In this document: positions 1 through 64,000 of the stretch, in pieces
How the letters are laid out: each line of letters begins with the position of its first letter
Numbering within the stretch: the stretch's first letter is position 1
NCBI GenBank assembly: GCA_040377305.1
Contig: JBEIPA010000002.1
Coordinates: forward strand, 32,001-96,000
Reading direction: 5' to 3'
Length of the DNA: 64,000 bases
Origin: Flavobacteriales bacterium
GTDB taxonomy: Bacteria > Bacteroidota > Bacteroidia > Palsa-965
Translations under genes and position numbers: made by a program
The notes under the pieces: model-generated
What the model was told of the DNA's origin: nothing
Databases searched by the model: none
What the model saw: only the letters and a program-made list of their open reading frames with translations

Positions 1-2
1 TC

Positions 3-1289
3 CGTAACCTCGGTGTAAACGCTATCACTTCGTTCGACGTGGCACTTAGCTTTAACGCCGTTCTACAGAACCAAAGTGTGTCGAGCGTGAATATTCCTTC
101 ACTTGGAGTTTACCACGTTACTTTCAACGTTCCAGTTACTTTGATCGCTGGTGTTAACACGGCAATCGTAACAGTTTCAAACGTGAACGGCGCAGGTCTT
201 GACGGAGATATTAATGATGATGCAAACACTGCAACCGGCAACATTACTACAGTTCCTGCTCCAGGAAAAGTTGTAGTTGGTGAAGAAGGAACTGGAACAT
301 GGTGCCAGTGGTGTCCACGCGGTGCTGTCTTTATGGATTACATGGCAGAAAGCTATGATGGATTCTGGGCAGGCGTTGCAGTTCACAATGGTGATCCGAT
401 GGTGAATTCTGCTTATGATGCAGGTGTTGGTGCTTTGATCGCAGGTTACCCAAGCGGACTTGTTGATCGCGGACCGGAAGCTGATCCTTCTGATTTCGAA
501 AACGAATTTCTTGCAAACGTTGTTATTGCTCCTCATGCAACTATCGTAACCGGTGCAGAATTCAACACTGCAGGTGATTCATTGCACGTTTCAGTTACTT
601 ACACATTCACGCAGGCTGCAACTTCATCTTACAAAGCGCTTTGTATTCTTACTGAAGATTCAGTAACAGGTACAAGCGGTTACGCACAATCAAATGCATA
701 CGCTAACAATGCTGCTGGTCCAATGGGCGGTTTCGAATCACTTCCTTCAAGTGTTCCTGCTGCACAGATGAACTACAACCACGTTGCGCGCGGAATTGCT
801 CCGAGCTTCGGCGGCGGAACAGGATTTGCAAGTACAGTTCCTGTTGCAACTGTTGTAACGTTCAACTTCTCATTCCCGATTTCTGCAGCATGGGACACTT
901 CACTTTTCCATGTTGTTGGTGTGCTTGTAAATCCAAACGGAACGTTTAACAACGCCGGCACGTCATCAATTCAGGAAGCACTCGCTAACGGATTCGTTAC
1001 AGGTGTTGAAGATTTCGGTGCACAGGTCCCAGGACAACCGGATGATCTGAAAGTTTACCCGAATCCATCAACTGGATTGTCTTTCGTAGAGTTGAACCTT
1101 GAGACTGCTCAGGAAGTAACAATGACAGTTCGCGATATCACAGGTAAAGTAGTTGCAACACGTAACTATGGCACAATGATGGGCGCAAACATTCTTCCGA
1201 TCAATACTGCTGAATTCGCAAAAGGTATGTACACAGTTGAAGTTATGACTGGAGAGACCATGAGCCGTTCACAGATGATCGTCGAGTAA
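3..1289 (+). CDS. Omp28-related thioredoxin-fold protein with T9SS type A C-terminal sorting domain (5'-truncated by window edge)
   Basis: Frame open from position 3; EEGTGTWCQWCPRG CxxC motif, VAVHNGDPM, GYPSGLVDR and YNHVAR motifs typical of Omp28-like domains; C-terminal KVYPNPS...KGMYTVEV T9SS CTD. Confidence 0.8.
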   Translation, partial: RNLGVNAITSFDVALSFNAVLQNQSVSSVNIPSLGVYHVTFNVPVTLIAGVNTAIVTVSNVNGAGLDGDINDDANTATGNITTVPAPGKVVVGEEGTGTWCQWCPRGAVFMDYMAESYDGFWAGVAVHNGDPMVNSAYDAGVGALIAGYPSGLVDRGPEADPSDFENEFLANVVIAPHATIVTGAEFNTAGDSLHVSVTYTFTQAATSSYKALCILTEDSVTGTSGYAQSNAYANNAAGPMGGFESLPSSVPAAQMNYNHVARGIAPSFGGGTGFASTVPVATVVTFNFSFPISAAWDTSLFHVVGVLVNPNGTFNNAGTSSIQEALANGFVTGVEDFGAQVPGQPDDLKVYPNPSTGLSFVELNLETAQEVTMTVRDITGKVVATRNYGTMMGANILPINTAEFAKGMYTVEVMTGETMSRSQMIVE

Positions 1290-1340
1290 GTAGAAAGTAA
1301 GCCGTAGGGCAGTTGGCAGTCGCCGAAGCCTGAACAAATA

Positions 1341-1389
1341 AAAGGAACCCGGTCTCGTCAAGCGTTTGACGGGACCGGGTTTTCTTTTT
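1341..1389 (+). terminator. Rho-independent terminator
   Basis: Stem GAACCCGGTCTCGTCAA / TTGACGGGACCGGGTTT followed by a T-rich tract, downstream of the Omp28-like gene. Confidence 0.75.
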
Positions 1390-1533
1390 GTTCCGCCGGC
1401 TGAAGCCGAACGGTTATCGTGTTGAATCATGTCGTATGAAGTGGTTGAGAAAAAATGGCGTCGCCATTTTTTCTCAACCACCATTAACATATATGACCTA
1501 CACCGATAACCGTGCGGCTTCAGCCCACGGAAC
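1390..1533. repeat. REPIN/MITE-like palindrome (REP family A)
   Basis: Terminal arms GTTCCGCCGGCTGAAGCCGAACGGTTATCG / CGATAACCGTGCGGCTTCAGCCCACGGAAC; perfect 20-bp inner inverted repeat 1441-1460 / 1462-1481. Confidence 0.75.
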
Positions 1534-1542
1534 CACATAAAT

Positions 1543-1588
1543 ACTGCCTACCGCCCTACTGCTTACTGCCTACTCTTTAGTAACTTTG
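1543..1588 (+). promoter_or_regulatory. ACTGCCT-type heptamer tandem repeat followed by -7 promoter box TAACTTTG for purB
   Basis: actgcct accgccct actgctt actgcct, then TAACTTTG at 1581-1588 (Bacteroidota TAnnTTTG consensus); inverted arm at about 1286-1320. Confidence 0.6.
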
Positions 1589-1604
1589 ACGTTTAGTACT
1601 CTCT

Positions 1605-2942
1605 ATGACATCTCCGCTTAATTCGATTTCTCCGGTAGACGGCCGCTATTCCAAGCAAACCGAAAGTCTCCAACAGTATTTTTCAGAAAGTGCGCTGATA
1701 AAATATCGTCTGCTCATTGAAGCCGAATATTTTATTGCATTGAGTTCGGTTGTGCCGCAACTGAAAGATGTTGCATCGAGCAAACACGATGAAATCCGCG
1801 ACAAGGTGTATCGCAATTTTACCGAAGCGAATGCACTCGAAGTGAAAGAGACAGAGAAGACCACCAATCACGATGTGAAAGCGGTTGAGTACTTCGTGAA
1901 AGCGCGTCTGGCTGAAATCGGATTGGAGAAGCATCTTGAGTTCGTTCACTTCGGATTGACTTCGCAAGACATCAACAACACAGCAACACCACTGTTGATT
2001 AAGGACGCACACGAAAAAGTGTTGCTTCCTGCGATCAACGGAATTCTCGATACACTTTCAAAACTGGCGAACGACTGGAAGGACATTCCTATGCTCGCAC
2101 ACACGCACGGGCAACCGGCCTCTCCTACCCGTCTCGGAAAAGAGATTGAAGTGTTTGTTTCGCGTTTGAAAGAACAACTGCGTTTGCTTTCCATGGTTCC
2201 TTTTAGCGGGAAGTTTGGTGGAGCAACCGGTAACTTCAATGCACACCATGTTGCGTATCCGAATCACGACTGGAAAAAATTCGGTGATGAATTTGTGAAG
2301 TCTCTTGGACTGGTTCGTTCACATCCAACAACACAGATTGAACATTACGATAATCTCGCTGCGTACTTCGACGGTCTGAAACGTATCAACACAATTCTTC
2401 TTGACTTGTGTCGCGATATGTGGACATACATTTCCATGAACTACTTCCGTCAGAAAACAAAAGCGGGAGAAATCGGTTCATCGGCCATGCCACACAAAGT
2501 GAATCCGATTGATTTCGAAAACGCGGAAGGCAATCTCGGACTGGCGAATGCAATTTTCGAACACCTCAGTGCAAAACTTCCGATCTCCCGTTTGCAGCGC
2601 GATCTGACTGACTCAACAGTACTTCGCAACGTTGGTGTTCCGATTGCACACACATTGATCTCTTTGAACTCAGTTGCAAAAGGTTTGAGCAAACTTCTTC
2701 TGAATGAAGATGCGCTGAAAGCCGATCTCGAAGCAAACTGGGCAGTTGTTGCTGAAGCAATTCAGACCATTCTTCGTCGCGAAGGATATCCGAAGCCGTA
2801 TGAAGCGCTGAAAGATCTGACGCGTGGGAATAATTCTATCACGAAAGAATCGATTGCGACTTTCATTGAGGGATTGAATGTATCTGCAGAAGTCAAAGCA
2901 GAACTGAAGAAAATTTCACCTTCAAGTTTTACGGGGATTTAA
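1605..2942 (+). CDS. purB: Adenylosuccinate lyase
   Basis: ISPVDGRY, TNHDVKAVEY, HFGLTSQD, GSSAMPHKVNPIDFEN fumarate-lyase signature, SRLQRDLTDS. Confidence 0.97.
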   Translation: MTSPLNSISPVDGRYSKQTESLQQYFSESALIKYRLLIEAEYFIALSSVVPQLKDVASSKHDEIRDKVYRNFTEANALEVKETEKTTNHDVKAVEYFVKARLAEIGLEKHLEFVHFGLTSQDINNTATPLLIKDAHEKVLLPAINGILDTLSKLANDWKDIPMLAHTHGQPASPTRLGKEIEVFVSRLKEQLRLLSMVPFSGKFGGATGNFNAHHVAYPNHDWKKFGDEFVKSLGLVRSHPTTQIEHYDNLAAYFDGLKRINTILLDLCRDMWTYISMNYFRQKTKAGEIGSSAMPHKVNPIDFENAEGNLGLANAIFEHLSAKLPISRLQRDLTDSTVLRNVGVPIAHTLISLNSVAKGLSKLLLNEDALKADLEANWAVVAEAIQTILRREGYPKPYEALKDLTRGNNSITKESIATFIEGLNVSAEVKAELKKISPSSFTGI

Positions 2943-2963
2943 TTACCTCATTAATGTAACGGC

Positions 2964-5864
2964 ATGTCTACCCCCGCATCCGTACTGAATAGAACCGGAT
3001 GTCGTTGGTTGCAACGATTGCTGTTCCTATTAATTACTTTGAGTTGCGTTCATGCGCACGCCCAAACCCAACCTTCCTATTTCTTCCTCGGTGCAAAAGA
3101 ATTCGACGGCGTTCAGATTTACGATATTATTCAGGATAATGATCTGAACTATTGGATTGCTTCCGACAACGGACTTTACAAATACGATAGTTATTCGTTC
3201 GCGAAAGTGGAATGCGAAGGTGCACAGTCGCTTGCTGTGTTTGGTTTTGTAAAAAGTCTCACCGGTGAAATTTATTGTTACAATCTGAATAACCAGATTC
3301 TGCAGATCAAGCGCGACAAGTGTGCGGTGTTCTATAGTCTCAAACCCGAAGAACGTGCGTCGGACACTTATCTTTCCATTACTCCTGAAAATGAATTGCT
3401 GGTTTTTACCCGAACAATTCTACTCTTCACCAACGCTGGAACTCCGGTGAACATACCCAAACCCCGCTTATCCTACTATGGCTTTCCGTTTCAGACCTCA
3501 TCGGGTAAAACGATCAGTCACCTGGCCGATTCTGATTCGCTATTGATTTATGAAAACCGGCAAATACGTTATGTGAAAATGAATACAGGGCCTGACCAGA
3601 TTGACGGCGTCCTGAAATTTTTCACATTGAACAATAAGACGTTTGCAATTTCCACATCAGACAAAAACATCTACGCGTTTGATGAGCGTGATTACTCTGC
3701 TGTGATGGCACCATCAACAGACCTCGATAAGACCAAAGAGCCATTCCGGATATACAATGTGAATAGCACAGCCTGGGTTGCAGGTATAATTTCAGGAGTT
3801 CGCGTATTGTCTGATCAGGGACAACTTGAACTGTCTGACATGTACTATTCGCAGTATCTCATATCGGATGTATTCCAGGATGCGGAAGGGAATCTGTTGC
3901 TCAGCACATTCAATCATGGAATTCTGGTGGTGCCCGATATTAACGTTCCGGATGTTTTGAATATTGCCGGTGGTCACTCCATCATGAGTATACAGAGCGA
4001 TACTAAAATCGGAATGCTGATGGGGACGCTCACCGGAAAACTACTTGCCTACAAAGATGGAGTGTACACCACGCTGTCCGATTCCGGTGTAAGACCACTG
4101 CAATCGATTTTCAGTTGGCCCCAATTTCCATTCGTGATCTTTGACGATGGAGGAATAAAAGCGATGAACAAAGAAACCGGCACAATAACCCGTGTAGGAA
4201 TAGGTTCACTGAAGGATGCTTTGTGCATCAATGACTCCACCGTATATCTGGCGCTGAATATCGGACTGGCACACGTTACGTGGAACGGAGGAAATTCTTT
4301 CCATGCAGCTATCGTCCCTGACGTCCGGTTAAGATGCTATGCACTGGCGTACGCTCCCTCTGAAAATCTAATCTACGTTTCCACGTCAGATGGAGTGAAG
4401 ATGTTTGAACCGGGCGGTACCGTAGTGCCCTTGTTGCAAAACGGTTCTGCAGTATTTGCAAATGATATTACCTACGCAGATGGAGTAACTTATCTTGCCG
4501 GCAAGAACGGAATTCTGAAATGCGCTAACGGAAAAATTATCGGAACAATTTTGCCGATGATTCAGGATAAACCCGTTGAAATTCTGAAGTTCGAAGTACA
4601 GAATTCAATCATCAGCGCGATTACCGCCACTGGGTTTGCGCGATTCGACACCGAAGGTCATCTACTGATGCAACTGAACACGAAGCAAGGATTCTCCACG
4701 AATCGTATTTACAAATTCGATATTTCCGGCGATGAAATCTGGATCTGTCATTCACAGGGAGTGCAGAAACTAAGTGCTGAAATACTAAGCATTCCGGTAA
4801 CAAAACCGCTGATGCGCATTAGCGCTCTGAACGTAAATGATCAATCGGGTTCATTACTGAACGCCGGTGTATTTACCAGCGAAGAAAGAAAGTTCCGTTT
4901 CACCTTGTCTTCACCTACATTGCGTAATAAGGAAAACATCCGTTATCACTACCAACTGTCGGGATATGACGAAGCCTGGTTTATTTCCAACTACACCGAC
5001 AACCAGATTGTCTACAACGCATTGGCGCCAGGCGATTATGTTTTTACGGTTAAAGCAGAGAACTCCGGTGTGTTCAGTGATCCTGTTTCTTATTCGTTCA
5101 CAATTTCGGCCCCATTCTATTCCCGCTGGTGGTTCAGTGTGCTCATTGGTGTACTGTTGTTGCTGATCATCACTTTTGTTTACAGGTACAGACTTCAGCT
5201 TCAGGAGAAAAAAGCGAAGCTCGAAAACGAATTGCATGCATCCCGACTCACGGCGATTCAGTCGCAAATGAATCCGCACTTTATTTTTAACTCGCTGAAT
5301 TCTATCCAGGATCTTGTATTGAAAGGCGATGTGGACAATTCGTATACGTTCATTACCAAATTCTCCAATCTGGTTCGACGTACGCTTCACTATTCCGACA
5401 AAGACTTCGTTGAATTCAGTCAGGAAATAAAACTACTGGAGTTGTACCTCGCGCTTGAGAAATTGCGCTTTCGTGATGACTTCGAGTTCATTCTCGATAC
5501 GGAGGGAATTGATGACATCATGATTCCCCCAATGCTCATTCAGCCTTTCATCGAAAATTCCTTGCTGCACGGATTATTACACAAGGAAGGAAAGAAGAGG
5601 ATTACAATTACTTTTCGCCTGCTCGATAATCTCATTTGCACGGTGGAAGATAATGGTGTGGGTCGGGAGAAAGCGAAAGAAATCAAAAGCCGTCAACGTG
5701 CAGAACATGAGTCTTTCGCGGGTCAGGCAATTAAAAAGCGCTTTTCAATATTGAGCCGTCTGTTTCAGAGTGAATTGGGTTATACGTATGAAGACATGTA
5801 CGACGGAAAGCAAGCAATTGGCACCCGAGTGAAACTTACAATTCCGGTCAAACGAAACTTCTAG
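2964..5864 (+). CDS. LytS/YehU-type sensor histidine kinase with periplasmic beta-propeller and Y_Y_Y domain
   Basis: Signal-like N-terminus, propeller repeats, YHYQLSGYD...YNALAPGDYVFTV, one TM helix, LTAIQSQMNPHFIFNSLNSI H-box, IQPFIENSLLHG, VEDNGVG. Confidence 0.92.
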   Translation: MSTPASVLNRTGCRWLQRLLFLLITLSCVHAHAQTQPSYFFLGAKEFDGVQIYDIIQDNDLNYWIASDNGLYKYDSYSFAKVECEGAQSLAVFGFVKSLTGEIYCYNLNNQILQIKRDKCAVFYSLKPEERASDTYLSITPENELLVFTRTILLFTNAGTPVNIPKPRLSYYGFPFQTSSGKTISHLADSDSLLIYENRQIRYVKMNTGPDQIDGVLKFFTLNNKTFAISTSDKNIYAFDERDYSAVMAPSTDLDKTKEPFRIYNVNSTAWVAGIISGVRVLSDQGQLELSDMYYSQYLISDVFQDAEGNLLLSTFNHGILVVPDINVPDVLNIAGGHSIMSIQSDTKIGMLMGTLTGKLLAYKDGVYTTLSDSGVRPLQSIFSWPQFPFVIFDDGGIKAMNKETGTITRVGIGSLKDALCINDSTVYLALNIGLAHVTWNGGNSFHAAIVPDVRLRCYALAYAPSENLIYVSTSDGVKMFEPGGTVVPLLQNGSAVFANDITYADGVTYLAGKNGILKCANGKIIGTILPMIQDKPVEILKFEVQNSIISAITATGFARFDTEGHLLMQLNTKQGFSTNRIYKFDISGDEIWICHSQGVQKLSAEILSIPVTKPLMRISALNVNDQSGSLLNAGVFTSEERKFRFTLSSPTLRNKENIRYHYQLSGYDEAWFISNYTDNQIVYNALAPGDYVFTVKAENSGVFSDPVSYSFTISAPFYSRWWFSVLIGVLLLLIITFVYRYRLQLQEKKAKLENELHASRLTAIQSQMNPHFIFNSLNSIQDLVLKGDVDNSYTFITKFSNLVRRTLHYSDKDFVEFSQEIKLLELYLALEKLRFRDDFEFILDTEGIDDIMIPPMLIQPFIENSLLHGLLHKEGKKRITITFRLLDNLICTVEDNGVGREKAKEIKSRQRAEHESFAGQAIKKRFSILSRLFQSELGYTYEDMYDGKQAIGTRVKLTIPVKRNF

Positions 5865-5865
5865 T

Positions 5866-5933
5866 CCGTTCCTGAAGAAAATCGGGCGATTACAAAGAAA
5901 CAACACGACTGCAAAAGGCAACAGGTAAACTTG
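5866..5933 (+). promoter_or_regulatory. Putative LytTR-box promoter of the response regulator (autoregulation)
   Basis: CCGTTCCTGAA at 5866, degenerate second half-site at 5886, TAAACTTG at 5926 (40 bp after the second site, as at the other three promoters). Confidence 0.55.
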
Positions 5934-5937
5934 CACG

Positions 5938-6681
5938 ATGGAAAGAATCCGGGCCATAATAGTAGATGATGAAGAAAGCGCGCGCGACGTGCTTGAAAAT
6001 CTGCTGCGTCGTTTTTGTCCGGAGGTTGAAGTGCTCACGAAGCTTTCAAACATCCCACATGCCGTTGAAGCGTGTAATCAGTTGAAACCCGATCTGGTTT
6101 TTCTTGACATAGAAATGCCAAACTATGCAGGCTTCGAAATCGTGAAGTTTTTCGAGACTATTCCGTTCGAGATCATATTCGTTACAGCGTACGATAAATA
6201 TGCACTTCGCGCTTTTGAAATTTCCGCAATTGATTATTTGCTGAAGCCAGTTGACATAGATCGCCTTAAAGAAGCTGTATCGCGTGTGAAAAAGCAATCG
6301 GATCTCAAGCATCATTCCGATCGTCTCTCCTTATTAGGAACCACGCTTCAGTCGAAGGAAGTGAAAAGCATCATGGTCACTGACAAAGGATACCAGCAAA
6401 TTGTTCCTGTTGATTCCATCATCGCCATTGAGGCTGAAGAATCGTATTGCACCATTCACACGACAGACCGAAAATATACCGTCAGCAAAAACCTGAAGCA
6501 CTTCGAAACAGTTTTTGCAGATAGTCCACTATTCTTCCGCGTACACAAATCGTGGATCATTTCGAAGAAGCATATTCTGAATTATTCGAAATCGGATTTG
6601 TTGATCAATCTCTCCAATGGCTTGACCGCGCGCCTTTCCAAATACAAAAAGGCGGAGTTTGAAGAGATTCTTACCTCGTGA
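5938..6681 (+). CDS. LytTR-family response regulator
   Basis: IVDDE, DLVFLDIEMP phospho-acceptor, FVTAYDKYA, DYLLKP; LytTR domain FFRVHKSWII. Confidence 0.96.
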   Translation: MERIRAIIVDDEESARDVLENLLRRFCPEVEVLTKLSNIPHAVEACNQLKPDLVFLDIEMPNYAGFEIVKFFETIPFEIIFVTAYDKYALRAFEISAIDYLLKPVDIDRLKEAVSRVKKQSDLKHHSDRLSLLGTTLQSKEVKSIMVTDKGYQQIVPVDSIIAIEAEESYCTIHTTDRKYTVSKNLKHFETVFADSPLFFRVHKSWIISKKHILNYSKSDLLINLSNGLTARLSKYKKAEFEEILTS

Positions 6682-6772
6682 ACTTACCGTCCCGTTGAGG
6701 CAATTACAGACTAGCCGTAACTGTTTGTTTTGCAACAAGAATTCCTTCTGCGCATCAAAGCAAAAGTCATTG

Positions 6773-6878
6773 CGTTTATATGCAGTGGAATCTTAAGGCC
6801 ATTCAACATTCCGCCAGCTTCGGAATTCCACTGCATATAAACGAAATCCGTAACCACGTGGTTTCGTGGTTACGGATT
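6773..6878. repeat. Two adjacent inverted repeats between convergent genes (bidirectional terminator or REP-like)
   Basis: Perfect 19-bp arms 6773-6791 / 6825-6843 and perfect 14-bp arms 6845-6858 / 6865-6878. Confidence 0.7.
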
Positions 6879-6975
6879 CAAACAATTCACTGCTGGTAGA
6901 TTTATTTACCGGGAGCACTTTCAGCCATACTTTGCTTAGCTGCTAATGTTGCTCCAGATCTGCTCAAAGAAAAGA

Positions 6976-7680
6976 TTACGGACGGGTTCCTAAGGCAACC
7001 GCTCCTGATCCCATGCCGCCAAATGTTGCAGCACCAACAGCAGCACCCACCGGTCCGCCTGCTACAGCTCCAGCTATTCCGCCTGCGATTCCAAATCCGA
7101 TATCAGCGCAAACGATTGCCACAACGCGTAAACACCTCTTTCTGGCTGAGATCGGTCCTGGAGGAGTTACAGGTTCCTTTATCTCCCAGTACGCGGCACT
7201 GTGGCGTGCAATAGATCCTGCTCCAGAAAGAATAACAAATTCGGTTTCACTTAGTTTTCCGATTTTATTCTGCCAACTCACTAAAGCCTGTTTTATTTCC
7301 TTCACCGATAAACGGCCCTTTTGAATTAAACGCAGTTGTTTAAAAAGCTCAGCCAGCTTTTGATTCGCTTTTTCTGATAAAGCCGGATTTTTCTTCCATG
7401 TAAATGAGACGTTTTTTGGGTCGTAGTTTGCCTCCTTCGCCTCCTGGACTATTGCTTCATACTTTTTACGGGGAATTTTTCCGAAAGCGTTTTCGGGCAA
7501 AGACAGAAAGTACTTCTCACCAAGTGCGACTATCTTTTTGACACTCATTTTTGGGGATCTGCCGGGAAGCTTCTGAACAATGAAGTTTATCACTTCGTTG
7601 TGATAGTAACCAACCAATTCAGTTTTGCCGAAATCATATTCAGCTGCAAGGTTTGCAATTTCTAGTTGTTCTGGGTTCAT
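6976..7680 (-). CDS. Hypothetical protein with Gly/Ala-rich hydrophobic, bacteriocin-like C-terminal tail
   Basis: 234-aa ORF; GYYHN near N-terminus, SIARHSAAYW, then VCADIGFGIAGGIAGAVAGGPVGAAVGAATFGGMGSGAVALG. Confidence 0.7.
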   Translation of the reverse strand: MNPEQLEIANLAAEYDFGKTELVGYYHNEVINFIVQKLPGRSPKMSVKKIVALGEKYFLSLPENAFGKIPRKKYEAIVQEAKEANYDPKNVSFTWKKNPALSEKANQKLAELFKQLRLIQKGRLSVKEIKQALVSWQNKIGKLSETEFVILSGAGSIARHSAAYWEIKEPVTPPGPISARKRCLRVVAIVCADIGFGIAGGIAGAVAGGPVGAAVGAATFGGMGSGAVALGTRP

Positions 7681-7866
7681 CTTTTTGTTTTTTTGTCAAG
7701 ATTACCAATTTTATTGAATAATTAATTTATAATTCATTAACAGTCCATTTTTATTCATGAATGGACATTATAATCCTTTCAAATGATTTGAGTTTATTTA
7801 AAAAGTGTAGTTCGTCCGTTGGAACCGACGCCCTCGCGAAGAATCCAAGGTGCGCTTCCTTCCTGT

Positions 7867-7935
7867 CCGTTCCTGAAGCTGTTGGGCTGTTCGTGAGTTT
7901 CTGAATATTCCTCCGTTCGATGTGCTGTATACTTG
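7867..7935 (+). promoter_or_regulatory. Putative LytTR-box promoter
   Basis: CCGTTCCTGAA (7867) and CTGTTCGTGAG (7887), 20-bp period; TATACTTG at 7928. Confidence 0.65.
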
Positions 7936-7973
7936 ACCAGAATTTCAAAAACAACACCCTTAAACTTTAGTCC

Positions 7974-8888
7974 ATGAAAAAAATCATGCTTGCCGCTCTC
8001 TTTAGTGTTTCATTGAATGTGATGAACGCCCAAATCGATATGATCACATCACTGAAAGCTATGGATGGTGTTGTGTACACTGAGTACTATGCTGTGACTA
8101 TCGCTGAGCCTGGAAAAAACACGATCAGCGGGAAACGCTACGTTTCGACGGTTAGCCCGGTGAAGAATCGCTTTGGGCATATCGTCGGCTTCGATGCCCT
8201 GAGCAAGGAGAATCCAGCTGAAAAGGATATTCTTTACAACTACATGTACAATATCTTCGACCACTATACACATCCATCCTACTCCACCGGTTCTGCAAGT
8301 ACAGCACAGGTAATTATCAACGGATGCATTTTTGAACTGGAATATTTCGAAAGCACCACCCAGTTTGGAATTGATAAGATATGGATTCCTTCTGTTCCGA
8401 AAGACAAGGCAGCTGATCCCGTTTTCAAAGGATCCAAAATGGCTGATATGAAATCGATTGATCTCATGAAGCTTGTCAAAGACTATTTCGTGGAAATGAA
8501 AAAGATTCAGGATGCTAATCCTTACAATGCAACCATGCAGGAGCAGGCGAACACGATGAAGTTCATTGTTGATTCAACACAACTGACTTACGACAATGCC
8601 AATGCTGCTTACTGGAATTCTCCGGAAGGACAGGCTAAACTGAATCAATTGCGCAAGCCAAAAGTTACGTTGGTGAATGACACGCAAAGCGATGTACTCA
8701 TGTGTTATGGACAAGGTGTTTCAACCGTCCTCAAGCCGGGAGAGAAAAAAGAATTCAGCTGCGATAACGGTAAAATATTTAAAGGAAAACATCGTGAGAA
8801 TTCAGAACAGTTGGACAGTACCGGAGAAGTGCTGCTCAATCTTGATGGAAATAATTGCGGACGAGAAATAAAAGCTTCGACCCTTTAG
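7974..8888 (+). CDS. Secreted hypothetical protein
   Basis: 304-aa ORF with Sec signal MKKIMLAALFSVSLNVMNA-Q; small Cys-containing beta domain at C-terminus; no family recognised. Confidence 0.8.
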   Translation: MKKIMLAALFSVSLNVMNAQIDMITSLKAMDGVVYTEYYAVTIAEPGKNTISGKRYVSTVSPVKNRFGHIVGFDALSKENPAEKDILYNYMYNIFDHYTHPSYSTGSASTAQVIINGCIFELEYFESTTQFGIDKIWIPSVPKDKAADPVFKGSKMADMKSIDLMKLVKDYFVEMKKIQDANPYNATMQEQANTMKFIVDSTQLTYDNANAAYWNSPEGQAKLNQLRKPKVTLVNDTQSDVLMCYGQGVSTVLKPGEKKEFSCDNGKIFKGKHRENSEQLDSTGEVLLNLDGNNCGREIKASTL

Positions 8889-8902
8889 TTCAAAATAATT
8901 AC

Positions 8903-8944
8903 AAAAAAGACAGCACTTGCTTAGACGCAGGTGCTGTCTTTTTT
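8903..8944 (+). terminator. Rho-independent terminator
   Basis: AAAAAAGACAGCACTTGC / GCAGGTGCTGTCTTTTTT. Confidence 0.85.
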
Positions 8945-8956
8945 GTGCTGTATTGT

Positions 8957-9024
8957 CCGTTGCTGAAGCCGTTTGGCTGTTGGTGAACTCTATTTTTTCC
9001 CGAGTTGGGGTCGGTGTACGTTTG
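8957..9024 (+). promoter_or_regulatory. Putative LytTR-box promoter
   Basis: CCGTTGCTGAA (8957) and CTGTTGGTGAA (8977); perfect TACGTTTG at 9017. Confidence 0.7.
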
Positions 9025-9069
9025 TGGTAATTGAAATTGCCACTAATTCCCTTACACAAATTACGCAGT

Positions 9070-12000
9070 ATGAAAACCAGTCACTTATTTCTCGCCTTCT
9101 TCCTAATCTTCGGAATTCAATCAGGTTTCGCGCAAGCACCAAATTATGTTTGGGCAAAACGAATCGGTGGAACTGACATCGAAACAGGAAGGTCCATCGC
9201 CGTCGATGCAGCTGGAAATTCATATACCACTGGACAGTTTCGCGGGACCGTTGACTTTGACCCGGGCCCGGGAACCGCACTGGTTACAACTCTTGGTGTT
9301 GAGGATATTTTCATCACCAAACTGGACAATGCCGGAAACTATGTGTGGAACAGAAGAATTGGTAGTGCCACCTCGGAATACAGCTACTCAATCGCACTCG
9401 ATCCATCCGGAAATATTTACATAACTGGGCAATTCGCCGGCTCGGTAGATTTCGATCCAGGCGCAGGAGTTGCCACTTTAACTTCATTGGGCTCCTGGGA
9501 CGCATATGTTCTCAAACTTGACGTTTCCGGAAATTTCGTTTGGGCAAGACGATTTGGATCAACCTTAGCTGACATTGGACGTACCGTTACTGCAGATGCT
9601 GCTGGAAATGTTTACACAACCGGAACATACACAGGCACTGTAGATTTTGATCCGGGTGCGGGAACGAGCAATCTCGTAGCAGTTGGTGGTCTAGATGTTT
9701 TTATTTCCAAACTAGACGCAGCAGGGAATTTCGTTTGGGCACAATCAGTTGGTGGTACCGGAGCTGAAGAAGGTCGTGGCCTCATCGTTGATGGCACAGG
9801 CAATGTGTTCCTTTGTGGATACTTCGCTGCCACTGCGGATTTCGATCCAGGTGCGGGGACATTCAATTTAACTTCAGCAGGGTCTAACGACATATATCTG
9901 GTGAAATTAAATTCGGCCGGTACTTTTGTATGGGCTGTGAGCATGGGTGGCACACTTAGTGATGCGGCCGTGTCCATCGCACTCGATGCAGTAGGTAATA
10001 TTCAGATGGGCGGCAGTTTTAATGGCACTGCAGACTTTGATCCGGGTGTTGGAGTCAACAACTTGACTTCCGCCGGTGCTGCCGATATGTTTGTTTTAAA
10101 ATTAAACGCCACCGGATCTTTAATCTGGGTGACGCGAACAGGTGGAACAGGTGATGATAATGCCAATCAGATTGTTCTCGACCCTTTAGACAATGTATAT
10201 ATCGGTGGAGGCTTCAATGCTACGGTAGATTTTGACCCGGGTGCAGGAACTGTCAATCTGGTGTCATCCGGTGGCTTTGATATTTCAATTGCCAAACTGG
10301 ATGCATCCGGAAATTACCTATGGGCAGTTCGTATGGGCGGGATATCAAACGAGGCGGCATATTCAATTGCTTATCATTCCTCCGGCACAATTTACTCCAC
10401 AGGTGCTTTCGATGACGTGGTCGACTTCAATCCTGGTGCAGGCGTAGCAAACTTAACTTCAGCTGGTGCTCAAGAAGTGTTTGTTCAAAAGCTTTGTCAA
10501 CTTGCACCACAACCCGGCGTGATAAGCGGACCTTCACCTATCTGTTCCGGTACAACGAATACGTATAGCATTACACCTGTACCTACTGCGACTACTTATA
10601 CTTGGAGCACACCTGCTGGATGGACAGGTACCTCAACAACAAATAGTATTTCAACTACCGCAAGTTTAACGAGTGGAAATGTATCTGTGGTTGCAAACAA
10701 TGCGTGCGGTGCGTCAGTAGTACGTACGTTAAGCGTCACAGTAACTCCTACTCCTACATTTCCTACAGTAATAACCGGCAACACAAATGTCTGTCCCGGC
10801 TCAACAAACATATATACTATCGGATTCGTTAATGGTGCAACACTTTACACATGGACTTATCCTGTGGGCTGGACAGGTCCTGCAACTTCGACGATTCCAA
10901 GTGTGTCTACAACTGCTGGTCCTAACAGCGGTACAATTTCGGTGACTGCAAGTAACTCGTGCGGGTCTGCTGGTCCGCGAACACTCGTGGTAACGGTTAC
11001 TGCAGGACCAACATCTACCGTTTCTTCGCAAACCAATATTTCCTGTAACGGCGGTACAAACGGTGCTGCAACAGTGCTTGCTTCCGGAGGAACATCACCA
11101 TATACTTATGTATGGGCTCCATCAGGCGGAACTGCGGCCACGGCTACAGGTTTAGCTGCGAACACATACACGTGTACAATCACAGATGCAGCCGGCTGCA
11201 CGCGCGCACAAACGGTTACCATCACGCAACCGTCTGCGCTCGCTTCATCCATTTCCTCGCAAACAAATGTTTCCTGTAACGGAGGCGCGAACGGAGCCGC
11301 AACGGTTTCAGTGAGCGGAGGATCTCCTTTGTACACGTATTCATGGGCACCGAGTGGTGGAACAGCTGCAACTACAACAGGAAGATCAGCAGGAACATAT
11401 ACGTGTACAATTACAGATGCAAACGGGTGTACGCGCACACAAACAGTTTCATTAACACAACCCACCGCAATCACTTCTTCAGTTTCATCACAAACAGGTG
11501 CTTCATGCAATGGCGGATCTAATGGAACTGCTACAGTGCTCGCAGGTGGTGGAATCTCTCCTTACACCTATTCCTGGGCGCCAAGCGGCGGAACTGCAGC
11601 AACAGCAACAGGACTTAGCGCAATTACTTACACCTGTACGATTACAGATGCGAACTCATGTACACGTACACAAACAGTTACGATCACACAGCCTACTGCA
11701 ATCACTTCATCCGTTTCTGCACAAACAAATGTGTTGTGTAACGGAGCAAGCACAGGAGCTGCAACAGTTGCTGTTTCAGGCGGAACACCAGGATACACTT
11801 ACTCATGGGCTCCTTCTGGCGGAACTGCTGCAACAACTACAGCACGACCAGCTGGAATCTATACTTGTACAATAACCGATGCAAGCGGCTGCACACGAAC
11901 GCAAACTGTAAACATCACACAACCAACTGCAATCACTTCTTCGATTTCTGCTTCGACCAACGTGACTTGCAATGGAGGAAACAACGGAACTGCAACTGTT

Positions 12001-14175
12001 CTTGCTGGTGGCGGAACTCCAGGTTATACTTACCTCTGGGCTCCGAGCGGAGGAACAACTGCAACTGCAACCGGATTGTCTGCACTGGTGACTTACACGT
12101 GCACAATTACAGATGCAAACGGATGTACTCGCACACAAACAGTAACGTTAACACAACCTGCGGGAATGTCGTCGTCTGTCGCATCACAAGTAAATGTGTC
12201 GTGCAACGGTGGCGCTAATGGTTCTGCAACAATTACGGTAAGCGGTGGAACTGGTCCTTACACGTATGCTTGGTTACCATCTGGCGGAACAACTGCTTCC
12301 ATCACCGGAAGAACTGCAGGTGTTTATACTTGTACAATCACAGATGCTGGTGGATGTACACGCACACAAACAGTTAACATCGCACAACCTTCCGCTATCA
12401 CTTCTGCGGTTTCATCGCAAACCAACGTTTCGTGTAACGGCGGAAACAACGGCGCAGCTACAATTTCTGTTTCAGGTGGAACTCCGGGATACACTTACTT
12501 GTGGGCTCCTTCCGGCGGAACAACAGCATCAATTACCGGAAGAACATTCGGAACGTATACCTGCACAATCACGGATGCAAACGGATGCACAAGCACACAA
12601 ACCGTAAACATCACACAACCTACTGTGCTTACCGCAGCGATTGCTTCTCAGACTGATGTTTCCTGTAATGGAGGAAGTAATGGTGACATCACTGTTACTG
12701 CATCAGGTGGCACTTCAGGTTACACGTACTTATGGTCACCAAGCGGAGGAACAGCTGCAACTGCAACAGGTTTAACTGCGACGACATACTCCTGTCTGAT
12801 TACTGACGCAAACGGATGTTCAACGACACAAACGGCAACGCTCACACAACCGTCTGCAATCAACGCCACCGTTTCTGCACAAACCGATGTAACGTGCAAC
12901 GGAGGAAGCGATGGTTCTGCAACAATGAACGCAACCGGAGGAGTTGGAGGATTCACATTTGCATGGACTCCAACAGGTGGTAATACTGCAACGGCAACTG
13001 GATTGTCGGCACTTATAACATACACCTGCACAATCACGGATGCAAACGGATGTTCAATTGCACAAACTGTTACGATCACAGAACCGAACGCAATTGCCTC
13101 TTCTGTTTCTTCGCAGACAGATCTCACGTGCAACGGTTCTAACGACGGAGCTGCAACGATTACAGCATCAGGTGGAACAGGCTTACTCAGCTATGACTGG
13201 ACTCCGGGAAATCCAACAGGCGATGGAACTGTTAGCGTTACTGGCTTGTCGGCACAAACATGGACGTGCACAATCACAGACGCAAACATGTGTATGCATA
13301 CGCAGGTAGTTACTATCACAGAACCAACCGCTGTAACAACATCTGTGACTTCACAAACTGATCCAACCTGTAATGCAGGCAACGATGGAACTGCTGACAT
13401 TGCTGCTACAGGTGGCGTAGGAAACTTCACATATCTCTGGTCACCTTCGGGTGGAACTGCCGCAACTGCAACAGGACTTGCTGCAGGATCATATACTTGT
13501 CTTGTTACAGATGCAAACGGATGCGCAGCTTCAGAAATTATCACACTTAGTGAGCCTGCCGCAATCACGTCTTCGCAAACTGTAACACTTTGTGCGGGAC
13601 AAACGCTTACAGTTGGTGCATCGACTTACACGGTAACCGGAATTTACAATGAAACACTTACTGCGCTGAACGGTTGCGATAGCACAGTAACAACTGACCT
13701 CACTATTAACGCTTCAATTGATGTGTCCACAACTGTAGTCGGAAACACTGCAACTGCAAACCAGAATGGTGCAACTTACCAGTGGATCGATTGTCTCAAC
13801 AGCAATGCACCACTTGCAGGAGAAACGAATCAGTCATTGACACCGGCAGTGAGTGGAGACTATGCAGTAATTGTAACAGTTGGTTCATGTAGCGACACCA
13901 GTGCGTGCACGAATGTCATCACCGGAATAGATGCGCTTGAAGTAAATAACTTTAGCGTGTATCCGAATCCAACAAACGGAGTCGTTACAATTCAGCTGAA
14001 TACATTCTCACCGAATGCACAGATCGAAGTATTCAACGCACTTGGTCAGATGGTAATCACCGCGAAGCCTACGAACACAGTTACAACGGTTGAACTTCCT
14101 GAAGACAACGGAATCTATCTCGTGCGAGTAACGATCAATGGAATGAGCACAACGCAGAAAGTGATTAAAGAGTAA
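9070..14175 (+). CDS. Large T9SS-secreted adhesin-like protein: 7 SBBP (DFDPG) propeller repeats, 2 PKD-like domains, 11 SprB repeats, T9SS CTD
   Basis: Start moved to ATG 9070 (MKTSHL.. signal peptide); seven DF[DN]PG repeats; eleven CNG...[IV]TDA.[GSM]C repeats; VYPNPTNG...GIYLVRV CTD. Confidence 0.9.
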   Translation: MKTSHLFLAFFLIFGIQSGFAQAPNYVWAKRIGGTDIETGRSIAVDAAGNSYTTGQFRGTVDFDPGPGTALVTTLGVEDIFITKLDNAGNYVWNRRIGSATSEYSYSIALDPSGNIYITGQFAGSVDFDPGAGVATLTSLGSWDAYVLKLDVSGNFVWARRFGSTLADIGRTVTADAAGNVYTTGTYTGTVDFDPGAGTSNLVAVGGLDVFISKLDAAGNFVWAQSVGGTGAEEGRGLIVDGTGNVFLCGYFAATADFDPGAGTFNLTSAGSNDIYLVKLNSAGTFVWAVSMGGTLSDAAVSIALDAVGNIQMGGSFNGTADFDPGVGVNNLTSAGAADMFVLKLNATGSLIWVTRTGGTGDDNANQIVLDPLDNVYIGGGFNATVDFDPGAGTVNLVSSGGFDISIAKLDASGNYLWAVRMGGISNEAAYSIAYHSSGTIYSTGAFDDVVDFNPGAGVANLTSAGAQEVFVQKLCQLAPQPGVISGPSPICSGTTNTYSITPVPTATTYTWSTPAGWTGTSTTNSISTTASLTSGNVSVVANNACGASVVRTLSVTVTPTPTFPTVITGNTNVCPGSTNIYTIGFVNGATLYTWTYPVGWTGPATSTIPSVSTTAGPNSGTISVTASNSCGSAGPRTLVVTVTAGPTSTVSSQTNISCNGGTNGAATVLASGGTSPYTYVWAPSGGTAATATGLAANTYTCTITDAAGCTRAQTVTITQPSALASSISSQTNVSCNGGANGAATVSVSGGSPLYTYSWAPSGGTAATTTGRSAGTYTCTITDANGCTRTQTVSLTQPTAITSSVSSQTGASCNGGSNGTATVLAGGGISPYTYSWAPSGGTAATATGLSAITYTCTITDANSCTRTQTVTITQPTAITSSVSAQTNVLCNGASTGAATVAVSGGTPGYTYSWAPSGGTAATTTARPAGIYTCTITDASGCTRTQTVNITQPTAITSSISASTNVTCNGGNNGTATVLAGGGTPGYTYLWAPSGGTTATATGLSALVTYTCTITDANGCTRTQTVTLTQPAGMSSSVASQVNVSCNGGANGSATITVSGGTGPYTYAWLPSGGTTASITGRTAGVYTCTITDAGGCTRTQTVNIAQPSAITSAVSSQTNVSCNGGNNGAATISVSGGTPGYTYLWAPSGGTTASITGRTFGTYTCTITDANGCTSTQTVNITQPTVLTAAIASQTDVSCNGGSNGDITVTASGGTSGYTYLWSPSGGTAATATGLTATTYSCLITDANGCSTTQTATLTQPSAINATVSAQTDVTCNGGSDGSATMNATGGVGGFTFAWTPTGGNTATATGLSALITYTCTITDANGCSIAQTVTITEPNAIASSVSSQTDLTCNGSNDGAATITASGGTGLLSYDWTPGNPTGDGTVSVTGLSAQTWTCTITDANMCMHTQVVTITEPTAVTTSVTSQTDPTCNAGNDGTADIAATGGVGNFTYLWSPSGGTAATATGLAAGSYTCLVTDANGCAASEIITLSEPAAITSSQTVTLCAGQTLTVGASTYTVTGIYNETLTALNGCDSTVTTDLTINASIDVSTTVVGNTATANQNGATYQWIDCLNSNAPLAGETNQSLTPAVSGDYAVIVTVGSCSDTSACTNVITGIDALEVNNFSVYPNPTNGVVTIQLNTFSPNAQIEVFNALGQMVITAKPTNTVTTVELPEDNGIYLVRVTINGMSTTQKVIKE

Positions 14176-14204
14176 TCTCAACAAATCCGCATAGCCCGTA
14201 TGAG

Positions 14205-14235
14205 AAGGGAAGATCGAAAGGTCTTCCCTTTTTTT
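14205..14235 (+). terminator. Rho-independent terminator (GAAA tetraloop)
   Basis: AAGGGAAGATC-GAAA-GGTCTTCCCTT plus T tract. Confidence 0.85.
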
Positions 14236-14237
14236 GT

Positions 14238-14305
14238 CCGTTCCTGAACGAAATCGGCTGTTCCTGAACGAAATCTACCCATTGCCTGAGCTCTGACTAA
14301 GTTTG
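14238..14305 (+). promoter_or_regulatory. Putative LytTR-box promoter
   Basis: CCGTTCCTGAA (14238) and CTGTTCCTGAA (14258); GTTCCTGAACGAAATC is an exact direct repeat; perfect TAAGTTTG at 14298. Confidence 0.7.
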
Positions 14306-14328
14306 AAGAAGCAATAATCCATCTCAGC

Positions 14329-16701
14329 ATGAAAAAGATTCTACTATTCACCACAATGTTGTTTAGCTCTGCCATTGCGAACGCGCAAACATTCGGCTGG
14401 GCAGGAAGTCTAGGTAGCGGAAGCAACGAAGAAGGACGTGGTGTTGCCGTTGACGCCAGCGGAAATGTTTACTCAGTTGGTTATTTTACTGGTTCAGGCG
14501 ACTTTGATCCGGGTCCGGGTGTTACGACTCTAACGTCTGGTGGTTCTAACGACGTTTATGTTTCAAAACTGGATGCGTCAGGGAATTTTGTGTGGGCAAT
14601 ACGAATGGGAGGCACCGGGCCTCAAACCGGAGTTGCCATTGCTTTGGATAATTCAGGCAACGTTTACATCACCGGAAACTTCAATAACACAATTGACATG
14701 GATCCGGGTGCAGGTGTTGTAAATATTACTTCACTGGGAGCACAGGATATTTTCATTGGTAAATATGATCCGTCGGGAAACCATGTTTGGTCGAAGCGCT
14801 TTGGAAGTGCATTTCATGAGGCGGCGGCCAATATCACTGTTGACGCTTCGGGCAATGTCCTGACCTGCGGTTTGTTTACCGGAACCACAGATTTTGACCC
14901 GGGCGCTGGTACAGTCAATCTTACTGCAAGTACAGTAAGTGATGGGTACATTTCCAAATTGGATGCGAATGGTAACTATGTTTGGGCAAAACAAATTGGA
15001 TTGAGCGGATCGAATACTCCTACTTCAATAAAGTGTGATGGCTCTGGAAATATTTACCTCACCGGTGGATATGAGAGCACCACCGACTTTGATCCGGGCG
15101 CAGGATCGTATCCAATAACTTCTGCCGGATCAGTGGATATATTTTTTCTGAAGCTGGATACCAATGGCGACTTCAGCTGGGCTGGAAGCATGGGCGGAAC
15201 TTCGTATGACCTCGGACGTTCCCTTGCGATTGATGCAGGCGGCAATGTCGTAATGACCGGCGAATTTCAAGGAACTGCAGATCTAGATCCCACCGTTGGA
15301 GTCTACAATCTAACTTCCTTCGCGATCAAGGACATTTTCATTGCAAAATTTAATCCTGCTACGGCTACCTTCATATGGTCGGTAATGGTTGGCGAGACCT
15401 ATAATGACATTGGCTATAGCATCGCTACAGATGCCAGCAATAATATTTATCTGACTGGTGATTTTACCGGTACAGTTGATTTTGATCCAGGTGCAGGAAG
15501 CGTTTTACTTACATCTGACGGCAACCAAAAAGATTGTTTTATCCTCAAGCTCGATGCCTCCGGAAATTATATGTGGGCTGGCAAATTCGGTTCTTCATTC
15601 TTAGCTGATGCTGCCTATTCCATTTATGTAGACGCTTCCACAAATATTTACACCACAGGATCTTATCAGGACGTGGTTGATTTTGACCCGGGAGTTGGTA
15701 CAAACATTCTCACTTCGGGCGGTCAGGTAGACGTATACGTTCTGAAGTTAGAACAATGCGTTGCACCAGTAGCACCTATGAATACAACACCTGCAGCATC
15801 ATTAACTGTGTGCGGACCCGGTTCCACTACACTCACAGCAAGTGGCTCCGGCACCTTGGGTTGGTATTCTGCTTCTACAGGAGGAACCTATCTGGGTGGA
15901 GGCACAAGTTTCACAACTCCTGTTCTAAGCAATGACACGGTTTACTATGTACAAGACAGCACGTGTGTTGACGGACCACGCACAGCAGTTACTGTTACGT
16001 TCAATCCGGCAATGAGCACCTCTGTTTCTTCCCAAACGAATGTTACGTGCTTTGGAGGAATTGATGGCAACGCAGGAGTAAGCGTGAGTGGCGGAACACC
16101 AAACTACTCGTATCTATGGACACCGTCCGGTGGAACGCAACCTGTAGAATTTAACATGAGTGCAGGAACATACACCTGCACAGTTACCGATGCTGCAGGT
16201 TGTACCACTGCGCAAATTGTTACGATCACAGAGCCAGGTGCAATTGACGTTACGACAACACTGAACGGCAACATGCTTTCTGCAAATCAGAATGGCGCAA
16301 CGTATCAGTGGATCGATTGTCTCAACGGTAACGCACCAGTTGCAGGAGAAACCAATCAGACCTTTACTCCACAAGCGAACGGAGACTATGCAGTAATTGT
16401 AACTGTTGGTCCGTGCAGCGATACCAGTGCTTGCACAAATGTGATCACAGGAATCGACGCGCATGATAACGTTGCATTCAACCTGTATCCGAATCCGACA
16501 AACGGAATCGTTACCATTCAGCTGAACACATTCTCACCGAATGCACAGATCGAAGTATTCAATGCACTTGGTCAGATGGTAATCACTGCGAAACCAACAA
16601 ACACAGTTACTACAGTTGAACTTCCTAAAGAAAATGGAATCTATCTCGTGCGTATAACATGTGATGGAGTGAGCAGCACAACGCGTGTGGTGAAAGAATA
16701 G
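14329..16701 (+). CDS. T9SS-secreted SBBP-repeat propeller protein with Ig-like domain, one SprB repeat and T9SS CTD (paralog of 9070-14175)
   Basis: Signal peptide; seven DFDPG-like repeats; WYSASTGG...YYVQ Ig-like module; LYPNPTNG CTD nearly identical to the upstream paralog. Confidence 0.9.
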   Translation: MKKILLFTTMLFSSAIANAQTFGWAGSLGSGSNEEGRGVAVDASGNVYSVGYFTGSGDFDPGPGVTTLTSGGSNDVYVSKLDASGNFVWAIRMGGTGPQTGVAIALDNSGNVYITGNFNNTIDMDPGAGVVNITSLGAQDIFIGKYDPSGNHVWSKRFGSAFHEAAANITVDASGNVLTCGLFTGTTDFDPGAGTVNLTASTVSDGYISKLDANGNYVWAKQIGLSGSNTPTSIKCDGSGNIYLTGGYESTTDFDPGAGSYPITSAGSVDIFFLKLDTNGDFSWAGSMGGTSYDLGRSLAIDAGGNVVMTGEFQGTADLDPTVGVYNLTSFAIKDIFIAKFNPATATFIWSVMVGETYNDIGYSIATDASNNIYLTGDFTGTVDFDPGAGSVLLTSDGNQKDCFILKLDASGNYMWAGKFGSSFLADAAYSIYVDASTNIYTTGSYQDVVDFDPGVGTNILTSGGQVDVYVLKLEQCVAPVAPMNTTPAASLTVCGPGSTTLTASGSGTLGWYSASTGGTYLGGGTSFTTPVLSNDTVYYVQDSTCVDGPRTAVTVTFNPAMSTSVSSQTNVTCFGGIDGNAGVSVSGGTPNYSYLWTPSGGTQPVEFNMSAGTYTCTVTDAAGCTTAQIVTITEPGAIDVTTTLNGNMLSANQNGATYQWIDCLNGNAPVAGETNQTFTPQANGDYAVIVTVGPCSDTSACTNVITGIDAHDNVAFNLYPNPTNGIVTIQLNTFSPNAQIEVFNALGQMVITAKPTNTVTTVELPKENGIYLVRITCDGVSSTTRVVKE

Positions 16702-16726
16702 TTTCTAAACAGATATTCCCCCTCTG

Positions 16727-16759
16727 AAAGGAAAGATCGAAAGGTCTTTCCTTTTTTTG
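16727..16759 (+). terminator. Rho-independent terminator; contains the left copy of a 27-bp direct repeat (16733-16759)
   Basis: AAAGGAAAGATC-GAAA-GGTCTTTCCTTTTTTT. Confidence 0.85.
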
Positions 16760-16783
16760 CTAAGTGCAACCGTAACTTATCAT

Positions 16784-17434
16784 TTAACGTTTCTTCTTCT
16801 TCAACGGCTTAAAATACGGTCGTGATTTTACCGTTACAGGGGCACTCGCAATGTAATTTGTCCCGGTACTTCCTGTCACAATTGATAGCTCTGCATATGT
16901 TGTGGTACCAGACGACACGGAATTACCATATCCATAAACCACAGAATAAGATTCTGATCTCTTTGTAGGAGGATATTTTTCAGTCGCTAAACTTTCCGTT
17001 CGCAACTTCGCGTAAGCTGCCTTAAAATCTTCAAAAAAATCTTCAAGTACAAACTGAGTCTTTCCATCAATCACATCTAAGTGCTTAGGAGAAGAATCCG
17101 GATGACAACAACGTGAAGTTAGTAAGACGGAATCGCCCGTTCGGTACTGATGAAGTAATGGTCCCCGCAGTTGCTCAAATATCCATTGTGCATTCTTCTG
17201 ATACCACTCATTTTCAAACAATGTTTTAAGCGAACGTTCAAATCTATTTTTTGATTCTCCGTACTTGTTATGCGGTGAGGAATCTGAGAATGAACCTAAA
17301 TACTCAATTCCTGTACAAATTGCCATGAATGCTTGAAAGTCAATTTTTGAATCAATTAATGATTGAACCAACGATACAATCACCTCGCCGTGTCCGATAG
17401 CATTAGTCTCGTACTTAATCACCAATTTGTTCAT
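16784..17434 (-). CDS. Putative HEPN-like (RxxxxH) protein
   Basis: ATG at 17434 (TTG 17452 alternative); helical AFMAICTGIEYLG...RFERSLKTLF...IFEQLRGPLLHQY with R-x4-H; low-complexity Ser/Thr/Gly tail ending KKKKR. Confidence 0.55.
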   Translation of the reverse strand: MNKLVIKYETNAIGHGEVIVSLVQSLIDSKIDFQAFMAICTGIEYLGSFSDSSPHNKYGESKNRFERSLKTLFENEWYQKNAQWIFEQLRGPLLHQYRTGDSVLLTSRCCHPDSSPKHLDVIDGKTQFVLEDFFEDFKAAYAKLRTESLATEKYPPTKRSESYSVVYGYGNSVSSGTTTYAELSIVTGSTGTNYIASAPVTVKSRPYFKPLKKKKR

Positions 17435-17485
17435 GAATTCGAATATTCTCAAGAAAATAAATATAGTTGCGGTCTATTAATGAGG

Positions 17486-18229
17486 TTACACCAGCTTATT
17501 GTCGAGCGCATATTTTTTCCCGAGAGGAGTGATCCAGATTGCCTCCGAAACTCCAGTAAAACTAATCAGCTTTTCTGATTTCGCTTGATCAAGCGCCACA
17601 TCTATCATCGTTCGAGACATCCCTGGAATCATAGAACGAACCTCACTGTACACAACAAACTCTCGCTGACCATGTTCAAAAATTTGAATCATCACTCGCA
17701 TAACCTCCATCAATGTATCGTGCTGCGGCGTTTTACTTCCTACTGCAACTGGTGAGAATGGCTTGTAACCTATTTCTGGCTTTTTAAACAATGGGGCATC
17801 ATGTATTTTCCTCAACAGTTCATCTGACGCATATTCATAATCATCATCCTTTGAATAATTTATGTACAGTTTAGATTTCAAAAATGTCGGAACTTCAGTT
17901 GTACCACTTTGACGTATAACAGGAATAATTTTACTCTCACTAATACTCTTCATTAGACTTGAAGTAATTATCATCTTTTCATACCCAACGCCACCACTAC
18001 CAGCATTCGCTTTCTCAACATACTTACTCGTACATATCATCAATATATAGTCTGCCTTGGCAAGATTGCTTTCCATAAAATGAGGGACGTCATCACCTGC
18101 GGTTAAATCCCACTGATCCAAAGTTGCATCAACTCCGTTCTGTCTTAAGCGGGTTGCCAATTCTAGAACCCACTTTTTATGATCAAGTGAATCGTGCGAA
18201 TAAGAAACAAATACTTTGGGGATTTTCAT
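17486..18229 (-). CDS. TIR/SEFIR domain protein with C-terminal winged-helix-like domain
   Basis: ATG at 18229; PKVFVSYSHDS..HKKWV..LATRLR.NGVD..LDQWDL..G; GGVGYE with conserved Glu; KIIPVIR; tail ITPLGKKY resembles a wHTH wing. Confidence 0.85.
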   Translation of the reverse strand: MKIPKVFVSYSHDSLDHKKWVLELATRLRQNGVDATLDQWDLTAGDDVPHFMESNLAKADYILMICTSKYVEKANAGSGGVGYEKMIITSSLMKSISESKIIPVIRQSGTTEVPTFLKSKLYINYSKDDDYEYASDELLRKIHDAPLFKKPEIGYKPFSPVAVGSKTPQHDTLMEVMRVMIQIFEHGQREFVVYSEVRSMIPGMSRTMIDVALDQAKSEKLISFTGVSEAIWITPLGKKYALDNKLV

Positions 18230-18281
18230 ATTGGATAAATATATTCTAACACGAAATAATTTGACGACAGTCAAAAACGAG

Positions 18282-18641
18282 TTATTGCGGCAAAGATGTC
18301 TTCCATGTATTTATCTCAAACAGAACTGCACAATCACCTACCTCGTTCCACATAGTTTTTTGCTTACCCCAGAAGTAAAAGTGATTAGTCGTTCCGTCTG
18401 CATTCTTGCTCTCAGTATTAGTTCCCGTGCCGGAATATATAATAACATGATCGCCAGACTTAACCTTCTTTGGTTTGAACCAAAATGCATCTTTCTGAGA
18501 ATTGGAAATCGTCGAAGCGCTAGAATAAACTGTGTCAAAAATTATGTAGTAGACAAGATCAGCGTCCTCAAGAACCCTTAAGTGCAGTCGCTCCTTGCTA
18601 GCTACCCCACGATCAGCAATTTGTATGATATCTAATTTCAT
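18282..18641 (-). CDS. Small all-beta protein, lamin-tail-domain (LTD)-like
   Basis: 119 aa; ERLHL...FWF....VKSGDHVIIYSGTG......FYFWG....MWNEVGDCAVL resembles the LTD pattern; no signal peptide. Confidence 0.6.
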   Translation of the reverse strand: MKLDIIQIADRGVASKERLHLRVLEDADLVYYIIFDTVYSSASTISNSQKDAFWFKPKKVKSGDHVIIYSGTGTNTESKNADGTTNHFYFWGKQKTMWNEVGDCAVLFEINTWKTSLPQ

Positions 18642-19102
18642 TTTTTGACCGCTCTCCCAATTGAGGCACTAATTGTTAATACTAATCCAATTATGAGACA
18701 TAAGATACCATGAATACTATTGGCGTCCCAAAAATAAGGTGCTAGCCCGAATATTGCTCCCCCCAACCCAACACCCACGCCGAACAGAATTTCCATTGCC
18801 CTGTCAGCTTTCAACTTTTCACCCAAAACTGACGCCTTTTTATCGGCTTCATGAAAACTAGTCACATAGCTTTTTAAGTTTTCCTTTTCATTTTCAGCTT
18901 CCTCGAGCATCTCTAACAACATTTTCTGAGTGCCCGTTTGAGAAAGTTCCTCGTCGGTAAGTTGTCTGCGAACATTACTGAGTGCCTGTCTTCTACCAGA
19001 AGCAGGAGCACTAATTTGTTCAGCTGATGCAAGAGTTTCCTTGCCTGAACTAAGATCTGGTGAAATAGGAGGCTCTTCGGGATTAGTGTCGTTCTTGGAC
19101 AT
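18638..19102 (-). CDS. Coiled-coil protein with two C-terminal transmembrane helices
   Basis: 154 aa; charged helical middle, then ILFGVGVGLGGAIFGLA and GILCLIIGLVLTISASIG; ATGA overlap with the downstream gene. Confidence 0.75.
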   Translation of the reverse strand: MSKNDTNPEEPPISPDLSSGKETLASAEQISAPASGRRQALSNVRRQLTDEELSQTGTQKMLLEMLEEAENEKENLKSYVTSFHEADKKASVLGEKLKADRAMEILFGVGVGLGGAIFGLAPYFWDANSIHGILCLIIGLVLTISASIGRAVKK

Positions 19103-19289
19103 AGTTGACGATAATTCACACCTAAATGTAATAAAGGCATGGAACTATAAGTAAAGATAGAAATCTGACCTAAACAACCAATTCACTTACCGTCCACACT
19201 CAAAATCTTAACAGACCTTTCCTTCGAATTCTTTAACATTCTACTACTTGAATTCAGATAGCCAAGACAATTGTTCCTTTTGATGGAAT

Positions 19290-19493
19290 ATGTTCATCTC
19301 CGGCTTCTCCATCGTTCGCAATGCCATCAAATACGATTACCCGATCGAGGAAGCCATTCGTTCTATACTTCCGGTGTGCGATGAGCTTGTGATTGTTGCG
19401 CAGAAATCTTAAAGACAATGTGCGAAAGATTGTTCATTCCGCGGACCACGTAAAATGAGGAGCTAGTCTTGATTGAAGATGACTCATTGCGAG
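19290..19493 (+). pseudogene. Decayed duplicate of the 5' end of the glycosyltransferase gene at 20759
   Basis: 19290-19409 aligns base by base with 20759-20878 (MFISGFSIVRNAIKYDYPI.EAIRSILP.CDE), then an in-frame stop; remnant GATGACTCATTGCG (DDSLR) near 19478-19491. Confidence 0.85.
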
Positions 19494-19518
19494 TCACAAT
19501 AAACCTTCGCTACGTTGG

Positions 19519-19545
19519 AAGATCGAAAGGTCTTTCCTTTTTTTG
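19519..19545 (+). repeat. Right copy of the 27-bp direct repeat (terminator-derived)
   Basis: Identical to 16733-16759. Confidence 0.9.
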
Positions 19546-19552
19546 TTGTAAA

Positions 19553-20707
19553 TCATCGTTCACTCGGATTCTTAATATCATTCTCCTTCGCCGGATCTTT
19601 CACAAAAGGAAATACAAACTGTTTCGCAAATCCTTTTGGAAATTTCACATCACCTAAGCCAGTGCTTTCCGGCCATGTGTCTTTCATCGGATAATAGGTT
19701 CCGAAGATCATATCGATGAATGGAAAATGAATCGCGAAATTTTTGTCGTACGCTTTCGGATCAGCAGAGTGATGCCAGTGGTGATATTGAGGTGTCACAA
19801 AAACATACTTGAGAAATCCGAAGTTGATTCGTGTGTTTGAATGAGCAAGGACCGCCTGAATCGCTACGATCACAATGTATGTATTGAACACGGCCGGACT
19901 GAATCCGCAGATGTACAACGGAAGAAACGAAACAGCTCGCACCGCTATCATGTCGATAAAATGTGTTCGTGATCCGGCAAGCCAATCGAGGTCCTTTGTG
20001 GAATGGTGTACCGAATGAAATCTCCACAGGAAGGGAATTTTATGAAAGAAGAAATGTCCGGTCCACTGAAACAGATCAGAAACAAGCAGCGCCAGAAATA
20101 ATTGCGGCACAAACCAAATTCCTTGCACCCACGACTGAAATCCGCTCAAACCAACGCCGGAGAAAAGTGCAACAGCAGGTAATTGCACAACCACTCCTGT
20201 TACCTGAATCAACAGGTGACTGATCACGAAATACATCAGGTCTGTTCTCCACTCTGCATGGAACTTGGATTGATCGAGTCGCTTGGGCAAGAACAACTCA
20301 ATCGGAATAAAGATGAATGCAGAAATCAGAATGTCTAAAAGCAACCAGTCCAGTCCAAGTGTAAATGCTTTTGACTCCACACCATCGTGATCGGGTAGTC
20401 CAGAACCAAGCAGAATTGTTCCACCAATGATGAGCACTGCGATAAAACCCATTCTGGTTTTCTTACTCAGCATAAAACTAGTGATGGCGAAAAGGAAGGA
20501 CAGTGCAAGTACACCAAGCAAGCTCCATTTGATGAGATTAGGTTTGTACAGTTTGCGGAAATCTGCCGTAGTGAGGTACTCCGGAAAGTATGCGCACACC
20601 GTAATACCGAAGCACACAATTGCCAAAAATATTGCGAGGTAACCAGAGATTTTTCCTTCGCCGATTTTCAGGCGGGACGGTTTGTTTTCCTTATTAATAT
20701 GATCCAT
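19553..20707 (-). CDS. Sterol desaturase / fatty acid hydroxylase family membrane protein
   Basis: His boxes GHFFFH, WRFHSVHHS, AHSN, TPQYHHWHH, KNFA; multiple TM helices. Confidence 0.9.
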   Translation of the reverse strand: MDHINKENKPSRLKIGEGKISGYLAIFLAIVCFGITVCAYFPEYLTTADFRKLYKPNLIKWSLLGVLALSFLFAITSFMLSKKTRMGFIAVLIIGGTILLGSGLPDHDGVESKAFTLGLDWLLLDILISAFIFIPIELFLPKRLDQSKFHAEWRTDLMYFVISHLLIQVTGVVVQLPAVALFSGVGLSGFQSWVQGIWFVPQLFLALLVSDLFQWTGHFFFHKIPFLWRFHSVHHSTKDLDWLAGSRTHFIDMIAVRAVSFLPLYICGFSPAVFNTYIVIVAIQAVLAHSNTRINFGFLKYVFVTPQYHHWHHSADPKAYDKNFAIHFPFIDMIFGTYYPMKDTWPESTGLGDVKFPKGFAKQFVFPFVKDPAKENDIKNPSER

Positions 20708-20758
20708 CGACTCAAATATAACAGGTAAGTTGCCTTTTGAGTACTTTTATCCGGACCT

Positions 20759-21631
20759 ATGTTCATCTCCGGCTTCTCCATTGTCCGCAATGCCATCAAA
20801 TACGATTATCCGATCGTGGAAGCCATTCGTTCTATACTTCCGCTGTGCGATGAATTCGTGATTGCTGTTGGAAAATCGGACGACGATACATTGAAGATGA
20901 TCAAGAAACTGGACGAGCCGAAAATCAGAATCATTGAAACAGTGTGGGACGATTCATTGCGCGAAGGAGGAAAAGTACTCGCCGATGAAACCAACAAAGC
21001 CTACGATGCAATTTCTGAGAAAGCAGATTGGTGCTTTTACATCCAGGGCGATGAAGTGATTCACGAGAAATTTCTGCCGGCGATTAAAGCAGGAATGCAG
21101 CAGTGGAAAGACGACAAGAATGTGGAAGGTTTACTTTTCGATTACACGCACTTCTACGGTTCGTACGATTACGTGGGTGATTCCCGAAAATGGTATCGCA
21201 AAGAAATTCGCATTGTGCGCAAGAACAAAACCATTCGATCCTACAAAGACGCGCAGGGGTTTCGTCACAATGATAATTCCAAGCTGAAAGTAAAAGCAAT
21301 CGATGCGAGTGTGTATCACTACGGCTGGGTAAAACCACCGGAAGCGCAACAAGCGAAACAACAATCGTTTCACAAAATGTGGCACGATGATCAATGGATG
21401 AAACAAAATGTTCCGGCTGTTGAGAAATTCGATTATTCGCAGATTGATTCACTGGCGAAATTCACAGGCACGCACCCGCTCGTCATGCATGATCGGATTC
21501 AGAGAATGAACTGGAAGTTTGCATTTGATCCGACGAGAAAGAAGTGGGGAATGAAGATGCGTCTGCTTATGTTCGTTGAGAAAACGACTGGAGTGCGCAT
21601 CGGTGAGTACAAAAACTACGAACTATTGTAA
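20759..21631 (+). CDS. Glycosyltransferase family 2-like protein
   Basis: ISGFSIVRNA, SDDDT, WCFYIQGDEV (DxD-like), VYHYGWVK. Confidence 0.85.
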   Translation: MFISGFSIVRNAIKYDYPIVEAIRSILPLCDEFVIAVGKSDDDTLKMIKKLDEPKIRIIETVWDDSLREGGKVLADETNKAYDAISEKADWCFYIQGDEVIHEKFLPAIKAGMQQWKDDKNVEGLLFDYTHFYGSYDYVGDSRKWYRKEIRIVRKNKTIRSYKDAQGFRHNDNSKLKVKAIDASVYHYGWVKPPEAQQAKQQSFHKMWHDDQWMKQNVPAVEKFDYSQIDSLAKFTGTHPLVMHDRIQRMNWKFAFDPTRKKWGMKMRLLMFVEKTTGVRIGEYKNYELL

Positions 21632-21633
21632 GT

Positions 21634-21794
21634 CTGCGACGCTTTACACGGAGGAACGGCGTAACAGCGAAACGGGGTTTTATAGTGTTTCCCACGAGAA
21701 ACGGAGGATCGCAAGGCGATTAGTACGCAGTGCCTCGTGGGCTTAAATTGTAGCTGTTCTCCGTTTCGTTGTGCCGCCGTGTAAAGCGCCGCAG
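21634..21794. repeat. About 160-bp nested hairpin element between convergent genes
   Basis: Arms CTGCGACGCTTTACACGG / CCGTGTAAAGCGCCGCAG; inner stems CAGCGAAACGGGG/CTCCGTTTCGTTG, CCCACGAG/CTCGTGGG, ATCGC/GCGAT. Confidence 0.7.
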
Positions 21795-21802
21795 GCATCC
21801 AA

Positions 21803-22306
21803 CTATTTTTCGAGTTCCCGCAAGTAAGCGATCAAATCCGTTCTCGGCATCTTCCCCTCAAAACCAACCTGCCTGAACATCGTAATAAGTTGCCCACGAT
21901 GAAACGTGCTGTGATTCATCAGATGCATTGTAATGTTTCCAACAGATTCTTTGTACTCCGTTCCATCCATCGCTTTAAACGTGATGATTTCGCTCCAGTA
22001 AGATTCCGGCCTTCCATCAAAATGCTCTGCATATGTAATCGACGTATTCATCAACGCAGGAATTGCTTCTTCCGGTTTCATATTCTTGCTGGGCCAATCC
22101 GTTGGAGAAACTCCTTGCAATCGCGAAAGCCAGACATATTGCCCATCCGCAAGATGAAAAATAGTTTTGCGTATGCTATTAAAACTGCTGATGATTTCTT
22201 TGTCAAGAAGTTTCTCATCCTTGTCAATTAGAAAATCGGCAATGCCCTTGTTTGCCCACACGTTGTAGTTGACGTAACGCGAGAGATTTTCAGAATGTTC
22301 ACTCAT
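21803..22306 (-). CDS. DinB/YfiT family protein
   Basis: YNVWAN, SIRKTIFHL, W..RL, HLMNHSTFHRGQL. Confidence 0.9.
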   Translation of the reverse strand: MSEHSENLSRYVNYNVWANKGIADFLIDKDEKLLDKEIISSFNSIRKTIFHLADGQYVWLSRLQGVSPTDWPSKNMKPEEAIPALMNTSITYAEHFDGRPESYWSEIITFKAMDGTEYKESVGNITMHLMNHSTFHRGQLITMFRQVGFEGKMPRTDLIAYLRELEK

Positions 22307-22347
22307 AGCATTTGAGAATTATGAATTGCTAATTACGAATCAAACAT

Positions 22348-23070
22348 CTACTCCCATCCTGAAGCAAGCACATCAACCAAATGCATCACCTGCATGGGCT
22401 TGTTCTGCTTTTTCATATAACCTTCGAGATGAAGAAGACAAGACGAATCTGTCGACACCAAAAAGTCAGCACCCGTTTCTTCGGCATGCTTTAGTTTTTC
22501 CTCTGCCATACCCACTGCAATAGCTTCATGTTTTACGGCGAAACTACCACCGAAGCCACAACAAACATCGGAGTGACTCATCTCGCGAACTTCCAATCCC
22601 CGAACTTTGGAAAGCAGCAAGCGCGGCTCTCTGTGGATACCATACTCACGCAAACCGCCGCATGAATCGTGAAAGGTTGCAACACCATCGAGCTTAGCAC
22701 CGAGATCAGTAATCTTCAGAATATTCACGAGGAAATCAGAAAACTCAAAGATGTTCTTCTGCACCATACGACACTGATTGTGCAGAACAGAATTCTGAAA
22801 AACCTCTCCGTAGTAATTTCTCACAAATCCAGTACACGATGCTGATGGCGACACGATGTAACGATCAGCCTGAAATTCTTTAATGAACTTCTCTCCTACT
22901 TCCTTCGTGTGATCCCAATATCCCGCATTAAATGCAGGCTGACCACAGCACGTTTGATCAGGATTGTAGTTTACTCCACAACCAACGCGCTCCAATACCT
23001 TGACCATGTTCATCGCGGCGTTCGGATAAAATTGGTCTACAAAACAGGGTATAAATAAATCTACGATCAT
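22348..23070 (-). CDS. LutA/LldE-like CCG-domain Fe-S protein
   Basis: LFIPCFVDQ, QTCCGQPAFNAG, FHDSC, CCGFGGSF, DSSCLLHL. Confidence 0.88.
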   Translation of the reverse strand: MIVDLFIPCFVDQFYPNAAMNMVKVLERVGCGVNYNPDQTCCGQPAFNAGYWDHTKEVGEKFIKEFQADRYIVSPSASCTGFVRNYYGEVFQNSVLHNQCRMVQKNIFEFSDFLVNILKITDLGAKLDGVATFHDSCGGLREYGIHREPRLLLSKVRGLEVREMSHSDVCCGFGGSFAVKHEAIAVGMAEEKLKHAEETGADFLVSTDSSCLLHLEGYMKKQNKPMQVMHLVDVLASGWE

Positions 23071-23077
23071 CGGACAA

Positions 23078-24397
23078 TTACTTCACAGTTTCAGTTTTCG
23101 GAACACGCAATAACAATAAGAATCCAAGAATAAAGAATCCAACCAACGCAAGTACCGATGTGCGGATGTCTGCAATTCCTTCAATCAATCCAAATGAGAA
23201 TGTTCCCAGAGCGAGACCGATTTTTTCACTCACATCGAAGAAGCTGAAGTAGGATGCGTGATCTTCCGTCTCCGGCAACATCTTTGAATAGGTAGAACGC
23301 GCCATCGCCTGAATTCCTCCCATAACTATTCCTACACAAGCCGCCGCAATGTAGAATTGCCATGGCAGATAAACGAAGAAGTAAACGCCGGCGCAAACGA
23401 AAATCCAGAATACAATTGCTATAGCCAACGTCTTCAGGTTTCCGATTTTCTTCGACACTTTCGAGAAAATAAATGCTCCTGCAATTCCCAAAAACTGAAT
23501 CAACAGAATGCTGATGATCAAATCCTGCGTCTTGATTCCACGCACTTCTTTGTTAGCGAAGGCAACTGCCATGATCATCACAGTTTGTACCGCCATGTTG
23601 AACATGAAATAGCTCGCAAGATAACGCCGAAGCTGCAAACGCGTTTTTATATCTGCCCAAACCTTCCCCAGTTCACGATAACCTTGTTTTACTATACTGC
23701 CCGAAACTTTCTTATCGTAGACATTATTGGGAAGTCGTCTGAAAGTAAACATCGCGAAAATGATCCACCACGCACCGACCATGGGAAATGCCCAATGAAT
23801 ATCCTCAATAATGTGTGTGAACTGAGTCAAAACAAGAATAACAATCAGAAGCAGTGCGCTTCCGAAGTAACCCATAGAAAAGCCACGTGCACTGATCCTG
23901 TCATGATCGGCGGGCTCTGCAATTTCCGGCAAGTATGCATTGTAGTAAACAAGACTTCCCCAATAACCTATGCTCGCAAAGAATAGCGGAATGATTGTTA
24001 TACCCAGATGAATTGGCTCGAATCCGTTCTCTGACTTTATTGGATTGAAAAAGAAGAGCAACATACTGGAAATTGCCCCGAGAAAGCAGAAGAACTGCAG
24101 GAAGCGTTTCTTATTGCCCGTTGCATCAGCAATTCCGGATAAGATGGGAGCCACAATTGCAACAACAACGTATGACAACGAAACGAGGTACGCGTAAAAT
24201 TCCGTGTTCTTGAAATGCATTCCGCAAAACGAAATCGTGTCATAGATCGTTTCACCGGATACAGTATCCTTAAAACTGGTTTTTGCTTCGTAAAGAATCG
24301 GAAATATCGCTGAAGAAATTACCAGCGGGTAAACCGAATTCGCCCAGTCGTAAAACGTCCAGGCACGAATAATTTTAGGATCGCCTTTTTGGATCAT
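23078..24397 (-). CDS. MFS transporter (UMF1/ATG22-like family)
   Basis: Start moved to ATG 24397; AWTFYDWANS, YNAYLPEIA, ISARGFSMGY, GGIQAMARS; about 12 TM segments. Confidence 0.9.
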   Translation of the reverse strand: MIQKGDPKIIRAWTFYDWANSVYPLVISSAIFPILYEAKTSFKDTVSGETIYDTISFCGMHFKNTEFYAYLVSLSYVVVAIVAPILSGIADATGNKKRFLQFFCFLGAISSMLLFFFNPIKSENGFEPIHLGITIIPLFFASIGYWGSLVYYNAYLPEIAEPADHDRISARGFSMGYFGSALLLIVILVLTQFTHIIEDIHWAFPMVGAWWIIFAMFTFRRLPNNVYDKKVSGSIVKQGYRELGKVWADIKTRLQLRRYLASYFMFNMAVQTVMIMAVAFANKEVRGIKTQDLIISILLIQFLGIAGAFIFSKVSKKIGNLKTLAIAIVFWIFVCAGVYFFVYLPWQFYIAAACVGIVMGGIQAMARSTYSKMLPETEDHASYFSFFDVSEKIGLALGTFSFGLIEGIADIRTSVLALVGFFILGFLLLLRVPKTETVK

Positions 24398-24403
24398 ACT
24401 TGT

Positions 24404-24450
24404 CAAAAGTAGAAAAAGGCATTGAGGCATTGGGGCAATACAGCATTGGG
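24404..24450 (-). promoter_or_regulatory. -7 box TACTTTTG preceded by an octamer tandem repeat
   Basis: CAAAAGTA at 24404-24411; GGCATTGA GGCATTGG GGCAATAC AGCATTGG at 24418-24449. Confidence 0.55.
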
Positions 24451-24490
24451 TTACTAACACTGTTCAAACACGACACCCCTGATTGCGGTA

Positions 24491-24612
24491 TTCCGTGGGA
24501 TAAACCCCACGGTTATCACTTGTCTTTTTTAGGAAGAAGTGCACGGGCGAAGCCCGTGGATATCCATTCTATGATTAGACAAGTGATAACCGTGGACTTC
24601 AGTCCACCGAAC
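24491..24612. repeat. REPIN-like palindrome (REP family A)
   Basis: Perfect 19-bp arms CCACGGTTATCACTTGTCT / AGACAAGTGATAACCGTGG; central hairpin CACGGGCGAAGCCCGTG; ends similar to 1390-1533. Confidence 0.75.
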
Positions 24613-24632
24613 GAACACTGAAACGTTATTAC

Positions 24633-26039
24633 TCATTCCGTTTCCCCGTAAAACTCCTTATTGAAGTTAATCAGATGCACCTTTCCGGTCGTCCGGGTCA
24701 AAGCCGTATACAACCACCGGAAAAACTCTGTTCCGATCATTTCTTCGGTGATATATCCCTGCTCCACAAACACAGATTTCCATTGTCCACCTTGCGCTTT
24801 GTGACAGGTAACTGCGTAAGCGAACTTGACCTGCAACGCGTTAAAAAACGGATCTTCCTTCATCTTGCGATAGATTGCTCCTTTCGATCCGGCATCGGCG
24901 TAATCTTCCTGGACGCTCACGAACAATTGCTGCTGTTGCGCAGGAGATAATGCAGGAGTTTCAGAAGTGAGTGTATCCAGTACAATTCTCGCATCAAATT
25001 CGGCTTCGTCGGGATAATCCATCAAGCGAATCGTAACGTCTGCGAAACGTAAGCCATGTACGGAGTAATATTTTCTGATCGAAAGAATCTCCGCGGTATC
25101 TCCGTTCGCAATAAATCCGGCACGCGACTCTTTTGGCAACCAATAATAATTGTTCTTCACAATCATGATGTGATCGCCAATGGAAATTTCATCTTCCTGC
25201 CAACGGATGCGCGCCCGAATTTGCTGGTTGTAAAGATTCGCACGCTTGTTCGAACGACAAATAACAATCGTTTCATCCGCTCCGTGTTGGCGATAAGCAT
25301 CTTCGAGTGCATCAATGAGTTCCATTCCGCCGAGTCGAATGATATCCTCGTAACCATCTAACTCAAAGCCGGGAAACTGATTGGTCTCTTCTGCAATGGC
25401 GAGACGAAGTTTGGTCGCATTAAACAACACGCCGGAATCTACTTCTTGCCGCAATACTTCTTTCATCTCCACCATGCCAACCGGAACATGAAACAATTTC
25501 TTCACGTACGCAGGATCAAGCGCGGGAGAATAACTGATTCCCACCGGAGGAAGCTGGGCAGTATCGCCAACGAGCATGAGCTTGCAGTTTTCTCCTGTAT
25601 TGACAAAAGTGAATAAATCTTCAAGCAAACTTGGTCCGCCTTTATCAGGAGATGATTCGCCGATCATGGATGCTTCGTCTACAATGAACACAGTGTCGAT
25701 CGCAGAATTGTGTTTGAGACTTACGAAACCTTCTTCTCCCGTTGCTGCACGATAAATCATCCGGTGAATCGTAAACGCAGAACGACCGGAGTAAGTCGAA
25801 ATCACTTTTGCCGCGCGCCCGGTTGGAGCCAGCAAGGTGCTTTTCATTTTGAACGAAGGCAATGCGTTTACCAATGCGCTCAGCAATGTCGTTTTTCCTG
25901 TTCCGGCATATCCACGCAATATGAAAATCGTTCGCGGATCAGGATGCTGCAGAAAACGCACGATGTTGTGAATCGCTTCGGATTGTCCCGCGGTCGGTTG
26001 AAATTTCAGGTGACGCAATATGAGATCGGCGTGATTCAC
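24633..26039 (-). CDS. RecD-like ATP-dependent SF1 helicase (exodeoxyribonuclease V alpha family)
   Basis: Likely GTG start at 26039, just after a TACCTTCG box; GYAGTGKT Walker A, LAPTGRAA, VDEASM, VGDTAQLPPV, YAVTCHKAQG, LYTALTR. Confidence 0.9.
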   Translation of the reverse strand: MNHADLILRHLKFQPTAGQSEAIHNIVRFLQHPDPRTIFILRGYAGTGKTTLLSALVNALPSFKMKSTLLAPTGRAAKVISTYSGRSAFTIHRMIYRAATGEEGFVSLKHNSAIDTVFIVDEASMIGESSPDKGGPSLLEDLFTFVNTGENCKLMLVGDTAQLPPVGISYSPALDPAYVKKLFHVPVGMVEMKEVLRQEVDSGVLFNATKLRLAIAEETNQFPGFELDGYEDIIRLGGMELIDALEDAYRQHGADETIVICRSNKRANLYNQQIRARIRWQEDEISIGDHIMIVKNNYYWLPKESRAGFIANGDTAEILSIRKYYSVHGLRFADVTIRLMDYPDEAEFDARIVLDTLTSETPALSPAQQQQLFVSVQEDYADAGSKGAIYRKMKEDPFFNALQVKFAYAVTCHKAQGGQWKSVFVEQGYITEEMIGTEFFRWLYTALTRTTGKVHLINFNKEFYGETE

Positions 26040-26089
26040 GGTGCGAAGGTAATTTGCTATTGTGCCAATGTGTTGATGTGTCAATAACT

Positions 26090-26242
26090 ATTCGACCCCT
26101 TCAGGGTCGGGGTTGTGTCGGGGGATTTTTTCTAGGAATATGCGACTCCTACGGAGTCATTTTATGAGAACCGACCTCAGAGATGTCGCATATTCCTAGA
26201 AAAAATCCCTGCGTATTTACCCCGATCCTGAAGGGGTCGAAT
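26090..26242. repeat. REPIN-like palindrome (REP family B), flanked by inverted octamer arrays (26052-26085, 26250-26286)
   Basis: Outer 23-bp arms with one mismatch (ATTCGACCCCTTCAGGGTCGGGG); perfect inner 25-bp arms 26122-26146 / 26185-26209. Confidence 0.85.
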
Positions 26243-26301
26243 GTCAACCATCAACAAATTGGCACATTTCCACATTGGCACATTGCGTACATTTGCGGGA
26301 G

Positions 26302-27174
26302 ATGACTGCCACGTCAAAGCTTCCAGGCTTACAACTTTCCTTCCGCGACTCGGCTTTCGATCCGAACGCGGCAGAACGCTATTGCCTTGTGCTGCAGGTC
26401 GACCGTGAACGCCTGACGCTTACCGTGCTGGACAATCTCACGAACGATTTTCTCGCTTTCGAATCCTGGTTTTTCAAGAAAGCTGTGACCGATTCACAGA
26501 TGGCTGATCAAATCGAACGATTGATTACCGATCACGAATGGCTGAGCAACGGATTCAAACGAGCAGATGCAATTGTGACCTCAGAAAAGTTCACATTCAT
26601 TCCTGCTGCATTATTCGACAGTGGTGCGGCGAGAGAATATCTTTCGTTCAATGCTCCTGTCGATTCGAAAGATGTTGTGAACAACGACGTTCTTCGTCAC
26701 GCTGATGCAAGAAACGTTTATGCATTCGACGGCAAGCTGGAAAAAGTGTTGCTCAAAATATCACCTGCAATTCGCATTCGTCATCACTTGAGTCCACTCA
26801 CGGAAAAAGTTTTGGCTTCTTCGAAAAACCAGAACGAGAAACGCGTCCACGCGCACATCCGTCAGGGACAGTTCGACGTAGTTGCTTCTGAAAACGGAAA
26901 GCTTCTCCTTGCGAATGTATACACCTATCAATCGCCGGAAGATTTCATTTACTTCCTCTTGTTTGCTGCAGAGCAACTGAAACTGAATCCTGAAAAATTC
27001 GAATTGGAAATCTCAGGTGAAGTAGAAGAAAAATCGGCCATCACCGCTATAGCAAACAAGTACATACGCCATGTGAAATTCGCAGAGCGCCAAAGTGGTC
27101 GTTACTCGGAAGGATTCAATCAGTTTCCGAAACATCACCACTACAATCTTTTCGCATTACACTTCTGGTCATGA
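26302..27174 (+). CDS. DUF3822 family protein
   Basis: ATG 26302 after TACATTTG box; FTFIPAALF, LLLAN.Y.YQSPEDFIYFLLF..EQL; usual position between recD-like gene and rsmD in Bacteroidota. Confidence 0.8.
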   Translation: MTATSKLPGLQLSFRDSAFDPNAAERYCLVLQVDRERLTLTVLDNLTNDFLAFESWFFKKAVTDSQMADQIERLITDHEWLSNGFKRADAIVTSEKFTFIPAALFDSGAAREYLSFNAPVDSKDVVNNDVLRHADARNVYAFDGKLEKVLLKISPAIRIRHHLSPLTEKVLASSKNQNEKRVHAHIRQGQFDVVASENGKLLLANVYTYQSPEDFIYFLLFAAEQLKLNPEKFELEISGEVEEKSAITAIANKYIRHVKFAERQSGRYSEGFNQFPKHHHYNLFALHFWS

Positions 27175-27737
27175 TGATTCGCATTATTGCCGGCTCTGAA
27201 AAGGGACGGAAAATTGCAGCTCCCAAAAATCTTCCGGTTCGTCCAACGACAGATTTCGCGAAAGAAGCTTTGTTCAATATTCTCCGCAACAAATTCGACT
27301 TCGAAAACATGACGGTTCTCGATCTATTCTGCGGAACCGGAAATATCAGTTACGAATTTGCATCACGCGGTTGTCCTGATATTACTTGTGTTGATATTGA
27401 CTCCGGTTGCATTCAGTTCGTGAAACAAACACAAAAGCAATTTGGGTTCGACGCCATCAAAGCTTCCAACTACGACGTGTTCAAGTTCGTGAAGAAGCAA
27501 ACCAAACAGTGGGATTTAGTTTTTGCCGATCCTCCGTTCACGCACAAACAAATCACAGAAATTCCCGGTGTCGTTTTCGAACACAATCTCGTAAAGCCCG
27601 GCGGATGGCTCATCGTTGAAACACCACCGCGCACGCATTTTCCTCCGGGATTACCGTTGCTCGAATTAAGAAGCTACGGCAAGGTCAACTTCGCCATCTT
27701 CGAACCTCAGGCACCATTTGAAGATTCGAAAATTTGA
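27171..27737 (+). CDS. rsmD: 16S rRNA m2G966 methyltransferase
   Basis: RIIAG..KGR, VRPTTDFAKEALFNIL, VLDLFCGTG, FADPPF. Confidence 0.92.
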   Translation: MMIRIIAGSEKGRKIAAPKNLPVRPTTDFAKEALFNILRNKFDFENMTVLDLFCGTGNISYEFASRGCPDITCVDIDSGCIQFVKQTQKQFGFDAIKASNYDVFKFVKKQTKQWDLVFADPPFTHKQITEIPGVVFEHNLVKPGGWLIVETPPRTHFPPGLPLLELRSYGKVNFAIFEPQAPFEDSKI

Positions 27738-27805
27738 AGATTCGAAATCACATGGGTGCTTGCAGCTAGCAATAAACGAATTTTCAAATCTTCAAATTTT
27801 CGAAT
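27716..27805. repeat. Inverted octamer tandem-repeat arms (ATTYGAAR), left arm inside the rsmD 3' end
   Basis: ATTTGAAG ATTCGAAA ATTTGAAG ATTCGAAA ... TTTCAAAT CTTCAAAT TTTCGAAT. Confidence 0.75.
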
Positions 27806-27850
27806 TCCCGGCGCTGTCTGAGGTGTGGTTTATTTTCGGAACTTTACAAT

Positions 27851-28315
27851 ATGACGAGAATCGCTGTATTCCCCGGTTCATTTGACCCTTTCACACGCGG
27901 ACACGAATCAATCGTCCGACGCGTGCTTCCGCTTTTCGACAAAGTAATTGTTGCCATTGGCGTAAACAGCCACAAGCAATATTATTTTTCGCTCGAGAAA
28001 AGAAAAGAAATGATCGCACATACTTTCAGGGACCTTTCCAACGTTGAAATAGATTCGTTCAGCGGGTTGACGATTGATTACTGTCACAACCAAGGCGCGA
28101 AATTCATTGTGCGTGGACTTCGTACGACTACCGATCTCGAGTTCGAAAAAGCCATTGCACAGATGAACAAAGTAATGGCCGACGATATAGAAACGCTGTT
28201 TATTTTGCCAACGCCAGAACTTTCCGCAATAAATTCAACAATTATCCGTGATATAGTACGTAATGGCGGAGATGCATCGCGTTTTGTTCCGGACGGAATT
28301 AATTTAAAAGTGTAA
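27851..28315 (+). CDS. coaD: Phosphopantetheine adenylyltransferase
   Basis: AVFPGSFDPFTRGH, IVRGLR...D.EFE, INSTIIRDI. Confidence 0.96.
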   Translation: MTRIAVFPGSFDPFTRGHESIVRRVLPLFDKVIVAIGVNSHKQYYFSLEKRKEMIAHTFRDLSNVEIDSFSGLTIDYCHNQGAKFIVRGLRTTTDLEFEKAIAQMNKVMADDIETLFILPTPELSAINSTIIRDIVRNGGDASRFVPDGINLKV

Positions 28316-28343
28316 CGCGGCACGTCTTTTGGGTTATACACAC

Positions 28344-29777
28344 ATGCAAAGGCTGTCAATTGTCCTCTTTCTATTTGCGATTTCTTTCTCTGTAAAAGCA
28401 GCGGAATGGACTGTGCATGGTCGCGCAGGAGTTGGTCCGGGAAATATAATTTCTGTTTACGCGTATGAAGACTACATCACGTATGTAGAAAAGAAGCTGG
28501 GTGAAACTATCACTGGCGACAGCGGCAAATTTTCAATCACCATAGATGTAGAGAAGATTTCCTGGGTTTTTCTGAAATGCGAAAATCTTTATGGATTTGT
28601 GTTCGCAACGCCGGGAAAGAAAACGGAAGTGTTTTTTCCGGCACGAGATCGTGAGTTTCAGATAAGCGCTGATGCACAATACGAAGTTCCGGTGACAATG
28701 TGGACATCTGACTCGACGGATATGAATTTTCTCGCAGCGGATTACAACGATAAGTTTAATTTCTTCTGGGGCGATTCCACCAGCAACAGATACATGGAAT
28801 TTGTGGCGGGGCAATCGGCAGAAGTACTCGACACGTTTCACAACCAGATGAACCGTGAATATCGCTGGGTAAAGAATCCGTACTTCCATACATGGCTTGA
28901 ATATGGTTTTGCTTCAATGGAGAATGCAACATTCCAGAGTGAGCGAAGAACTGCTCAGCGTTATCTTGTTGGGAAGGAAATCCGTTACGACAATCACGAG
29001 TACATGAACTTCTTCAACAACTTCTTTGAAGGATACGTGTATCGCTGGTCAATGAAGAAACAAGGCGAACGGATTTACAGCGCCATTAATATCAAAGTGA
29101 GTTACGATAGTGCAATGGCCGCTATGAGAAATCTTCCGTATCTGCAAAATGATACATTGCGTGAACTCGTATTGCTGAAAGGGTTGATGGAGTTATACTA
29201 CAACATGTCGTATGATCCGCGTAACGTCATTGCAGTTGCACAGCAGGTGGGTATTGCAAGTCCAATTCGGGAACATCGTGAAATTGCGCGCAACATCGTT
29301 CAGTTGTTTTCTAAATTGCGCGTGGGTACTATGGCAACTCACTTCACCGGAATCAACACGAAGGGTGAGAAAATTGATCCGCTCGAATTGTATAAAGGCA
29401 AATACATCTATATTTTCTTCTTCGCTACCTGGAATTCGAATTCACTGAACGAATTACGTTACATGAGCGAACTACAGAAGAAGTACGGAAAAGATATTCA
29501 GTTCGTGAGCATATCCATGGATGAGGATACTGCGGCCTGGAAGAAATTCATGAAAGCCAATCCGAAATACAATTGGCTCAATCTCCACTACGATTTCGAC
29601 AGCCGTATCAAAGCCGACTATAATCTCTTTGGTTATCCGATCGGCTACATCATCAATCCGGAAGGAAAGTTCTATACTTCACCTGCAGATAAGCCCTCTG
29701 GCGATCTGGAGTATGTATTGTATAGGATCGCTAACCCAAAGAAGCCTCCGCTGCTGCGACCGGAGGATGATCACTAG
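28344..29777 (+). CDS. Exported TlpA/thioredoxin-like domain protein lacking the CxxC motif
   Basis: Signal peptide from ATG 28344; C-terminal GKYIYIFFFATWNSNS, FVSISMD, YNLFGYP.GYIINPEG. Confidence 0.75.
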   Translation: MQRLSIVLFLFAISFSVKAAEWTVHGRAGVGPGNIISVYAYEDYITYVEKKLGETITGDSGKFSITIDVEKISWVFLKCENLYGFVFATPGKKTEVFFPARDREFQISADAQYEVPVTMWTSDSTDMNFLAADYNDKFNFFWGDSTSNRYMEFVAGQSAEVLDTFHNQMNREYRWVKNPYFHTWLEYGFASMENATFQSERRTAQRYLVGKEIRYDNHEYMNFFNNFFEGYVYRWSMKKQGERIYSAINIKVSYDSAMAAMRNLPYLQNDTLRELVLLKGLMELYYNMSYDPRNVIAVAQQVGIASPIREHREIARNIVQLFSKLRVGTMATHFTGINTKGEKIDPLELYKGKYIYIFFFATWNSNSLNELRYMSELQKKYGKDIQFVSISMDEDTAAWKKFMKANPKYNWLNLHYDFDSRIKADYNLFGYPIGYIINPEGKFYTSPADKPSGDLEYVLYRIANPKKPPLLRPEDDH

Positions 29778-29790
29778 CAGATTCTATTTC

Positions 29791-29887
29791 ATCAGCATAT
29801 CAACTAATCAGCATATCAGCTAATCGACCAGCTGACTTTGTGCTACGTGAAAGATATGCTGATTTGCAAATATGCCGATTTGCAGAT
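29791..29887. repeat. Inverted octamer tandem-repeat arms between convergent genes
   Basis: ATCAGCAT ATCAACTA ATCAGCAT ATCAGCTA ... GATATGCT GATTTGCA AATATGCC GATTTGCA. Confidence 0.75.
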
Positions 29888-29894
29888 GGACGAA

Positions 29895-30515
29895 CTAGCG
29901 TAACTCGGAAACCACTTCAACTACCGAATGAAAAGTATCCTTCAACGCCTCAATCACACCCGCCTCATTTCTCCACTCACATTTTGAAATTCCTTCTTCA
30001 GTTTGCGGAACGAGTTTTTTAGAATCACTCGTTTTCATTTCATACCAATGCGTCTTCTTCAATATGATTTTCTCACCTTCCTTGTAGGTATGATAGGTTG
30101 GTGAAAGTGTCCGCGTAATCTTCAATCCGGAAACACCACACTCCTCTTCCACTTCACGCAATGCAGCTTTCTCTGGCGTTTCACCTTTATCGATTTTCCC
30201 TTTCGGCAAATCCCATTTTCCCCTGCGATGAATCATCAGCAACTTTCCTTCTGAATTTTTAACAGCACCGCCAGCTGCCTCAATCACCTTCGTAAGTGTT
30301 TCAATTTTATGCAACACACGCGAAGGATCGTTGTGCAGAATAATCACATGTGGAAAGAATTTCTCCTCTGAATGCGCGAGATCAATCATTACCGAAAGTG
30401 TAGCCGCAGAGTCGTAATTCACAACCAAAGTGCCTGGAATATTTGCATCCGCGCCCGCATCACTCACAATAGAGAAGGGACGGTTATTGATGAAAATCTT
30501 GTAACTTTGAGGCAT
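29895..30515 (-). CDS. NUDIX hydrolase
   Basis: Nudix box GKIDKGETPEKAALREVEEECG; WDLPKG; PQTEEGI. Confidence 0.93.
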   Translation of the reverse strand: MPQSYKIFINNRPFSIVSDAGADANIPGTLVVNYDSAATLSVMIDLAHSEEKFFPHVIILHNDPSRVLHKIETLTKVIEAAGGAVKNSEGKLLMIHRRGKWDLPKGKIDKGETPEKAALREVEEECGVSGLKITRTLSPTYHTYKEGEKIILKKTHWYEMKTSDSKKLVPQTEEGISKCEWRNEAGVIEALKDTFHSVVEVVSELR

Positions 30516-31157
30516 ATGCTTAATAACGCAGTGACGGCTGCGAAAGTTGCAGAATTTCTTCTTCAGATCAAAGCCGTTCGATTACAACCAACAGAACCTT
30601 TTACTTGGGCATCCGGATGGAAGTCGCCAATTTACTGCGACAACCGTAAAACCTTGTCTCACCCGCGTATCCGCACCTTTATTCGTCAGAAATTTGTCGA
30701 AGCGATCAATGCATCCTTCCCCAAACCTGATTTAATCGCAGGCGTTGCAACCGGAGCTATCGCTCAAGGTGTGCTCGTTGCCGAAGAAATGGGACTGCCT
30801 TTCGTTTATGTGCGTCCTGAACCGAAGAAACACGGTCTCGGGAACCTGATTGAAGGTGAAGTAACCAAAGGTCAGTCGGTTGTTGTGGTTGAGGATCTCA
30901 TCTCTACCGGCGGAAGCAGCCTCAAAGCAGTGGAAGCATTGCGTGAAGCAGGTTGCCACGTAAAGGGAATGGCCGCAATTTTCACCTACGGCTTCGCGAA
31001 TGCAGAAGAGAACTTTCGTGCTGCAAATGTTCAGCTCACCACACTGTGCGATTACAGCTCACTCATTCGGCAGGCAATGAAAGATAATCTCGTTGCTGAA
31101 AGCGAACTGGGACAACTCGAGGCCTGGAGAAAAGATCCTTCAACCTGGGGAAAGTAA
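30516..31157 (+). CDS. pyrE: Orotate phosphoribosyltransferase
   Basis: Start moved to ATG 30516; FTWASGWKSPIYCDNR, VVVVEDLISTGGSS PRPP motif. Confidence 0.96.
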   Translation: MLNNAVTAAKVAEFLLQIKAVRLQPTEPFTWASGWKSPIYCDNRKTLSHPRIRTFIRQKFVEAINASFPKPDLIAGVATGAIAQGVLVAEEMGLPFVYVRPEPKKHGLGNLIEGEVTKGQSVVVVEDLISTGGSSLKAVEALREAGCHVKGMAAIFTYGFANAEENFRAANVQLTTLCDYSSLIRQAMKDNLVAESELGQLEAWRKDPSTWGK

Positions 31158-31169
31158 AATTTAATACTT

Positions 31170-31228
31170 GAGATTTAGGATTTCAGATTTCAGTCTGCAA
31201 ATCACAAATGTCAAATCAAAATCACAAT
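31170..31228. repeat. Inverted heptamer tandem-repeat arms
   Basis: GAGATTT AGGATTT CAGATTT ... AAATCAC AAATGTC AAATCAA AATCAC. Confidence 0.6.
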
Positions 31229-31232
31229 TGAA

Positions 31233-31634
31233 ATGACGCGTATTGAAACCGAAAAAGTAAATTGTCCTCAGCCTGCTGAGAAACTATATACATTCCTGAC
31301 CGACTTCAAGAATTTCCAGTCGTTGATGCCTCCACAGGTTTCAAATTGGCAATCCACAGAAGACACCTGCTCGTTCACCATTAACAACATGGCGACAGTA
31401 GGAATGAAAATTGAATCCAAAACTCCGCACAACAAAATTCACATCATCAGCGACGGAGGAAAAGTTCCTTTCACCTTTACGCTCGATGTTCTGATCACTT
31501 CTGTTGATGCAAACAACTCCATCGGGCAACTCGTGTTCGATGCTGATATTCCGATTTTCTTGCGTCCAATGGTAACCGGACCGCTGACGAACTTCTTCAA
31601 TTTGTTGGCGAAGAAGATGGCGGATATTAAATAG
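31233..31634 (+). CDS. SRPBCC/START-fold family protein
   Basis: LYTFLTDFKNF..LMP, C-terminal M..GPL.NF.N.LA helix; commonly follows pyrE in Bacteroidota. Confidence 0.75.
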   Translation: MTRIETEKVNCPQPAEKLYTFLTDFKNFQSLMPPQVSNWQSTEDTCSFTINNMATVGMKIESKTPHNKIHIISDGGKVPFTFTLDVLITSVDANNSIGQLVFDADIPIFLRPMVTGPLTNFFNLLAKKMADIK

Positions 31635-31730
31635 CTTTCGACCACCGCTGTTTACGTCACTACAACCACACGTTACATCCTTCTTGCCGTACTGTTTTTT
31701 TCGAGTAACTTGTTTACCAAAACAGTTCTG

Positions 31731-33263
31731 ATGCGCGCCTCTTATTTATTGACCATAGTGCTGATCAATGCACTGGCCCAGGTTTCACTTGCACAAACAA
31801 ACGTATCGCTATACAGTGCGAATTATACAGGTATCTGTTCAATAGAAGACGTAGCGAGCGATTTACAAGGTGGCAATGTTTACAGTGGATCAACTTACAC
31901 CGCATCATTTTATGAACTTTTTGTAATGCGCGTTAACAGCAACGGGCAGGTTCTGTGGACAATGCGATACCCTGATACTCTTTCTATCCAAAGTTCGTCG
32001 ATAGTTACAGACACATCTGGTATTTACCTGGTCGGTACGCAAACCGATACTGCAACCGGAAGTACTTCTGGATTTGCAGCGCGGATTGACTACAGCGGTT
32101 CCGTCATCTGGCGCAATAAAATTACTGCTCCCCTTCTCACTTGTATTACTATTGCTTCTCCGGGTAAATATATCACAGCTGGACAAAATTGTATTGTTGA
32201 ATTCGATGAAAACGGGACCCTCCTTTGGTCACATTCCGACTCGCTTTCTGCACCCATTCTAAGTTACCGTGATTTAACTTGTGACTCGTATGGGAACATT
32301 TATGTCAGCGGCGCGCGTCATGGCTCATCTTCCACCACAGTTGGCATAATCACTAAATACGATTCGCTCGGAAACGTCATCTGGTACAAGGAATATCATG
32401 GAAACTTCATGCCGTTTGGATGGTACGGTACAGTTTGGAATTCAACAGAATTATTAGGTTACGGCTGGTTCATGGTTCCAGCTGGTATAAATGGAGTCTT
32501 CTTTCCGATTTACATCACTCAAATGGATACCGCAGGAATTATTCACCAGTCGTTCTGCTCACCAGTAAGCAACACCAACCCTGAAAGTTTCTCCACCTCT
32601 GATGCTGTAATGATCGACACTAATACCCTGCTGCTTGCTGGTAGGCGCTCTTCGACACCCATGTTGTTCACTTTCGAGCTGAATTCGTTCAGCATGACAA
32701 AAGCCGTTTCCATGCAGTTTGCTTCCGGAGAAATCCGATCTGTCGTGCTCGACAATGATTCAACGTTTTCTTATTGTGGTAGTCGCCAAAGTCAGTTCAA
32801 TGGGATATTCCATTTCGGCCACATGGATACTTCTATGACACATGCCTGCGGTTGGCTGCCTTTCACTACGGGAACCAGTGGATTGAATGCAACACTTTCT
32901 GTAACGTCGCACGTTCATGGAATCGCACCGTTCGCCATTAACCAGACATTAAGTGCAACGTCCACATCTTTTATAATCGACACCTGTATTTTCACAGAAG
33001 TAAATGAGAATTCCATAGTTCCGCTTGCGTGCCGAATTTTCCCGAATCCAAGTTCAGATAAATGCATCGTGACATTTGCTACAGCTGCAACACGTCCCAC
33101 GTATTTGTTTCTGCGAAATATTTCAGGTGAGGTAGTCCGGGAAATAACACTTCCGGCCCGACAACAAGCCATCGAATTGAACGTATCCGATTTGTGTCCC
33201 GGAATTTATCTTCTCACCAGTGAAAATGGAATTGCAGAGAAGATTGAAGTCGTCAACGACTAA
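31731..33263 (+). CDS. T9SS type A sorting domain protein with propeller-like repeats
   Basis: Signal peptide from ATG 31731; K/R.DS.G.V.W repeats; IFPNPSS...PGIYLL CTD. Confidence 0.8.
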   Translation: MRASYLLTIVLINALAQVSLAQTNVSLYSANYTGICSIEDVASDLQGGNVYSGSTYTASFYELFVMRVNSNGQVLWTMRYPDTLSIQSSSIVTDTSGIYLVGTQTDTATGSTSGFAARIDYSGSVIWRNKITAPLLTCITIASPGKYITAGQNCIVEFDENGTLLWSHSDSLSAPILSYRDLTCDSYGNIYVSGARHGSSSTTVGIITKYDSLGNVIWYKEYHGNFMPFGWYGTVWNSTELLGYGWFMVPAGINGVFFPIYITQMDTAGIIHQSFCSPVSNTNPESFSTSDAVMIDTNTLLLAGRRSSTPMLFTFELNSFSMTKAVSMQFASGEIRSVVLDNDSTFSYCGSRQSQFNGIFHFGHMDTSMTHACGWLPFTTGTSGLNATLSVTSHVHGIAPFAINQTLSATSTSFIIDTCIFTEVNENSIVPLACRIFPNPSSDKCIVTFATAATRPTYLFLRNISGEVVREITLPARQQAIELNVSDLCPGIYLLTSENGIAEKIEVVND

Positions 33264-33911
33264 CTACTTCATCCGATCCGCTCTGCTCACCTTCCAGATC
33301 ATCAATTCAATATTTCCTTTCGTGGACTTGATTGAATCTTCGTAAGCAACATACGTGGTAGAATCAGTGGGAATGCTTGTACCCTCAGCAACTACATTAA
33401 TTTTCTTACGGGTCTGATCGGGGTACAAAAAGTAGAAACGGTTTTGCATCGCCTCACGTACCGTTAGGAAGTCTTCATTGATGGTCATTTCACCGCGAGC
33501 ATCGAACTTGAAATACAAAGTATCTGCCTCGCTGCCCACTTTGGTTTTAGTGGATTCGTCGTTCGTGAAATACACACGTGCTTCTCCTTCGAATCCGGCC
33601 TGAACCATGAATACGTAAACCGGTGGTGTGTATGGTGGACGATCATTGAGATACCACAACAGCGGACCGAGAACGAGCGCGACCTGAATCACGACTTCCA
33701 TTTCCCATGCTCCTTTGACTTTCGAAAGAATGAAAGTTGAAAGCAAGTATGCACCAGCCACAGCGAGAAGATACCATGCCCATTCCGGATTCGGATCGCT
33801 GCTCAGGGCATTCCATGTGAAAATGAAAAGATAAATCGCAACAAGAAGCCACGCTACTAGCGCAAGTGGATATGCAAACCACTTCATGCTGCGTTCCGAC
33901 TGGTATTCCAA
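33264..33911 (-). CDS. Membrane protein, three N-terminal TM helices plus soluble domain
   Basis: 215-aa ORF directly downstream of purS; hydrophobic N-terminal third. Confidence 0.7.
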   Translation of the reverse strand: MEYQSERSMKWFAYPLALVAWLLVAIYLFIFTWNALSSDPNPEWAWYLLAVAGAYLLSTFILSKVKGAWEMEVVIQVALVLGPLLWYLNDRPPYTPPVYVFMVQAGFEGEARVYFTNDESTKTKVGSEADTLYFKFDARGEMTINEDFLTVREAMQNRFYFLYPDQTRKKINVVAEGTSIPTDSTTYVAYEDSIKSTKGNIELMIWKVSRADRMK

Positions 33912-34166
33912 TTATTTCGCTTCCGTCAAGTGGAACTCGTAGAACTCCATGATCTGATTCGCGAGCAACTTCTTGCAAGCTTCATCCACTTTCGCATGTG
34001 CAACTTCTTTCGATGCTGCTTCAACTTCAAGCGTGATGTGCTTACCGATACGCACGTTCTGGATCTCAGCAAGTCCGAGATTTTTCATGCTGCCTGTTAC
34101 TGCTTTACCTTGTGGATCAAGAAGCGCCTTCATAGGCATTACGTCGATTTCTGCGATGAATTTCAT
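33912..34166 (-). CDS. purS: Phosphoribosylformylglycinamidine synthase subunit PurS
   Basis: LLDPQGKAV, VRIGKHI.L, CKKLLAN.IME. Confidence 0.95.
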   Translation of the reverse strand: MKFIAEIDVMPMKALLDPQGKAVTGSMKNLGLAEIQNVRIGKHITLEVEAASKEVAHAKVDEACKKLLANQIMEFYEFHLTEAK

Positions 34167-34172
34167 ACAAAC

Positions 34173-34225
34173 AATGTGCTAATTTGCTAATGTGGTAATG
34201 TGCTAAACAAAGCGGGGCAAAGGTA
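34173..34225 (-). promoter_or_regulatory. -7 box TACCTTTG with an octamer tandem repeat in the purS leader
   Basis: CAAAGGTA at 34218-34225; AATGTGCT AATTTGCT AATGTGGT AATGTGCT at 34173-34204. Confidence 0.55.
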
Positions 34226-34269
34226 GCAAGTTCAATCGTTTCGTTAGGGCGGTTTTATTCACAATCTGA

Positions 34270-35094
34270 TCACAATTCCACCTTTGATTGGCGCTTCGTG
34301 AGGGCGTAAATGCCTGATAAAAGGATATATGCCACAACCACCAGCGGCAAAGCGCCAAGTTTTAACACAACAAACAGCGAAGCCGCGAGCGCCAGAAATA
34401 GATAGCGAATCTCATTGCCTTTCCACTTTAGCGACTTGACCTTGAACGAGAACATCGGAATGGGACTCACCAGGAGTACTGACATCACCACGGTAACAAT
34501 TGCCAATGTGATTTGTGAATGCCAGAATTCACGCAGCGCAACTTCGAACGCCGACAGACTCTCCATCACACGCGGCAAATAGTCATTGAGAATGTAAGTA
34601 CGACCATTGAAGAAAAATGCACCGGAATCGTTCAGTCCAAACAAGATCGGTAAACCACAAATCAGCAACGCATTCGCCAGCGTCGGTAAACCAATAAATG
34701 ATTCCGACTGACGCGTGTCGACATTAAATTTTGCCAGACGCAACGCAGAAAAAAGCGGCACCATAAATCCGATATACGGAAGCCATTCACTGATCCCACT
34801 TCCCCTTCCCCAAAGACCCGTTGGATTCGCATAGCCAATCATCTGAAACATCACCATGCCCGGAACAACACCGAAAGTGACCATGTCCGCCAGCGAATCG
34901 AGTTCTTTTCCCATTGGAGAACCTTGCTTCAATCCTCGCGCTGCAAATCCATCCAGGAAATCGAACACACAAGCTATCATCACGAGATAAACCGCGATGC
35001 CGATGTTACCATCAATCACATTCAGAATTGCAATGCAACCGCAAAGTAGATTGCCGAGAGAAAGAAGATTGGGAACGGAAAATAATTGCTTCAT
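34270..35094 (-). CDS. pssA: CDP-alcohol phosphatidyltransferase (phosphatidylserine synthase-like), paralog 2
   Basis: Start moved to ATG 35094; PNLLSLGNL, DFLDGFAAR...S.MGKELDSLADMVTFGV.P, ALRLAKFN. Confidence 0.85.
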   Translation of the reverse strand: MKQLFSVPNLLSLGNLLCGCIAILNVIDGNIGIAVYLVMIACVFDFLDGFAARGLKQGSPMGKELDSLADMVTFGVVPGMVMFQMIGYANPTGLWGRGSGISEWLPYIGFMVPLFSALRLAKFNVDTRQSESFIGLPTLANALLICGLPILFGLNDSGAFFFNGRTYILNDYLPRVMESLSAFEVALREFWHSQITLAIVTVVMSVLLVSPIPMFSFKVKSLKWKGNEIRYLFLALAASLFVVLKLGALPLVVVAYILLSGIYALTKRQSKVEL

Positions 35095-35108
35095 GGTCCA
35101 GGTGTAAT

Positions 35109-35149
35109 GATTCTTCAGCCGCGCGGATTTATCCCGCGGTTGAAGAATC
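35109..35149. repeat. Short REP-like hairpin overlapping the stop of pssA paralog 1
   Basis: GATTCTTCAGCCGCG-CGGATTTATCC-CGCGGTTGAAGAATC; core resembles the reverse complement of CCGTGGGATAAACCCCACGG at 24493. Confidence 0.6.
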
Positions 35150-35992
35150 AGGAGCATTCTTCTTCGCAAATAGGTTATTCACCACCGATAACAAAATGTA
35201 CAGCACAATAATCAATGGCAACGCAATGAACTTCAGCAACACCATCATCACAACCGCAGCCGCAAGGAATGAATAACGCAGTTCGTTTCCTCTCAACTTA
35301 AAGGATTTGAATTTGAGTGCGAAAAGTGGGATTTCGGATATCAACAAATAAGACATAATCAGCGAAAGAGCCACATAATGCCATGTCCAATCAGCGTGAC
35401 CTATCAATTCAAATAAAGGTCCATCTACCTTGTGGAGATCAAACAATTCCCCACCAAAATTTTGAAGTCCGACCTGATGGTAAAGAATAAGTGGAATTGA
35501 GCAAATTAGAATCGAACTAGCTGGTGTTGGAACTCCAATGAATGAATCGGACTGACGCGTGTCATTGTTGAATTTCGCAAGACGCAATGCTGAAAATAAA
35601 GTAACCAGAAATGCTGTAAATGGCAATAAGTGTATAGTCTCGAAGGGTTGATTCAAATTGCCGCCTACCCATAAGTCTCCAAATTGATTCGAAGAAGGAA
35701 ACATAAACCCCGGATCTGACCACTGCAGTGACGTGCGCATCAAATGATACAAGACAACACCCGGCACCACACCAAACGTCACCATATCCGCCAGTGAATC
35801 GAGATCTTTTCCGATTGGAGAATGTTGCTTCAATGCACGCGCTACAAATCCGTCCAGAAAATCCAACACCGCTGCGATGCCCACGAGATAAGCGGCCCAA
35901 ACCAAATTGCCATTGAATGCGAATACAATTGCAAGACAACCGCAGAAGAGATTTCCGAGTGTAATGATATTGGGAATGGTGAAGAGCTTCAT
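35129..35992 (-). CDS. pssA: CDP-alcohol phosphatidyltransferase (phosphatidylserine synthase-like), paralog 1
   Basis: Start moved to ATG 35992; PNIITLGNL, DFLDGFVAR...GKDLDSLADMVTFGVVPG, ALRLAKFN. Confidence 0.85.
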   Translation of the reverse strand: MKLFTIPNIITLGNLFCGCLAIVFAFNGNLVWAAYLVGIAAVLDFLDGFVARALKQHSPIGKDLDSLADMVTFGVVPGVVLYHLMRTSLQWSDPGFMFPSSNQFGDLWVGGNLNQPFETIHLLPFTAFLVTLFSALRLAKFNNDTRQSDSFIGVPTPASSILICSIPLILYHQVGLQNFGGELFDLHKVDGPLFELIGHADWTWHYVALSLIMSYLLISEIPLFALKFKSFKLRGNELRYSFLAAAVVMMVLLKFIALPLIIVLYILLSVVNNLFAKKNAPDSSTAG

Positions 35993-35998
35993 GAAGAG

Positions 35999-36119
35999 CG
36001 AAGATAGCAATTCAGTAGGCAGTAAGCAGTAGGTCAGTTGGCAGTCAATATGACAATTTATTCAACCCGACATTTTTACCCGACTGCCTACTGCACTACT
36101 GCCAAACTGCCTACTTTTA
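35999..36119. promoter_or_regulatory. Divergent promoter region with inverted ACTGCCT heptamer arms
   Basis: TATCTTCG on minus (35999-36006), CAGTAGG arm 36013-36045, ACTGCCT arm 36083-36115, TACTTTTA on plus (36112-36119). Confidence 0.6.
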
Positions 36120-36123
36120 TCCA

Positions 36124-37533
36124 ATGGGCTTTAACTCGCTGGAGTTCCTCTTCTTCCTTCCCATCGTCTTCGGCGTCTACTGGATTCTTCCGCACCGCTG
36201 GCGAAATACATTCCTGCTCATAGCCAGCTACTATTTCTACATGAGCTGGAATCCGTGGTTTGGGATTTTGCTTTTCGGAACTACGCTTATCGATTGGAAA
36301 TGCGCATTGGAAATGGAGAAATCCGCGCTCCAAAGCAAACGTCGTGTGTGGCTCATGTTCAGTCTGATCAGCAATCTCGGTGTGCTCGCGGCTTTCAAGT
36401 ACAGCGCATTTTTCTACAACACATTCGAGTGGACACGTGCCGCAATCGCTGACGATACCGCGCACTATATGCAGGCCATTCTCATTCCGGTCGGACTTTC
36501 CTTCTACGTCTTTCACTCGCTCAGTTACATCATCGACGTGTATCGTGCGAAAATTTCTGCGGAGAAAAACTTCGGGACGTTTGCACTCTTCGTTTCGTTC
36601 TTTCCACAGCTGGTAGCAGGACCCATCGCGCGTTTCGGTGATCTCGGTGTACAATTTCACACACAGAAATTCCTGAAGAGCGAAGCATTCATCTCCGGAA
36701 TTCGCCTCGCAATCTGGGGATTCTTCAAGAAAATTGTCATCGCGGATCGACTTGCGGAGTTTGTGAATCCGGTTTTTGATTCTCCACAAAATTTCAATGG
36801 ACTCACACTCCTCATCACCGGATTCTTTTTCGTCGTTCAAGTGTATTGCGACTTCTCCGGGTATTCCGACATCGCCATGGGTGTTGCACGCATGTTCGGA
36901 TTCGAATTGAAACTAAACTGGCGTCGACCTCTGCTTTCAAAATCACTGCACGAATTCTGGTCGCGCAATCACATCAGCATGACTACCTGGTTCCGCGATT
37001 ACGTCTACTTTTCATTGGGCGGAAGTCGCGTCAAAGTGCGACGAATGTATCTCAATCTGTTCCTCGTATTTCTCATCAGCGGACTCTGGCATGGAGCGGC
37101 GTGGACATTCATTATCTGGGGCGCGATGCATGGCGTGATGTACATCGTTGAACATTTGCTCAAGGACAAATTCAAAATCAAATTTCTGGGTTGGCCATAC
37201 TTGATTTTGTTTCACACCATCACACTCATTGCATTCCGTGCCAATTCATTTCACGATCTCGGAATTTTCTATTCCAAAATTTTCAGTTTCGATTGGCAAC
37301 TAAGGCCAGCTTTCATTGAGTTAGCCGACCTGACTGGAAAATTACCATTGGCGCTCGCATTCTTCGGAATTCTATTTCTCTTCGCGAAAGAAGTCAGCGA
37401 AGAATACAAATGGTTTTACGGAGTTCGAACACTTGAAAATGTCTGGAGACCTGTGTTTTATAGTTTTCTATTCGTCACCATTTTCGTCATCGGACAATTC
37501 AGTGCTAACGAGTTTATTTATTTCCACTTCTGA
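36124..37533 (+). CDS. MBOAT family O-acyltransferase (AlgI/DltB/PatA-like)
   Basis: FNSLEFLFF, PVGLSFYVF, FFPQLVAGPI, YCDFSGYSD, EFWSR.HIS, SGLWHGA catalytic His. Confidence 0.93.
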   Translation: MGFNSLEFLFFLPIVFGVYWILPHRWRNTFLLIASYYFYMSWNPWFGILLFGTTLIDWKCALEMEKSALQSKRRVWLMFSLISNLGVLAAFKYSAFFYNTFEWTRAAIADDTAHYMQAILIPVGLSFYVFHSLSYIIDVYRAKISAEKNFGTFALFVSFFPQLVAGPIARFGDLGVQFHTQKFLKSEAFISGIRLAIWGFFKKIVIADRLAEFVNPVFDSPQNFNGLTLLITGFFFVVQVYCDFSGYSDIAMGVARMFGFELKLNWRRPLLSKSLHEFWSRNHISMTTWFRDYVYFSLGGSRVKVRRMYLNLFLVFLISGLWHGAAWTFIIWGAMHGVMYIVEHLLKDKFKIKFLGWPYLILFHTITLIAFRANSFHDLGIFYSKIFSFDWQLRPAFIELADLTGKLPLALAFFGILFLFAKEVSEEYKWFYGVRTLENVWRPVFYSFLFVTIFVIGQFSANEFIYFHF

Positions 37534-38471
37534 TGCAACGAGCGCTGATATATTTCGCCCTGGCTATCGGATTACTTTACGTGATCCGCGAACTCGAGTA
37601 CGTGGGTGTGCGTAAAGTTGAGAACGGGGAATTTGCGAAGCTGAGAACAACTTTCCTCGAAGAAAACGATTTCGATCTTATCGTCATTGGTTCTTCAAGA
37701 GCAGAATGCCAGTACTACACACCGATTATTGATTCAGCAACCGGATTGAATTGCTATAACATAGGTATGACTGGAGCAACAATGCCATTCATCGCATCAA
37801 CATTAGAAGCTTACCTCGTTCATAGCAAAGTACCGAAGTATGTCATTCTAAATTTAGATCTGCATACTTTGGGCGACAACAACGACACGGTGTATAGATT
37901 TCCACGCTATTTCCCCTTCCTGGAAAATGAAAAATTGTATGACGGATTGCAAAATCGCGATGGGCGTTTCGCGTTGTTTAAGTTGTTCCCGTTTTACAGT
38001 ATGCCATACTTCAACAACCGTTACCTCAGCAATTCGGTCCACGGATGGATGGGCACGCCGACCCAATTCGACGACGATTACGTGAAAGGATTTTCACCAT
38101 CTATTCCTGATCCTACCTGGGGAGATCTGGACACCGCAAAAATGATTGAAACACATGCGGAAATTCCTCAGGAGGTTTGGGATGCGGTGAACGACATCAA
38201 TGAAATCTGTAGTGCGAACGGCTCACAATTAATTTTCGTAATCAGTCCCCTCTATTACCGACAGGAAGCCGTGGTAAAAAACTATGCCACATCTTACAAA
38301 GCATTTAACGATTACGCAGGATCCAACAACATCCTTTGGATTGATCCGGCAGACGGAGTCCTGAACCACCAAAAGCAGTTCTACGCCGATCCCGCTCACC
38401 TGAACAGCGAAGGCGCCCAGCTGTTTACACGTCGTTTTTGTTCTATACTGGTGCAATATCTCGACAAATAA
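37533..38471 (+). CDS. Membrane-anchored SGNH-like acyltransferase partner (AlgJ/DltD-like)
   Basis: N-terminal anchor; IGSSRA block I; D..HLN (YADPAHLNSEGA); TGATG coupling with the MBOAT gene. Confidence 0.75.
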   Translation: MQRALIYFALAIGLLYVIRELEYVGVRKVENGEFAKLRTTFLEENDFDLIVIGSSRAECQYYTPIIDSATGLNCYNIGMTGATMPFIASTLEAYLVHSKVPKYVILNLDLHTLGDNNDTVYRFPRYFPFLENEKLYDGLQNRDGRFALFKLFPFYSMPYFNNRYLSNSVHGWMGTPTQFDDDYVKGFSPSIPDPTWGDLDTAKMIETHAEIPQEVWDAVNDINEICSANGSQLIFVISPLYYRQEAVVKNYATSYKAFNDYAGSNNILWIDPADGVLNHQKQFYADPAHLNSEGAQLFTRRFCSILVQYLDK

Positions 38472-38523
38472 CCCGTTTTTCATTCGCACATCGTGTTTGA
38501 TCCGTATCCATCTGCCTTTTTCA

Positions 38524-38575
38524 ATCGGCATATTGGCATATCGGCACATCGGCACATCATTTTTTAGTAATTTTA
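38524..38575 (+). promoter_or_regulatory. Octamer tandem repeat followed by a -7-like box
   Basis: ATCGGCAT ATTGGCAT ATCGGCAC ATCGGCAC, then TAATTTTA at 38568. Confidence 0.5.
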
Positions 38576-38585
38576 GAGGAATAAT

Positions 38586-39668
38586 ATGAAAAAGCTTACC
38601 CTGCTTTTCCTGTTGCTGGCAAGCACTGGAATTCTCGAGCTAAACGCGCAGATCCGAAAGTACAGTAATGAATTCCTCGCCATTGGTGTTGGCGGCCGCG
38701 CATTCGGTATGGGCGGAGCAACTGTTGCCGGTGTAAATGATGTAACATCAGGCTACTGGAATCCGGCAGGACTGATGGGAATCAAAAACGATTTTCAAAC
38801 CGGCCTCATGCACTCTGAATATTTTGCTTCTATTGCGAAGTACGATTACGGTGCAGTTGCCGGAAAAATAGACAGCACTTCTGCGTTTGCATTCAGTGTA
38901 ATTCGTTTTGCCGTTGATGACATCGCAAACACAACGCAACTCATTGATGCCGGCGGAAATCTCGATTACGATCGCATCACAACTTTTTCTGCACAGGATT
39001 ATGCGTTCATTTTCTCGTATGCAAGATCAATGTCCATTCCCGGGTTATCAGTCGGTGGAAATTTCAAAATCATTCGCCGCAAGGTTGGCGATTTTGCAGG
39101 TGCATGGGGATTTGGAATTGATGCGGGTGCACAATACAGATTGGGCGAATGGCAGTTCGGTGCAGTGATGCGCGATGTGACTTCTACGTTCAATGCCTGG
39201 AGCTACACACTTTCTCAGGAAATGATTGACGCGTTCCAACAAACCGGAAATGAAATTCCTAAAAATGGTTTGGAGCTTACCATGCCGCGATTGATTATCG
39301 GTGTGAGCAGAACATGGACGTTTGGAAAGAAAGAACAGTTTTCTGCTGGTGGAGAATTCGATATGATCAATACATTCGACGGAGAACGCAATGTCATTCT
39401 GAAAACACCATTCTGGAGTATGGAACCGATTCTCGGTCTTGAAGGTGGTTTCAAAAACCTGATTTTCCTTCGCGCAGGTATCAGCAACATTCAGAAAGCA
39501 AAAGACATTCTCGGAAGTCCGGTCACAACATTCCAACCGAATTTCGGATTAGGTATAAAAATTAAATCGGTGTCGATTGACTACTCCCTCACAGATATCG
39601 GCGATCAGTCAGTTGCACTATACTCGAATGTCTTCTCGTTGCGACTCGATCTCGACAGAAGAAAATAA
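38586..39668 (+). CDS. PorV/PorQ family T9SS shuttle beta-barrel protein (PorV2-like)
   Basis: Signal peptide; KYSNEFLAIGVGGRAFGMG, YWNPAGL FadL/PorV motif; adjacent to a C25 peptidase. Confidence 0.85.
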   Translation: MKKLTLLFLLLASTGILELNAQIRKYSNEFLAIGVGGRAFGMGGATVAGVNDVTSGYWNPAGLMGIKNDFQTGLMHSEYFASIAKYDYGAVAGKIDSTSAFAFSVIRFAVDDIANTTQLIDAGGNLDYDRITTFSAQDYAFIFSYARSMSIPGLSVGGNFKIIRRKVGDFAGAWGFGIDAGAQYRLGEWQFGAVMRDVTSTFNAWSYTLSQEMIDAFQQTGNEIPKNGLELTMPRLIIGVSRTWTFGKKEQFSAGGEFDMINTFDGERNVILKTPFWSMEPILGLEGGFKNLIFLRAGISNIQKAKDILGSPVTTFQPNFGLGIKIKSVSIDYSLTDIGDQSVALYSNVFSLRLDLDRRK

Positions 39669-39692
39669 CCCCACGGATCGGGCGGTCCGTAA

Positions 39693-42600
39693 ATGAATTG
39701 CATGAAGCAGCTATACGCGCTGATCGTTTCATTACTGGCTGTTCTTCCTGCTGTTTCACAAACACGCGGGAACGAGTGGATCGATTATTCCCAGAAGTAT
39801 CTGAAGATTAAAGTTGCTGCGAATGGAATTTATCGCATCGACTCTACTGCACTTTCAAATGCCATTGCTCCTACCGGATTTTCACTTGCGTTAATTGATC
39901 CACGCAATTTTCAGCTATTCGCGAATGGTGTCGAAGAATACATTTTCGTGAACGGAGAAGGCGATGGTGTGTTCAACACTGGCGACTATATCGAATTCAT
40001 CGGCAGAAGAAACACCGGTGCGAAAGACGCAGAGTTGTACAACAACACGACGCAACTGAATCCCTACTTCAGTTTATTCACGGATACCACGACGTATTTC
40101 CTGACGTGGAATTCGAGCACCAGCAATCGTCGTTTAACTGTGACGAATGATACAACGTTCAGCACGTATACACTATCGACGTACTTCATGAACGAAGAAC
40201 TCTTCGCAGGCGGACAAGTTTACCTTCCCGGAAAAAGTGATCCGCAAGGCATGACAGATCCTGAATACCTGGATGATGAAGGCTTTTACTATTACGATGC
40301 AGGATACGGCGGACCACAAACGTTTAACCTGAATTCTCAATTCGCCGATCCATCCGGACCTGCAGCTGTTGCACGTTTGCGTGTGGGAACTCACTCGAAT
40401 GATTGGAACATCGGGAACGACAATGATATTCAGATTACTTATCCCACTTCTGTCTTCGATACCATTTACGATGGCTTTGCAGCAGCAACTTATTCCAATA
40501 CGTTTCCGGTCACTGCATTGGGCGCAACGACCACACCATTCACAGTAAATAATGTGAACATTTTCAATTCAGTGTCATCAGGACGCTATGCACTTGCATG
40601 GATCACGCTGAAGTATCCGCACACGTTCAACATGGAGTCGCGCACTTTCTTCCGTGGATTTCTTCCGGATCACGCATCACAAAGTAAATCGCGCATTGCA
40701 GCTGTTAATATGGGTGGAAGCGGTATCCCACGCTACTACGATTTGCACAATCACGAACGTATTGATGGCGTACTCACTGGAAATGGATACGAGTTCCTCA
40801 TCAACAACGGCAATGGCAGCGAAAAAGAATTCGTGATGTCCACCGACGGCAACGCGATTGCGGTCACAAACATTTCTCCGGTCAACACGAATGGCACCTT
40901 CACTGATTTCTCATTACTGCAAAGTGATTCCGCATTCGTAATCGTAAGCGCACCCCGTTTGTGGAATGTGGCCAACGACTACGAAACGTATCGTTCTTCA
41001 ATTGCCGGTGGAAGTCGCGATGTAGTTCTTGCAAACATCTGGGAACTTTACGATCAGTTCGCGTGGGGACAAGCATACAATCCACTTGCAATTCGTCACT
41101 TCTGCGGTTACCTCAACGACACCTTCCCTACTCCACCCGCACATCTGCTACTTCTTGGAAAATCAATTGAAGGTTCAACCTCCCGTGCAGGATGGATGGG
41201 ATTGAATCTTGTTCCAACCATGGGCTATCCTCCTACAGACAATACCATCACCGCGGGATTATTTACACCGGGACAATGGTCATGCGGAGTACCAACCGGA
41301 CGTATTGCAGCACAAGACAGCGCAAGTGCTCAGTGGTATCTCGACAAAGTAATTGAATACGAAAACAATCAGCCTGCAGAATGGATGAAGAATGTCTTGC
41401 ATTTCGGTGGAGGAACAACGGCGGGTGAACAGCAACAATTCTCCACGTATCTGAACAGCTACAAATACACCATTGAAGACACTTCATTCGGAGGAAATGT
41501 GAATTCGTACTTCAAAACCTCTTCTGCGCCGATACAGATCAATCTAAGCGACACACTTCGCGATCAGATTGAGACCGGGGTTTCCATCATGACGTTTTTC
41601 GGTCACGCATCTGGTACTGGTTTCGATCAGAGTATTGATGATCCGGCGAATTACAACAACTTCGATCGCTATCCATTGCTCATTGCGAACTCGTGTTACG
41701 CGGGTGATATTCACACCACAGGAATCAGTTCCAGTGAAGCATTCACTTTGCTCGATGGAAAAGGAACAATTGGCTACATCGCATCAGTGAGTTTGGGAAG
41801 TCCGCCATTCCTGGATGTGTACTCCAGTGGCTTGTACCGCGGAATTGGTGATACACTTTACGGAAGAAGCATTGGCGAGTGTATGCAGTATGCTACAAAT
41901 CGCGCACAACAGGTTTCCAGCTTTCCTACAATGAAATTTACTGCGCAGGAAATGACATTGCAAGGTGATCCATCGGTTGTGATTAATTCGTTCACACAAC
42001 CTGACTACGCTATCTCCACTGCAGATGTGTATTTTGATGTTGCAACACATCCGGATTCTATCATCGTTCATGCCGTGATGACAAACATTGGCAAAGCAAT
42101 TTCCGACACGATGATTGTTCGCATTCAACGCGATTTCCCAAATGGTGATACTGCAGTTTACTATACGCAGGTACCAACTCCGAAATTCAAAGACACACTG
42201 GCAGTGACCATGCCGCTGGACATTCAGAATGCAGTTGGGTTGAACAACTTCACCGTATGGCTCGATTACTACGGACAAATTCCTGAGTTGAATGAAATGA
42301 ACAACCGGAATTCACCTCCCGCACAACTACTCATTCGCGGAAGTGCAATTGTTCCGATCTATCCGTACAACTTCGCCGTGATACAGACTGATACAGTGAC
42401 GTTGAAAGCATCAACCATCAATCCGATGGAACCTTTTCGTTCGTGGAGATTCCAGATTGACACGACAGATTTATTCAACTCACCTTTCCTCCAAAGTCAA
42501 CAGGTGTTTGATTCGGGTGGAGTTGTGCAGTGGCATCCGAATTTCAATTTCACCGACAGCACGGTTTACTTCTGGCGTGTGAGCCCCGATTCACTTGTCC

Positions 42601-44693
42601 CTGGAGACGGATTCTTGTGGCAACCGCATTCCTTCCAGTACATCGCTGGGCAAACGGGTTGGGGACAAGACCACATTTACCAATACACAAACGATGGTTA
42701 TCAGTTTGTGAAACTGAATAGGCAACAAAGAGAATTCGAGTTCGTGGATGACGTGAAAGTGTTGTCGGTAAAAGATGGTGTGTATGGATTTCCCAACATC
42801 GTTTGGAATGAAGTGTATTACAAACTCAACGGGGCTACACAACATATTTTCTCGTGTACACCTGCGTTCGGTCAGTCGGGAGCTGCAATTGCAGTGATTG
42901 ATCCAGTAACCGGAATGCCATGGTCGCACAACGACACAATCGTCGGACAATATCCGAACGGTGTATTGAACTGTGTTGGTGCAAATCAAGTGTTGTATGC
43001 ATTCGATTTCATGGATCCGGATCAAACGAACCGTGATCTGATGCGCGATTTCATCAACGGAATTCCTAACGGTCATTACGTGCTTGTGTACAGCCAGTAT
43101 CTGCATCACAACACATCGTATGACTTGTCATTGCAAAATGCGTTACAGGGAATCGGAAGTAATGTCGTTGCCGGCGCTGCAATTCCCGATACACTTCCAT
43201 GGATTGTGTGGGGAGTGAAAGGCGCAGCTCCGGGAACTGCAACTGAAGTTGTGGGCACACTCGCGAATCAATACATCTATCTAACCGATACGTTCCAGAC
43301 GAATTGGAATTCCGGTTTTGTTGCGTCGCCGTTGATCGGACCGGCACAAAGTTGGGGCTCACTCCATTGGAAGCAACACGCATCTGAAGTTCCGGATTAC
43401 GACAGCGTTTATCTTGAAGTAATCGGTGTGCGAATGGACGGAACAACACAACAGCTCCTCGTGCTTGAAGAAGATTCTACGGATTATTACAATCTCGGTT
43501 CGCTCATACCAGCAGGAATGTATCCGTATTTGCGATTAGTTGCGCACATGAAAGACGACACATCGCGTACACCACCACAACTCGATCGTTGGCACGTATT
43601 GTTCACACCTTGGCCTGATGCTGCAGTGAATCCGCAGTTGACGCACACATTCTACAACGATTCATTGCAGGAAGGCGACACTGCACGCTTCACTGTTGGT
43701 ATTGAAAATGTAACGCCGTGGGCTTTCACCGATAGTATGCTCATCGAATCGTGGATCATTGATGAAAATCGTGTGCGTCACGATTTGCCTCCGTTGCTAC
43801 GTGCTCCATCTTTCTTCGGAAACACGTGGTATCCGCAAACGATTAATGTGAGCACAGAAGGTTATCCGGGCTACAACGAATTGTGGATGGAAATCAATCC
43901 GCTCGGCGATCTGAACACGCAACCGGAATACGTTCACTTCAACAACGTAATCATGACACCGTTCTTCGTCGGAACTGATCATGTTAATCCCTTGATGGAT
44001 GTTACGTTCGATGGTGTACACATTCTTGATGGTGACATCATTTCCGGAAAGCCAACAATTCTGATTTCACTGAAAGATGAAAACCAATTCCTGGCGCTGA
44101 ATGACACGAACGACTTTCAGGTATTTCTCAGAAGTCCTTCGCAAGGCGTTGCACAATTAATTCCGTGGAGTAGTGAAATGATGTTCACTCCTGCGCAGTT
44201 GCCGAACAACAGTGCGAAGATTGTGTACACTCCTACGCTACTTGAAGATGGAGTTTACGAATTGATTGTGCAGGCAAAAGACCGTTCTGACAACGCAAGC
44301 GGCATGATTGACTACAACATCACGTTTGAAGTCATCAACAAAGCAACGATCACCAATGTATTGAACTACCCGAATCCGTTCTCGACTTCCACACGCTTTG
44401 TCTTCACGCTCACCGGTAGTCAGGTTCCTGATGTGTTTACCATCCAGATCATGACCATCACCGGAAAAGTCGTTCGTGAAATTGACAAAGATGAACTCGG
44501 CAATCTTCACATCGGACGCAACGTCACTGATTATGCATGGGATGGACTCGATGAATTCGGCGACCCGCTCGCGAACGGCGTTTATCTCTATCGCGTGATC
44601 ACCCGCATGAATGGTGAAGCCATCGAACAACGCGAAAGCGGAGCCGATCCGTATATCATGAATGGTTGGGGGAAGATGTACTTAATGCGTTAA
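39693..44693 (+). CDS. C25 (gingipain) family cysteine peptidase, PorU-like sortase paralog (PorU2-like)
   Basis: GIYRID propeptide-like region, LYDQFAWG, LLLLGK, PTGRIAA, FFGHASG (His) and ANSCYAG (Cys), TLQGDP; C-terminal NYPNPF...WDG.DEFG..LANGVYLY; alternative start 39702. Confidence 0.88.
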   Translation: MNCMKQLYALIVSLLAVLPAVSQTRGNEWIDYSQKYLKIKVAANGIYRIDSTALSNAIAPTGFSLALIDPRNFQLFANGVEEYIFVNGEGDGVFNTGDYIEFIGRRNTGAKDAELYNNTTQLNPYFSLFTDTTTYFLTWNSSTSNRRLTVTNDTTFSTYTLSTYFMNEELFAGGQVYLPGKSDPQGMTDPEYLDDEGFYYYDAGYGGPQTFNLNSQFADPSGPAAVARLRVGTHSNDWNIGNDNDIQITYPTSVFDTIYDGFAAATYSNTFPVTALGATTTPFTVNNVNIFNSVSSGRYALAWITLKYPHTFNMESRTFFRGFLPDHASQSKSRIAAVNMGGSGIPRYYDLHNHERIDGVLTGNGYEFLINNGNGSEKEFVMSTDGNAIAVTNISPVNTNGTFTDFSLLQSDSAFVIVSAPRLWNVANDYETYRSSIAGGSRDVVLANIWELYDQFAWGQAYNPLAIRHFCGYLNDTFPTPPAHLLLLGKSIEGSTSRAGWMGLNLVPTMGYPPTDNTITAGLFTPGQWSCGVPTGRIAAQDSASAQWYLDKVIEYENNQPAEWMKNVLHFGGGTTAGEQQQFSTYLNSYKYTIEDTSFGGNVNSYFKTSSAPIQINLSDTLRDQIETGVSIMTFFGHASGTGFDQSIDDPANYNNFDRYPLLIANSCYAGDIHTTGISSSEAFTLLDGKGTIGYIASVSLGSPPFLDVYSSGLYRGIGDTLYGRSIGECMQYATNRAQQVSSFPTMKFTAQEMTLQGDPSVVINSFTQPDYAISTADVYFDVATHPDSIIVHAVMTNIGKAISDTMIVRIQRDFPNGDTAVYYTQVPTPKFKDTLAVTMPLDIQNAVGLNNFTVWLDYYGQIPELNEMNNRNSPPAQLLIRGSAIVPIYPYNFAVIQTDTVTLKASTINPMEPFRSWRFQIDTTDLFNSPFLQSQQVFDSGGVVQWHPNFNFTDSTVYFWRVSPDSLVPGDGFLWQPHSFQYIAGQTGWGQDHIYQYTNDGYQFVKLNRQQREFEFVDDVKVLSVKDGVYGFPNIVWNEVYYKLNGATQHIFSCTPAFGQSGAAIAVIDPVTGMPWSHNDTIVGQYPNGVLNCVGANQVLYAFDFMDPDQTNRDLMRDFINGIPNGHYVLVYSQYLHHNTSYDLSLQNALQGIGSNVVAGAAIPDTLPWIVWGVKGAAPGTATEVVGTLANQYIYLTDTFQTNWNSGFVASPLIGPAQSWGSLHWKQHASEVPDYDSVYLEVIGVRMDGTTQQLLVLEEDSTDYYNLGSLIPAGMYPYLRLVAHMKDDTSRTPPQLDRWHVLFTPWPDAAVNPQLTHTFYNDSLQEGDTARFTVGIENVTPWAFTDSMLIESWIIDENRVRHDLPPLLRAPSFFGNTWYPQTINVSTEGYPGYNELWMEINPLGDLNTQPEYVHFNNVIMTPFFVGTDHVNPLMDVTFDGVHILDGDIISGKPTILISLKDENQFLALNDTNDFQVFLRSPSQGVAQLIPWSSEMMFTPAQLPNNSAKIVYTPTLLEDGVYELIVQAKDRSDNASGMIDYNITFEVINKATITNVLNYPNPFSTSTRFVFTLTGSQVPDVFTIQIMTITGKVVREIDKDELGNLHIGRNVTDYAWDGLDEFGDPLANGVYLYRVITRMNGEAIEQRESGADPYIMNGWGKMYLMR

Positions 44694-44695
44694 TT

Positions 44696-44889
44696 GGAAC
44701 GCGGATGTTGAAGCCCAACGTTTTCAAGGCCTCGCCCGGATCATTGCGGTATATAGAAAAGACAGGAAAAGGATTTTATGAGATAGATTTGTTAAGCCTA
44801 TCTCATAAAATCCAATACCGAAATCTTCAATTACTCAGACCCATCCGAGAGAGCGACTAACAACCTTCGTACATAAAAATCCGCGTTCC
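44696..44889. repeat. About 195-bp nested inverted-repeat element
   Basis: Terminal GGAACGCGGAT / ATCCGCGTTCC; perfect inner 16-bp arms 44771-44786 / 44798-44813. Confidence 0.65.
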
Positions 44890-44925
44890 TTTTAAACTTC
44901 CGTCACTACCTAACGTCATATAGTC

Positions 44926-45438
44926 ATGAAAAGACTCCTTCTCCTCACCCTCGTGCTCCTCACATTCGGAGCTTACACTGAACTAGACGCTCAACGCGGT
45001 CCCCGCAAAAACCATCCGGTTGCAGCACATCGGGCAGACAAGATGCGTGCGAAACGCGTTTTGCGTCGTACGGCAATTGTAATTCGTCACGCGCAAACGT
45101 GTTTGCAGCAGAACAAGAACTACACCGGCGATCTCGCGCGATCTGTTGCGCATCAGCGTTTTGCACGTAAACTCTACTTCGATGGAAAATATTTACGCGC
45201 TATGCATCAGTCGCGTCGTGCACGACAATTGGCGTTGCTTTCTATTCAAGCTAACAAAGGCTCGGAGCCCGCTGGTTCTGCCAACGAGAAAGAAGATGAC
45301 GATATCATGAATGCTGAGAAAGTTTCTGATACCGAGCTCGATGCAGAACTGGAAAAGAACTCGCCGGGCTATTCTCAGAAGGATGAAGATTTTGTGAATG
45401 CGGCTCTTGAAGAGATTGACCTTGCAGACATGGAGTGA
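44926..45438 (+). CDS. Secreted helical hypothetical protein (basic N-terminal half, acidic tail)
   Basis: Signal peptide MKRLLLLTLVLL..AQ; Arg/His-rich helices followed by an Asp/Glu-rich C-terminus. Confidence 0.75.
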   Translation: MKRLLLLTLVLLTFGAYTELDAQRGPRKNHPVAAHRADKMRAKRVLRRTAIVIRHAQTCLQQNKNYTGDLARSVAHQRFARKLYFDGKYLRAMHQSRRARQLALLSIQANKGSEPAGSANEKEDDDIMNAEKVSDTELDAELEKNSPGYSQKDEDFVNAALEEIDLADME

Positions 45439-45443
45439 AAGCC

Positions 45444-45525
45444 GCAGTAGCAGTCGCAGTAGCAGTCGGTTAACAGTTTACTGCACACTGACTGCAACTG
45501 CCACTGCGACTGATTACTATCTTTG
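45444..45525 (+). promoter_or_regulatory. Inverted hexamer arms followed by -7 box TATCTTTG for lnt
   Basis: GCAGTA GCAGTC GCAGTA GCAGTC ... ACTGCA ACTGCC ACTGCG; TATCTTTG at 45518-45525. Confidence 0.6.
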
Positions 45526-45530
45526 CCCTC

Positions 45531-47159
45531 ATGCGAGGCAGACTCTTCCTGTACACATTCATATCCGGCCTACTCTTCTTCCTCGCCTGGCCGGTAAAAG
45601 GATTTCCGTTTCTGCTTTTTGTTGCTTTCGTGCCCCTGCTGATGATTCAACATTACATCAGCACCGACAATCGTTTACGCGCGCGACATCTTTTCTTCTA
45701 TTCTTACCTCGTATTCCTCATGTGGAATGTTGGCGCAACCTGGTGGGTAGCCTGTATTCACACCGGACAGGAAGCCGCTTACGGAGCTTTCGCAGCGAAT
45801 TCCTTGTTGATGGCATTCACATTTCTGGTTTATCACAAAGTAAAACGTGCACTGCCCGAACGTTATGGAACCTTCGCATTAATACCACTCTGGGTTTGCT
45901 TCGAATTTCTTCACCACGATTGGGATTTAACCTGGCCCTGGCTCACACTCGGAAACGGTTTTGCTTCGTGGAATGAATGTGTTCAGTGGTATGAGTACAC
46001 CGGAACGTTCGGAGGAAGCTTCTGGGTTCTCCTCATCAACGTTTTGATTTTCGATTTGTGGATTTACAGAAACACCTTGCTGCGTCCGTTTAAACGCAAG
46101 CTCATCTACATATCGTCGCTTGCATTCGTGATTATTTTTCCGCTGGTAAGCTCCCTAATCATTTACAATTCCGTTGATCCACAAAAAGGTGACCTGAGTA
46201 TTGACGTAGTTGTAGTTCAGCCGTCAATTGATCCTTATGAGAAGTTTGGCGCCTTGTACCGCGAACAGCTCGAGAAAATGCTGGCACTCGCCGAAGAAAA
46301 AATCGATACGAGTGTTGATTATGTTCTGCTTCCTGAGACTGCGTTGACTGAAAGTTTCTGGGAGAACGACATGCAGTATTCTGTGAGCATTAGACGATTG
46401 TATGAGTATCGTTCCAACTATCCGAATCTTGCCATCGTTACTGGTGCGGCAACAGGACGCTTTTTCATCAATGGAGAAACACCAACCGCGGCGGCACGCA
46501 AATTCAAACAGCAGGAAGGTTGGCATGAAAGCTACAACACAGCTTTGCAGATCGATACAACACACAAATTTTCCATTTACCACAAATCGAAATTGGTGCC
46601 GGGAAGTGAGAAGCTCCCTTTTCCATGGCTGTTCGGCTACTTCGAAAACTTTGCAATGGATTTGGGTGGCACGGTTGGAACACTTGGAATACAGGACGAA
46701 CGCAGTGTGTTCTATCATCCAGGTAACAAAACCGGAATTGCTCCAGTAATTTGTTACGAATCCATTTACGGAGAGTACGTGAGTGAGTACATTAACAATG
46801 GCGCTCGATTCATATTTATCATGACCAACGATGGGTGGTGGGACGATACTCCAGGCTATCATCAACATCTCGCATACGCAACGCTTCGCGCTATTGAAAC
46901 CAGAAAAAGCATTGCACGTTCTGCTAACACCGGAACATCTTGTTTCATCAACATGCGTGGAGAAGTTGAGCAACCACAAGCATGGTATGCTGAAACAGCG
47001 ATTCGTCAGAAAATCTATTCTTCCAACGATCTGACCTTTTACACGAAGCACGGCGATTACATTGCTAACTTCTGCAAATGGCTCACCTGGGGATTGATCG
47101 CATGGTTCTTTGTGCGACTTTTCATGCAATTCCGCAAAAAAGGCAATAAGTCCGCATAA
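45531..47159 (+). CDS. lnt: Apolipoprotein N-acyltransferase
   Basis: TM N-terminus, WPWLTLGN, nitrilase triad PETA / YHKSKLVP / ICYES, TNDGWW, ARSANTGTS. Confidence 0.93.
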   Translation: MRGRLFLYTFISGLLFFLAWPVKGFPFLLFVAFVPLLMIQHYISTDNRLRARHLFFYSYLVFLMWNVGATWWVACIHTGQEAAYGAFAANSLLMAFTFLVYHKVKRALPERYGTFALIPLWVCFEFLHHDWDLTWPWLTLGNGFASWNECVQWYEYTGTFGGSFWVLLINVLIFDLWIYRNTLLRPFKRKLIYISSLAFVIIFPLVSSLIIYNSVDPQKGDLSIDVVVVQPSIDPYEKFGALYREQLEKMLALAEEKIDTSVDYVLLPETALTESFWENDMQYSVSIRRLYEYRSNYPNLAIVTGAATGRFFINGETPTAAARKFKQQEGWHESYNTALQIDTTHKFSIYHKSKLVPGSEKLPFPWLFGYFENFAMDLGGTVGTLGIQDERSVFYHPGNKTGIAPVICYESIYGEYVSEYINNGARFIFIMTNDGWWDDTPGYHQHLAYATLRAIETRKSIARSANTGTSCFINMRGEVEQPQAWYAETAIRQKIYSSNDLTFYTKHGDYIANFCKWLTWGLIAWFFVRLFMQFRKKGNKSA

Positions 47160-47276
47160 TTTCCCGTTAAAATGTGTGGATTCAGCACGGATTTTGCATC
47201 CTACCACTGAACCTGAAGGAATGTTAACTGTACAGGTTCATACAGTGAAATCTGGTAACTTTAGAACTGAGTACTC

Positions 47277-48686
47277 ATGAGAAAGTCGTTACTGCTTCTT
47301 CTTGCTTTTTTTCCGCTAACGTTCTTCGCGCAAAATCTGATGCGTAATGGTGGATTCGAAAGCACCAACACGAATGTGATCAATACGTGGCTGAAAGAAA
47401 ATCCGGTGGGAACGCAACTCGTGGAAGGTTGGAAAACTCCGACGCTTGCCACTCCTGATTTTTACAATTCAGATCAATCGACCTGCGACGGTTTTCCTGT
47501 TGCAGCTGCCCGTACAGGAACAGGTCGGGCGGCGATAATCTGCGGAATGCAGAATCAGCTGCCGGGCGTACGCAACTATAAAGAATATCTGCAAGGCGAA
47601 TTGACTTCACCACTGGAGTCGGGCAAAGAATATCGGGTGAGCTTTTGGGTTGCGCTCGATTGTGCTTCACCTCAGGCTTCAACCGGAATTGGTGCATACC
47701 TCACAGACGAACGTGTTACGCAACAGTCGAAAGAGCGATTACCATTCAAGCCGCAGGTGATTTCATACGAACACATCACTTACGAAGATGGTTGGACATT
47801 AATCTCCGGAACTTTCAAAGCGCATGGGGGCGAGAAGTACATTACGCTTGGAAGTTATTCGGATACGGCAATAATCGATCTTGCTTCATTGGGATCAAGA
47901 CCAATGACGTTCATTGCATCCCCGCACATTGGAATGCATGTGTACTACTACATGGATGATGTGTGCGTTTCCCTTGCAGATCAGGAATCCTGTGATTGCA
48001 AAAAAGTTTCCGGTCAGCAAACCACAAGCGAATATTATTTCTTCGTGCTCGATGCTTCAAACTCCATGAACGAGTCGGGAAAACTTGACGAAATGAAAGA
48101 GCAGATTCTCAAGTTTGCTGATAGCATTGATGCGAGAAACAAAATCGCTGTCATGATTTTCGCTGAAGCACCTTCTCTTATATTGCCGTTTACCGCTGCT
48201 AACGAGCACAAGATCATTCAGAAGAAAATCAGCAAGATGAAAGCGAAAGGTGGCACCAATGGCGACCTTGCAATTAAGCGTATGTACAAGTATATCGACA
48301 GCATCAATTTGCCTGAACAATGTCACGTGATTTTTGCGACCGACGGAATCTTCCGCATCAGCAAGAATACGAAAGCGGAAGCCGATAGTGTGCTCATCCG
48401 AACGAAAACTTCTTTTTGTGTATTGCAGTTCGGGGATCAGAAAAACGAAGACCTCGAAGAAATTGCCAACACCGTGGAAGAGGGACTTTTTGTAATGGCT
48501 AACGACAATAACTTGTCTGAGGTTTTAGCCCAGCAGCGTCCGGAGATTGAACAGTTCATAGAGAAACCTTCTACGGTTTACTACACAGAAATATCCAGCG
48601 ATATTGATCCGATGCTGCTTCAGATCATGATTGCCTCAAATCCAGGTGATCAGTTCATGAAGATTCCGAGGATTGGAAGGGAGTAG
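47277..48686 (+). CDS. Secreted protein with N-terminal jelly-roll/CBM-like domain and C-terminal vWA domain
   Basis: Signal peptide, QNLMRNGGFE, EYLQGEL..PL..G..Y.VSF, YYYMDDV; MIDAS LDASNSM, GGTNG, FATDG. Confidence 0.8.
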   Translation: MRKSLLLLLAFFPLTFFAQNLMRNGGFESTNTNVINTWLKENPVGTQLVEGWKTPTLATPDFYNSDQSTCDGFPVAAARTGTGRAAIICGMQNQLPGVRNYKEYLQGELTSPLESGKEYRVSFWVALDCASPQASTGIGAYLTDERVTQQSKERLPFKPQVISYEHITYEDGWTLISGTFKAHGGEKYITLGSYSDTAIIDLASLGSRPMTFIASPHIGMHVYYYMDDVCVSLADQESCDCKKVSGQQTTSEYYFFVLDASNSMNESGKLDEMKEQILKFADSIDARNKIAVMIFAEAPSLILPFTAANEHKIIQKKISKMKAKGGTNGDLAIKRMYKYIDSINLPEQCHVIFATDGIFRISKNTKAEADSVLIRTKTSFCVLQFGDQKNEDLEEIANTVEEGLFVMANDNNLSEVLAQQRPEIEQFIEKPSTVYYTEISSDIDPMLLQIMIASNPGDQFMKIPRIGRE

Positions 48687-48792
48687 GCAAGTCAGCAGAA
48701 TATCCGGGTGCAGCGCGCTAAGGATTTATCACTTCACTTCCCGGATATTTGACTGCCGACTGACAGACTGCCCCACTGCCTACCTATCTTTG
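48683..48792 (+). promoter_or_regulatory. Inverted-arm element with GACTG/ACTGCC repeats followed by -7 box for hemH
   Basis: AATATCCGGG / CCCGGATATT arms; GACTGCC GACTGACA GACTGCCC CACTGCC; TATCTTTG at 48785-48792. Confidence 0.55.
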
Positions 48793-48799
48793 CGGCACA

Positions 48800-49816
48800 A
48801 TGAAAACCGGCGTCCTCCTCATCAATCTCGGCACACCCGATAGTCCTTCAACAGCAGATGTACGCAAGTACCTGCGCGAATTTTTGATGGACCCAAAAGT
48901 GATCGACATCAATCCGGTGTCGCGTTGGATGCTCATCAATCTCATCATCGCTCCTACGCGTGCGCCTAAGTCAGCTGCATTGTACAAAACAATCTGGACC
49001 GATGAAGGTTCTCCGCTTTTGTTTCATGGAGAAAAACTCACGAAGAAAGTTCAGGCTCTTCTCGGCAATGACACTCCGGTTGTTCTGGGAATGCGATACC
49101 AGAGTCCGTCGTTGAAGAAAGCACTGATTGAATTGCGCGATCAGAAAGTTGACCGCATCATTGCACTTCCTCTTTACCCGCAATATTCTTCCGCAGCAAC
49201 CGGCTCAACGATTGATGAACTGAACGATCTCAAAAAAGAAATCAAGGGTCTGCCCGAAATGAAAATTATTGAGCGGTTTCATCATCTTCCCGAATTTCTT
49301 GACGCGATGATTGATGTTGCGAAACAATATGATCACACACAATACGATCACGTGATGTTTAGCTTTCACGGTGTTCCGGAACGACAGATCACAAAAACTT
49401 CAGTGGAACTCGGTGACGGCAAATGCAGTTTCGGTTCATGCTGTGAAGTGATTACTGATCGCAACAAATATTGCTATCGTGCAAATTGCATTCAAACGGC
49501 GCGTGAGCTTGCAAAGCGTTTAAACATTCCGAAAGAACGTTACACCATTTGTTTTCAGTCGCGCCTGGGACGTACTCCATGGCTGCAACCGTTCTCAGAT
49601 CATGTGGTAACTGACCTCGCCAAACAAGGGAAGAAAAAAATACTCGCCTTCTCTCCTGCATTCGTTGCCGATTGCCTCGAAACCATTCACGAAATTGCCG
49701 TTGAATACGATGAGCTATTCCGTGAGCATGGAGGAGAAAAAGTTCAGCTGGTTCCTTCCTTAAACAGCAATGATTCCTGGGCAGAAGCTCTGCGGAAAAT
49801 TATCCTCGCGAATTAA
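48800..49816 (+). CDS. hemH: Ferrochelatase
   Basis: GVLLINLGTP, SPL, LPLYPQYS, FSFHGVP, FQSRLG..PWLQP, FVADCLETIHEI. Confidence 0.96.
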   Translation: MKTGVLLINLGTPDSPSTADVRKYLREFLMDPKVIDINPVSRWMLINLIIAPTRAPKSAALYKTIWTDEGSPLLFHGEKLTKKVQALLGNDTPVVLGMRYQSPSLKKALIELRDQKVDRIIALPLYPQYSSAATGSTIDELNDLKKEIKGLPEMKIIERFHHLPEFLDAMIDVAKQYDHTQYDHVMFSFHGVPERQITKTSVELGDGKCSFGSCCEVITDRNKYCYRANCIQTARELAKRLNIPKERYTICFQSRLGRTPWLQPFSDHVVTDLAKQGKKKILAFSPAFVADCLETIHEIAVEYDELFREHGGEKVQLVPSLNSNDSWAEALRKIILAN

Positions 49817-49872
49817 TTCTTAGCGCCGAATAAACCTCGGCTGGCGACTGTATTTTTTTGCAGTTTTACAGT

Positions 49873-51108
49873 GTGAAACGCACGTGGAAGCAATTGCCAG
49901 ATCTGAATTCAAACGACAGTGAAAAACTGCATCGTTTGTTTCTTCGGTATGATGTGGCAGTTTCCTACAGCGGTGATGGATGGAAAGGCGGTCCACTCAT
50001 GGGATTTGGTTCCATCTCCCCGGCACAATCGCTCACAAATATGGAAGCTTTTCAAAGCAACGATTTTGTCTTCGGACACGTTGCTTATGACGTAGCGAGC
50101 GATCAGTCAGACACCGGAGACGGATTTGCTGCTCTCCATTTTTTCATTCCGAAAATTGTCCTTCGCAAAGAAGTCGGTGAATGGATCGCCGGATATCACA
50201 ATGAAACTGATCTTGCGGAATTCACACACAAGCTGAATCAGGACGCGCAGGTTACGTTCACGATGAATTCAATCACGTTGAATGCTACAACCAGTCGCGA
50301 AGAATATCTGAAACAATGCCGTTCATTGCTCAGGCACATTCAGCGTGGCGACATTTACGAGATCAACTACTGCATTGATTTCACCGGGAACGAGGGTGCG
50401 TTTAATCCGGTAACTGTGTTTCAACAACTCAATACCCTTTCAGAAGCACCGATGTCGGTTCTATATCGCAACGGAAATTCATGGCTCATGTGTGCGAGTC
50501 CGGAAAGATTCATTGCGCGAACAGGAAATAAACTGATTTCTCAGCCCATCAAAGGAACAAATCGTCGCGGTACAAATGCCGATGAGGATAATTCCCTTCG
50601 CGATAAACTCTACAACGATCCAAAAGAACGTAGCGAGAATGTGATGATTGTCGATCTGGTGCGAAATGATTTATCACGTTTGGCCACCCGAGGCAGTGTG
50701 AAAGTATCAGAACTTTTTGGCATCCACACATTTAAAACAGTTCACCAGATGGTTTCTACTGTTGAATGTGAGCTGAAGCCGGAAAGTACTTTCAAATCAA
50801 TCATCGATGCCACTTTTCCAATGGGTTCCATGACGGGAGCTCCGAAAATCAGTGCGATGAAACTTGCCGAAACGCATGAGGCACAACCACGAGGCATCTA
50901 CTCAGGCACAGTTGGCTTCATTCTGCCCAACGGTGACTTTGATTTCAATGTAGTGATTCGCAGTATATCGTGGAACTCAGCTAGTGGAGAGGTTTCTGCA
51001 AAAGCCGGAGGAGCGATTACGGCGAATAGTGATCCGGAATTGGAATATGAGGAGTGCTTGCTGAAGGCGAGGGCGATGATTGCGGCTTTGAACCCTGCAA
51101 TGGTTTAA
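49873..51108 (+). CDS. pabB: Aminodeoxychorismate synthase component I (chorismate-binding enzyme)
   Basis: GDIYEINYC, CASPERF, SQPIKGT, KERSENVMIVDLVRNDL, FPMGSMTGAPK, FNVVIRS; start uncertain (TTG 49858 or GTG 49873). Confidence 0.85.
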   Translation: MKRTWKQLPDLNSNDSEKLHRLFLRYDVAVSYSGDGWKGGPLMGFGSISPAQSLTNMEAFQSNDFVFGHVAYDVASDQSDTGDGFAALHFFIPKIVLRKEVGEWIAGYHNETDLAEFTHKLNQDAQVTFTMNSITLNATTSREEYLKQCRSLLRHIQRGDIYEINYCIDFTGNEGAFNPVTVFQQLNTLSEAPMSVLYRNGNSWLMCASPERFIARTGNKLISQPIKGTNRRGTNADEDNSLRDKLYNDPKERSENVMIVDLVRNDLSRLATRGSVKVSELFGIHTFKTVHQMVSTVECELKPESTFKSIIDATFPMGSMTGAPKISAMKLAETHEAQPRGIYSGTVGFILPNGDFDFNVVIRSISWNSASGEVSAKAGGAITANSDPELEYEECLLKARAMIAALNPAMV

Positions 51109-51223
51109 CCCTTGCAGGGTGTTCAATTATCCGTTTTCAAACGTTTGTTACCGACTAGTTCCAAAACCTTGGTGTAACTCGCGCGCGCGCATAACCCTCC
51201 AAGGGTTAAACCCTTGCAGCGTT
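51091..51223. repeat. Pair of palindromic REP-like units (family C)
   Basis: AACCCTGCAATGGTTTAACCCTTGCAGGGT (from 51091, overlaps the pabB stop) and AACCCTCCAAGGGTTAAACCCTTGCAGCGTT (51193-51223). Confidence 0.7.
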
Positions 51224-51239
51224 ATCGTAACTTCGCGCT

Positions 51240-52562
51240 GTGCTATCCACGGATTACATCCTTCACATCCTCAAAACCGAGTGCGCCTACAAACACGGCG
51301 ACTCAGTTCTCGTTGGTGTTTCCGGCGGAGCAGATTCGGTTGCACTGCTGCATTTACTTCAAGCGGCAAATGTTCCTGTTGCTGCAGCACATGTGAATTA
51401 CGGATTGCGCGGTGATGAATCAGATGGCGACGAAAAGTTTGTGAGTGAGTTGTGCGCGAAATTGAATGTGCCACTTTATACGCGGCAGACAAATCGTTCT
51501 GCGCTGGAAGCATTGCACAACAATTTGCAGAAAGCCGCACGCACGTTTCGTTTTTCATTCTTCGATGAGATTGCCAGCAAAGAATCGATGAACTTCATTG
51601 CGCTCGCGCATCATGCCGATGATCAACTTGAAACTGTTCTTATAAATTTTCTGCGTGGTTCCGGACTAAGTGGCATGACAGGCATGAGCTTCATTGATCC
51701 ATATGATGGCGTGTATATTCGTCCTATGCTCGATGTTAACCGGGAAGAAATTGAAAAATATCTCCGCAGGCATAATCTGGAATGGCGTGAAGATTCTTCC
51801 AATCAAACCGACGACTATCTGCGCAACCGAATCCGTCACAACGTTATTCCTGCAATCAATTCGGTGGATGAACGCGACGGAAAAGGATGGAAGCATACGA
51901 TTCATCAGCTTTCGAATATCAACGCATTAGTCGGAACGATCATCATGTCGTTGGTGAAGAATGTTCCGGGCGAAAACGGATTAACTTTTCAGATTTCCCG
52001 AAATGATTTACTGGAATATGCGAATCCTGAAATCGTTTTCAATTCCATTTTGCATTCCTTTGGATTCACCATCAGTTTTAACGAGACAGAATTTCCCTTG
52101 CTACTTAAGCAGCAGGTTGGGAAGAAATATTTCTCAGGAAACATGCAACTTACCGTCGATCGCGAACGTTGGATCGTTTCGGAGAATGGAACTTCACAGC
52201 GACAGGGATTTGATCTTGCTGTCGGAGAAGAAATACATGGTTGGGAGTGTTCGGAAAAAATAATTGAAAATCCAGCCGCATTTTCTGGCTTCGAAGCGGT
52301 CCTCAATTCGAACTATAAAGACGAAGCGATTGCAGTCCGCACCTGGAAACATGGAGATCAGTTACAGCCATTCGGTTTTAGCGGCACCAAAAAAGTGAGT
52401 GATGTACTCACGGAAATAAAAGTGCCGTCGAATGAAAAGGAATATTACCCGGTGCTCACGATCAATGACGAAGTTGCATGGATTCCCGGTTACCGAATCG
52501 CTGAAAAATATAAAGTCACTCCCGAAACAAAATCCGTACTTCACATCAAATGGAACAGATGA
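51240..52562 (+). CDS. tilS: tRNA(Ile)-lysidine synthetase
   Basis: VSGGADSVAL PP-loop, HVNYGLRG, LAHHADDQLET, IRPML, YLRNRIRH. Confidence 0.96.
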   Translation: MLSTDYILHILKTECAYKHGDSVLVGVSGGADSVALLHLLQAANVPVAAAHVNYGLRGDESDGDEKFVSELCAKLNVPLYTRQTNRSALEALHNNLQKAARTFRFSFFDEIASKESMNFIALAHHADDQLETVLINFLRGSGLSGMTGMSFIDPYDGVYIRPMLDVNREEIEKYLRRHNLEWREDSSNQTDDYLRNRIRHNVIPAINSVDERDGKGWKHTIHQLSNINALVGTIIMSLVKNVPGENGLTFQISRNDLLEYANPEIVFNSILHSFGFTISFNETEFPLLLKQQVGKKYFSGNMQLTVDRERWIVSENGTSQRQGFDLAVGEEIHGWECSEKIIENPAAFSGFEAVLNSNYKDEAIAVRTWKHGDQLQPFGFSGTKKVSDVLTEIKVPSNEKEYYPVLTINDEVAWIPGYRIAEKYKVTPETKSVLHIKWNR

Positions 52563-53089
52563 AGTTCGAAGAGCAGCAGTACCACGGACTCAATCGTCAC
52601 TCTCTTGTAAGACGATTGTTGCTTGCGGTGTTTTGTTTTGTGACTTACTACTGGAGCGAAAACCCAAAGCCGGTGGTTGTTGGTGAGCTTCGCATCGGAG
52701 AATATCCCGGTGACGTGCAGTACGGAACGCTTTTCTTCGTGCTGGGAATAGCGATGATTGCTTTGTCGGTGCTTCTGCTTTTCGTCCCACACATGAAAGT
52801 GCTCGTGAGCGACACGGAAATTATTCTGCAGGGAAAATTTCCTCCGCGGATGGTGCGCATTCCCCTTTCGGCCATTCAAAGTGTACGGAAAGTCCAGATT
52901 CGTCCATCTATTTTCAATCGCCCCGTATTTAATTTGTTAACCAAAAATCGGGTGCGATTCTACACTTGGGGAAACGAAATGATTGAAATCACCTCAAAAG
53001 AAGGACAGGTCTACCGGATCGGGACTCAAAAGGCAAACGAGTTCTACACCCGGTTGAAAACAGCAGCGGATTCTTCTATTGACTCGTGA
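52559..53089 (+). CDS. Two-TM membrane protein with PH-like C-terminal domain, hypothetical
   Basis: ATGA overlap with tilS stop (alternative ATG 52550); two hydrophobic segments; VRIPLSAIQSV...YRIGTQK. Confidence 0.7.
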   Translation: MKFEEQQYHGLNRHSLVRRLLLAVFCFVTYYWSENPKPVVVGELRIGEYPGDVQYGTLFFVLGIAMIALSVLLLFVPHMKVLVSDTEIILQGKFPPRMVRIPLSAIQSVRKVQIRPSIFNRPVFNLLTKNRVRFYTWGNEMIEITSKEGQVYRIGTQKANEFYTRLKTAADSSIDS

Positions 53090-53239
53090 ACCTTTAAGAG
53101 GTAGCTTCGTTAAAGAACAGTTGCCTTAGGCATGCGTGTTTTTATTGGATGTGATACCGGCTTGACGAATGTGGTATCAATGAAGACCCTGCCGGAAGTC
53201 ATATGTGCAGAAGTTCACCAAACACACACACTCAAACCC

Positions 53240-53530
53240 ATGAGCACAGCTACAAACGCATTGGTTATTGACAAAGAAACTGTCCGTGACCTCAGTTTTC
53301 CAAAAGATGACGTACTTCTCACTCCCGAAGAAAAACGTCAAAGAAGACTTACACTAGACCGGGCACTCATCCTGGGAAATGTTGACCATTCGAAGGTCAG
53401 GATCTATTTCTCCGACAGCGATGGTTTCAAACAAGTAGAAACAACCATCTGGGCTGTTACCGAAGAACGAATCATTCTGAAAAGCGGGATGGTCATTCCT
53501 ATCAGACGAATACACGAAGTGGTAACCTAA
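53240..53530 (+). CDS. Conserved small hypothetical protein
   Basis: Start moved to ATG 53240; IDKE.V..L.FP..DVL, RAL.LGN..H.KV.I.F, VETTIWAVT. Confidence 0.75.
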   Translation: MSTATNALVIDKETVRDLSFPKDDVLLTPEEKRQRRLTLDRALILGNVDHSKVRIYFSDSDGFKQVETTIWAVTEERIILKSGMVIPIRRIHEVVT

Positions 53531-53658
53531 ACCGCAGAATTCGTCGAAAACGCCGGTTTACTCACAAACATTTCTTTGTTAATAACTTTTTCTGCCTATA
53601 TTTGATCTGAAGCAGGAGGCACTAATACCTGCAATCTTTTTAACCTAAACCGCTGATA

Positions 53659-54144
53659 ATGAGAACTTCAGGTAAAGTTCCCGCAGTAATTGTTACACTC
53701 GTACTAATGGGATCGCTTTTCTTTTTGGGAAGCTTTACTCAAACGAACGCAGTGCGCATGAAATGGACCAGCTACGTAATACACCAGCAGAATGGCGAAG
53801 CTGATGTACACTTTGTGGGTACAATTCCGAACGGATGGAAGATCTATTCCAAAACTATGGAAGGCATGACAGGTCCTTTGGCTACGACTTTCGAGTTCGA
53901 TCCATCAGACTCATACGAGTTGGCGGGTGATATCGCTGAGTCGGGCAAGTCAACCAAGTTCTTTGATTCCCAGTATGGATTTGAAGTATCGTGCCTTGAG
54001 GGCCAGGTACATTATATCCAGCACATCAAGATTAAAGATGGTCACGATGCGTTTGTAATTAAAGCGGTTGTGAACTATATGCTGAATCGGACAGGTGAAT
54101 CACTTTCGCCGGACGACGAAGACTTCGAAATCACAATTCAGTAA
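53659..54144 (+). CDS. Stand-alone DsbD N-terminal (Ig-like) domain protein lacking the catalytic Cys pair
   Basis: Signal/anchor; GWKIYS, GPLATTFEF; VNYMLNRTGESLSP where the neighbour has GMACSDMQC. Confidence 0.7.
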   Translation: MRTSGKVPAVIVTLVLMGSLFFLGSFTQTNAVRMKWTSYVIHQQNGEADVHFVGTIPNGWKIYSKTMEGMTGPLATTFEFDPSDSYELAGDIAESGKSTKFFDSQYGFEVSCLEGQVHYIQHIKIKDGHDAFVIKAVVNYMLNRTGESLSPDDEDFEITIQ

Positions 54145-54341
54145 GTAAAACAAGTATCTGCCGGAAGGTGAATTTGTGTTCGTCGTAACATTTGCAACGT
54201 TCACCGCAACTCTTTCAGCACGATCAGGTTTAGGTTAGAATCCGTCAAAGATTCTTTCGTTAATGCTTACTAATAACCTATTAAACGTGTTGAGATAAGC
54301 CTATTTTTGGCACTCAACACGTTTCATTTTTTTGGAGAGGT

Positions 54342-56444
54342 ATGAAGATTAAAAAATGGATCCTTCCGGTAATTGCACTGCTGATTGCAATTCCAACATT
54401 GGTATCGGCGCAAGGAAAACCCAACCTGCACGTTTCGTGGACTTACACGGTAAAGCCATTGAGTGATTGCGAATTCGATCTCATTTTCACGGCGACGATT
54501 GAAAAGGATTGGCATTTATATTCACAGATTCCGGTAACAGATGGTCCACTGCCAACTGTTTTCATGTTCGATCCTTCCCTTGATTATAAATTGGTTGGTA
54601 AAACTTCAGAACCCAAGCCAATTGAAAAGGAAGAAGAGGTTTTCGGTCCTGGAATTATCATCAAGTACTTCGAGAACAAAGCTGTATTTCATCAGAAAGT
54701 CAAAGCGCTTTCCAATAAACCATTCAAGATAACAGGAGCAATTGATGGTATGGCTTGCAGCGATATGCAATGTGTCAATTTCTTCCCCTATCCCATCTTT
54801 TCTTTCGACATTCCTCTTTGCAGCGGGGGAGCAACTACAACTGCAACGGATAGTTTTCCAAAATTCGATTCTGTTAAGTGGCAGCACACGCAAGATTCAA
54901 TTCGCATTCGGAAAGAAGATTCAACACGTAAAGCCGACAGCATTAAAAACAATGGCCAACCAAAAAATGGTGACGCCAATTCAGCTGGCACGCTTAAACA
55001 AGGAGGTACATCTGTTTGGGCGGCTTTCGGTGGAGGATTTATTGGAGGATTGCTCGCCTTAATTACTCCGTGTGTATTTCCAATGATTCCAATGACGGTG
55101 AGTTTCTTCACAAAGCGGGCAAAGAACCGTAAGAAAGGAATTCGCGACGCGATTATTTATGCATTTTCAATCGTTGCAATTTATGTTTCACTTGGGTTGT
55201 TGGTTACACTTGCTACAGGAAATCCCCAAACACTGAACCAACTCTCTGCTAACATTTGGTTCAACCTTATCTTCTTCGCGGTATTCGTCGTCTTCGGGAT
55301 TTCATTTTTGGGTGCATTTGAAATTACACTGCCCTCCGCATTCGTGAACAAAATTGATCGCGCATCCGATAAAGGTGGATTGCTTGGAATATTCTTCATG
55401 GCATTCACCCTTTCGCTCGTGTCATTTTCATGCACAGGTCCAATAGTTGGAACGGCGTTGGTTGAAGCAACAAAAGCAGGGATCACAGGACCGCTGTTTG
55501 TAATGCTCGGATTTTCAATTGCGCTTGCTTTGCCGTTCATGTTGTTCGCGATGTTCCCGGGATGGCTGAACTCACTTCCAAAATCAGGAGGATGGCTTAA
55601 TTCAGTAAAGGTTGTAATGGGGCTCCTTGAATTTGCATTGGCATTAAAGTTTCTTTCGAATGTCGATTTGTCGTACCACTGGGGAATAATTACACGTGAA
55701 GTATTCATCGCGATGTGGATCGTGTGCTTCTCATTGATCGGATTTTATCTTCTGGGCAAAATCAAATTCTCCCACGATAGCGATTTGCCACATGTTTCAG
55801 TTCCACGAACCATATTCGCAATTTTCACTTTCGCATTTGTGGTGTATCTGATTCCTGGAATGTGGGGCGCACCAATACGAATGCTAAGTGGAATTCTGCC
55901 ACCGTCGTATTACAGCGAGAATATTGAAATGTTTAGTGGTGGTGGATCGGTAATGACAACGAACGATTCATTACCAGAGGGAATTGATCCTTCGCACTGT
56001 CCGCTCAATCTGAATTGCTTCCACGAATACGATAAAGCACTCGCATACGCGAAGAAAATGAACAAACCTCTCTTCGTCGATTTCACTGGATACAATTGCG
56101 CAAATTGTCGACGCATGGAAGACAATGTGTGGCCAGATCCTTCTGTCAAGAAGCAATTGGAAAGCGACTACATTGTTGTTTCACTGTACTGTGACGATAA
56201 AGAGGAGCTTCCCGATAATCTGAAGTACACGACTGAAGGAGGAATTAAAATTGATACGTGGGGACACAAATGGAGTCAGATGCAGATCGATCGATATGGT
56301 CTAAACGGACAGCCGACATATGTGTTGCTAGATCACGATGAGAAACTCCTTTACGCTCCGATTCCTTACACTCCGGATATTGAAGAATATGCGAAACTGC
56401 TTAAGGACGGTGTAGCGAAGTTCAACGGAATACACGGTAAATAA
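54342..56444 (+). CDS. dsbD: Thiol:disulfide interchange protein DsbD
   Basis: WHLYS and CSDMQC N-domain; LITPCVFPMIP and SFSCTGP TM cysteines; DFTGYNCANCRRME thioredoxin domain. Confidence 0.93.
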   Translation: MKIKKWILPVIALLIAIPTLVSAQGKPNLHVSWTYTVKPLSDCEFDLIFTATIEKDWHLYSQIPVTDGPLPTVFMFDPSLDYKLVGKTSEPKPIEKEEEVFGPGIIIKYFENKAVFHQKVKALSNKPFKITGAIDGMACSDMQCVNFFPYPIFSFDIPLCSGGATTTATDSFPKFDSVKWQHTQDSIRIRKEDSTRKADSIKNNGQPKNGDANSAGTLKQGGTSVWAAFGGGFIGGLLALITPCVFPMIPMTVSFFTKRAKNRKKGIRDAIIYAFSIVAIYVSLGLLVTLATGNPQTLNQLSANIWFNLIFFAVFVVFGISFLGAFEITLPSAFVNKIDRASDKGGLLGIFFMAFTLSLVSFSCTGPIVGTALVEATKAGITGPLFVMLGFSIALALPFMLFAMFPGWLNSLPKSGGWLNSVKVVMGLLEFALALKFLSNVDLSYHWGIITREVFIAMWIVCFSLIGFYLLGKIKFSHDSDLPHVSVPRTIFAIFTFAFVVYLIPGMWGAPIRMLSGILPPSYYSENIEMFSGGGSVMTTNDSLPEGIDPSHCPLNLNCFHEYDKALAYAKKMNKPLFVDFTGYNCANCRRMEDNVWPDPSVKKQLESDYIVVSLYCDDKEELPDNLKYTTEGGIKIDTWGHKWSQMQIDRYGLNGQPTYVLLDHDEKLLYAPIPYTPDIEEYAKLLKDGVAKFNGIHGK

Positions 56445-56445
56445 C

Positions 56446-56480
56446 AAAACGCCTCGACGATAGAACGTCGGGGCGTTTTT
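56446..56480. terminator. Bidirectional Rho-independent terminator
   Basis: AAAACGCCTCGACG / CGTCGGGGCGTTTTT between convergent dsbD and lptB. Confidence 0.85.
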
Positions 56481-56489
56481 ATTTATGAA

Positions 56490-57224
56490 TTAATGCGTCG
56501 GTTTTCTCAACTCAAAATTCTTTCCGAGGTATACACGTCTCACTTGTTCGTCCGCTGCCAGTTCTTCTGCAGTGCCGGCTTTCAGGATTTTTCCTTCGAA
56601 CAATAAGTAAGCCCGATCGGTAATCGTGAGTGTTTCGTGTACGTTGTGATCGGTGATGAGAATACCGATGTTCTTTCTTTTCAAGCCGTAAACTACCTGC
56701 TGAATATCTTCCACCGCAATCGGATCGACTCCGGCAAATGGTTCATCGAGGAGAATAAATTTCGGATCGTTGGCAAGTGCGCGTGCAATTTCGGTTCTGC
56801 GTCGCTCTCCACCCGAAAGTGCATCACCATTATTCTTGCGAATGTGCTGCAAACCGAATTCATCCAAAAGTGTTTCGAGCTTATTAGCCTGTTCACCTTT
56901 TGTAAGCTTCGTCATTTCCAGCACGGCCTTAATGTTTGACTCTACCGTAAGCTTGCGAAACACAGAAGCTTCCTGTGCGAGATAACCGATTCCACGTTGC
57001 GCGCGCCGATACATCGGTTCACGTGTGATGTCGACATCGTCAAGATAAACCTTACCGGAATTCGGCTGAATCATTCCTACAATCATGTAGAAAGAAGTGG
57101 TTTTCCCTGCTCCGTTCGGACCAAGCAATCCAACAATTTCACCTTGTCTTACTTCAATAGAAACGCCTTGCACTACTGTGCGGCTTTTATATTTTTTGAT
57201 GATGTTGGTTGCTCCGAGAATCAC
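56490..57224 (-). CDS. lptB: LPS export ABC transporter ATP-binding protein
   Basis: [62 protein letters not shown]. Confidence 0.96.
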
Positions 57225-57291
57225 AGCACAAAGGTATGAGGAATGGGTAATGAGGGACGTGGAATGCGCATTATTATGAAGAGTTAACCAA

Positions 57292-59775
57292 TCAGAATAA
57301 TACTTGTAATGAAATACGGATTCCGCTGTACCAGGCAGTATTTACACCGGGCAGATCGCGATAATTCACCCGATAAAAATAGTCGACGCGGAAGAAACGA
57401 AAGATATTCTCGACGCCAAGTCCCCATTCCATAAACGGACGTTTGTTCAGCGAATGCAAGGTGGTTGGAAATGCAAGCACATCTGTATTCGCCGTATTTA
57501 CACTACCGAACACGCAACGGAACGAAGCAACCTCACGCCATTTGAGTTTACGCATCAGTGGAATTTTGTTCAGGAAGAAACCGTCGAAGTGATGAATAAG
57601 AGTTGCCATTGCATACTGATCGCTGGCGAATTCATAATAATTCATCGTGTTGAAAGAGGCCCAATCGTACACGTAGGTCTGGTTACCCGGATGCAGAATC
57701 ATAAGCGGGTAAGGCAAAGTTCCCCAGATTTTTCCTGCTTCCAGAATGTAGTTCGTATAACCAATCGGGTTAATGCGAATACGGTCATCCAGATTTATAC
57801 TGAGCTTGTGATAGGAGTAATCGGAATCGAAAACTCCTTTCAATCCGGCAACATACTGAACCTGTATAATCGGAAAACGAGTACCCATACTTACGCGGGA
57901 GAAAACACCTTCCACATATTTCTCATCCCACGCGAAACGCAATTGAGTTCTGATCTCCGATGTGTGAATGCCTGGTTTATACTGGCGCTCACCGGTAACA
58001 GAACTGATGTGATAATAAGAAGTATCATTCAACGGATACATACTTCGGTTCACAAGCGACATTCGCATATTGAAGCCCACCCACCAGTCGCGCTCATACC
58101 AAACTTCATATTGCTCAACACGTGTCATGTTGTTCAATGGATTCGTCCGGAACAACGAAGCAAGAGCGTTGTCACTGGTAAACGCGTTATTACTGTTACC
58201 AAGAATTTCGTAGTCGTTCTTGTAATTGATTCCAACAAGTTGTCGTGGCTTCTTCGTGATGAAAGACTTGAAACCGAAATTGTATTTGAATTCTTTATCG
58301 TCCAAACCATAGGCGACATAACCACTCGCTTCGACCCATCGACTGAATGCATTGCTCGTTCGTCCACCTATTCTGAATCGCCAACCTTCAATCTGGTTTT
58401 TCGAAACGGTTTTGTACCAGGGACCATATTCCATTGGACCTACAATCTTGTAACCCGAATATCCGGTGATGATCACATCCTGCCACGTTTTGTAAATAGC
58501 CAGATTCTGCACGGAGTCAACCATGTTATAAATTCCTTCTTCACGACTGGAGAGTGTATCATGTCGCGCATTCGCCCAGAACGCACTGTCTCTCTTCTCC
58601 GCACCTTCCTCAACTATAAGATTTTCCGTTCGCGTATAGAAGTCATCTTCCTTGCATTGGTTCACAACGATATTTCGGTATGAAGTGGTTTTCCTTCCGT
58701 ACAACCCGAGTTGCTTTTTACTGAGTGTCTGGAAGTCGGCAACAACACGCTCCTGCGTCAACATCCACGCGCCGGAAGTATTATCGTAATCCTGAATTAC
58801 ATAAAATGCTTTGCAGTAATTCAGGTTCGCATCATCCGTAATAGTCATCTCCAATCGCTTAACTGCAAATGCGGTGTCAGCAATCCACATATTACCATCG
58901 AACAGCAATTCCTGTTTACGCTTCGGTACGAACTGAATCTGGTAGCACCAATGTCCGTCTATGGAAATACTATCAATAAGATAATACTTGTAGAAGAAGG
59001 TCCCCTGATTCGAAATCGGACTCACGAAATGCTTCCCGAAGAGAATTATATTGTTCTCGTAGATGTTTACATCCTGATACATCTCTCCCGTAAACTGAGC
59101 AACCGATGCGTCCTCAATTCCGGAAACCTGTGAACCTTTGATGACTTCTTTTTTCGTCTTTGGATCTTTCCGGTAGTAAAAATCAGAAACCGATTCCGAG
59201 AAAAACATCGGGAGCTGCGGCTTTTCCATTGGATTCGTACTGTCTATACCATCGAAAATAAATTTCACCGGACGCATGATCTTAGAGTTCTGGAAATCTT
59301 CCGAGATATTGTTCAGATCGAATTCCAGTTTATTGTACGCTTCGTACTGATAGCACTCGTGCTTCTCCTTGTTATTCTCTGGTTTGTGGGCCCACACTTT
59401 TTTGAGAAGTGTAACTGCAGGATTTTCCCCCGGATAAATCGTTACTGTATTTAATGCAACGGAATTTGTTGCCAATGGAATATTCAGCGTTTGCTTTACG
59501 CCATGTTTGATGGGAAGAACTGCGGGCTTGTAACCGATGTATTGTGCTCTGATAGAATCTGCCCGTACATCAGTGTTGATGGTATAATTCCCATCGATAT
59601 CACTCACAGCTCCAACCTTAGTACCAACGAGAATGATGTTCACGAAAGGCATTGGCTCCTGCGTGAGAGAATCGTAAATCTTACCGGTAATAATCGTGAC
59701 TTGTCCGGCGAGATTCTGGGAGAAAAACGCGAGTGTAAAAATTAGCGCAACTGCACGTAAAAGTCGGATAATCAT
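57292..59775 (-). CDS. DUF5686 / carboxypeptidase-regulatory-like domain outer membrane protein
   Basis: [19 protein letters not shown]-domain; FVSPIS, YKYYL.DS; beta-barrel strands; HHFDG...KIPL..KL; terminal Phe. Confidence 0.85.
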
Positions 59776-59781
59776 CAGTTA

Positions 59782-59925
59782 CGAATATACGAACCGTTCC
59801 CTGTTTCCGGTTCCCGGTCCCCAGTGAAATCAGAGCTATTTTTCAAGAAATTACTACGAAGCGAATGGAAGGTTTTTGAAACTGATCTGTGATACCACAA
59901 ATACAGGAAACCGGGAACGGGGAAC
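59782..59925. repeat. Inverted heptamer arms, one adjacent to a minus-strand -7-like box
   Basis: CCGTTCC CTGTTTC CGGTTCC CGGTCCC (59794-59821) vs AGGAAAC CGGGAAC GGGGAAC (59905-59925); TATATTCG on minus at 59782-59789. Confidence 0.6.
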
Positions 59926-60266
59926 TATTGCTGTTCGAGTGCCTCCCAGTATTCCACTGCCCTTCTCGTATGCGGAATCACAATCGTTCCGCCAACAATA
60001 TTCGCTACAGCGAAGGTTTCGAAGATTTCGTCCTTCGTTACACCTATTTCGTGGCATTTTCCGAGGTGATACTTGATGCAATCGTCGCAGCGAAGCACCA
60101 TTGAAGCGACCAATCCGAGCAATTCTTTTGTCTTCACCGGAAGTGCACCTTCCTGGTAGGTGTTGGTATCCAGATTGAACAGGCGCTTGAGAACGAGATT
60201 ATCCTGGGTAAGAATTTTCTCATTCATGCGGGCACGGTAGTCGTTGAAGTCGGTTACGAGGCTCAT
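59925..60266 (-). CDS. Carboxymuconolactone decarboxylase / AhpD family protein
   Basis: GALPVKTKELLGLVASMVLRCDDCIKYH. Confidence 0.9.
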   Translation of the reverse strand: MSLVTDFNDYRARMNEKILTQDNLVLKRLFNLDTNTYQEGALPVKTKELLGLVASMVLRCDDCIKYHLGKCHEIGVTKDEIFETFAVANIVGGTIVIPHTRRAVEYWEALEQQ

Positions 60267-60281
60267 TACAACAGTTGATTT

Positions 60282-60398
60282 ATGATTCGATGATGGAATT
60301 ATAGGATGATTAAATAGAATCTTCCAAAATATTACACTGCGCTGACTACTTACCTGAAACCCATCCGATCATTCAATCATCCGATAATCCTATCATCA
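60282..60398. repeat. Degenerate inverted octamer arms
   Basis: ATGATTCG ATGATGGA ATTATAGG ATGATTAA ... ATCATTCA ATCATCCG ATAATCCT ATCATCAG. Confidence 0.55.
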
Positions 60399-60415
60399 GT
60401 CGGAGTCAGTCCAGA

Positions 60416-61252
60416 TTACTCGGCAGCCAATCGTTTCTCTACGCGGGCGACAACCACAATGCTCACTTCATACAGAATCCAAAGTGGAACCGCCACCATG
60501 GTAAGTGTAAGAACATCGGTGGTAGGAGTGATAATTGCAGACACAATCAGGATCACGATGATTGCATGCTTACGATACTTTCTTAAAAAGCTGGCTGAGA
60601 TAATTCCGAATCGACCAAGGAAGTACATAATGATGGGCAATTCAAACACGAGTCCCATCAGGAGCACGAGCGTTGTCACTATTGAAATGTAAGAATCCAT
60701 GTTCACGTTGACATCGATGGGATCATTAATATCAATCTGATAATTGCCCAGGAAATAAACTGCCATCGGAGTCACAATCCAATAAGCAAACGCAACGCCC
60801 ATCAAAAACAAAACAGACGCGTAAAAAATAAAACCACGTGCCGCCCTGATTTCTTTTTGCTGTAACGCCGGTGAGATGAATCGCCACATCTCCCAGAGCA
60901 GATAGGGGAATCCTGCTACGAGACCGGCAACAATCGACACCCACATGTGCGTTGAGAACGCATCCAGAAGCCCGATAAACTGAAAATCGAAATCGAATAG
61001 CTTGAAACACAGTGTATCACCGAATCCCCACGATTGCGAACACTCACAAAGAAATGTGTAAGTGAAAAAATCCATTTTACTCGGTCCAAGAACAATCTTG
61101 GTAAACAGGATTTCAGGGTAACAGAACGCCGCGCCCGCAAGTACAATGATTACAATTACCGAACGCACCAAATGCCATCGCAAAGATTCGATGTGACCGA
61201 GAAAAGACATTTCGCCTTCCTTGCGGTCAGAGCGTTTGGTAAAAAGTCCCAT
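60416..61252 (-). CDS. tatC: Twin-arginine translocase subunit TatC
   Basis: EMSFLGHIESLRWHL, WRFISPAL...E, GLVFELP, LRKYRKHA, AIITPT.D, LYEVSI. Confidence 0.96.
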   Translation of the reverse strand: MGLFTKRSDRKEGEMSFLGHIESLRWHLVRSVIVIIVLAGAAFCYPEILFTKIVLGPSKMDFFTYTFLCECSQSWGFGDTLCFKLFDFDFQFIGLLDAFSTHMWVSIVAGLVAGFPYLLWEMWRFISPALQQKEIRAARGFIFYASVLFLMGVAFAYWIVTPMAVYFLGNYQIDINDPIDVNVNMDSYISIVTTLVLLMGLVFELPIIMYFLGRFGIISASFLRKYRKHAIIVILIVSAIITPTTDVLTLTMVAVPLWILYEVSIVVVARVEKRLAAE

Positions 61253-61260
61253 TGTGGCGC

Positions 61261-61391
61261 CAAAGGTAAGAAGTAGGCAAGTCCATAAGTACGTAAGTAG
61301 GCAAGTATTTACAACTCCTCACCTACTTGCCTACTTAAGACTTAAGACTTAGGACCTAGGAACTTTTTTTGCCAACGAATTCCTATCTTTC
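61261..61391. promoter_or_regulatory. Divergent promoter region with inverted AAGTAGGC / CTACTT repeat arms
   Basis: TACCTTTG on minus (61261-61268); AAGTAGGC AAGTCCAT AAGTACGT AAGTAGGC; CTACTTGC CTACTT AAGACTT AAGACTT; TATCTTTC at 61384. Confidence 0.55.
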
Positions 61392-61397
61392 ACCGCT

Positions 61398-63665
61398 ATG
61401 CGCCGCGTCGAGCCCATTAAAACCGAAGTTTCAGACAAATCAACATCTGGTCCGGCACAGTCCGGTAAGCTGAACTACGGACTTTCCTTTTACGCAATTG
61501 CTGCGGTCATTCTTGGACTTCTCTTTTGGGCGTATTCCAAACACTTTGACAATCAGTTTGAATTCGACGACGCGCATTGCATTGTTCAGAACAGTGCACT
61601 CGACACCATGGACATCGGTGCGTTCATGACCGACCCTGCAACCTACTCTACTTTGCCAAAGAATCAGGCGTGGCGTCCTGGGATTACAATTATGAATTCT
61701 TTCGACACGATTCGCAGCGAAAACCGTGTTCCGGATCCGTTTCAGTTTCACCTGAACATTTTTATCAGCTACATCATCACGGGTGTGCTCGTATTTTTTA
61801 TGCTGTTGTGGTTCGTGCGTAAATCGTTTCCTGAGCTGAAGTGGGCACACATTGCCGCGCTCCTCGGCACAGGATTATTCTGGTTGCATACTGCGAATGC
61901 GGAAACAATCAACTACGTCATTGCACGTTCCGATTCTCAATCAACACTTTTTATTGTGCTGGGAATCGTCATGTTCCAATATTCGGAACTCAGCAGGAAA
62001 TATTTTCTGTTCGTAATTCCAATGGCGCTCGGATTTCTTTTCAAAGAATCTGCAATCATGCTTGCACCAATTCTCGTCGTATTCTGTTGGTTATTCACAG
62101 AAAAATTCACGAAGAATTTCCTTGTGCTCGGGGTCGCCTTTATCGCAGCCTTAATTCTTTATGGCATCTCCGCAGCAAACACACCGGAAACATGGACCCC
62201 GGGTGGAAGCAGTCCGTTCTTGTATCTCTGCACACAAGCATTTGTAATCGTTCATTACTTCTTCACGTTTGTTCTTCCTGTAAATCTCAGCGCTGATACC
62301 GATTGGACCTACGTTACATCACCCTTCGACACACGTGTGATGGCAGGAGCAGTTTTCATTTTCGCGTTGTTTGTTCTCGCAATTCGCTGGTCACGAAAAC
62401 AAGAAACACGCCTGGCTTCATTTGGAATCTTTTGGTTCTTCCTTGCGCTTGCACCAACCAGCAGCGTGGTTCCGTTTTCTGAAGTGATGAACGATCACCG
62501 CATTTTCTTTCCGTTCATCGGACTGGTGATGGTCGCTGTGAATTTTGGAATTCTAGGTTACAGAAAACTGGAGTCGTTGAATTCCTCTTTCGGAAAGTTC
62601 GCAATGCAAGGTGCAATCGCTTTACTGTTGATTGGTCATGCCATCGGTACGCACACGCGTTGCGCTGTATGGGACAACAACGAAACACTCTGGACAGATG
62701 TAACGATCAAGAGTCCCAACAATGGTCGCGGTTGGATGAACTACGGGTTAGCGATCATGCCGCGCAACCTCGATAGTGCAATTCTCGCTTTCGACAAAAC
62801 ACTTCAGTTAAGTCCTTACTATTCTTACGCGCACATCAACATGGGAATTGCGCAAGACAGCAAAGGCAACTCTGCGCTGGCTGAACAATATTTATCGCAT
62901 GCATTGCGTCTCGACAGCATCAATCCTGAAGCGTATTACTATTACGCAGAATGGCTCATCAGAAACAATCGAAGCAACGAAGCCAAATCACTTTTAGAAA
63001 AAGGATTGCAGCTAAGTCCTTCGCACGGAAGAATGGCCATGCTGCTCAATGGACTCAACAGCGGACAAAGTGGTCCATTGGGAATTGCATTGGCGAACGC
63101 AGACGCAAATCCGACTCCCGAAAATCTCTTGCAACTTAGTCTCGAATGGTACAACGCGGGAGAATATCTGCAATGCGTTCTCACTGCAGAAAAAGCAGTA
63201 GCACTGAAACCTGATTACGCAGCGGCCTGGATTAATATCTGTGCGGGTTACAACAAAATTGGAGAATTCGACAAAGCAATTGCGGCCGGCGAAAAAGCAT
63301 TTGCGCTTTCACCGAACGATCAATTGGCTATAGGAAACCTGAATTTCGCGATGACGGAAAAGAAACGCTTCGATGAAATGAACGCGCAAGCGAATGCAGC
63401 TCCAACTTACGAACGCTGGATTTCATTGAGCCTCGAATGGTACAAAGCAGGAAACTTCCGCAAGAGCTTAGAGGCCGCACAGGAAGGCGTGAAGCTGAAT
63501 CCAAATGATGCGACCGGATACAACAACGTTTGTGCTTCCGCTATCAAACTTGGTGAATTCGATATCGCCATTGAAGCTGGAGAAAATGCGGTGCGTTTAA
63601 AACCTGATTGGGAGTTGGCGAAAAATAATCTGGCAGAAGCGCAAAGACTAAAAGCGGCTAAATAA
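61398..63665 (+). CDS. TMTC-like GT-C membrane glycosyltransferase with C-terminal TPR repeats
   Basis: F.FDD...I..N after TM1, WRP, LH....E.INY..AR, KESA, P..LS.D, DHRIFFP, W.NNETLW, followed by multiple TPR motifs. Confidence 0.8.
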   Translation: MRRVEPIKTEVSDKSTSGPAQSGKLNYGLSFYAIAAVILGLLFWAYSKHFDNQFEFDDAHCIVQNSALDTMDIGAFMTDPATYSTLPKNQAWRPGITIMNSFDTIRSENRVPDPFQFHLNIFISYIITGVLVFFMLLWFVRKSFPELKWAHIAALLGTGLFWLHTANAETINYVIARSDSQSTLFIVLGIVMFQYSELSRKYFLFVIPMALGFLFKESAIMLAPILVVFCWLFTEKFTKNFLVLGVAFIAALILYGISAANTPETWTPGGSSPFLYLCTQAFVIVHYFFTFVLPVNLSADTDWTYVTSPFDTRVMAGAVFIFALFVLAIRWSRKQETRLASFGIFWFFLALAPTSSVVPFSEVMNDHRIFFPFIGLVMVAVNFGILGYRKLESLNSSFGKFAMQGAIALLLIGHAIGTHTRCAVWDNNETLWTDVTIKSPNNGRGWMNYGLAIMPRNLDSAILAFDKTLQLSPYYSYAHINMGIAQDSKGNSALAEQYLSHALRLDSINPEAYYYYAEWLIRNNRSNEAKSLLEKGLQLSPSHGRMAMLLNGLNSGQSGPLGIALANADANPTPENLLQLSLEWYNAGEYLQCVLTAEKAVALKPDYAAAWINICAGYNKIGEFDKAIAAGEKAFALSPNDQLAIGNLNFAMTEKKRFDEMNAQANAAPTYERWISLSLEWYKAGNFRKSLEAAQEGVKLNPNDATGYNNVCASAIKLGEFDIAIEAGENAVRLKPDWELAKNNLAEAQRLKAAK

Positions 63666-63667
63666 AA

Positions 63668-64000
63668 CTAGTGCTGTCCGCCGTGACCGCCACCACCACG
63701 ATTTTCACCTTTCTCTTCACCTCCACTGGCAATCGGCGCACGGAATTTCTTGATATTCCACGTAAACGTTAACATGAAGTACTGCGTCAACACATTCGTG
63801 CGCATGTCTTCGAAGTACGTTTCATTGATTGTTCGCGACAAGCTATTGTTCTGTTTAAGAATGTCGAATGCGCTGATCCGAACTTCGCACTGTTGCTTCT
63901 TCGCAAACTTGTAACCCACTGCAGCATTCCACAATACAAAATCCTGATTGAACCCAGCACCGAGACCCCGGTACCGCGTGTAATTCACATCGGTGTTGAA
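63668..64000 (-). CDS. C-terminal fragment of an outer-membrane beta-barrel protein (5' part outside window)
   Basis: Frame open to window edge; LWNAAVGYKF, FDILKQN...SR, QYFMLTFTWN. Confidence 0.8.
   Translation of the reverse strand, partial: FNTDVNYTRYRGLGAGFNQDFVLWNAAVGYKFAKKQQCEVRISAFDILKQNNSLSRTINETYFEDMRTNVLTQYFMLTFTWNIKKFRAPIASGGEEKGENRGGGGHGGQH

Follow-up and report, generated by a model that had tools for sequence, protein, structure and literature searches.

LytTR operators are textbook knowledge in Firmicutes and Escherichia coli. In the AgrA, ComE, PlnC, BlpR and VirR systems, tandem repeats two helical turns apart lie upstream of the core promoter, the regulators are autoregulated and the products are secreted.

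According to the available text of PMC4847170, the operators of these five regulators consist of 9-11 nt repeats with an 11-13 nt spacer, and YpdA/YpdB and BtsS/BtsR of E. coli are LytS/LytTR two-component systems. The accessible part of PMC6193735 gives the same range for LytTR operators. It describes LytTR Regulatory Systems (LRS), which are positively autoregulated and have their direct repeats 4-11 bp ahead of the -35/-33 position, among them one Streptococcus mutans case (9+11) with a period of 20, and predicts repeats before a TAnnTTTG box in LRS-like operons of Bacteroides. In our literature search we found no experimental operator for a LytS/LytTR pair from Bacteroidota, only these predicted LRS-like repeats (PMC6193735, as far as its available text goes).

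The locus described here resembles YpdA/YpdB and BtsS/BtsR, as these are presented in the available text, in combining a PF06580 kinase with a receiver-LytTR regulator and in carrying a pair of direct repeats ahead of the target promoter. In contrast to those systems, its large extracytoplasmic Y_Y_Y sensor has one membrane segment, its several targets are promoted separately in an array, its promoters are of the Bacteroidota -7 type and its repeat differs in sequence. With the AgrA/ComE/PlnC/BlpR/VirR group it shares repeats in tandem, spaced by two turns and placed immediately before the core promoter, as well as secreted products and, by prediction, autoregulation. However, the period of 20 is at the short end of that group's range, and the cargo consists of type IX secretion (T9SS) surface proteins rather than bacteriocins or toxins. 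The Bacteroides LRS-like repeats have a period of 22 and lie further from the box than here (PMC6193735, available text). The same text pairs LRS regulators (HdrRM, BrsRM) with a membrane inhibitor, whereas the regulator here has a receiver domain and a PF06580 kinase as its partner, which rules out membership in that class. The half-site also resembles the AlgR core CCGTTCGTC of Pseudomonas aeruginosa, with a near-identical core, CCGTTC. AlgR sites are scattered and far upstream in the portion of PMC4064291 available to us; those described here are strictly paired at a fixed distance.

The regulator pair

The window, that is, the whole 64-kb stretch of DNA that was analysed, encodes a LytS-type sensor kinase of 966 aa (2964-5864, plus strand) and, just downstream, a LytTR response regulator of 247 aa (lytTR; 5938-6681, plus strand), as judged from Pfam, hydropathy and residue positions. 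The N-terminus of the kinase is a large region with a Y_Y_Y domain, predicted to be periplasmic, and hydropathy indicates a single hydrophobic segment at about residues 717-743. The PF06580 domain (79.6 bits) has an intact H box with His772, and the N box and DNG box are present. The regulator has a receiver domain (PF00072, 73.7 bits), with Asp57 as the phospho-Asp and Lys103, and a LytTR domain (PF04397, 61.9 bits) with the clade-specific segments AEESY, SKNLK, RVHKS and LSKYKK. Its best match among NCBIfam equivalogs was BtsR (137 bits, cut-off 246), and LytR gave 125 bits (cut-off 375); both are below their cut-offs. The LytTR domain matched 3d6w alone (E 0.004), which prevented a mapping of DNA contacts onto AgrA. 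Twenty LytTR domains are present in this genome; a rough scan for repeats next to all of their genes yielded scattered candidates among the matches listed, of which we took up those of one clade, that of the closest paralog.

Paired repeats and -7 boxes at five promoters

We derived the site consensus CCRTTSCTGAA-N9-CYRTTSSTGAA, at 60-61 nt from a Bacteroidota -7 box. This type of box spans -12 to -5 according to the available text of PMC9723704, and we therefore placed predicted transcription starts 12 nt past its first base. Sites were scored with a matrix built from 20 sites in relatives. These were chosen with a pattern derived from this window, on the repeat alone and ignoring the box, and the related genomes are non-independent.

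The first-pass annotation had reported three half-site pairs with a period of 20, each followed by a box 41, 40 and 40 nt past the second half-site, respectively. All of these coordinates were right. Site 3 (7867-7897, plus strand; half-sites CCGTTCCTGAA / CTGTTCGTGAG at 7867/7887) scored 39.9 bits and precedes the box TATACTTG at 7928-7935, with a predicted start at 7940. Site 4 (8957-8987, plus strand; CCGTTGCTGAA / CTGTTGGTGAA at 8957/8977) scored 44.4 bits and precedes TACGTTTG at 9017-9024 (predicted start 9029). Site 5 (14238-14268, plus strand; CCGTTCCTGAA / CTGTTCCTGAA at 14238/14258) scored 43.5 bits and precedes TAAGTTTG at 14298-14305 (predicted start 14310). Also present, as reported, were a full first half-site and a box before lytTR. 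This site 1 (5866-5897, plus strand) lies directly after the kinase stop codon. Its strong first half is CCGTTCCTGAA (5866-5876), its second half (5887-5897) is decayed in this genome (-3 to -9 bits), and the box TAAACTTG is at 5926-5933.

These four promoters held, and a fifth had been missed. Site 2, on the minus strand at 7764-7733 (CCATTCATGAA / CTGTTAATGAA), has a period of 21. It was recovered by the relatives-trained matrix with 28.6 bits, the top period-21 score genome-wide. Its box, TAATCTTG (7697-7704, minus strand), is at an offset of 60, and the start of this divergent promoter is predicted at 7692. An extra GTCCGTT that had been pointed out near 7814 does exist; it scored -1.2 bits as a half-site, had no partner and is not a site.

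A genome motif scan, which the first-pass annotation had proposed, found the exact repeat pair three times in 5.175 Mb, all at this locus. From the observed half-site frequency, ~0.004 exact pairs are expected at one spacing, a post hoc figure because the pattern was taken from these same sites. Sites 4, 5 and 3 ranked 1-3 genome-wide with the matrix. Period-20 scores outside the locus were at most 20.2 bits, and the top one had no box; that is, we found no further regulon members elsewhere in the genome. In the window, the regular expression CYGTTSSTGA matched seven times, always on the plus strand and always at the half-sites noted above. A sigma-70 scan gave 14 sites compared to 18.9 in shuffled sequences, the Bacteroidota -7 promoter type being outside its model, and a search of Rfam over 5500-17500 gave no matches.

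Geometry of the promoters

The distance between site and box was fixed. TAnnnTTG was found at an offset of 60 or 61 in all 20 sites from relatives (shuffled rate 0.006), and the box offset was 60-61 in 23 of 23 sites. A scan of GTDB yielded 39 distinct exact sites, all in Bacteroidota records. At 27 of these the strict box was at 60 or 61, and the only other offset was 33, seen once. The strict box was absent at 12 of the 39, most of which have a variant of the type TAnnnTT[ACT]. In contrast, the linker from site to box varied: linkers of the five sites in the window were 11-41% identical, and identity among the GTDB linkers was 0.28 compared to 0.26 after shuffling. By BLAST, the genes behind the same site fell into at least 12 unrelated clusters, mostly T9SS cargo. 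Neither the intervening DNA nor the set of genes is conserved, so it is the geometry that is under selection.

The cargo promoters had a period of 20 in 52 of 54 cases. The base at box+12 was a purine in 46 of 54, compared to 19-43% at the preceding four positions, and TTG occurred in the -33 window of three; that is, the -33 element was missing in 51 of 54. The repeats end 6-7 nt before the -33 position (spacing as in the available Table 3 of PMC6193735). The periods of 20 (9+11) and 21 (9+12) are both within the range of 9-11 nt repeats with 11-13 nt spacers.

Co-occurrence of the motif and the regulator

The refined pattern was present in 12 of 41 genomes. Eleven of the 12 had an ortholog of the regulator, and none of the 29 other genomes had the pattern. 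The 12 comprise all 10 genomes whose LytTR ortholog is at least 65% identical, G007, where a contig end truncates the ortholog, and G001, a genome that is 71% complete. A reversed-pattern control had no matches in the 41 genomes, and of three in-gene matches in 760 kb none had a box. An ortholog (at least 57% identity) was within 10 kb of 32 of the 39 GTDB sites. Seven sites had no ortholog in view: five with less than 2 kb of upstream sequence, and those in loci L084 and L086 with 5.6 kb and 10 kb, respectively. In a quick version of the tree, a branch with support of 99 sets the orthologs apart on one side; the LytTR segments A[QE]ESY and LSKY[KR]K are common to them. In the next branch (G038, 48%), these segments differ and the motif is absent. 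Across dozens of genomes the paired repeat thus accompanies the adjacent LytTR regulator, and these comparisons indicate that it is likely the docking site of that regulator.

Predicted autoregulation of lytTR

The first half-site was present immediately downstream of the kinase stop, a position that the GTDB scan had not searched, in 33 of 34 ortholog loci, and the second half scored positive in 31 of 34. Sites upstream of lytTR mostly had a period of 21 with a weak second half (24 of the 34 loci). The proposal that the regulator activates its own gene was supported for the clade and less so for this genome, in which the second half-site has decayed; the loop is probably weakened here. Transcription is predicted to begin at 5938, on the A of the ATG of lytTR itself, and we therefore predict a leaderless lytTR message. 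Squeezed between the kinase stop and the start of lytTR, this promoter would produce a leaderless or nearly leaderless mRNA, and a positive loop would raise the level of the regulator and not that of the kinase.

The array of predicted target genes

The gene behind site 2 (6976-7680, minus strand; predicted target) encodes a 234-aa protein and is convergent with lytTR. Two long hairpins between these genes (6772-6843 and 6844-6879) likely terminate lytTR, the 234-aa gene or both; no second copy of this region was found in the genome. The 234-aa protein has a hydrophobic Gly/Ala-rich C-terminus, no Pfam or NCBIfam family and no evident signal peptide. A search of 35 genomes of the order gave three matches, all weak, and a metagenome scan with the alignment confirmed none of 593 candidates. 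For a homolog, the Atlas search scored 0.95 against unnamed clusters from Bacteroidota; recognition was low, which makes this weak evidence.

The plus-strand targets begin with a 304-aa protein (7974-8888) that has a signal-peptide-like N-terminus and is a recurrent cargo of this type of locus. It had no Pfam or NCBIfam family, Atlas scores of only 0.77 and, in a profile search for a solved relative, a best E of 1. Foldseek, run on a structural model (pLDDT 81, pTM 0.59), gave no match with E values up to 0.001. The next gene (9070-14175) encodes a 1701-aa T9SS cargo with an SBBP propeller, two PKD-like domains, SprB repeats (11 matched stretches) and a type A C-terminal sorting domain. The last (14329-16701) encodes a 790-aa T9SS cargo with an SBBP propeller, an Ig-like domain, SprB and a type A sorting domain. 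These two genes are paralogs with ~80% identical 3' ends, and the propellers of their products are 45% identical.

The first-pass annotation had also assigned each target its own terminator, and we found terminator-like hairpins with T runs 3' of the three plus-strand targets. The hairpin at 8901-8946 (plus strand) has 20 pairs, with an A run before and a T run after. That at 14204-14228, with a T run to 14235, abuts site 5. The hairpin at 16726-16751, with a T run to 16758, is a near copy of the preceding one and closes the array (both plus strand). In this layout each gene has a promoter of its own, and terminators lie between the genes.

Discussion

We think it very probable that the paired repeat is the binding site of the adjacent LytTR regulator and that this regulator, when phosphorylated by the neighboring kinase, would activate five promoters: its own, that of the divergent gene, that of the secreted orphan and those of the two T9SS surface proteins. 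By analogy to the family, two regulator molecules would bind head to tail on one helix face just upstream of -33 and bring sigma-A polymerase to a promoter that is weak on its own. Control of these promoters by the adjacent pair, as the first-pass annotation had it, passed all of the comparative tests that we ran: the motif co-occurs with the ortholog, the distance from site to box is fixed while the linker is free, there is a purine peak at the predicted start, and a different repeat goes with the nearest paralog clade. Activation itself is what we infer from the sequence. The large extracytoplasmic sensor, together with propeller, SprB, laminin-G and FG-GAP cargo, suggests contact with a surface, polymer or protein.

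It is conceivable, though unlikely, that a different LytTR paralog occupies some of the sites or all of them, by itself or through cross-talk. One genome with 20 LytTR domains offers candidates, the most plausible being the closest paralog, which is 43% identical and encoded on contig C28. Its repeat (..TTCRTGAA, period 21) scored 18.1 bits on our matrix and resembles the period-21 sites here; those of the divergent gene and lytTR would be the likeliest to be shared. The repeat of the sister clade (CGNTTCRTGAA-like, period 21) overlaps the repeat described here in sequence. However, the period-20 motif was found only in genomes and loci with this ortholog, and G027, which has the sister paralog (63% to that on C28) and its repeat, does not match the refined pattern. 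In addition, the LytTR loop segments are ADGAY and LSRERK in the sister clade compared to AEESY and LSKYKK here.

Repression by the adjacent regulator appears highly improbable. Some LytTR proteins do also repress, for example AlgR at rhlA (PMC4064291, available text), but the repeats here end ~30 nt before the -7 box and leave the core promoter uncovered, and the rarity of -33 elements in the cargo promoters, together with this spacing, fits an activator (geometry as in the available text of PMC6193735). We give equally little credence to the notion that the repeats are passive leftovers of duplicated genes or promoters, or else sites at which a cassette array recombines, with no regulator bound. 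The T9SS genes are indeed paralogous, down to near-identical terminators, the sites adjoin terminators at the boundaries between genes, and cargo varies between genomes. Duplication does not account for linkers that differ to the level of shuffled sequence, nor for the same site ahead of unrelated genes with box distance and start-site purine conserved. Integron arrays have an integrase and inverted-repeat recombination sites of the attC type. The repeats here are direct and phased to the promoter box, and a Pfam scan of 10 neighboring proteins found no integrase family; we rejected an integron-type cassette array.

Regulation by the adjacent LytTR protein is a familiar kind of switch, and its mechanism would not surprise a specialist. 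What the locus supplies is a precise, portable motif that marks otherwise uncharacterized secreted proteins as co-regulated. It offers a design for an inducible promoter, and it can serve to test how 20 LytTR domains in one genome are kept apart. The host is apparently from an uncultured lineage.

More tentatively, and with rather less conviction than doubt, we suggest that this Bacteroidota LytTR clade runs a plug-in secretion array, in which each cargo gene gained receives its own operator copy at the exact distance and a one-base difference in spacing serves as a code. A period of 20 with two strong halves would denote cargo, and mostly a period of 21 with a weak second half would denote the regulator's own message. 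A period of 21 is also the spacing of the sister paralog, so spacing could set thresholds and provide insulation among paralogs in one cell.

Paired repeats and promoter boxes at the regulator locus

We found that the paired direct repeats reported by the first-pass annotation are present in the window: half-site pairs at 7867/7887, 8957/8977 and 14238/14258, all with a period (distance between half-site starts) of 20 and a TAnnYTTG box 60-61 nt from the first half-site, and a full first half-site at 5866 with TAAACTTG at offset 60. The half-site at 5866 begins one base past the stop codon of the LytS-type kinase gene (2964-5864, plus strand) and precedes lytTR, the response-regulator gene (5938-6681, plus strand). 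A hairpin and T run close every plus-strand target gene, again as proposed. The regulon had been given four promoters; those four sites stand, but a fifth was missed. A matrix built from 20 sites in relatives gave the three pairs of the window 40-44 bits, ahead of the next match in the genome at 20.2. At period 21, it found a minus-strand site at 7764 that scores 28.6 bits and has a box at offset 60, before the divergent 234-aa gene (6976-7680, minus strand). The annotation's half-site pattern matches 206 times in the 5.175-Mb genome. The exact pair matches only 3 times, all at this locus, with ~0.004 expected (a post hoc figure). GC content is just 21% in the divergent promoter region (7681-7810), which sets it apart from the other four promoters.

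By family scan, the locus encodes the 966-aa kinase (PF06580 and Y_Y_Y domain), the regulator (receiver and LytTR), the divergent 234-aa protein, a 304-aa orphan (7974-8888, plus strand) and two T9SS proteins with SBBP and SprB domains (9070-14175 and 14329-16701, plus strand). No function was found for the 304-aa protein by profile and Atlas-score searches, a structure model and a structure search, nor for the 234-aa protein by Atlas scores of a homolog. Weak relatives of the latter (L117 922-2554, L118 955-2552, L116 192-1010) are lipoprotein-like genes, in two genomes tail to tail with another LytTR gene, as in the window. The two T9SS genes share 80% DNA identity over their 3' ends (13700-14240 and 16241-16759), a stretch that covers the sorting domain and terminator, suggesting that these C-terminal modules were duplicated or exchanged.

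Sites in related genomes

An ortholog of the regulator (65-85% identity) was found in 9 of 40 other genomes searched, all among the 24 of the same genus; the next best matches were 48% and 46%. We compared these 11 loci. The nine ortholog loci contain 20 intergenic pairs, mostly one per co-oriented downstream gene. No such sites were found before downstream genes at the 48% and 46% loci. Genes without a pair were a second NHL-type gene and a patatin gene in G008, a patatin gene in G024, a 478-aa gene in G023 and later genes in G012. TAnnnTTG follows all 20 pairs, at offset 60 or 61 (0.006 in shuffled downstream DNA), and the box played no role in the search that picked them. The pattern used to pick these training sites came from the window itself, so the result counts as confirmation in further genomes, not as a blind discovery. 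The unpublished genome G012, whose publication is subject to its depositors' permission, accounts for two training sites (of 20), one lytTR-upstream region (of 34), one pattern-positive genome (of 12) and one row of the tree; the conclusions do not rest on it.

A refined pattern (at most 2 mismatches) matched in 12 of 41 genomes and in none of the other 29; a reversed control matched in none. The 12 are the window's genome, the nine with an ortholog, G007, in which the kinase and lytTR start lie at a contig end, and G001 (71% complete), with sites before a homolog of the 304-aa orphan and before a 791-aa gene. A looser pattern matched 33 of 41 genomes and did not discriminate.

The exact 31-letter pattern, searched over GTDB, gave 39 stretches. 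Their 39 distinct sites come only from Bacteroidota records, Crocinitomicaceae among them. For 32 sites, an ortholog with 57% identity or more lies within 10 kb, and 27 have the strict box; without the five that repeat relatives' sites, the counts are 28/34 and 22/34. Since kin are not independent, these and the genome counts are no formal test of co-occurrence. Five of the seven sites without an ortholog have less than 2 kb of upstream sequence. At one of the seven (L086, 10001), an exact site and box precede a T9SS gene, and the flanking 10 kb in both directions contain no LytTR gene; a record labelled as the same isolate (L081) carries an ortholog, and this T9SS gene is likely a distant regulon member.

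Spacing, cargo and choice of regulator

Duplication of whole promoters could also have produced matching repeats and boxes. The 27-nt linkers from repeat to box, however, are 0.28 identical among GTDB sites versus 0.26 in shuffles, and identity among the five linkers in the window is 11-41%. BLAST groups the 39 proteins downstream of GTDB sites into 12 clusters; 21 proteins, multi-domain T9SS cargo joined through shared parts, make up the largest. Of 29 scanned, T9SS sorting domains occur in 17, whose bodies are of SBBP, laminin-G, SprB, FG-GAP or DUF5122 type; another 10 match no family. Motif matches inside genes number only 3 in 48 loci (760 kb), none with a box. We infer that conserved geometry, rather than duplication, accounts for the repeats and boxes.

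The window's genome has 20 LytTR domains. A quick tree of 54 proteins places the 32 orthologs together on one side of a branch; the segments A[QEMR]ESY and LSKY[KR] are common to them and occur in no paralog. A similar repeat with period 21 belongs to the nearest paralog clade (43%), and cross-talk may occur at the window's two period-21 sites. The comparison supports one motif per LytTR clade. This sister-clade repeat is CGNTTCRTGAA-like and lies before the next gene in three of four loci examined and before lytTR in two of four (C28 43789-44800, the contig in the window's genome with the closest paralog, and loci L101 and L031 are among these).

Other cargo arrangements were seen in further loci. 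In L076 (7562-9506) and L075 (10001-11761), short (~150 aa) secreted genes run in series, each with its own predicted operator, and one promoter has a third repeat. In two relatives, L023 (9481-14445) and L022 (5156-10126), one predicted operator precedes a gene for a 1024-aa protein without a family and then one for a patatin-like phospholipase, cargo of another kind.

Promoter anatomy and predicted self-control of lytTR

The flavobacterial promoter box is described as covering -12 to -5 (PMC9723704). A purine occupies the predicted start in 46 of 54 cargo promoters (19-43% at the immediately preceding positions); TTG in the -33 window is rare, at 3 of 54. The cargo promoters are best described as weak core promoters with a predicted upstream activator site.

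The first half-site lies right behind the kinase stop codon in 33 of 34 distinct ortholog loci. The second half before lytTR scores best at period 21 in 24 of 34 and at period 20 in seven; it is not positive in three, including the window's genome. Period 20 is found at 52 of 54 cargo sites with a matrix and seed pattern biased toward it; scored at periods 19-22, non-seed cargo sites were best at 20 in 29 of 32. In the 28 loci with a TAnnnTT box at 60/61, a start codon lies 12-15 nt past the first base of the box, so the predicted lytTR mRNA leader is 0-3 nt (0 nt in the window). Leaderless messages make up 5.5% in F. psychrophilum (PMC9723704). The kinase gene begins 21 nt downstream of the preceding gene and has no site of its own, so a feedback loop would amplify the regulator only, not the kinase.

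At the level of sequence, then, the site, its spacing, the promoter anatomy and the co-occurrence with the regulator are established. LytTR proteins are described as binding cooperatively to paired 9-11 nt repeats with 11-13 nt spacers (PMC4847170), at sites just upstream of -35 and often activating their own gene (PMC6193735); the AlgR core is given as CCGTTCGTC (PMC4064291). The kinase would sense an outside cue and phosphorylate Asp57 of the regulator, which would activate five monocistronic promoters. The nature of the cargo suggests a role in attachment or surface interaction. In the mostly open-access literature searched, we found no experimentally tested operator of any LytS/LytTR pair from Bacteroidota. 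Three features stand out here: a cargo array with one promoter per gene, the split between spacings of 20 and 21, and a regulator message predicted to be leaderless.

A low-GC region follows the array

Directly after the array, four minus-strand genes (16784-19102) have 39.7% GC versus 45% for the genome. One, a 262-aa ORF with a TIR/SEFIR domain, matches the PADLOC bSEFIR model (270 bits). Based on the low GC and this match, the region is likely a small anti-phage island. Beyond it, at 19517-19544, lies a third near copy (29/30 nt) of the T9SS-gene terminator hairpin, and the island may have inserted between similar terminators.

Follow-up and report, generated by a model that had tools for sequence, protein, structure and literature searches.

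Two cargo alleles, probably in tandem, at a hotspot between purB and a glycosyltransferase gene in a Flavobacteriales bacterium

Introduction

Upstream of a glycosyltransferase (GT) gene in a Flavobacteriales bacterium, two different cargoes stand side by side between repeated flanks, and the question is how such an arrangement came about. The window, as we call the whole stretch of DNA analysed (64,000 nt; contig JBEIPA010000002.1, positions 32,001 to 96,000), contains in order a 27-nt terminator sequence (T), four low-GC genes, a broken copy of the GT start, an identical T, a desaturase gene and the intact GT gene (Table 1). An initial annotation explained this order by two interleaved duplications and a recent event from a diverged donor. 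We consider it likely that the layout arose by ordinary gene swapping between related bacteria and not through a new kind of mobile element.

Table 1. Features of the locus (positions in the window)
Feature	Position	Strand	Remarks
purB (adenylosuccinate lyase)	1605..2942	+	Conserved left anchor of the hotspot; Pfam Lyase_1 and ASL_C
T0, third terminator copy, 1 mismatch	14210..14236	+	3' of a 1714-aa SBBP/SprB secreted-protein gene; hairpin -20.2 kcal/mol
790-aa SBBP beta-propeller protein with type IX secretion C-terminal domain	14329..16701	+	T1 is the terminator of this gene
T1, 27 nt of a GAAA-capped intrinsic-terminator hairpin and T run	16733..16759	+	Full hairpin 16726-16755; fold -16.8 kcal/mol, z -3.4
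216-aa protein	16784..17434	-	No Pfam family
TIR/SEFIR-domain protein	17486..18229	-	247 aa from ATG; 262 aa from TTG at 18274
119-aa protein, no named family	18282..18641	-	
154-aa protein, no named family	18638..19102	-	Two C-terminal hydrophobic stretches (sequence reading)
GT 5' stub (pseudogene)	19290..19518	+	Stop and frameshifts; end approximate, reaches T2
T2, 27-mer identical to T1	19519..19545	+	Outer left hairpin arm missing; fold -8.6 kcal/mol, z -0.5
384-aa sterol desaturase/fatty acid hydroxylase family protein (FA_hydroxylase)	19553..20707	-	
290-aa GT2-like glycosyltransferase, intact	20759..21631	+	Conserved right anchor; weak Pfam Glyco_tranf_2_4, below cut-off

Assembly support

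The order from T1 to the GT gene is confirmed by separately assembled contigs from X1, the likely source run. Two of these (16533-17941 and 17913-22500) run through the stub and both copies of T, showing 0 differences and an even depth of 11-14. In X3 and X4, next to none of the stretch was present. Clean excision of the cassette through T, as originally proposed, is possible in principle; neither a circle nor an excision joint through T was seen in the X1 contigs, which drop rare variants. We regard an apparent X1 joint from 16652 to 19517 as artefactual, arising from a 2551-nt contig (14007-16557) that carries T0 and the paralogous SBBP end.

Cargo between purB and the GT gene varies among relatives

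A GT match was found in 25 of the 26 other genomes of the genus, and in 43 of the 55 related loci where purB is visible, this gene ends within 200 nt of the GT start. The left anchor is hence purB, 17.8 kb upstream in the window, and not the SBBP gene to which this role had been assigned. Eight distinct close loci with upstream DNA (GT 84-92% at the amino acid level) display six arrangements, none equal to that of the window: purB-GT (L052, L059), SBBP-T-GT (G010, G014), purB-T-355aa-GT (L055), T-198aa-desaturase-668aa-GT (G015), T-170aa-693aa-desaturase-184aa-GT (G013) and T-112aa-RhuM-stub-VOC-desaturase-GT (G007), the last with a decayed stub of its own. At a further locus, L083, purB is followed by a 32-nt GT stub, a Bro-N gene and then GT. 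The locus is a hotspot with variable cargo between purB and GT among the relatives compared, which are species of one genus with one genome per species; rather than sharing one fixed arrangement, they carry alternative cargo, as the initial annotation had anticipated. Stacking is rare, since GT 5' stubs occur in 2 of 98 related loci.

Close orthologues of the desaturase (86-92%) are present in three of the 26 other genomes of the genus, each time in the same interval, and its distribution points to the desaturase as the longer-standing cargo. In X2, a run from another study, a 174-nt contig (depth 2.7, which cannot be phased with other pieces) comprises a gene stop, the full T1-type hairpin, 15 other letters and the desaturase end at 95%. 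The T-desaturase allele exists free-standing in this independent metagenome contig, in line with the earlier proposal of two alleles in tandem. The T-cassette-GT allele alone was not seen in any locus examined. An empty site for the T-to-T unit was seen on this one short X2 contig, and none was found for the stub-to-GT unit (cassette-GT).

No recombinase or transposase family gave a Pfam match among the purB-to-GT ORFs scanned, and none of the seven tyrosine recombinase matches in the genome lies on the contig carrying the locus, in agreement with the statement that no recombinase is encoded.

Elsewhere in the genome, about ten other inserts are flanked by duplicated gene ends, and several 3'-end stubs, as judged by eye, decay with the same polarity as the GT stub. 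For the insert on contig C22, five of five relatives have one copy of the gene end; the next gene lies outside the loci compared. ComEC and DprA genes are present, but do not show competence, because matches to them were also obtained in 10-11 of 14 control genomes.

The terminator belongs to the locus

The 27-mers T1 and T2 lie 2786 nt apart and are the only exact copies in the 5.18-Mb genome. The initial annotation had overlooked T0, which follows the upstream SBBP gene; allowing up to five mismatches, no further copies were found beyond these three. T is found 3' of SBBP genes or of purB, where a normal terminator would lie, and the same hairpin occurs 3' of an unrelated gene in another Bacteroidota family. 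Tandem SBBP-T paralogues are present at the locus (178 nt at 83%), and G014 has two T copies. In G015 and L055 the first 25 bases of T are exactly the same as in the window, although GT DNA identity to the window's GT is 86% and 79%, respectively. T is the ordinary terminator of the locus, with 25 identical bases common to other species; its identity therefore does not indicate recency, and its use as a clock is ruled out. A dispersed repeat or att site was likewise rejected, the three copies all being at the locus. In a structured RNA search against Rfam, 0 matches were obtained in 14000-22500, and scans for sigma-70 promoters and terminators did no better than chance.

The broken GT start is graded

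Starting at 19290, 110 nt of the stub match 20758-20867 at 91.8% (E 7e-38; spacing 1469), with a TAA at codon 41 and frameshifts. Matches to GT per 25 nt are 24, 24, 23, 21, 15, 11, 15, 11 and 12; identity thus steps at nt ~110 from ~92% (nt 1-110) to ~50% (nt 110-229). The distal part remains in register with GT to nt ~229, where it abuts T2: a banded score of 22.5 was reached in 0 of 1500 shuffles, and the best of 72 off-register windows scored -6.5. In a free-gap test the figure was 38 of 2000 only, and a second free-gap test, one of three tests in all, was indistinguishable from off-register controls. Extent of the stub beyond ~19400 appears supported but weaker.

Over its first 108 nt, the stub is 91.7% identical to the GT gene of its own genome, against a best value of 88.9% among the 16 closest relatives' GT genes listed. 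Up to codon 32, four of the six changed codons are synonymous variants present in 11-18 of 38 relatives. Plain decay also contributes, as non-synonymous changes account for five of the nine altered codons up to codon 36, with V20E and A36V in 0 of 38 relatives. The distal stub (~50%) is more diverged than third positions are with respect to other species (55-69% identity). A distant donor for this part was sought among 104 distinct GT loci and rejected, no in-register match being clearly above off-register controls. Upstream of the ATG, homology to the GT promoter region was at chance (1451 of 3000 shuffles score as well).

We infer a single novel joint at 19518/19519, the left edge of T2, linking stub to T. 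One new joint suffices, and two interleaved duplications need not be assumed. Common to GT nt ~229-232 and the T left arm is a 4-nt GAAA, which fits the joint if two later changes are allowed, decay obscuring the match. The stub-T joint is probably old, and the 5' half of the stub was probably renewed by later allele exchange.

The defence-like cassette appears lineage-specific

The four minus-strand ORFs between T1 and the stub have a GC content of 39.2%, compared with 45.1% for the genome. The SEFIR gene matches the PADLOC bSEFIR model (E 1.5e-80, 270 bits) over model positions 26-212 of 412, and scores 77 bits with Pfam TIR_2 and 58 bits with SEFIR. No full-length match to it was found in the 26 other genomes of the genus, and the cassette, not the desaturase, seems to be the lineage-specific part. 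The 216-aa protein has an invariant E44 and R90-x4-H95, which may represent a HEPN-type nuclease motif, and its homologues lie within type I restriction islands of G014 and G010; its sequence suggests a putative HEPN-type nuclease. No Pfam family was common to more than 1 of 50 members and no solved relative was found, atlas matches all being below 0.9. The 119-aa protein has matches in five of 400 other genomes of the phylum (best 46% identity), and one good relative has other neighbours.

At the DNA level the cassette was not found as a fixed block in the 26 genus genomes; one plasmid search gave a single weak match and the other none. There is no restriction or modification family among the five cargo genes, and no repeats occur between the cassette genes. 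A link to the integron-like array on contig C19 was ruled out, there being no spacer match.

Origin of the tandem arrangement

The reading that we favour, with somewhat better than even confidence, is that the purB-GT slot holds two cargo alleles in tandem, terminator-defence-like cassette-GT start followed by terminator-desaturase-GT, brought together at an old illegitimate joint and altered by later allele exchange on both sides. At that joint, a GT copy would have been linked at codon ~76 to the terminator. Either chromosomal DNA from a relative may have paired by homology at the SBBP gene or GT and been joined illegitimately at the other end, or a small circle carrying the stub-T joint may have used the GT start to integrate; both routes would lead to one product and are indistinguishable here. 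In a second step, the leftover GT start would have acted as a spare right-hand anchor, with a T-cassette-GT allele recombining into its first ~110 nt and T-desaturase alleles keeping T2 current. The distal stub, without a partner in any allele, would have decayed. A dedicated recombinase would be unnecessary, RecA-type recombination after DNA uptake being sufficient.

The six arrangements at the eight close loci, the X2 contig, the synonymous stub variants also present in relatives, the decayed stub of G007 and the presence of ComEC and DprA genes count for this reading, as do two further observations. The stub drops from 21-24 to 11-15 matches per 25 nt at nt ~110, yet its distal part stays in register to T2; and the low-GC cassette, lacking a full-length SEFIR match in the 26 genus genomes, contrasts with the desaturase, found in the slot in three. 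Against it count the shortness of the X2 contig, the lack of a T-cassette-GT allele by itself in the loci examined, the one distal-stub test that did not stand out from controls, the non-synonymous changes in the proximal stub, the ComEC and DprA matches in control genomes and the rarity of stubs. Moreover, homology-facilitated illegitimate recombination usually deletes, and does not duplicate, recipient DNA.

A single recent event, in which a diverged donor supplied a T-cassette-GT fragment that came to lie before the resident T-desaturase-GT allele, is unlikely. Such an event would accommodate the identity of the T copies and the occurrence of a free T-desaturase allele in X2, as well as the low-GC, lineage-specific cassette and the proximal stub at 92%. 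It predicts even divergence along the stub, however, whereas the distal half, with its stops and frameshifts, lies beyond third-position divergence. Conservation of T across species and the closeness of the proximal stub to its own GT also count against it, and the recency and diverged donor of the initial annotation are not supported.

We attach an equally low probability to the desaturase unit (stub to GT, 1469 nt) being a passively mobile cassette that enters GT genes via a duplicated 5' end, in the manner of 'insertion with long target duplication', the cassette allele being resident. The decayed stub part adjoins the desaturase cargo, several 3'-end stubs have a similar polarity by eye, and in L083 and G007 cargo stands between a stub and GT. 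Set against this, the desaturase occupies the slot without a stub in G015, G013 and X2, the X1 contigs contain no circle or excision joint, and it is the cassette that seems lineage-specific.

Still less probable is an internal tandem duplication of T, cargo and GT start in one chromosome, with the defence-like cassette later taking the place of the cargo in the first copy. The tandem SBBP-T paralogues already at the locus and the closeness of the stub to the genome's own GT would agree with it, but neither a desaturase nor a GT-upstream remnant precedes the stub, an equal number of later steps is required, and the identity step is unexplained without renewal.

In our judgement it is very improbable that T serves as an attachment site and that the T-to-T segment of 2786 nt is an integron-like cassette, or else a non-autonomous integrative element, mobilised by a recombinase encoded elsewhere. 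Exact 27-nt direct repeats, the empty site in X2, the defence-like cargo and the seven tyrosine recombinase matches in the genome, one of them beside a cassette-like array on contig C19, are what such an element might show. T is nevertheless confined to the locus as a normal terminator, with its hairpin after an unrelated gene in another family, the decayed copy of the host GT start inside the element is better explained by a chromosomal origin, the cassette spacers do not match the C19 array, and there is no Rfam match. A misassembly that merged two strains of a metagenome bin, as the apparently mixed sample and the two alleles in tandem could suggest, is barely credible given the X1 contigs across T1 and stub-T2-desaturase-GT, repeats that are 27 nt long or diverged, and the inability of misjoining to make a decayed stub.

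Returning to the favoured reading of two stacked alleles, a wider extension has a low, though not negligible, probability. The lineage might capture genes genome-wide by an integrase-free route, duplicated gene-end stubs persisting as decoy anchors or adapters that turn one slot into two and stack defence and membrane-lipid alleles where one would normally displace the other; the gradient in the stub would then be a fossil of cargo swaps made repeatedly via this adapter.

Comparison with known systems

Among the papers listed by literature searches for a direct precedent, none was on point as judged by title and start of abstract. The SEFIR gene of the cassette resembles the bacterial SEFIR anti-phage gene (Millman et al. 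2022, bioRxiv 10.1101/2022.05.11.491447) in its N-terminal TIR/SEFIR domain, which fits the PADLOC bSEFIR model. It covers half of the 412-position model, however, and has a shorter, different C-terminus; it also scores higher with Pfam TIR_2 than with SEFIR, whereas the SEFIR-over-TIR criterion of that paper rested on HHsearch. In contrast to an integron cassette or integrative element, the unit has no cognate integrase beside or inside it and no attC-like repeats, and T is not reused at other loci.

In the tandem duplications (merodiploids) that transformation triggers in pneumococcus (Johnston et al. 2013, PMC3784515), a locus likewise carries two alleles one behind the other following DNA uptake, but those duplications span 100-900 kb and use pre-existing IS repeats, compared with 1.5-2.8 kb and no IS repeats here. 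In the Vibrio cholerae T6SS effector-immunity arrays attributed to homology-facilitated illegitimate recombination (Kirchberger et al. 2017, PMC5361080), it has been proposed that a further allele inserts at a conserved anchor while part of the resident is retained downstream, that no integrase is involved, and that the stacked form spreads by later homologous transfer. In those arrays the resident effector is displaced and selection maintains the immunity genes, whereas at the present locus a useless GT stub remains as a scar and the cargoes are unrelated.

With the mobile-element-free gene-transfer hotspots (2017, PMC5635113) the locus shares high cargo turnover between two conserved genes, here purB and GT, and an interval in which no integrase or transposase was found. 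That model involves double crossover with replacement; here two alleles are kept in tandem, requiring one extra illegitimate joint, and the evidence spans species of a genus, not one species. In 'insertion with long target duplication' (Furuta et al. 2010, PMC2853133), an insert below 20 kb is flanked by a direct repeat above 30 nt at a translation start or stop, the target gene is left intact and no other mobile element is present. The stub/GT repeat (110 nt at 92% around 1469 nt) falls within these limits, while the T repeat (27 nt) is shorter than 30 nt. That process is known for restriction-modification genes, whereas the present cargo includes no R or M gene; moreover, two repeats interleave here, and instead of being near-identical the GT repeat declines in identity from 92% to ~50%.

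As it stands, the locus is a further example of known mechanisms and will not surprise a specialist. It is at the same time a small, clear case of an integrase-free hotspot adding cargo instead of replacing it, with the scar still readable, and would widen the range of 'insertion with long target duplication' to cargo other than restriction-modification genes and to a Bacteroidota lineage with about ten other duplicated-gene-end inserts. If stubs turn out to be reused anchors, they would provide a testable rule for the growth of hotspots and defence islands without mobile elements. Overall, by analogy, the layout fits known integrase-free hotspots as well as 'insertion with long target duplication'.

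Layout of the locus

The order T, cassette, stub, T, desaturase and intact glycosyltransferase gene (GT) claimed by the initial annotation is present in the sequence, T being a 27-nt terminator repeat and the stub a broken 5' copy of GT. In full, the structure consists of T, cargo 1 (the cassette) and GT nucleotides 1-229, followed by T, cargo 2 (the desaturase) and GT, and the locus carries two alleles in tandem. Because two T-cargo-GT units are stacked, a single novel joint suffices, at 19518/19519. Contigs from run X1, which is possibly the source and hence not independent, span T1, stub, T2 and GT with 0 differences at a depth of 11-14. No T1-to-desaturase joint was seen among them, although excision at a low level could escape, since rare variants are lost from such contigs.

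A TACTTTTA motif ahead of the GT start, a candidate promoter element that we take to resemble the Bacteroidota -7 box, also occurs in 6 related loci with T upstream; it is absent where purB abuts GT and before the stub. GT and dinB are separated by a REP-like inverted repeat that has matches on several other contigs and draws many loose contig ends; similar repeats occur at some short 3'-end duplications.

Coordinates of the features discussed (window positions unless a contig or locus is named)
Feature	Location	Strand
purB (adenylosuccinate lyase gene)	1605-2942	+
Tandem SBBP-type genes	9031-16759	
T0	14210-14236	
T1	16733-16759	
Cassette, four genes	within 16760-19289	-
216-aa gene	16784-17434	-
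Match to C60 gene	19174-19192	
Stub	19290 to ~19518	
T2	19519-19545	
Desaturase	19553-20707	-
TACTTTTA motif	20745-20752	
GT	20759-21631	+
REP-like repeat	21626-21802	
X1 contigs	16533-17941; 17913-22500	
Miniature scar, distant relative	L083:1570-2478	
G007 stub	L034:1607-1746	
Inserts flanked by a duplicated neighbour-gene end (about ten)	C4:82374-83100; C43:9596-10300; C52:172433-173400; C15:24536-25200; C22:19736-25300; C56:11500-15122; C60:132000-132900; C49:166718-168250; C6:61609-76767; C53:26240-27043	
Integrase and small genes	C19:49499-56685	

Cargo of the cassette

GC content of the cassette is 39.2%, against 45.1% for the genome. One cassette gene carries a TIR/SEFIR domain, with a PADLOC bSEFIR match (E = 1.5e-80) over half the model and Pfam TIR_2 scoring above SEFIR; none of the 26 other genus genomes holds a full-length match to it, and G013 gives one partial match of 40%. 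The desaturase, in contrast, has close orthologues in 3 of those 26 genomes, all three in the same interval. In G014 and G010, type I restriction islands contain homologues of the 216-aa gene (54% identity). Its unnamed protein family has 183 representatives, and E44, R90 and H95 are invariant in 50 aligned members. The R-x4-H pattern presumably recalls that of HEPN nucleases, and the gene is, judged from its sequence, a candidate stand-alone HEPN-type defence gene. Family searches returned no named family for the other two cassette genes. The cassette may fairly be labelled 'defence-like', its defence role being putative. A 19-nt segment is repeated exactly within a secreted-protein gene of contig C60; at E = 0.003 the match may be due to chance.

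The interval in relatives

The purB end lies less than 200 nt from the GT start in 43 of the 55 distinct related loci with purB visible; purB thus abuts GT in most relatives and the two genes are the true anchors, purB lying 17.8 kb upstream in the window. GT identity reaches at least 84% in nine distinct loci. After leaving out L051, which has only 147 nt upstream, the remaining eight show six arrangements: purB-GT (L052, L059), SBBP-T-GT (G010, G014; SBBP, beta-propeller secreted-protein genes), purB-T-355aa-GT (L055), T-198aa-desaturase-668aa-GT (G015), T-170aa-693aa-desaturase-184aa-GT (G013, L054 being identical) and T-112aa-RhuM-GT stub-VOC-desaturase-GT (G007). The proposal that relatives carry alternative cargo here, rather than one fixed order, is borne out, and the locus is a hotspot with exchangeable cargo. 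G015 and G013 (L031; L033/L054) both have the desaturase in this slot together with a ~680-aa gene, related between the two, but the order of the pair in one is the opposite of that in the other. Genus tallies and a 38-relative codon comparison include the unpublished genome G012, on which alone no claim depends.

A 174-nt contig from another study (run X2) is the second allele, T-desaturase, standing alone. It runs from a gene stop through a full T1-type hairpin and 15 differing letters to a desaturase end, which departs at 5 of 95 nt. The contig is short and shallow (depth 2.7) and does not allow phasing. Its differing spacer shows that it did not arise by recent excision from the window's allele.

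Terminator repeats

T1 and T2 are identical, and the genome (5.18 Mb in 60 contigs) has no other exact copy; T0, after an upstream SBBP gene, has one mismatch, and no further copy with up to 5 mismatches was found in that genome. Both T0 (-20.2 kcal/mol; z -3.8) and T1 (-16.8 kcal/mol; z -3.4) fold into GAAA-capped hairpins followed by a T run. T2 is without the outer left arm (-8.6 kcal/mol; z -0.5). T matches occur in 6 of 27 genus genomes (two copies in G014) and, where their context was read, adjoin SBBP gene ends or lie inside the purB-GT interval. T identity had been taken as a sign of a recent event. The first 25 bases of T are, however, exact in G015 and L055, whose GT DNA is only 86% and 79% identical to the window's; as T is kept across species with diverged GT, two alleles here would share the same T at any age.

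The two tandem SBBP-type genes are alike over 178 nt at their 3' ends (83%) and have one and the same terminator; the number and size of such genes differ among relatives. Neighbouring genes carry type IX secretion tails, indicating a host within the Bacteroidota. An identical terminator hairpin occurs in another Bacteroidota family (L142, L145, L148, L152, L154, L155), behind an unrelated 848-aa gene that resembles, by eye, a ribonucleotide reductase; there, too, the downstream gene varies.

Stub layers and proposed origin

Over its initial 110 nt the stub is 91.8% identical to intact GT, and matches per 25 nt run 24, 24, 23, 21, 15, 11, 15, 11 and 12. For the first 108 nt, identity to the genome's own GT is 91.7%; the best value among the listed 16 closest relatives is 88.9%. 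Of the first six changed codons, four carry synonymous variants that many relatives share, but V20E and A36V occur in none of 38 relatives. The distal part contains a stop and frameshifts, yet its register with GT is kept as far as nt ~229, where T2 starts. Its banded score was reached by 0 of 1500 shuffles, and the best of 72 off-register windows lay far below. Weighing the other way, a free-gap test gave 38 of 2000, and a further test was inseparable from controls. Proximal closeness and the distal stop and frameshifts together suggest a layered stub: proximally it resembles a closely related functional allele that has decayed somewhat, and distally an old pseudogene.

As a whole, an origin as a hotspot with an old illegitimate joint and later homologous renewal on either side is, by a modest degree, probable. 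One illegitimate joint would long ago have made stub-T-desaturase-GT, either through homology-facilitated illegitimate recombination or when a small circle integrated via the GT start. The cassette allele would have come to lie ahead of the stub afterwards, through homologous crossovers within its first ~110 nt. T2 may have stayed intact because T-desaturase alleles crossed over with it or because its terminator function was under selection; the distal stub, having no partner, would have decayed. ComEC and DprA are present in the source genome but also in most control genomes, so their presence does not settle the route of DNA entry.

Of the initial interpretation, exchangeable hotspot cargo and two tandem alleles stand, and recency from T identity does not; the single recent event that it proposed is unlikely beside the layered stub. 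Equally unlikely is a passively mobile desaturase unit. Internal duplication is improbable. No recombinase or transposase was found in the purB-to-GT interval, and a recombinase acting in trans is more improbable still. An assembly chimera is scarcely credible, as the X1 contigs match across both repeats.

Duplicated gene ends elsewhere

Among the 98 related loci that extend 300 nt or more upstream, 2 have a GT 5' copy exceeding the reverse-strand control (L083 and G007). In L083 (GT 67%), purB, a 32-nt GT 5' stub, a Bro-N gene and intact GT form the same scar in miniature. The decayed G007 stub (~75% to its own GT) has a RhuM-family gene on one side and a VOC gene on the other, with the same desaturase further downstream.

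In the source genome, 3535 ORFs of at least 150 aa were scanned for non-paralogous copies of their ends. Downstream 3'-end copies were found for 19 ORFs, against 0 in the upstream-copy control (mid-gene controls, 2 and 0), and 5'-end copies for 5 against 3, so that enrichment is clear only for the 3' class. Among 20 aligned 3'-end cases, 10 enclose more than 500 nt (one beside a doubtful ORF), the remainder being short tandem repeats. The inserts carry two RelB-ParE toxin-antitoxin pairs, a Y1 transposase, a PD-(D/E)XK_3 gene, secreted proteins and a 15-kb island. The site of the C43 pair is empty in 2 of 4 relatives and holds the pair in none. That gene-end stubs act as reusable adapters letting alleles stack across this lineage is a doubtful, if conceivable, generalization. 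On contig C19, about ten small genes, all on one strand, lie behind an integrase; spacers of the C19 array gave no match to this locus.

Comparison with known systems

The locus is neither an RM insertion nor an integron cassette, and it is not an integrative element. In a search mostly of papers open without subscription, main texts only, no closer precedent on point was found. On the features testable here, the locus belongs to the integrase-free hotspot class of Oliveira et al. (PMC5635113). Three other papers describe insertion with long target duplication, the repeats often lying across a translation start or stop (Furuta et al.; PMC2853133), proposed additive arrays arising via homology-facilitated illegitimate recombination and then homologous spread (Kirchberger et al.; PMC5361080), and tandem duplications made by transformation (Johnston et al.; PMC3784515). 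The locus works like the systems of Oliveira, Furuta, Kirchberger, Johnston and their colleagues.

Follow-up and report, generated by a model that had tools for sequence, protein, structure and literature searches.

A candidate anti-phage gene pair with a lamin-tail-domain protein in a small chromosomal island of a Flavobacteriales bacterium

Abortive infection by a two-gene sensor and membrane effector is represented by RexAB, Kiwa and the 2TM effectors of CBASS, and systems combining TIR, TM and HEPN parts into a sensor, a signal and an effector also exist. The SEFIR system was presented as a single-gene, NAD+-depleting system in the portions of two reports used here (10.1101/2022.05.11.491447, 10.1101/2024.02.11.579819). 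In addition, HEPN proteins were defined by a conserved Rx4-6H motif in the consulted portion of PMC3710099. The window analysed in this study, 64,000 nucleotides of a Flavobacteriales genome, holds four adjacent genes (g1 to g4, Table 1), which the first-pass annotation had grouped into one four-gene anti-phage cassette. Our analysis favours a different reading, which is considered rather probable: a small island at a variable chromosomal site, composed of three independently inherited units that are all likely anti-phage.

Layout and genomic site of the four genes

The four open reading frames were confirmed as co-oriented genes on the minus strand, as annotated before, with gaps of -4, 52 and 51 bp. 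The g1-g2 pair spans 0.82 kb, and the start of g2 overlaps the stop of g1 by ATGA. Contigs of the probable source run tiled the g1-g4 region with zero letter differences, which is not independent evidence. The DNA had been called AT-rich; its GC content of 39-43% was indeed lower than the 45% of the genome, but the deviation was modest (lowest 2-8% of 666 ORFs).

Table 1. Positions of the genes and neighbouring features in the window
Feature	Position	Strand	Description
g1	18638-19102	minus	154 aa; first gene of two-gene module
g2	18282-18641	minus	119 aa; lamin-tail-domain; second gene of two-gene module
g3	17486-18229	minus	247 aa from ATG; SEFIR/TIR and probable wHTH; independent single-gene module
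g4	16784-17434	minus	216 aa from ATG; helical; independent single-gene module
Terminator-like hairpin, left 27-bp repeat copy	16725-16759	plus	after T9SS-type gene; -16.8 kcal/mol
Terminator-like repeat, second copy	19517-19545	plus	between remnant and next gene (19553-20707, minus)
Glycosyltransferase 5'-end remnant	19289-19398	plus	110 bp, 92% identical to gene at 20759

The 27-bp direct repeat that was thought to bound the cassette is exact in its two copies (16733-16759 and 19519-19545), but it is not a boundary, because it is a terminator-like hairpin and a third copy of it occurs 2.5 kb away. The repeat folds into a hairpin followed by a T-run, and the third copy (14210-14236, 26/27 identical) lies behind the upstream T9SS-type gene. 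Similar copies were present at six of the seven relative loci examined, empty-site loci among them, and the reading of the repeat as a target-site duplication was rejected. The A-run on the left of the hairpin may allow the hairpin to stop the cassette transcript as well. The right copy lies 417 bp from the g1 start, past the glycosyltransferase remnant. This remnant begins at the ATG of the glycosyltransferase gene, reaches a stop after 40 codons and is likely a recombination scar; a similar one was found at the same site in the relative G007. Furthermore, the TACATTTA previously reported as a -7-like box is present at 19123-19130 on the minus strand, with one mismatch to TAnnTTTG, which we take to be the consensus. 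However, 18 such one-mismatch sites occurred on the minus strand of 16701-19560, which is no better than chance, and the box was rejected as promoter evidence. The site of g1-g4, between the T9SS-type gene and the glycosyltransferase, was variable: it was empty in three relatives (G014, G004 and G010) and carried RhuM/PDC-S05 cargo in G007.

Co-occurrence of the four genes

Searches with single proteins were nearly blank, and homologues were recovered with alignments. The single-protein search with g1 gave no match in 400 genomes of the phylum and none on a plasmid, that with g2 found only itself, and that with g4 gave one relative. Moreover, g1 was found in none of 26 other genomes of the genus.

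With the alignments, g2 was found directly downstream of g1 in 35 of the 37 loci recovered with g1 (30 metagenome, 7 viral), and the remaining two loci, without g2, represented one truncated g1. Among the loci fetched by g2, g1 was upstream in 13 of 92. The ATGA overlap was kept in 42 of the 49 pair loci, and the pair occurred in at least eight phyla. The identities of g1 and g2 covaried (rho 0.59; 0/2000 permutations), which speaks for co-inheritance only. A g1 profile gave no match in five genomes with solo g2, a weak test that had no positive control.

Neither g3 nor g4 was found in any of the 129 loci recovered with g1 or g2; of the 48 pair loci, 33 (22 distinct g2 sequences) offered at least 1 kb of downstream sequence in which they could have appeared. 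The other cassette genes were likewise absent from 23 non-self g4 loci and from four g3 loci. Homologues of g3 were genomically independent in 4/4 loci, and a full-length one was located on an Aliarcobacter plasmid without g1, g2 and g4. Since the homologues of g3 and g4 did not co-occur with the other genes, the four-gene system of the first-pass annotation was unsupported. Its second proposal, a mini defence island of two to three independent modules, fared better, as g1-g2, g3 and g4 each occur apart and very probably represent three independent modules.

The SEFIR/TIR and HEPN-like proteins

The annotation of g3 as a TIR/SEFIR-wHTH protein was confirmed for its first part. In Pfam HMMER searches, g3 matched TIR_2 (E 1.7e-21) and SEFIR (PF08357, E 2e-15), and it matched the PADLOC model bSEFIR (PDLC03957) with an E value of 4.2e-79 over residues 1-177. 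In the PDB sequence search, the SEFIR structure 5y8e (E 7.7e-30) ranked far above TIR proteins (8.5e-4), whereas TIR_2 ranked above SEFIR by Pfam HMMER. D38 and E84 (in GGVGYE) were invariant in the three aligned sequences, and E84 is presumably the catalytic residue, as in TIR NADases. The SEFIR/TIR domain covers residues ~1-165, and the C-terminal 80 aa are probably a wHTH, which was supported only through one homologue that matched HTH_45 at E 3e-4, a score short of the curated cut-off.

Millman et al. assigned SEFIR where the HHsearch match to SEFIR was stronger than that to TIR, according to the portion of the report used here (10.1101/2022.05.11.491447). Like the SEFIR system, g3 has an N-terminal SEFIR/TIR domain and a bSEFIR match, and its homologues stand alone in islands. 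However, the match of g3 is confined to positions 35-212 of the 412 in the bSEFIR model, and in this protein of 247 aa the short probable wHTH replaces a C-terminal part of ~230 model positions. Because the match lacks this region, g3, judged from its sequence, is a SEFIR variant and not a full member. It is likely to be an anti-phage NADase, which would deplete NAD+ on infection like the SEFIR system, with the short wHTH in place of the usual sensor. Membership in Thoeris was rejected (ThcB4, 24 bits against a cut-off of 220), and no partner gene of Thoeris, CBASS or Pycsar (ThsA-type effector, nucleotide cyclase) was detected among g1, g2 and g4 with PADLOC and NCBIfam.

The HEPN-like label of g4 held for its motif, which is conserved, but not for a family match. 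No match of g4 itself was obtained in Pfam, PADLOC, NCBIfam, PHROG or PDB sequences. R90 and H95 (RxxxxH) were present together in 128 of 130 homologues, as was E44 (128/130), and one of the 130 matched a HEPN Pfam family (HEPN_Cthe2314, Cthe_2314-like, E 0.0013). The spacing R90-x4-H95 falls within the Rx4-6H definition, and a conserved acidic residue lies upstream in predicted helix 2. In a low-confidence model (pLDDT 41), E44 was within the predicted helix 33-48 and the Rx4H lay where predicted helix 3 ends; Foldseek gave no match, a result that is uninformative given the poor model. Compared with the stand-alone HEPN RNases of defence islands (Cthe_2314-like and Abi-type), as they appear in the portion of PMC3710099 used here, g4 likewise has a helical core, an acidic residue and the Rx4H motif, and two 54% homologues of it were inside type I RM islands. 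In contrast to these RNases, the R is followed by G instead of the typical polar residue, and there was no model match. The g4 family is unnamed and comprises at least 258 clusters; it was absent from the viral contigs and plasmids searched. One branch occurred in 12 of the 13 genomes of a single family and, in 11 of these, immediately followed the same ~290-aa gene; this branch looks vertically inherited, unlike defence cargo. It is likely that g4 is a HEPN RNase, which would cleave RNA through R90/H95, and an anti-phage role is possible, with slightly less than even confidence.

The g1-g2 pair, solo g2 and their possible roles

In g1, two hydrophobic 19-residue windows start near residues 102 and 130, behind a heptad-like segment with hydrophobic a/d positions 10/14 in the best register, in line with its earlier description as a 2TM coiled-coil protein. 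The N-terminus was poorly conserved, and it was followed by a predicted coiled coil (residues ~53-100), two predicted TM helices and a basic tail; the net charge of the last eight residues was +2 to +4 in 30 of 31 homologues. No catalytic or family signature was detected in g1 with Pfam, PADLOC and NCBIfam profiles, and only one of the 31 homologues matched a PADLOC model (LeoBC, E 2e-4).

For g2, the lamin-tail-like fold was borne out. At a threshold of E<=0.01, PF00932 matched 38 of 73 homologues, the best of them with 1.7e-6; the window's own g2 had no match in the Pfam search. In a Foldseek search with its model (pLDDT 79), the top 13 among the matches listed were lamins (best E 1.6e-3, none <=1e-3; TM ~0.55); the viral fold search gave nothing significant. 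Thus g2 shares the fold and a weak HMM similarity with the Lamin Tail Domain, but it is a stand-alone protein of 117-124 aa, and a signal-peptide-like N-terminus was absent in all 99 g2 sequences. E17, W54, F55, W91 and W113 were common to paired and solo g2.

Paired (35) and solo (64) g2 were split by one change in a quick tree (shuffled mean 29), on a pair/solo branch that is unstarred (SH-aLRT 93). The partial matches L090-L093 were kept outside the tree and the solo clusters, and L094 failed the g2 profile. Weak g2 matches in glucose-6-phosphate-isomerase-like ORFs (L036 and L037) were rejected as chance, and a fusion to a NACHT-like protein in L085, suggested by a crude ORF call, was rejected since g2 forms an ORF of its own (120 aa) at that locus. 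Solo g2 was present on 39 viral contigs, where its neighbours were often genes for the tape measure, tail fibres, lysis or an integrase, and natural Enterobacter and Pseudomonas versions exist; no match was found in the phage collection or the E. coli genomes searched. A weak TIR match (E 5e-4, 21%) was observed ~3.8 kb from solo g2 on the opposite strand in L083.

The solo branch occupied prophage accessory slots, with CBASS, RM, pAgo, RexA and Shango as neighbours, and the pair was also found in gut Bacteroides-type prophages. The GC content was below that of the flanks in 47/47 solo clusters and in 22 of 28 pair loci. In a PADLOC scan of 88 pre-selected of ~300 neighbours, defence neighbours (E<=1e-20) were detected close by at 14 of the 47 solo clusters and at 6 of the 28 pair loci, both raw counts without matched background. 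Those of the solo clusters were CBASS effectors, pAgo, RexA, SngA, PD-T4-5, PD-Lambda-2 and RM, and an IetA match at one solo locus (L055) may be a generic AAA ATPase. Those of the pair loci were AbiQ/ToxN directly upstream (L072), type II RM (L048), PDC-M30, PDC-S06, PDC-S01 and an MTase. Several pair loci lay between housekeeping genes (ftsK, yicC-gmk, rRNA operon).

No model in PADLOC-DB 2.0 or NCBIfam 20 matched g1-g2. A search of titles and abstract openings, with subscription journals largely outside its scope, found no lamin-tail or LTD phage-defence system. Nor do the words 'lamin' and 'LTD' occur in the main texts of 10.1101/2025.01.08.631726 and 10.1101/2025.01.08.631966, whose supplements may list the family. 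The pair and its solo-g2 sister branch are therefore apparently undescribed.

On these sequence data, an anti-phage role of g1-g2 is slightly favoured. It is tentatively proposed that they form a new anti-phage system, which would be the first to rely on a lamin-tail domain and in which g2 would sense a phage protein and gate g1, while solo g2 would protect alone. In this proposal, g1 would form a hairpin in the inner membrane, with its two ends on the cytoplasmic side, and g2 would be a cytoplasmic binding domain of the Ig-like type, whose aromatic surface is conserved. In the resting state, g1 would be bound and restrained by g2; when a phage protein meets g2, g1 would be freed or clustered, the membrane breached and the infection aborted. 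Solo g2 might bind a phage component directly. The restrain-and-release step is doubtful. Since g1 occurs almost never without g2 and g2 often without g1, the distribution fits a toxic effector with an obligatory regulator. The long-lived solo branch, in turn, shows that g2 has a g1-independent function, and a pure antitoxin role leaves this unexplained.

The same asymmetry would also fit a plain toxin-antitoxin pair. The modules might be independent and g1-g2 a mobile accessory pair without a defence role (envelope-stress, lysogenic-conversion or addiction toxin-antitoxin) at the same variable sites, which we regard as rather unlikely. In its favour, 22 of 28 pair loci had no recognised defence neighbour, low GC and a patchy spread indicate no more than mobility, and bacterial lamin-tail domains occur with surface proteins and extracellular nucleases in the portion of the literature covered. 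Nevertheless, g2 was found repeatedly beside or inside CBASS, pAgo, RexA, Shango, AbiQ and RM loci and in prophage accessory slots, and it has no signal-peptide-like start, unlike surface LTD proteins. It is very unlikely that the four genes act as one system with an LTD sensor, a TIR signal or NADase, and membrane and RNase effectors. They share a strand, short gaps, a similar low GC and probably a single transcript, and systems built from such parts are generally known, but the 129 g1/g2 loci without g3 or g4, the 23 g4 and four g3 loci without partners, and the full-length g3 and g4 homologues in unrelated islands speak against it. The four genes may be a cooperating set of recent assembly. 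Finally, a split lamin-like scaffold of g1 and g2, lining the inner membrane and blocking phage DNA entry or assembly without cell killing, is hardly credible: lamins are the best structural matches of g2, g1 has a predicted coiled coil and membrane anchor, and the genes are translationally coupled at most loci, but the coiled coil of ~50 residues is far shorter than an intermediate-filament rod, no lamin-rod similarity was found in g1, g2 is solo at most loci, and the LTD fold is common in bacteria.

With g1-g2 as a candidate defence module, the four-gene guess gives way to a smaller, better-supported and testable candidate, namely the pair and its 119-aa solo form; further gains from the locus are a SEFIR-wHTH variant and a HEPN-like family that is still unnamed. 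If g1-g2 is protective, the lamin-tail fold would join the domains common to bacterial immunity and animal cell biology. If the proposal is true, the nuclear-lamina fold of animals would have a cytoplasmic immune role in bacteria, with two architectures in one family, and the derived solo branch would have spread via Proteobacteria prophages and defence islands. In its paired and solo forms, g2 offers a comparison, set up by nature, between a sensor that has a membrane effector and one that lacks it.

Similar to RexAB, Kiwa and CBASS 2TM, g1-g2 is a mobile, tightly coupled operon that encodes a soluble protein together with a small membrane protein, and it is likewise found in prophages and islands. 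It differs from them in its soluble partner, a lamin-tail domain with a large solo branch and without a PADLOC match. Solo g2 can be compared with Tai (PMC11364771) and Tab (PMC10884400), which are single-gene assembly inhibitors encoded by prophages in the portions of these papers used here; the main text of the Tai paper contains neither 'lamin' nor 'Ig-like'. Like them, solo g2 is small and takes a prophage accessory position, and Tai and Tab, likened by description only, are a possible model for it.

Gene content and co-occurrence

The four open reading frames proposed in the first-pass annotation were recovered with identical lengths and gaps (-4, 52 and 51 bp), and contigs of the probable source run tiled 14007-21700 with 0 differing letters. 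In tblastn, the 5.18-Mb genome contained one copy of each gene, and their GC contents were 39-43% versus 45% genome-wide. T9SS-type C-terminal domains were encoded beside the four genes; these, and a 53% g4 relative from a Bacteroidia genome, point to a host in the Bacteroidota. In addition, a profile search found a second, distant g4-family gene standing alone elsewhere in the same genome.

Features of the window, of its genome and of homologous loci
Feature	Coordinates	Size
g1, 2-TM coiled-coil	18638-19102 (-)	154 aa
g2, lamin-tail fold	18282-18641 (-)	119 aa
g3, SEFIR/TIR, probable wHTH	17486-18229 (-)	247 aa
g4, likely HEPN-type RNase	16784-17434 (-)	216 aa
Exact 27-mer	16733; 19519	27 nt
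Glycosyltransferase-start remnant	19289-19398	110 bp
The same in relative G007	L016:1607-1705	
Tandem secreted-type proteins	9031-16701	
Nested inverted repeats	26090-26282	arms 24-28 nt
Similar inverted-repeat arms	21626-21802; 24491-24611	
Distant g4-family gene (L200)	G000:C7:87834-88382	~210 aa; 39% GC
Proteins flanking g4 homologues	L021:7937-9220; L022:6026-7309	428 aa each
Two genes upstream of a g1-g2 pair	L149:791-2815	

The 73-row g2 alignment yielded 53 genome and 39 viral loci, and the 8-row g1 alignment yielded 30 metagenome and 7 viral loci. In six-frame profile scans, g2 lay directly 3' of g1 in 35 of the 37 g1 loci (both exceptions were one truncated g1), and g1 lay 5' of g2 in 13 of the 92 g2 loci. 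Neither g3 nor g4 was found in any of the 129 g1/g2 loci, with at least 1 kb downstream available in 33 of 48 pair loci (22 distinct g2 sequences). The other three genes were absent from 23 non-self g4 loci, whose flanks, mostly 1.5 kb, would show a g3 51 bp away; likewise, g1, g2 and g4 were absent from four g3 loci. Moreover, g1 was found in none of 26 other genomes of the genus, a tally counting the unpublished G012 as negative. Among the loci examined, the four-gene arrangement occurred in this genome only. On these counts, the single four-gene anti-phage system first proposed was rejected. The genes likely form three units that each act alone; judging from their spacing in the sequence, the units are probably co-transcribed here.

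The g1-g2 pair and solo g2

Named pair loci came from Bacteroidota, Zixibacteria, Gemmatimonadota, Kiritimatiellota, Verrucomicrobiota, Ignavibacteriota, Myxococcota, Pseudomonadota, Fibrobacterota and Spirochaetota, and the ATGA overlap of the two genes was retained in 42 of 49 pair loci. From an N-terminus that varied among homologues, the g1 protein ran through a heptad-like segment and a pair of hydrophobic helices to a basic tail (the tail in 30 of 31 homologues), so both ends were predicted to be cytoplasmic; it showed no conserved catalytic-looking residue set and no significant library match. The g2 model was a beta-sandwich (pLDDT 79) with lamin tails as top fold matches, and PF00932 matched 38 of 73 homologues, in agreement with the lamin-tail call made initially. 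A hydrophobic N-terminus was present in none of 99 g2 sequences. On a quick tree, paired g2 and solo g2 (the branch without g1) were separated by one change (support 93, branch unstarred).

Solo g2 was below its flanks in GC in 47 of 47 clusters (mean -9.5 points), and in prophages it adjoined tape-measure, tail-fibre, invertase, Rz or integrase genes. Some pairs lay in the head region of gut prophages, adjoining a Mu-like gene, an integrase and a pPIWI-associated nuclease; several stood alone with housekeeping genes on either side, and one had AbiQ/ToxN immediately upstream. PADLOC-recognised neighbours were found at 14 of 47 solo g2 clusters versus 6 of 28 pair loci, but these raw counts suggest rather than measure defence enrichment, because they cover 88 pre-selected neighbours without a matched background.

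The one-way dependence of g1 on g2, the translational coupling and the topology are best fitted by a held-and-gated membrane effector: g1 would be the effector, kept in check and gated by g2 as a cytoplasmic Ig-like sensor. That the solo branch has persisted implies a binding partner for g2 besides g1, most simply a phage protein.

In the gut prophages at L157, L159-L165 and L170-L175, the pairs sat between the portal region and head genes (30% GC versus 40%) and adjoined NUMOD4-HNH, WYL_2 and DUF2442 genes. At L106, L108, L110, L114, L120, L126 and L127, solo g2 adjoined the tape-measure gene with varying small low-GC neighbours, and this slot is likely an accessory-gene hotspot. The two unannotated genes immediately upstream of the L149 pair had no Pfam or PADLOC match at the thresholds used; the first carried an LLGAGAS stretch, presumably SIR2-like.

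The SEFIR variant and the g4 family

Residues 1-177 of g3 matched PADLOC bSEFIR (E 4e-79), and g3 matched the solved SEFIR domain 5y8e, which bore out its earlier TIR/SEFIR call. A 247-aa homologue (50% identical) was found on an Aliarcobacter plasmid, adjoining a PDC-S21 gene and without g1, g2 or g4; its tail weakly matched a wHTH family. SEFIR has been described as a system of one gene that shows enrichment in defence islands (10.1101/2022.05.11.491447) and depletes NAD+ (10.1101/2024.02.11.579819). g3 lacked the C-terminal half of the bSEFIR model, and it is therefore classed as a SEFIR variant that presumably acts like SEFIR.

The g4 family comprised 258 clusters in a profile search, and one relative at 53% was named from a Bacteroidia genome. 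Among 130 aligned homologues, H95 was invariant and R90 and E44 were each present in 128; their places in predicted helices fit the HEPN description in PMC3710099. The motif expected from the initial HEPN-like call was conserved; fold and profile searches did not confirm a HEPN domain. The two closest homologues were embedded in type I RM islands that also carried SIR2-like, Septu-like and Mrr genes, and the remaining long forms were sporadic low-GC singletons. A short form of this RxxxxH family (f14, L183-L198; 145-160 aa) was present at a fixed position in one family of organisms: 12 of the 13 genomes had it, and in 11 it came shortly 3' of the same ~290-aa gene. Because of this fixed branch, a defence role need not hold for the g4 family as a whole, and the short forms are possibly a housekeeping use of a HEPN-like domain. 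Two different proteins flanking g4 homologues in the type I RM islands (L021, L022) had no Pfam or PADLOC match and are candidate defence genes.

The variable site and comparison with known systems

The 27-mer formed a hairpin with a T-run. A third copy lay 3' of the upstream T9SS-type gene, and similar copies occurred in 6 of 7 relative loci checked, including loci without the insertion, which contradicted its reading as the cassette bounds; the repeats are likely recombination scars rather than ends of a single element. The proposed -7-like box was one among 18 equal or better matches on the same strand, scored against the TAnnTTTG consensus.

The glycosyltransferase-start copy gave the layout of terminator, four genes, remnant, terminator, desaturase-like gene and glycosyltransferase. 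In three relatives (G014, G004, G010) the glycosyltransferase directly followed the T9SS-type gene, in G015 and G013 other genes occupied the site, and in G007 the terminator and a remnant in a more decayed state enclosed two genes, one for RhuM (PDC-S05) and a small membrane gene. These differences mark the site as a variable slot. The window's remnant was 94% like its own glycosyltransferase over 72 nt and 93% like that of G015; the G007 remnant was 71% like its own. Both truncated 5' ends began exactly at the start codon and sat between two cargo-gene blocks, and they may record repeated block exchange.

Elsewhere in the window, intergenic, nested near-perfect inverted repeats and similar arms at two other places suggest REP- or MITE-like elements. 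The two large tandem secreted-type proteins contained internal repeats of 195 bp and 231 bp, and had near-identical C-termini; behind each gene lay the same terminator-like hairpin.

Neither the g1-g2 pair nor solo g2 matched a model in PADLOC 2.0 or NCBIfam, and neither was described in the literature searched, whose supplementary files may include them. Islands of this type, SEFIR and HEPN all belong to known kinds. The two-gene lamin-tail module is a solid conserved unit, so far undescribed, and the odds that it acts against phage are about even.

Follow-up and report, generated by a model that had tools for sequence, protein, structure and literature searches.

The window, a 64,000-nucleotide stretch of contig JBEIPA010000002.1 from a Flavobacteriales bacterium, carries on its minus strand two short overlapping genes: one for a 154-residue protein with a coiled coil and two predicted transmembrane helices (2TM; positions 18638-19102) and, directly downstream, one for a 119-residue stand-alone protein of predicted lamin tail domain (LTD) fold that lacks a signal peptide (18282-18641), for which we propose the putative roles of effector and of guard or sensor, respectively. 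Direct inspection of the sequence placed both open reading frames where an earlier reading made from the sequence alone (the sequence-only reading) had put them, on the minus strand and joined by an ATGA in which the stop codon of the 2TM gene overlaps the start codon of the LTD gene (18638-18641, minus strand; tcat on the plus strand), an overlap that suggests translational coupling of the two genes. A four-base stop/start overlap is present in 57 of 76 2TM-LTD pairs, and six more pairs overlap by one base; because both families are conserved and the four-base overlap recurs, the pair is not a chance arrangement of open reading frames. Neither protein has a significant match in Pfam, PADLOC, NCBIfam or PHROG, and searches of both proteins and their homolog sets against PADLOC 2.0.0 and NCBIfam 20.0 returned no convincing match, just stray weak ones to one or two members; both families are conserved and annotated elsewhere as 'hypothetical proteins'. 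Homologs occur in cultured Serratia, Pseudomonas, Paracoccus, Enterobacter and Vibrio. Assembled contigs from one public sequencing run cover the stretch that holds the pair, and one joins it to the flanking desaturase gene; the run may, however, derive from the source sample itself, in which case it is no independent confirmation. Promoters and terminators were no more numerous than expected by chance.

The pair stands at the head of an islet of four genes and 2.8 kb with a G+C content of 0.398, compared to 0.451 for the genome. The islet is edged by two identical 27-bp direct repeats on the plus strand, the left one (16733-16759) consisting of a terminator-like hairpin plus a T-run and the right one located at 19519-19545; a third copy, which differs at one position, forms the end of a paralogous gene near position 14210. 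The other two genes of the islet, which we place outside the module, encode a 247-residue SEFIR/TIR protein (17486-18229, minus strand; PADLOC bSEFIR, E 4e-79) and a 222-residue protein of no known family (16784-17452, minus strand). The bSEFIR match covers residues 1-177 of the 247-residue protein, which is shorter than the 412-position model and ends in an unrelated C-terminal part of about 70 residues. Since the SEFIR/TIR start codon lies on the same strand, 52 bases beyond the LTD stop codon, and unrelated TIR-type genes are found near two other pairs, the 2TM and LTD proteins might be viewed as accessory parts of the adjacent SEFIR/TIR system, but this proposal is largely refuted by a tblastn search in which neither the SEFIR nor the 222-residue protein had a match beside any other 2TM-LTD pair, and by downstream neighbours that vary among loci, and we regard it as scarcely credible. 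The same search supports the description of the pair as self-contained in the sequence-only reading: bSEFIR is a neighbour in the same islet, but a separate family that is not co-conserved with the pair. The 222-residue protein has two homologs (about 54%) in congeners, located elsewhere in the genome among restriction-modification-like and PtuA-like genes, one of them beside a PtuA-like ATPase, and it is for this reason a separate defence candidate.

The 27-mer follows secreted repeat-protein genes at a variable cargo site in the genus (seven loci), and the same site in several congeners holds other genes or nothing. Within the islet, 110 bp (positions 19289-19398) duplicate the start of the glycosyltransferase gene at 20759, its 5' end, with 92% identity. 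A similar glycosyltransferase fragment in genome G407 follows a different cargo gene, which we take to be RhuM-like. To the left of the islet lie genes for two large secreted repeat proteins (9031-14175 and 14329-16701), paralogs whose C-terminal regions are nearly identical and give rise to assembly joints. An empty site was considered as the source of the contig joints and rejected, as they are better explained by the end of the paralogous gene together with the duplicated glycosyltransferase start.

An AF2 model of the 119-residue protein, computed with 113 homologs, consists of eight strands and has a pLDDT of 96.9. Its best match by VIA is lamin B1 (Z 9.0, rmsd 2.7 over 93 residues; next match Z 5.3), and the top 14 rows listed by Foldseek are all lamins, with E-values of 0.0015-0.025 and none at E ≤ 0.001; a viral fold library gave no match at the latter threshold. 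Sequence identity to the lamins is 12-18%. The Pfam LTD model (PF00932) does not match the 119-residue protein itself, but weakly matches 22 of the 113 homologs at E ≤ 0.01 (best E 4e-7), and LTD is the nearest named cluster in the Atlas (0.84, a lead only). The predicted fold is therefore the one shared with the Ig-like domains of lamin A/C and lamin B1 (for example 7dtg and 1ifr), as the sequence-only reading had supposed from an all-beta sequence with a GD.V.IYSG.G...FWG....WN..GD.A.L motif, both of which we recovered; the alternative, a fold other than LTD or Ig-like, is not what the model predicts. A word-index search with the 119-residue query retrieved the query alone, whereas a full HMMER search recovered 795 LTD representatives at E ≤ 0.001, and among the best 150 of these the homologs are 86-224 residues long. 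Conserved positions comprise G12, E17, W54, F55, D64, G73, W91 and W113. The protein begins directly with a beta strand, without a hydrophobic leader, and a hydrophobic N-terminal 12-mer is present in 1 of 199 LTD homologs, in keeping with the absence of a signal peptide; since there is no leader and a strand stands at the very start, the sequence points to a cytoplasmic location. No longer, fused LTD form was present among 7,990 candidates, a count that is weak evidence given the search tool. A 199-residue database protein has a 2TM-like coiled-coil motif before an LTD, and seems to be a pair merged by a frameshift or a wrong gene call, not a genuine fusion. Bacterial LTDs have been described as fused to secreted DNases in the accessible part of the relevant report (PMC4486849); the sequence-only reading had them as usually fused to secreted nucleases or hydrolases. 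From these classical exported, hydrolase-fused LTDs the 119-residue protein differs in having neither signal peptide nor fusion partner, and from the lamins in being stand-alone and without a signal peptide.

The homolog search with the 154-residue protein returned 59 matches. In its model, residues 1-34 have pLDDT values below 50, consistent with an N-terminus that is variable across homologs and probably disordered, and are followed by short helices at 37-53, a long helix at 56-119 and a final helix at 129-153. A conserved helical motif includes R46, L48, L53 and G57-Q59-K60, a heptad pattern places hydrophobic residues at 10 of 14 a/d positions, and hydropathy peaks at about 1.6 near residue 106 and at 2.3 at residue 130. 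Hydropathy and the model together predict a C-terminal hairpin of two transmembrane helices, the first of which is glycine-rich and moderately hydrophobic only, separated by a loop of a few residues; the charged helical region and the two C-terminal membrane helices described earlier for this protein thus reappear in the prediction. The last eight residues carry a net positive charge in 71 of 77 homologs. Basic segments of membrane proteins face the cytoplasm according to the positive-inside rule, and from this basic tail we infer that both ends of the 2TM protein, as well as its coiled coil, lie on the cytoplasmic side of the membrane, together with the LTD. Fold searches with the 2TM model retrieved generic helical hairpins only (best E 1.6; best Z 8.7 over 59 residues), and PDB sequence searches gave nothing significant; with no telling structural neighbour for the model, a pore can be suggested by analogy alone.

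The two genes travel together. An LTD gene lies directly downstream of the 2TM gene in 26 of 28 loci selected on 2TM, the other two ending at a contig edge; these 28 comprise 21 genome loci, from several phyla and one archaeal bin, and seven loci on viral contigs, five of which are near-identical. Seven further loci were dropped, since they match 39-53 residues of the hydrophobic stretch only, inside ORFs of 800-850 residues, and fail both HMMs. To obtain loci not selected on the 2TM partner, we scanned metagenomes with an LTD motif, which provided 80 loci with flanks, of at least 120; 79 of the 80 are LTD genes, and six have too little upstream DNA. Among the matches listed, a 2TM gene lies upstream in 61 of the 73 assessable loci (59 partners intact or edge-cut, 2 broken, and 12 loci with none), a tally for which the 2TM profile was partly built from the same loci. 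In the window's phylum, four of 401 genomes had an LTD match and three a 2TM match, each 2TM beside its LTD, with a 2TM profile that included those partners. LTD proteins that are more alike tend to have 2TM partners that are more alike (Spearman 0.54 between pairwise identities; 0/999 permutations), as shared descent alone would also produce. A divergent branch of twelve loci has longer LTDs (about 134-149 residues) and longer coiled coils, with gene order kept. We conclude that the 2TM-LTD pair is a conserved cassette, the homologs being tightly linked rather than usually apart.

Linkage is asymmetric: all 26 assessable 2TM-selected loci have an LTD gene, frameshifted in one, whereas LTD genes often stand alone. 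Because 2TM is not seen without LTD while LTD survives alone, we favour a guard-type wiring in which the LTD restrains a 2TM membrane effector, a model to which we give slightly less than an even chance. Broken copies bear on it as well. At two loci the 2TM gene is interrupted by a nonsense codon next to an intact LTD, and another has a decayed 2TM partner; in contrast, the frameshifted LTD behind an intact 2TM gene would, if real, contradict a toxic 2TM protein, unless it stems from an assembly error. Two further LTDs are split, with little flanking DNA.

Twenty partnerless LTD sequences form one clade (FastTree SH-like support 95, from few columns), whose members come mostly from viral contigs, partly because that subfamily was the query there; the clade shows that LTD can persist alone, and further solo LTDs exist outside it. 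The clade has conserved residues of its own (D36, T38, S46, K48, R50, H51 and G102) and is more basic than the paired LTDs (median pI 8.8 versus 6.7), and F88, a candidate interface residue, is conserved in 84% of paired but 5% of solo sequences. Solo genes are located after Rz spanins, a tail-fibre invertase or filamentous-phage pIV, or beside repressor and integrase genes, and in one complete genome (G211) an LTD gene with no 2TM match lies between CBASS E1-E2/JAB genes and genes for an AriA-like ATPase. There, at 2362-5073 of the locus, the solo LTD stands 15 bases upstream of the gene for a 775-residue AriA/Old-like ATPase, which is possibly a second type of LTD partner. Since the solo clade is conserved, LTD must have a role without its partner, which the guard model itself leaves unexplained. 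The main rival to that model is one in which the LTD itself is antiviral and binds a protein or the DNA of the incoming phage, whereas 2TM is a membrane tether or regulator only; the partnerless, basic clade with its own conserved residues, the presence of its members in prophages and of one in the CBASS/AriA-like island, and the reversed arrangement shown by the phage pair Butters gp30/gp31, as far as the accessible text of the report goes (PMC12894663), are all in its favour. The paired LTDs, however, have a median net charge of 0, which is not suggestive of DNA binding, and their persistence beside 2TM genes with nonsense codons argues that the LTD is probably not a toxin in need of sequestering. 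We consider this rival unlikely, yet the strongest of the alternatives.

The cassette, which we regard as mobile, is rare, patchy and AT-rich. None of 26 congeners gave an LTD match (completeness is 90% or more for 18; the tally includes the unpublished genome G412), and 2TM matches were present in 2 of 400 genomes of the window's phylum and in 0 of 300 and 0 of 400 genomes of two other phyla, centres excluded in each case. G+C content is below that of the flanks in 44 of 46 pair loci. Three LTD queries had no match in annotated phages, and complete E. coli genomes gave no blastn match. Integrase, resolvase, transposase, phage, restriction-modification, TIR or nuclease genes lie within 6 kb of the pair at 12 of 21 genome loci, the other nine having housekeeping neighbours only. 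PADLOC matched 15 of 134 neighbouring proteins (11 of 49 loci) compared to 3 of 41 non-islet window genes that served as control, or 11 of 134 compared to 0 of 41 once generic helicase, peptidase and housekeeping methyltransferase matches had been removed by judgement; the scan covered 134 of 155 called ORFs at metagenome loci, and the enrichment of defence genes is modest, slight in the raw counts and clear with that removal only. One metagenome pair has a type VI retron (HTH, RT and a 97-residue small protein; 2865-5459 of the locus) directly upstream on the same strand.

In a complete P2-like provirus, whose proteins are annotated from Serratia, the pair occupies the interval from the replication protein A (gpA) gene to the portal gene, next to genes for a CBASS cyclase and a CBASS 2TM effector. 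Positions 7579-12361 of this locus comprise the CBASS 2TM effector and cyclase, a 216-residue gene, a 114-residue ORF and the 2TM-LTD pair. The 216-residue product, which has no PADLOC match at E ≤ 1e-12, presumably resembles AbiV. The gpA-portal (gpA-gpQ) locus of P2 is a defence hotspot, according to the part of the source available (10.1101/2021.01.21.427644). In other prophages the pair interrupts late-gene regions, where it separates terminase from portal or adjoins genes for tape-measure or lysis proteins, and it is often antisense to them.

Two more alternatives are to be judged against this distribution. The small coupled genes, a 2TM protein not found without LTD and the sporadic insertion beside housekeeping genes would suit a phage-independent toxin-antitoxin pair serving addiction or stress, with a membrane toxin and with solo LTDs as orphan antitoxins. 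However, the pair is nearly absent from plasmids (among 72,556 records, one weak LTD-like match and no 2TM match), neither model has an evident DNA-binding autoregulatory domain, and the pair occurs in a known phage-defence hotspot, so that we hold this explanation to be distinctly unlikely. Positions among the cargo of temperate phages and a hairpin protein of the inner membrane would likewise fit a prophage-borne function that spares the cell and either shuts out phage DNA (superinfection exclusion) or alters the inner membrane in another way, but with so short a loop between the helices, the conserved bulk predicted to be cytoplasmic and many chromosomal copies with no phage genes nearby, we rate this as rather improbable too. 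The genomic context points to anti-phage defence, and we consider a defence role in the broad sense probable.

Several characterised systems resemble the 2TM-LTD pair in part. The RexAB types (lambda RexAB, P. putida RexABpp and Butters gp30/gp31) are, in the portion of the report available, prophage-borne two-gene systems with a cytoplasmic and a membrane protein (PMC12894663), and thus share with our pair gene number, the cytoplasmic and membrane partners and prophage carriage. RexA is there described as a DNA-binding clamp of about 37 kDa and RexBpp as a four-helix membrane bundle (PMC12894663), whereas in our pair the soluble partner is predicted to be a 119-residue LTD beta-sandwich rather than a RexA fold, and the membrane partner is a long coiled coil with two predicted transmembrane helices and no PADLOC match. 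The guarded 2TM effectors of Panoptes (OptE/2TM-beta) and Hailong (HalA) are also encoded in two-gene operons with a membrane protein, and the accessible text reports that the partner keeps the membrane effector off until phage interferes (PMC13434031); in these systems, however, the partner is a nucleotide-synthesising enzyme that exerts restraint through its product, while here it is an Ig-like domain that does not look like an enzyme, and the transmembrane protein carries no fused ligand-binding domain. Our literature searches, which most subscription papers lay outside, found no paper on the pair, and the word 'lamin' is absent from the main text of PMC13552941, PMC13092281, PMC12366544, PMC13434031 and PMC13069673, whose supplements could list families unnamed.

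Taken together, the pair is a real and conserved, though uncharacterised, module of two genes that most likely acts against phage. The sequence-only reading had proposed a sensor-effector or toxin-antitoxin module, of which the LTD fold, the linkage and the self-containment have stood, while the solo LTD clade was not foreseen. Abortive-infection effectors are usually built as a small membrane hairpin joined to a coiled coil in the cytoplasm. Examples of such effectors appear in the available part of PMC13434031. In the guard model, 2TM and LTD would be co-translated 1:1 from the coupled genes as a stoichiometric complex, in which the cytoplasmic LTD would bind the coiled coil and restrain the membrane-anchored 2TM protein. 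A phage product might then displace or alter the LTD, and the released 2TM protein would oligomerise and damage the inner membrane, possibly through a pore, leading to abortive infection.

Lamins are built as a coiled coil followed by an LTD, and the likeness of this architecture to the 2TM-LTD pair is an analogy only. A wider proposal, which we find doubtful, joins the paired and solo genes: cytoplasmic LTDs would be unrecognised phage receptors gating a membrane effector, and the derived solo clade of prophages either a stand-alone restriction factor or a decoy silencing the paired genes. The LTD and a membrane-anchored coiled-coil rod would then correspond to the two parts of a lamin, in the same order, on two genes.

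If the pair does defend against phage, it would be a compact system of 273 residues in all, made of two uncatalogued families, and would extend the lamin-tail fold, which in bacteria is chiefly familiar as an attachment to exported enzymes, to immunity in the cytoplasm. The paired and solo LTD clades offer a natural contrast that makes the question of sensor versus antitoxin directly testable.
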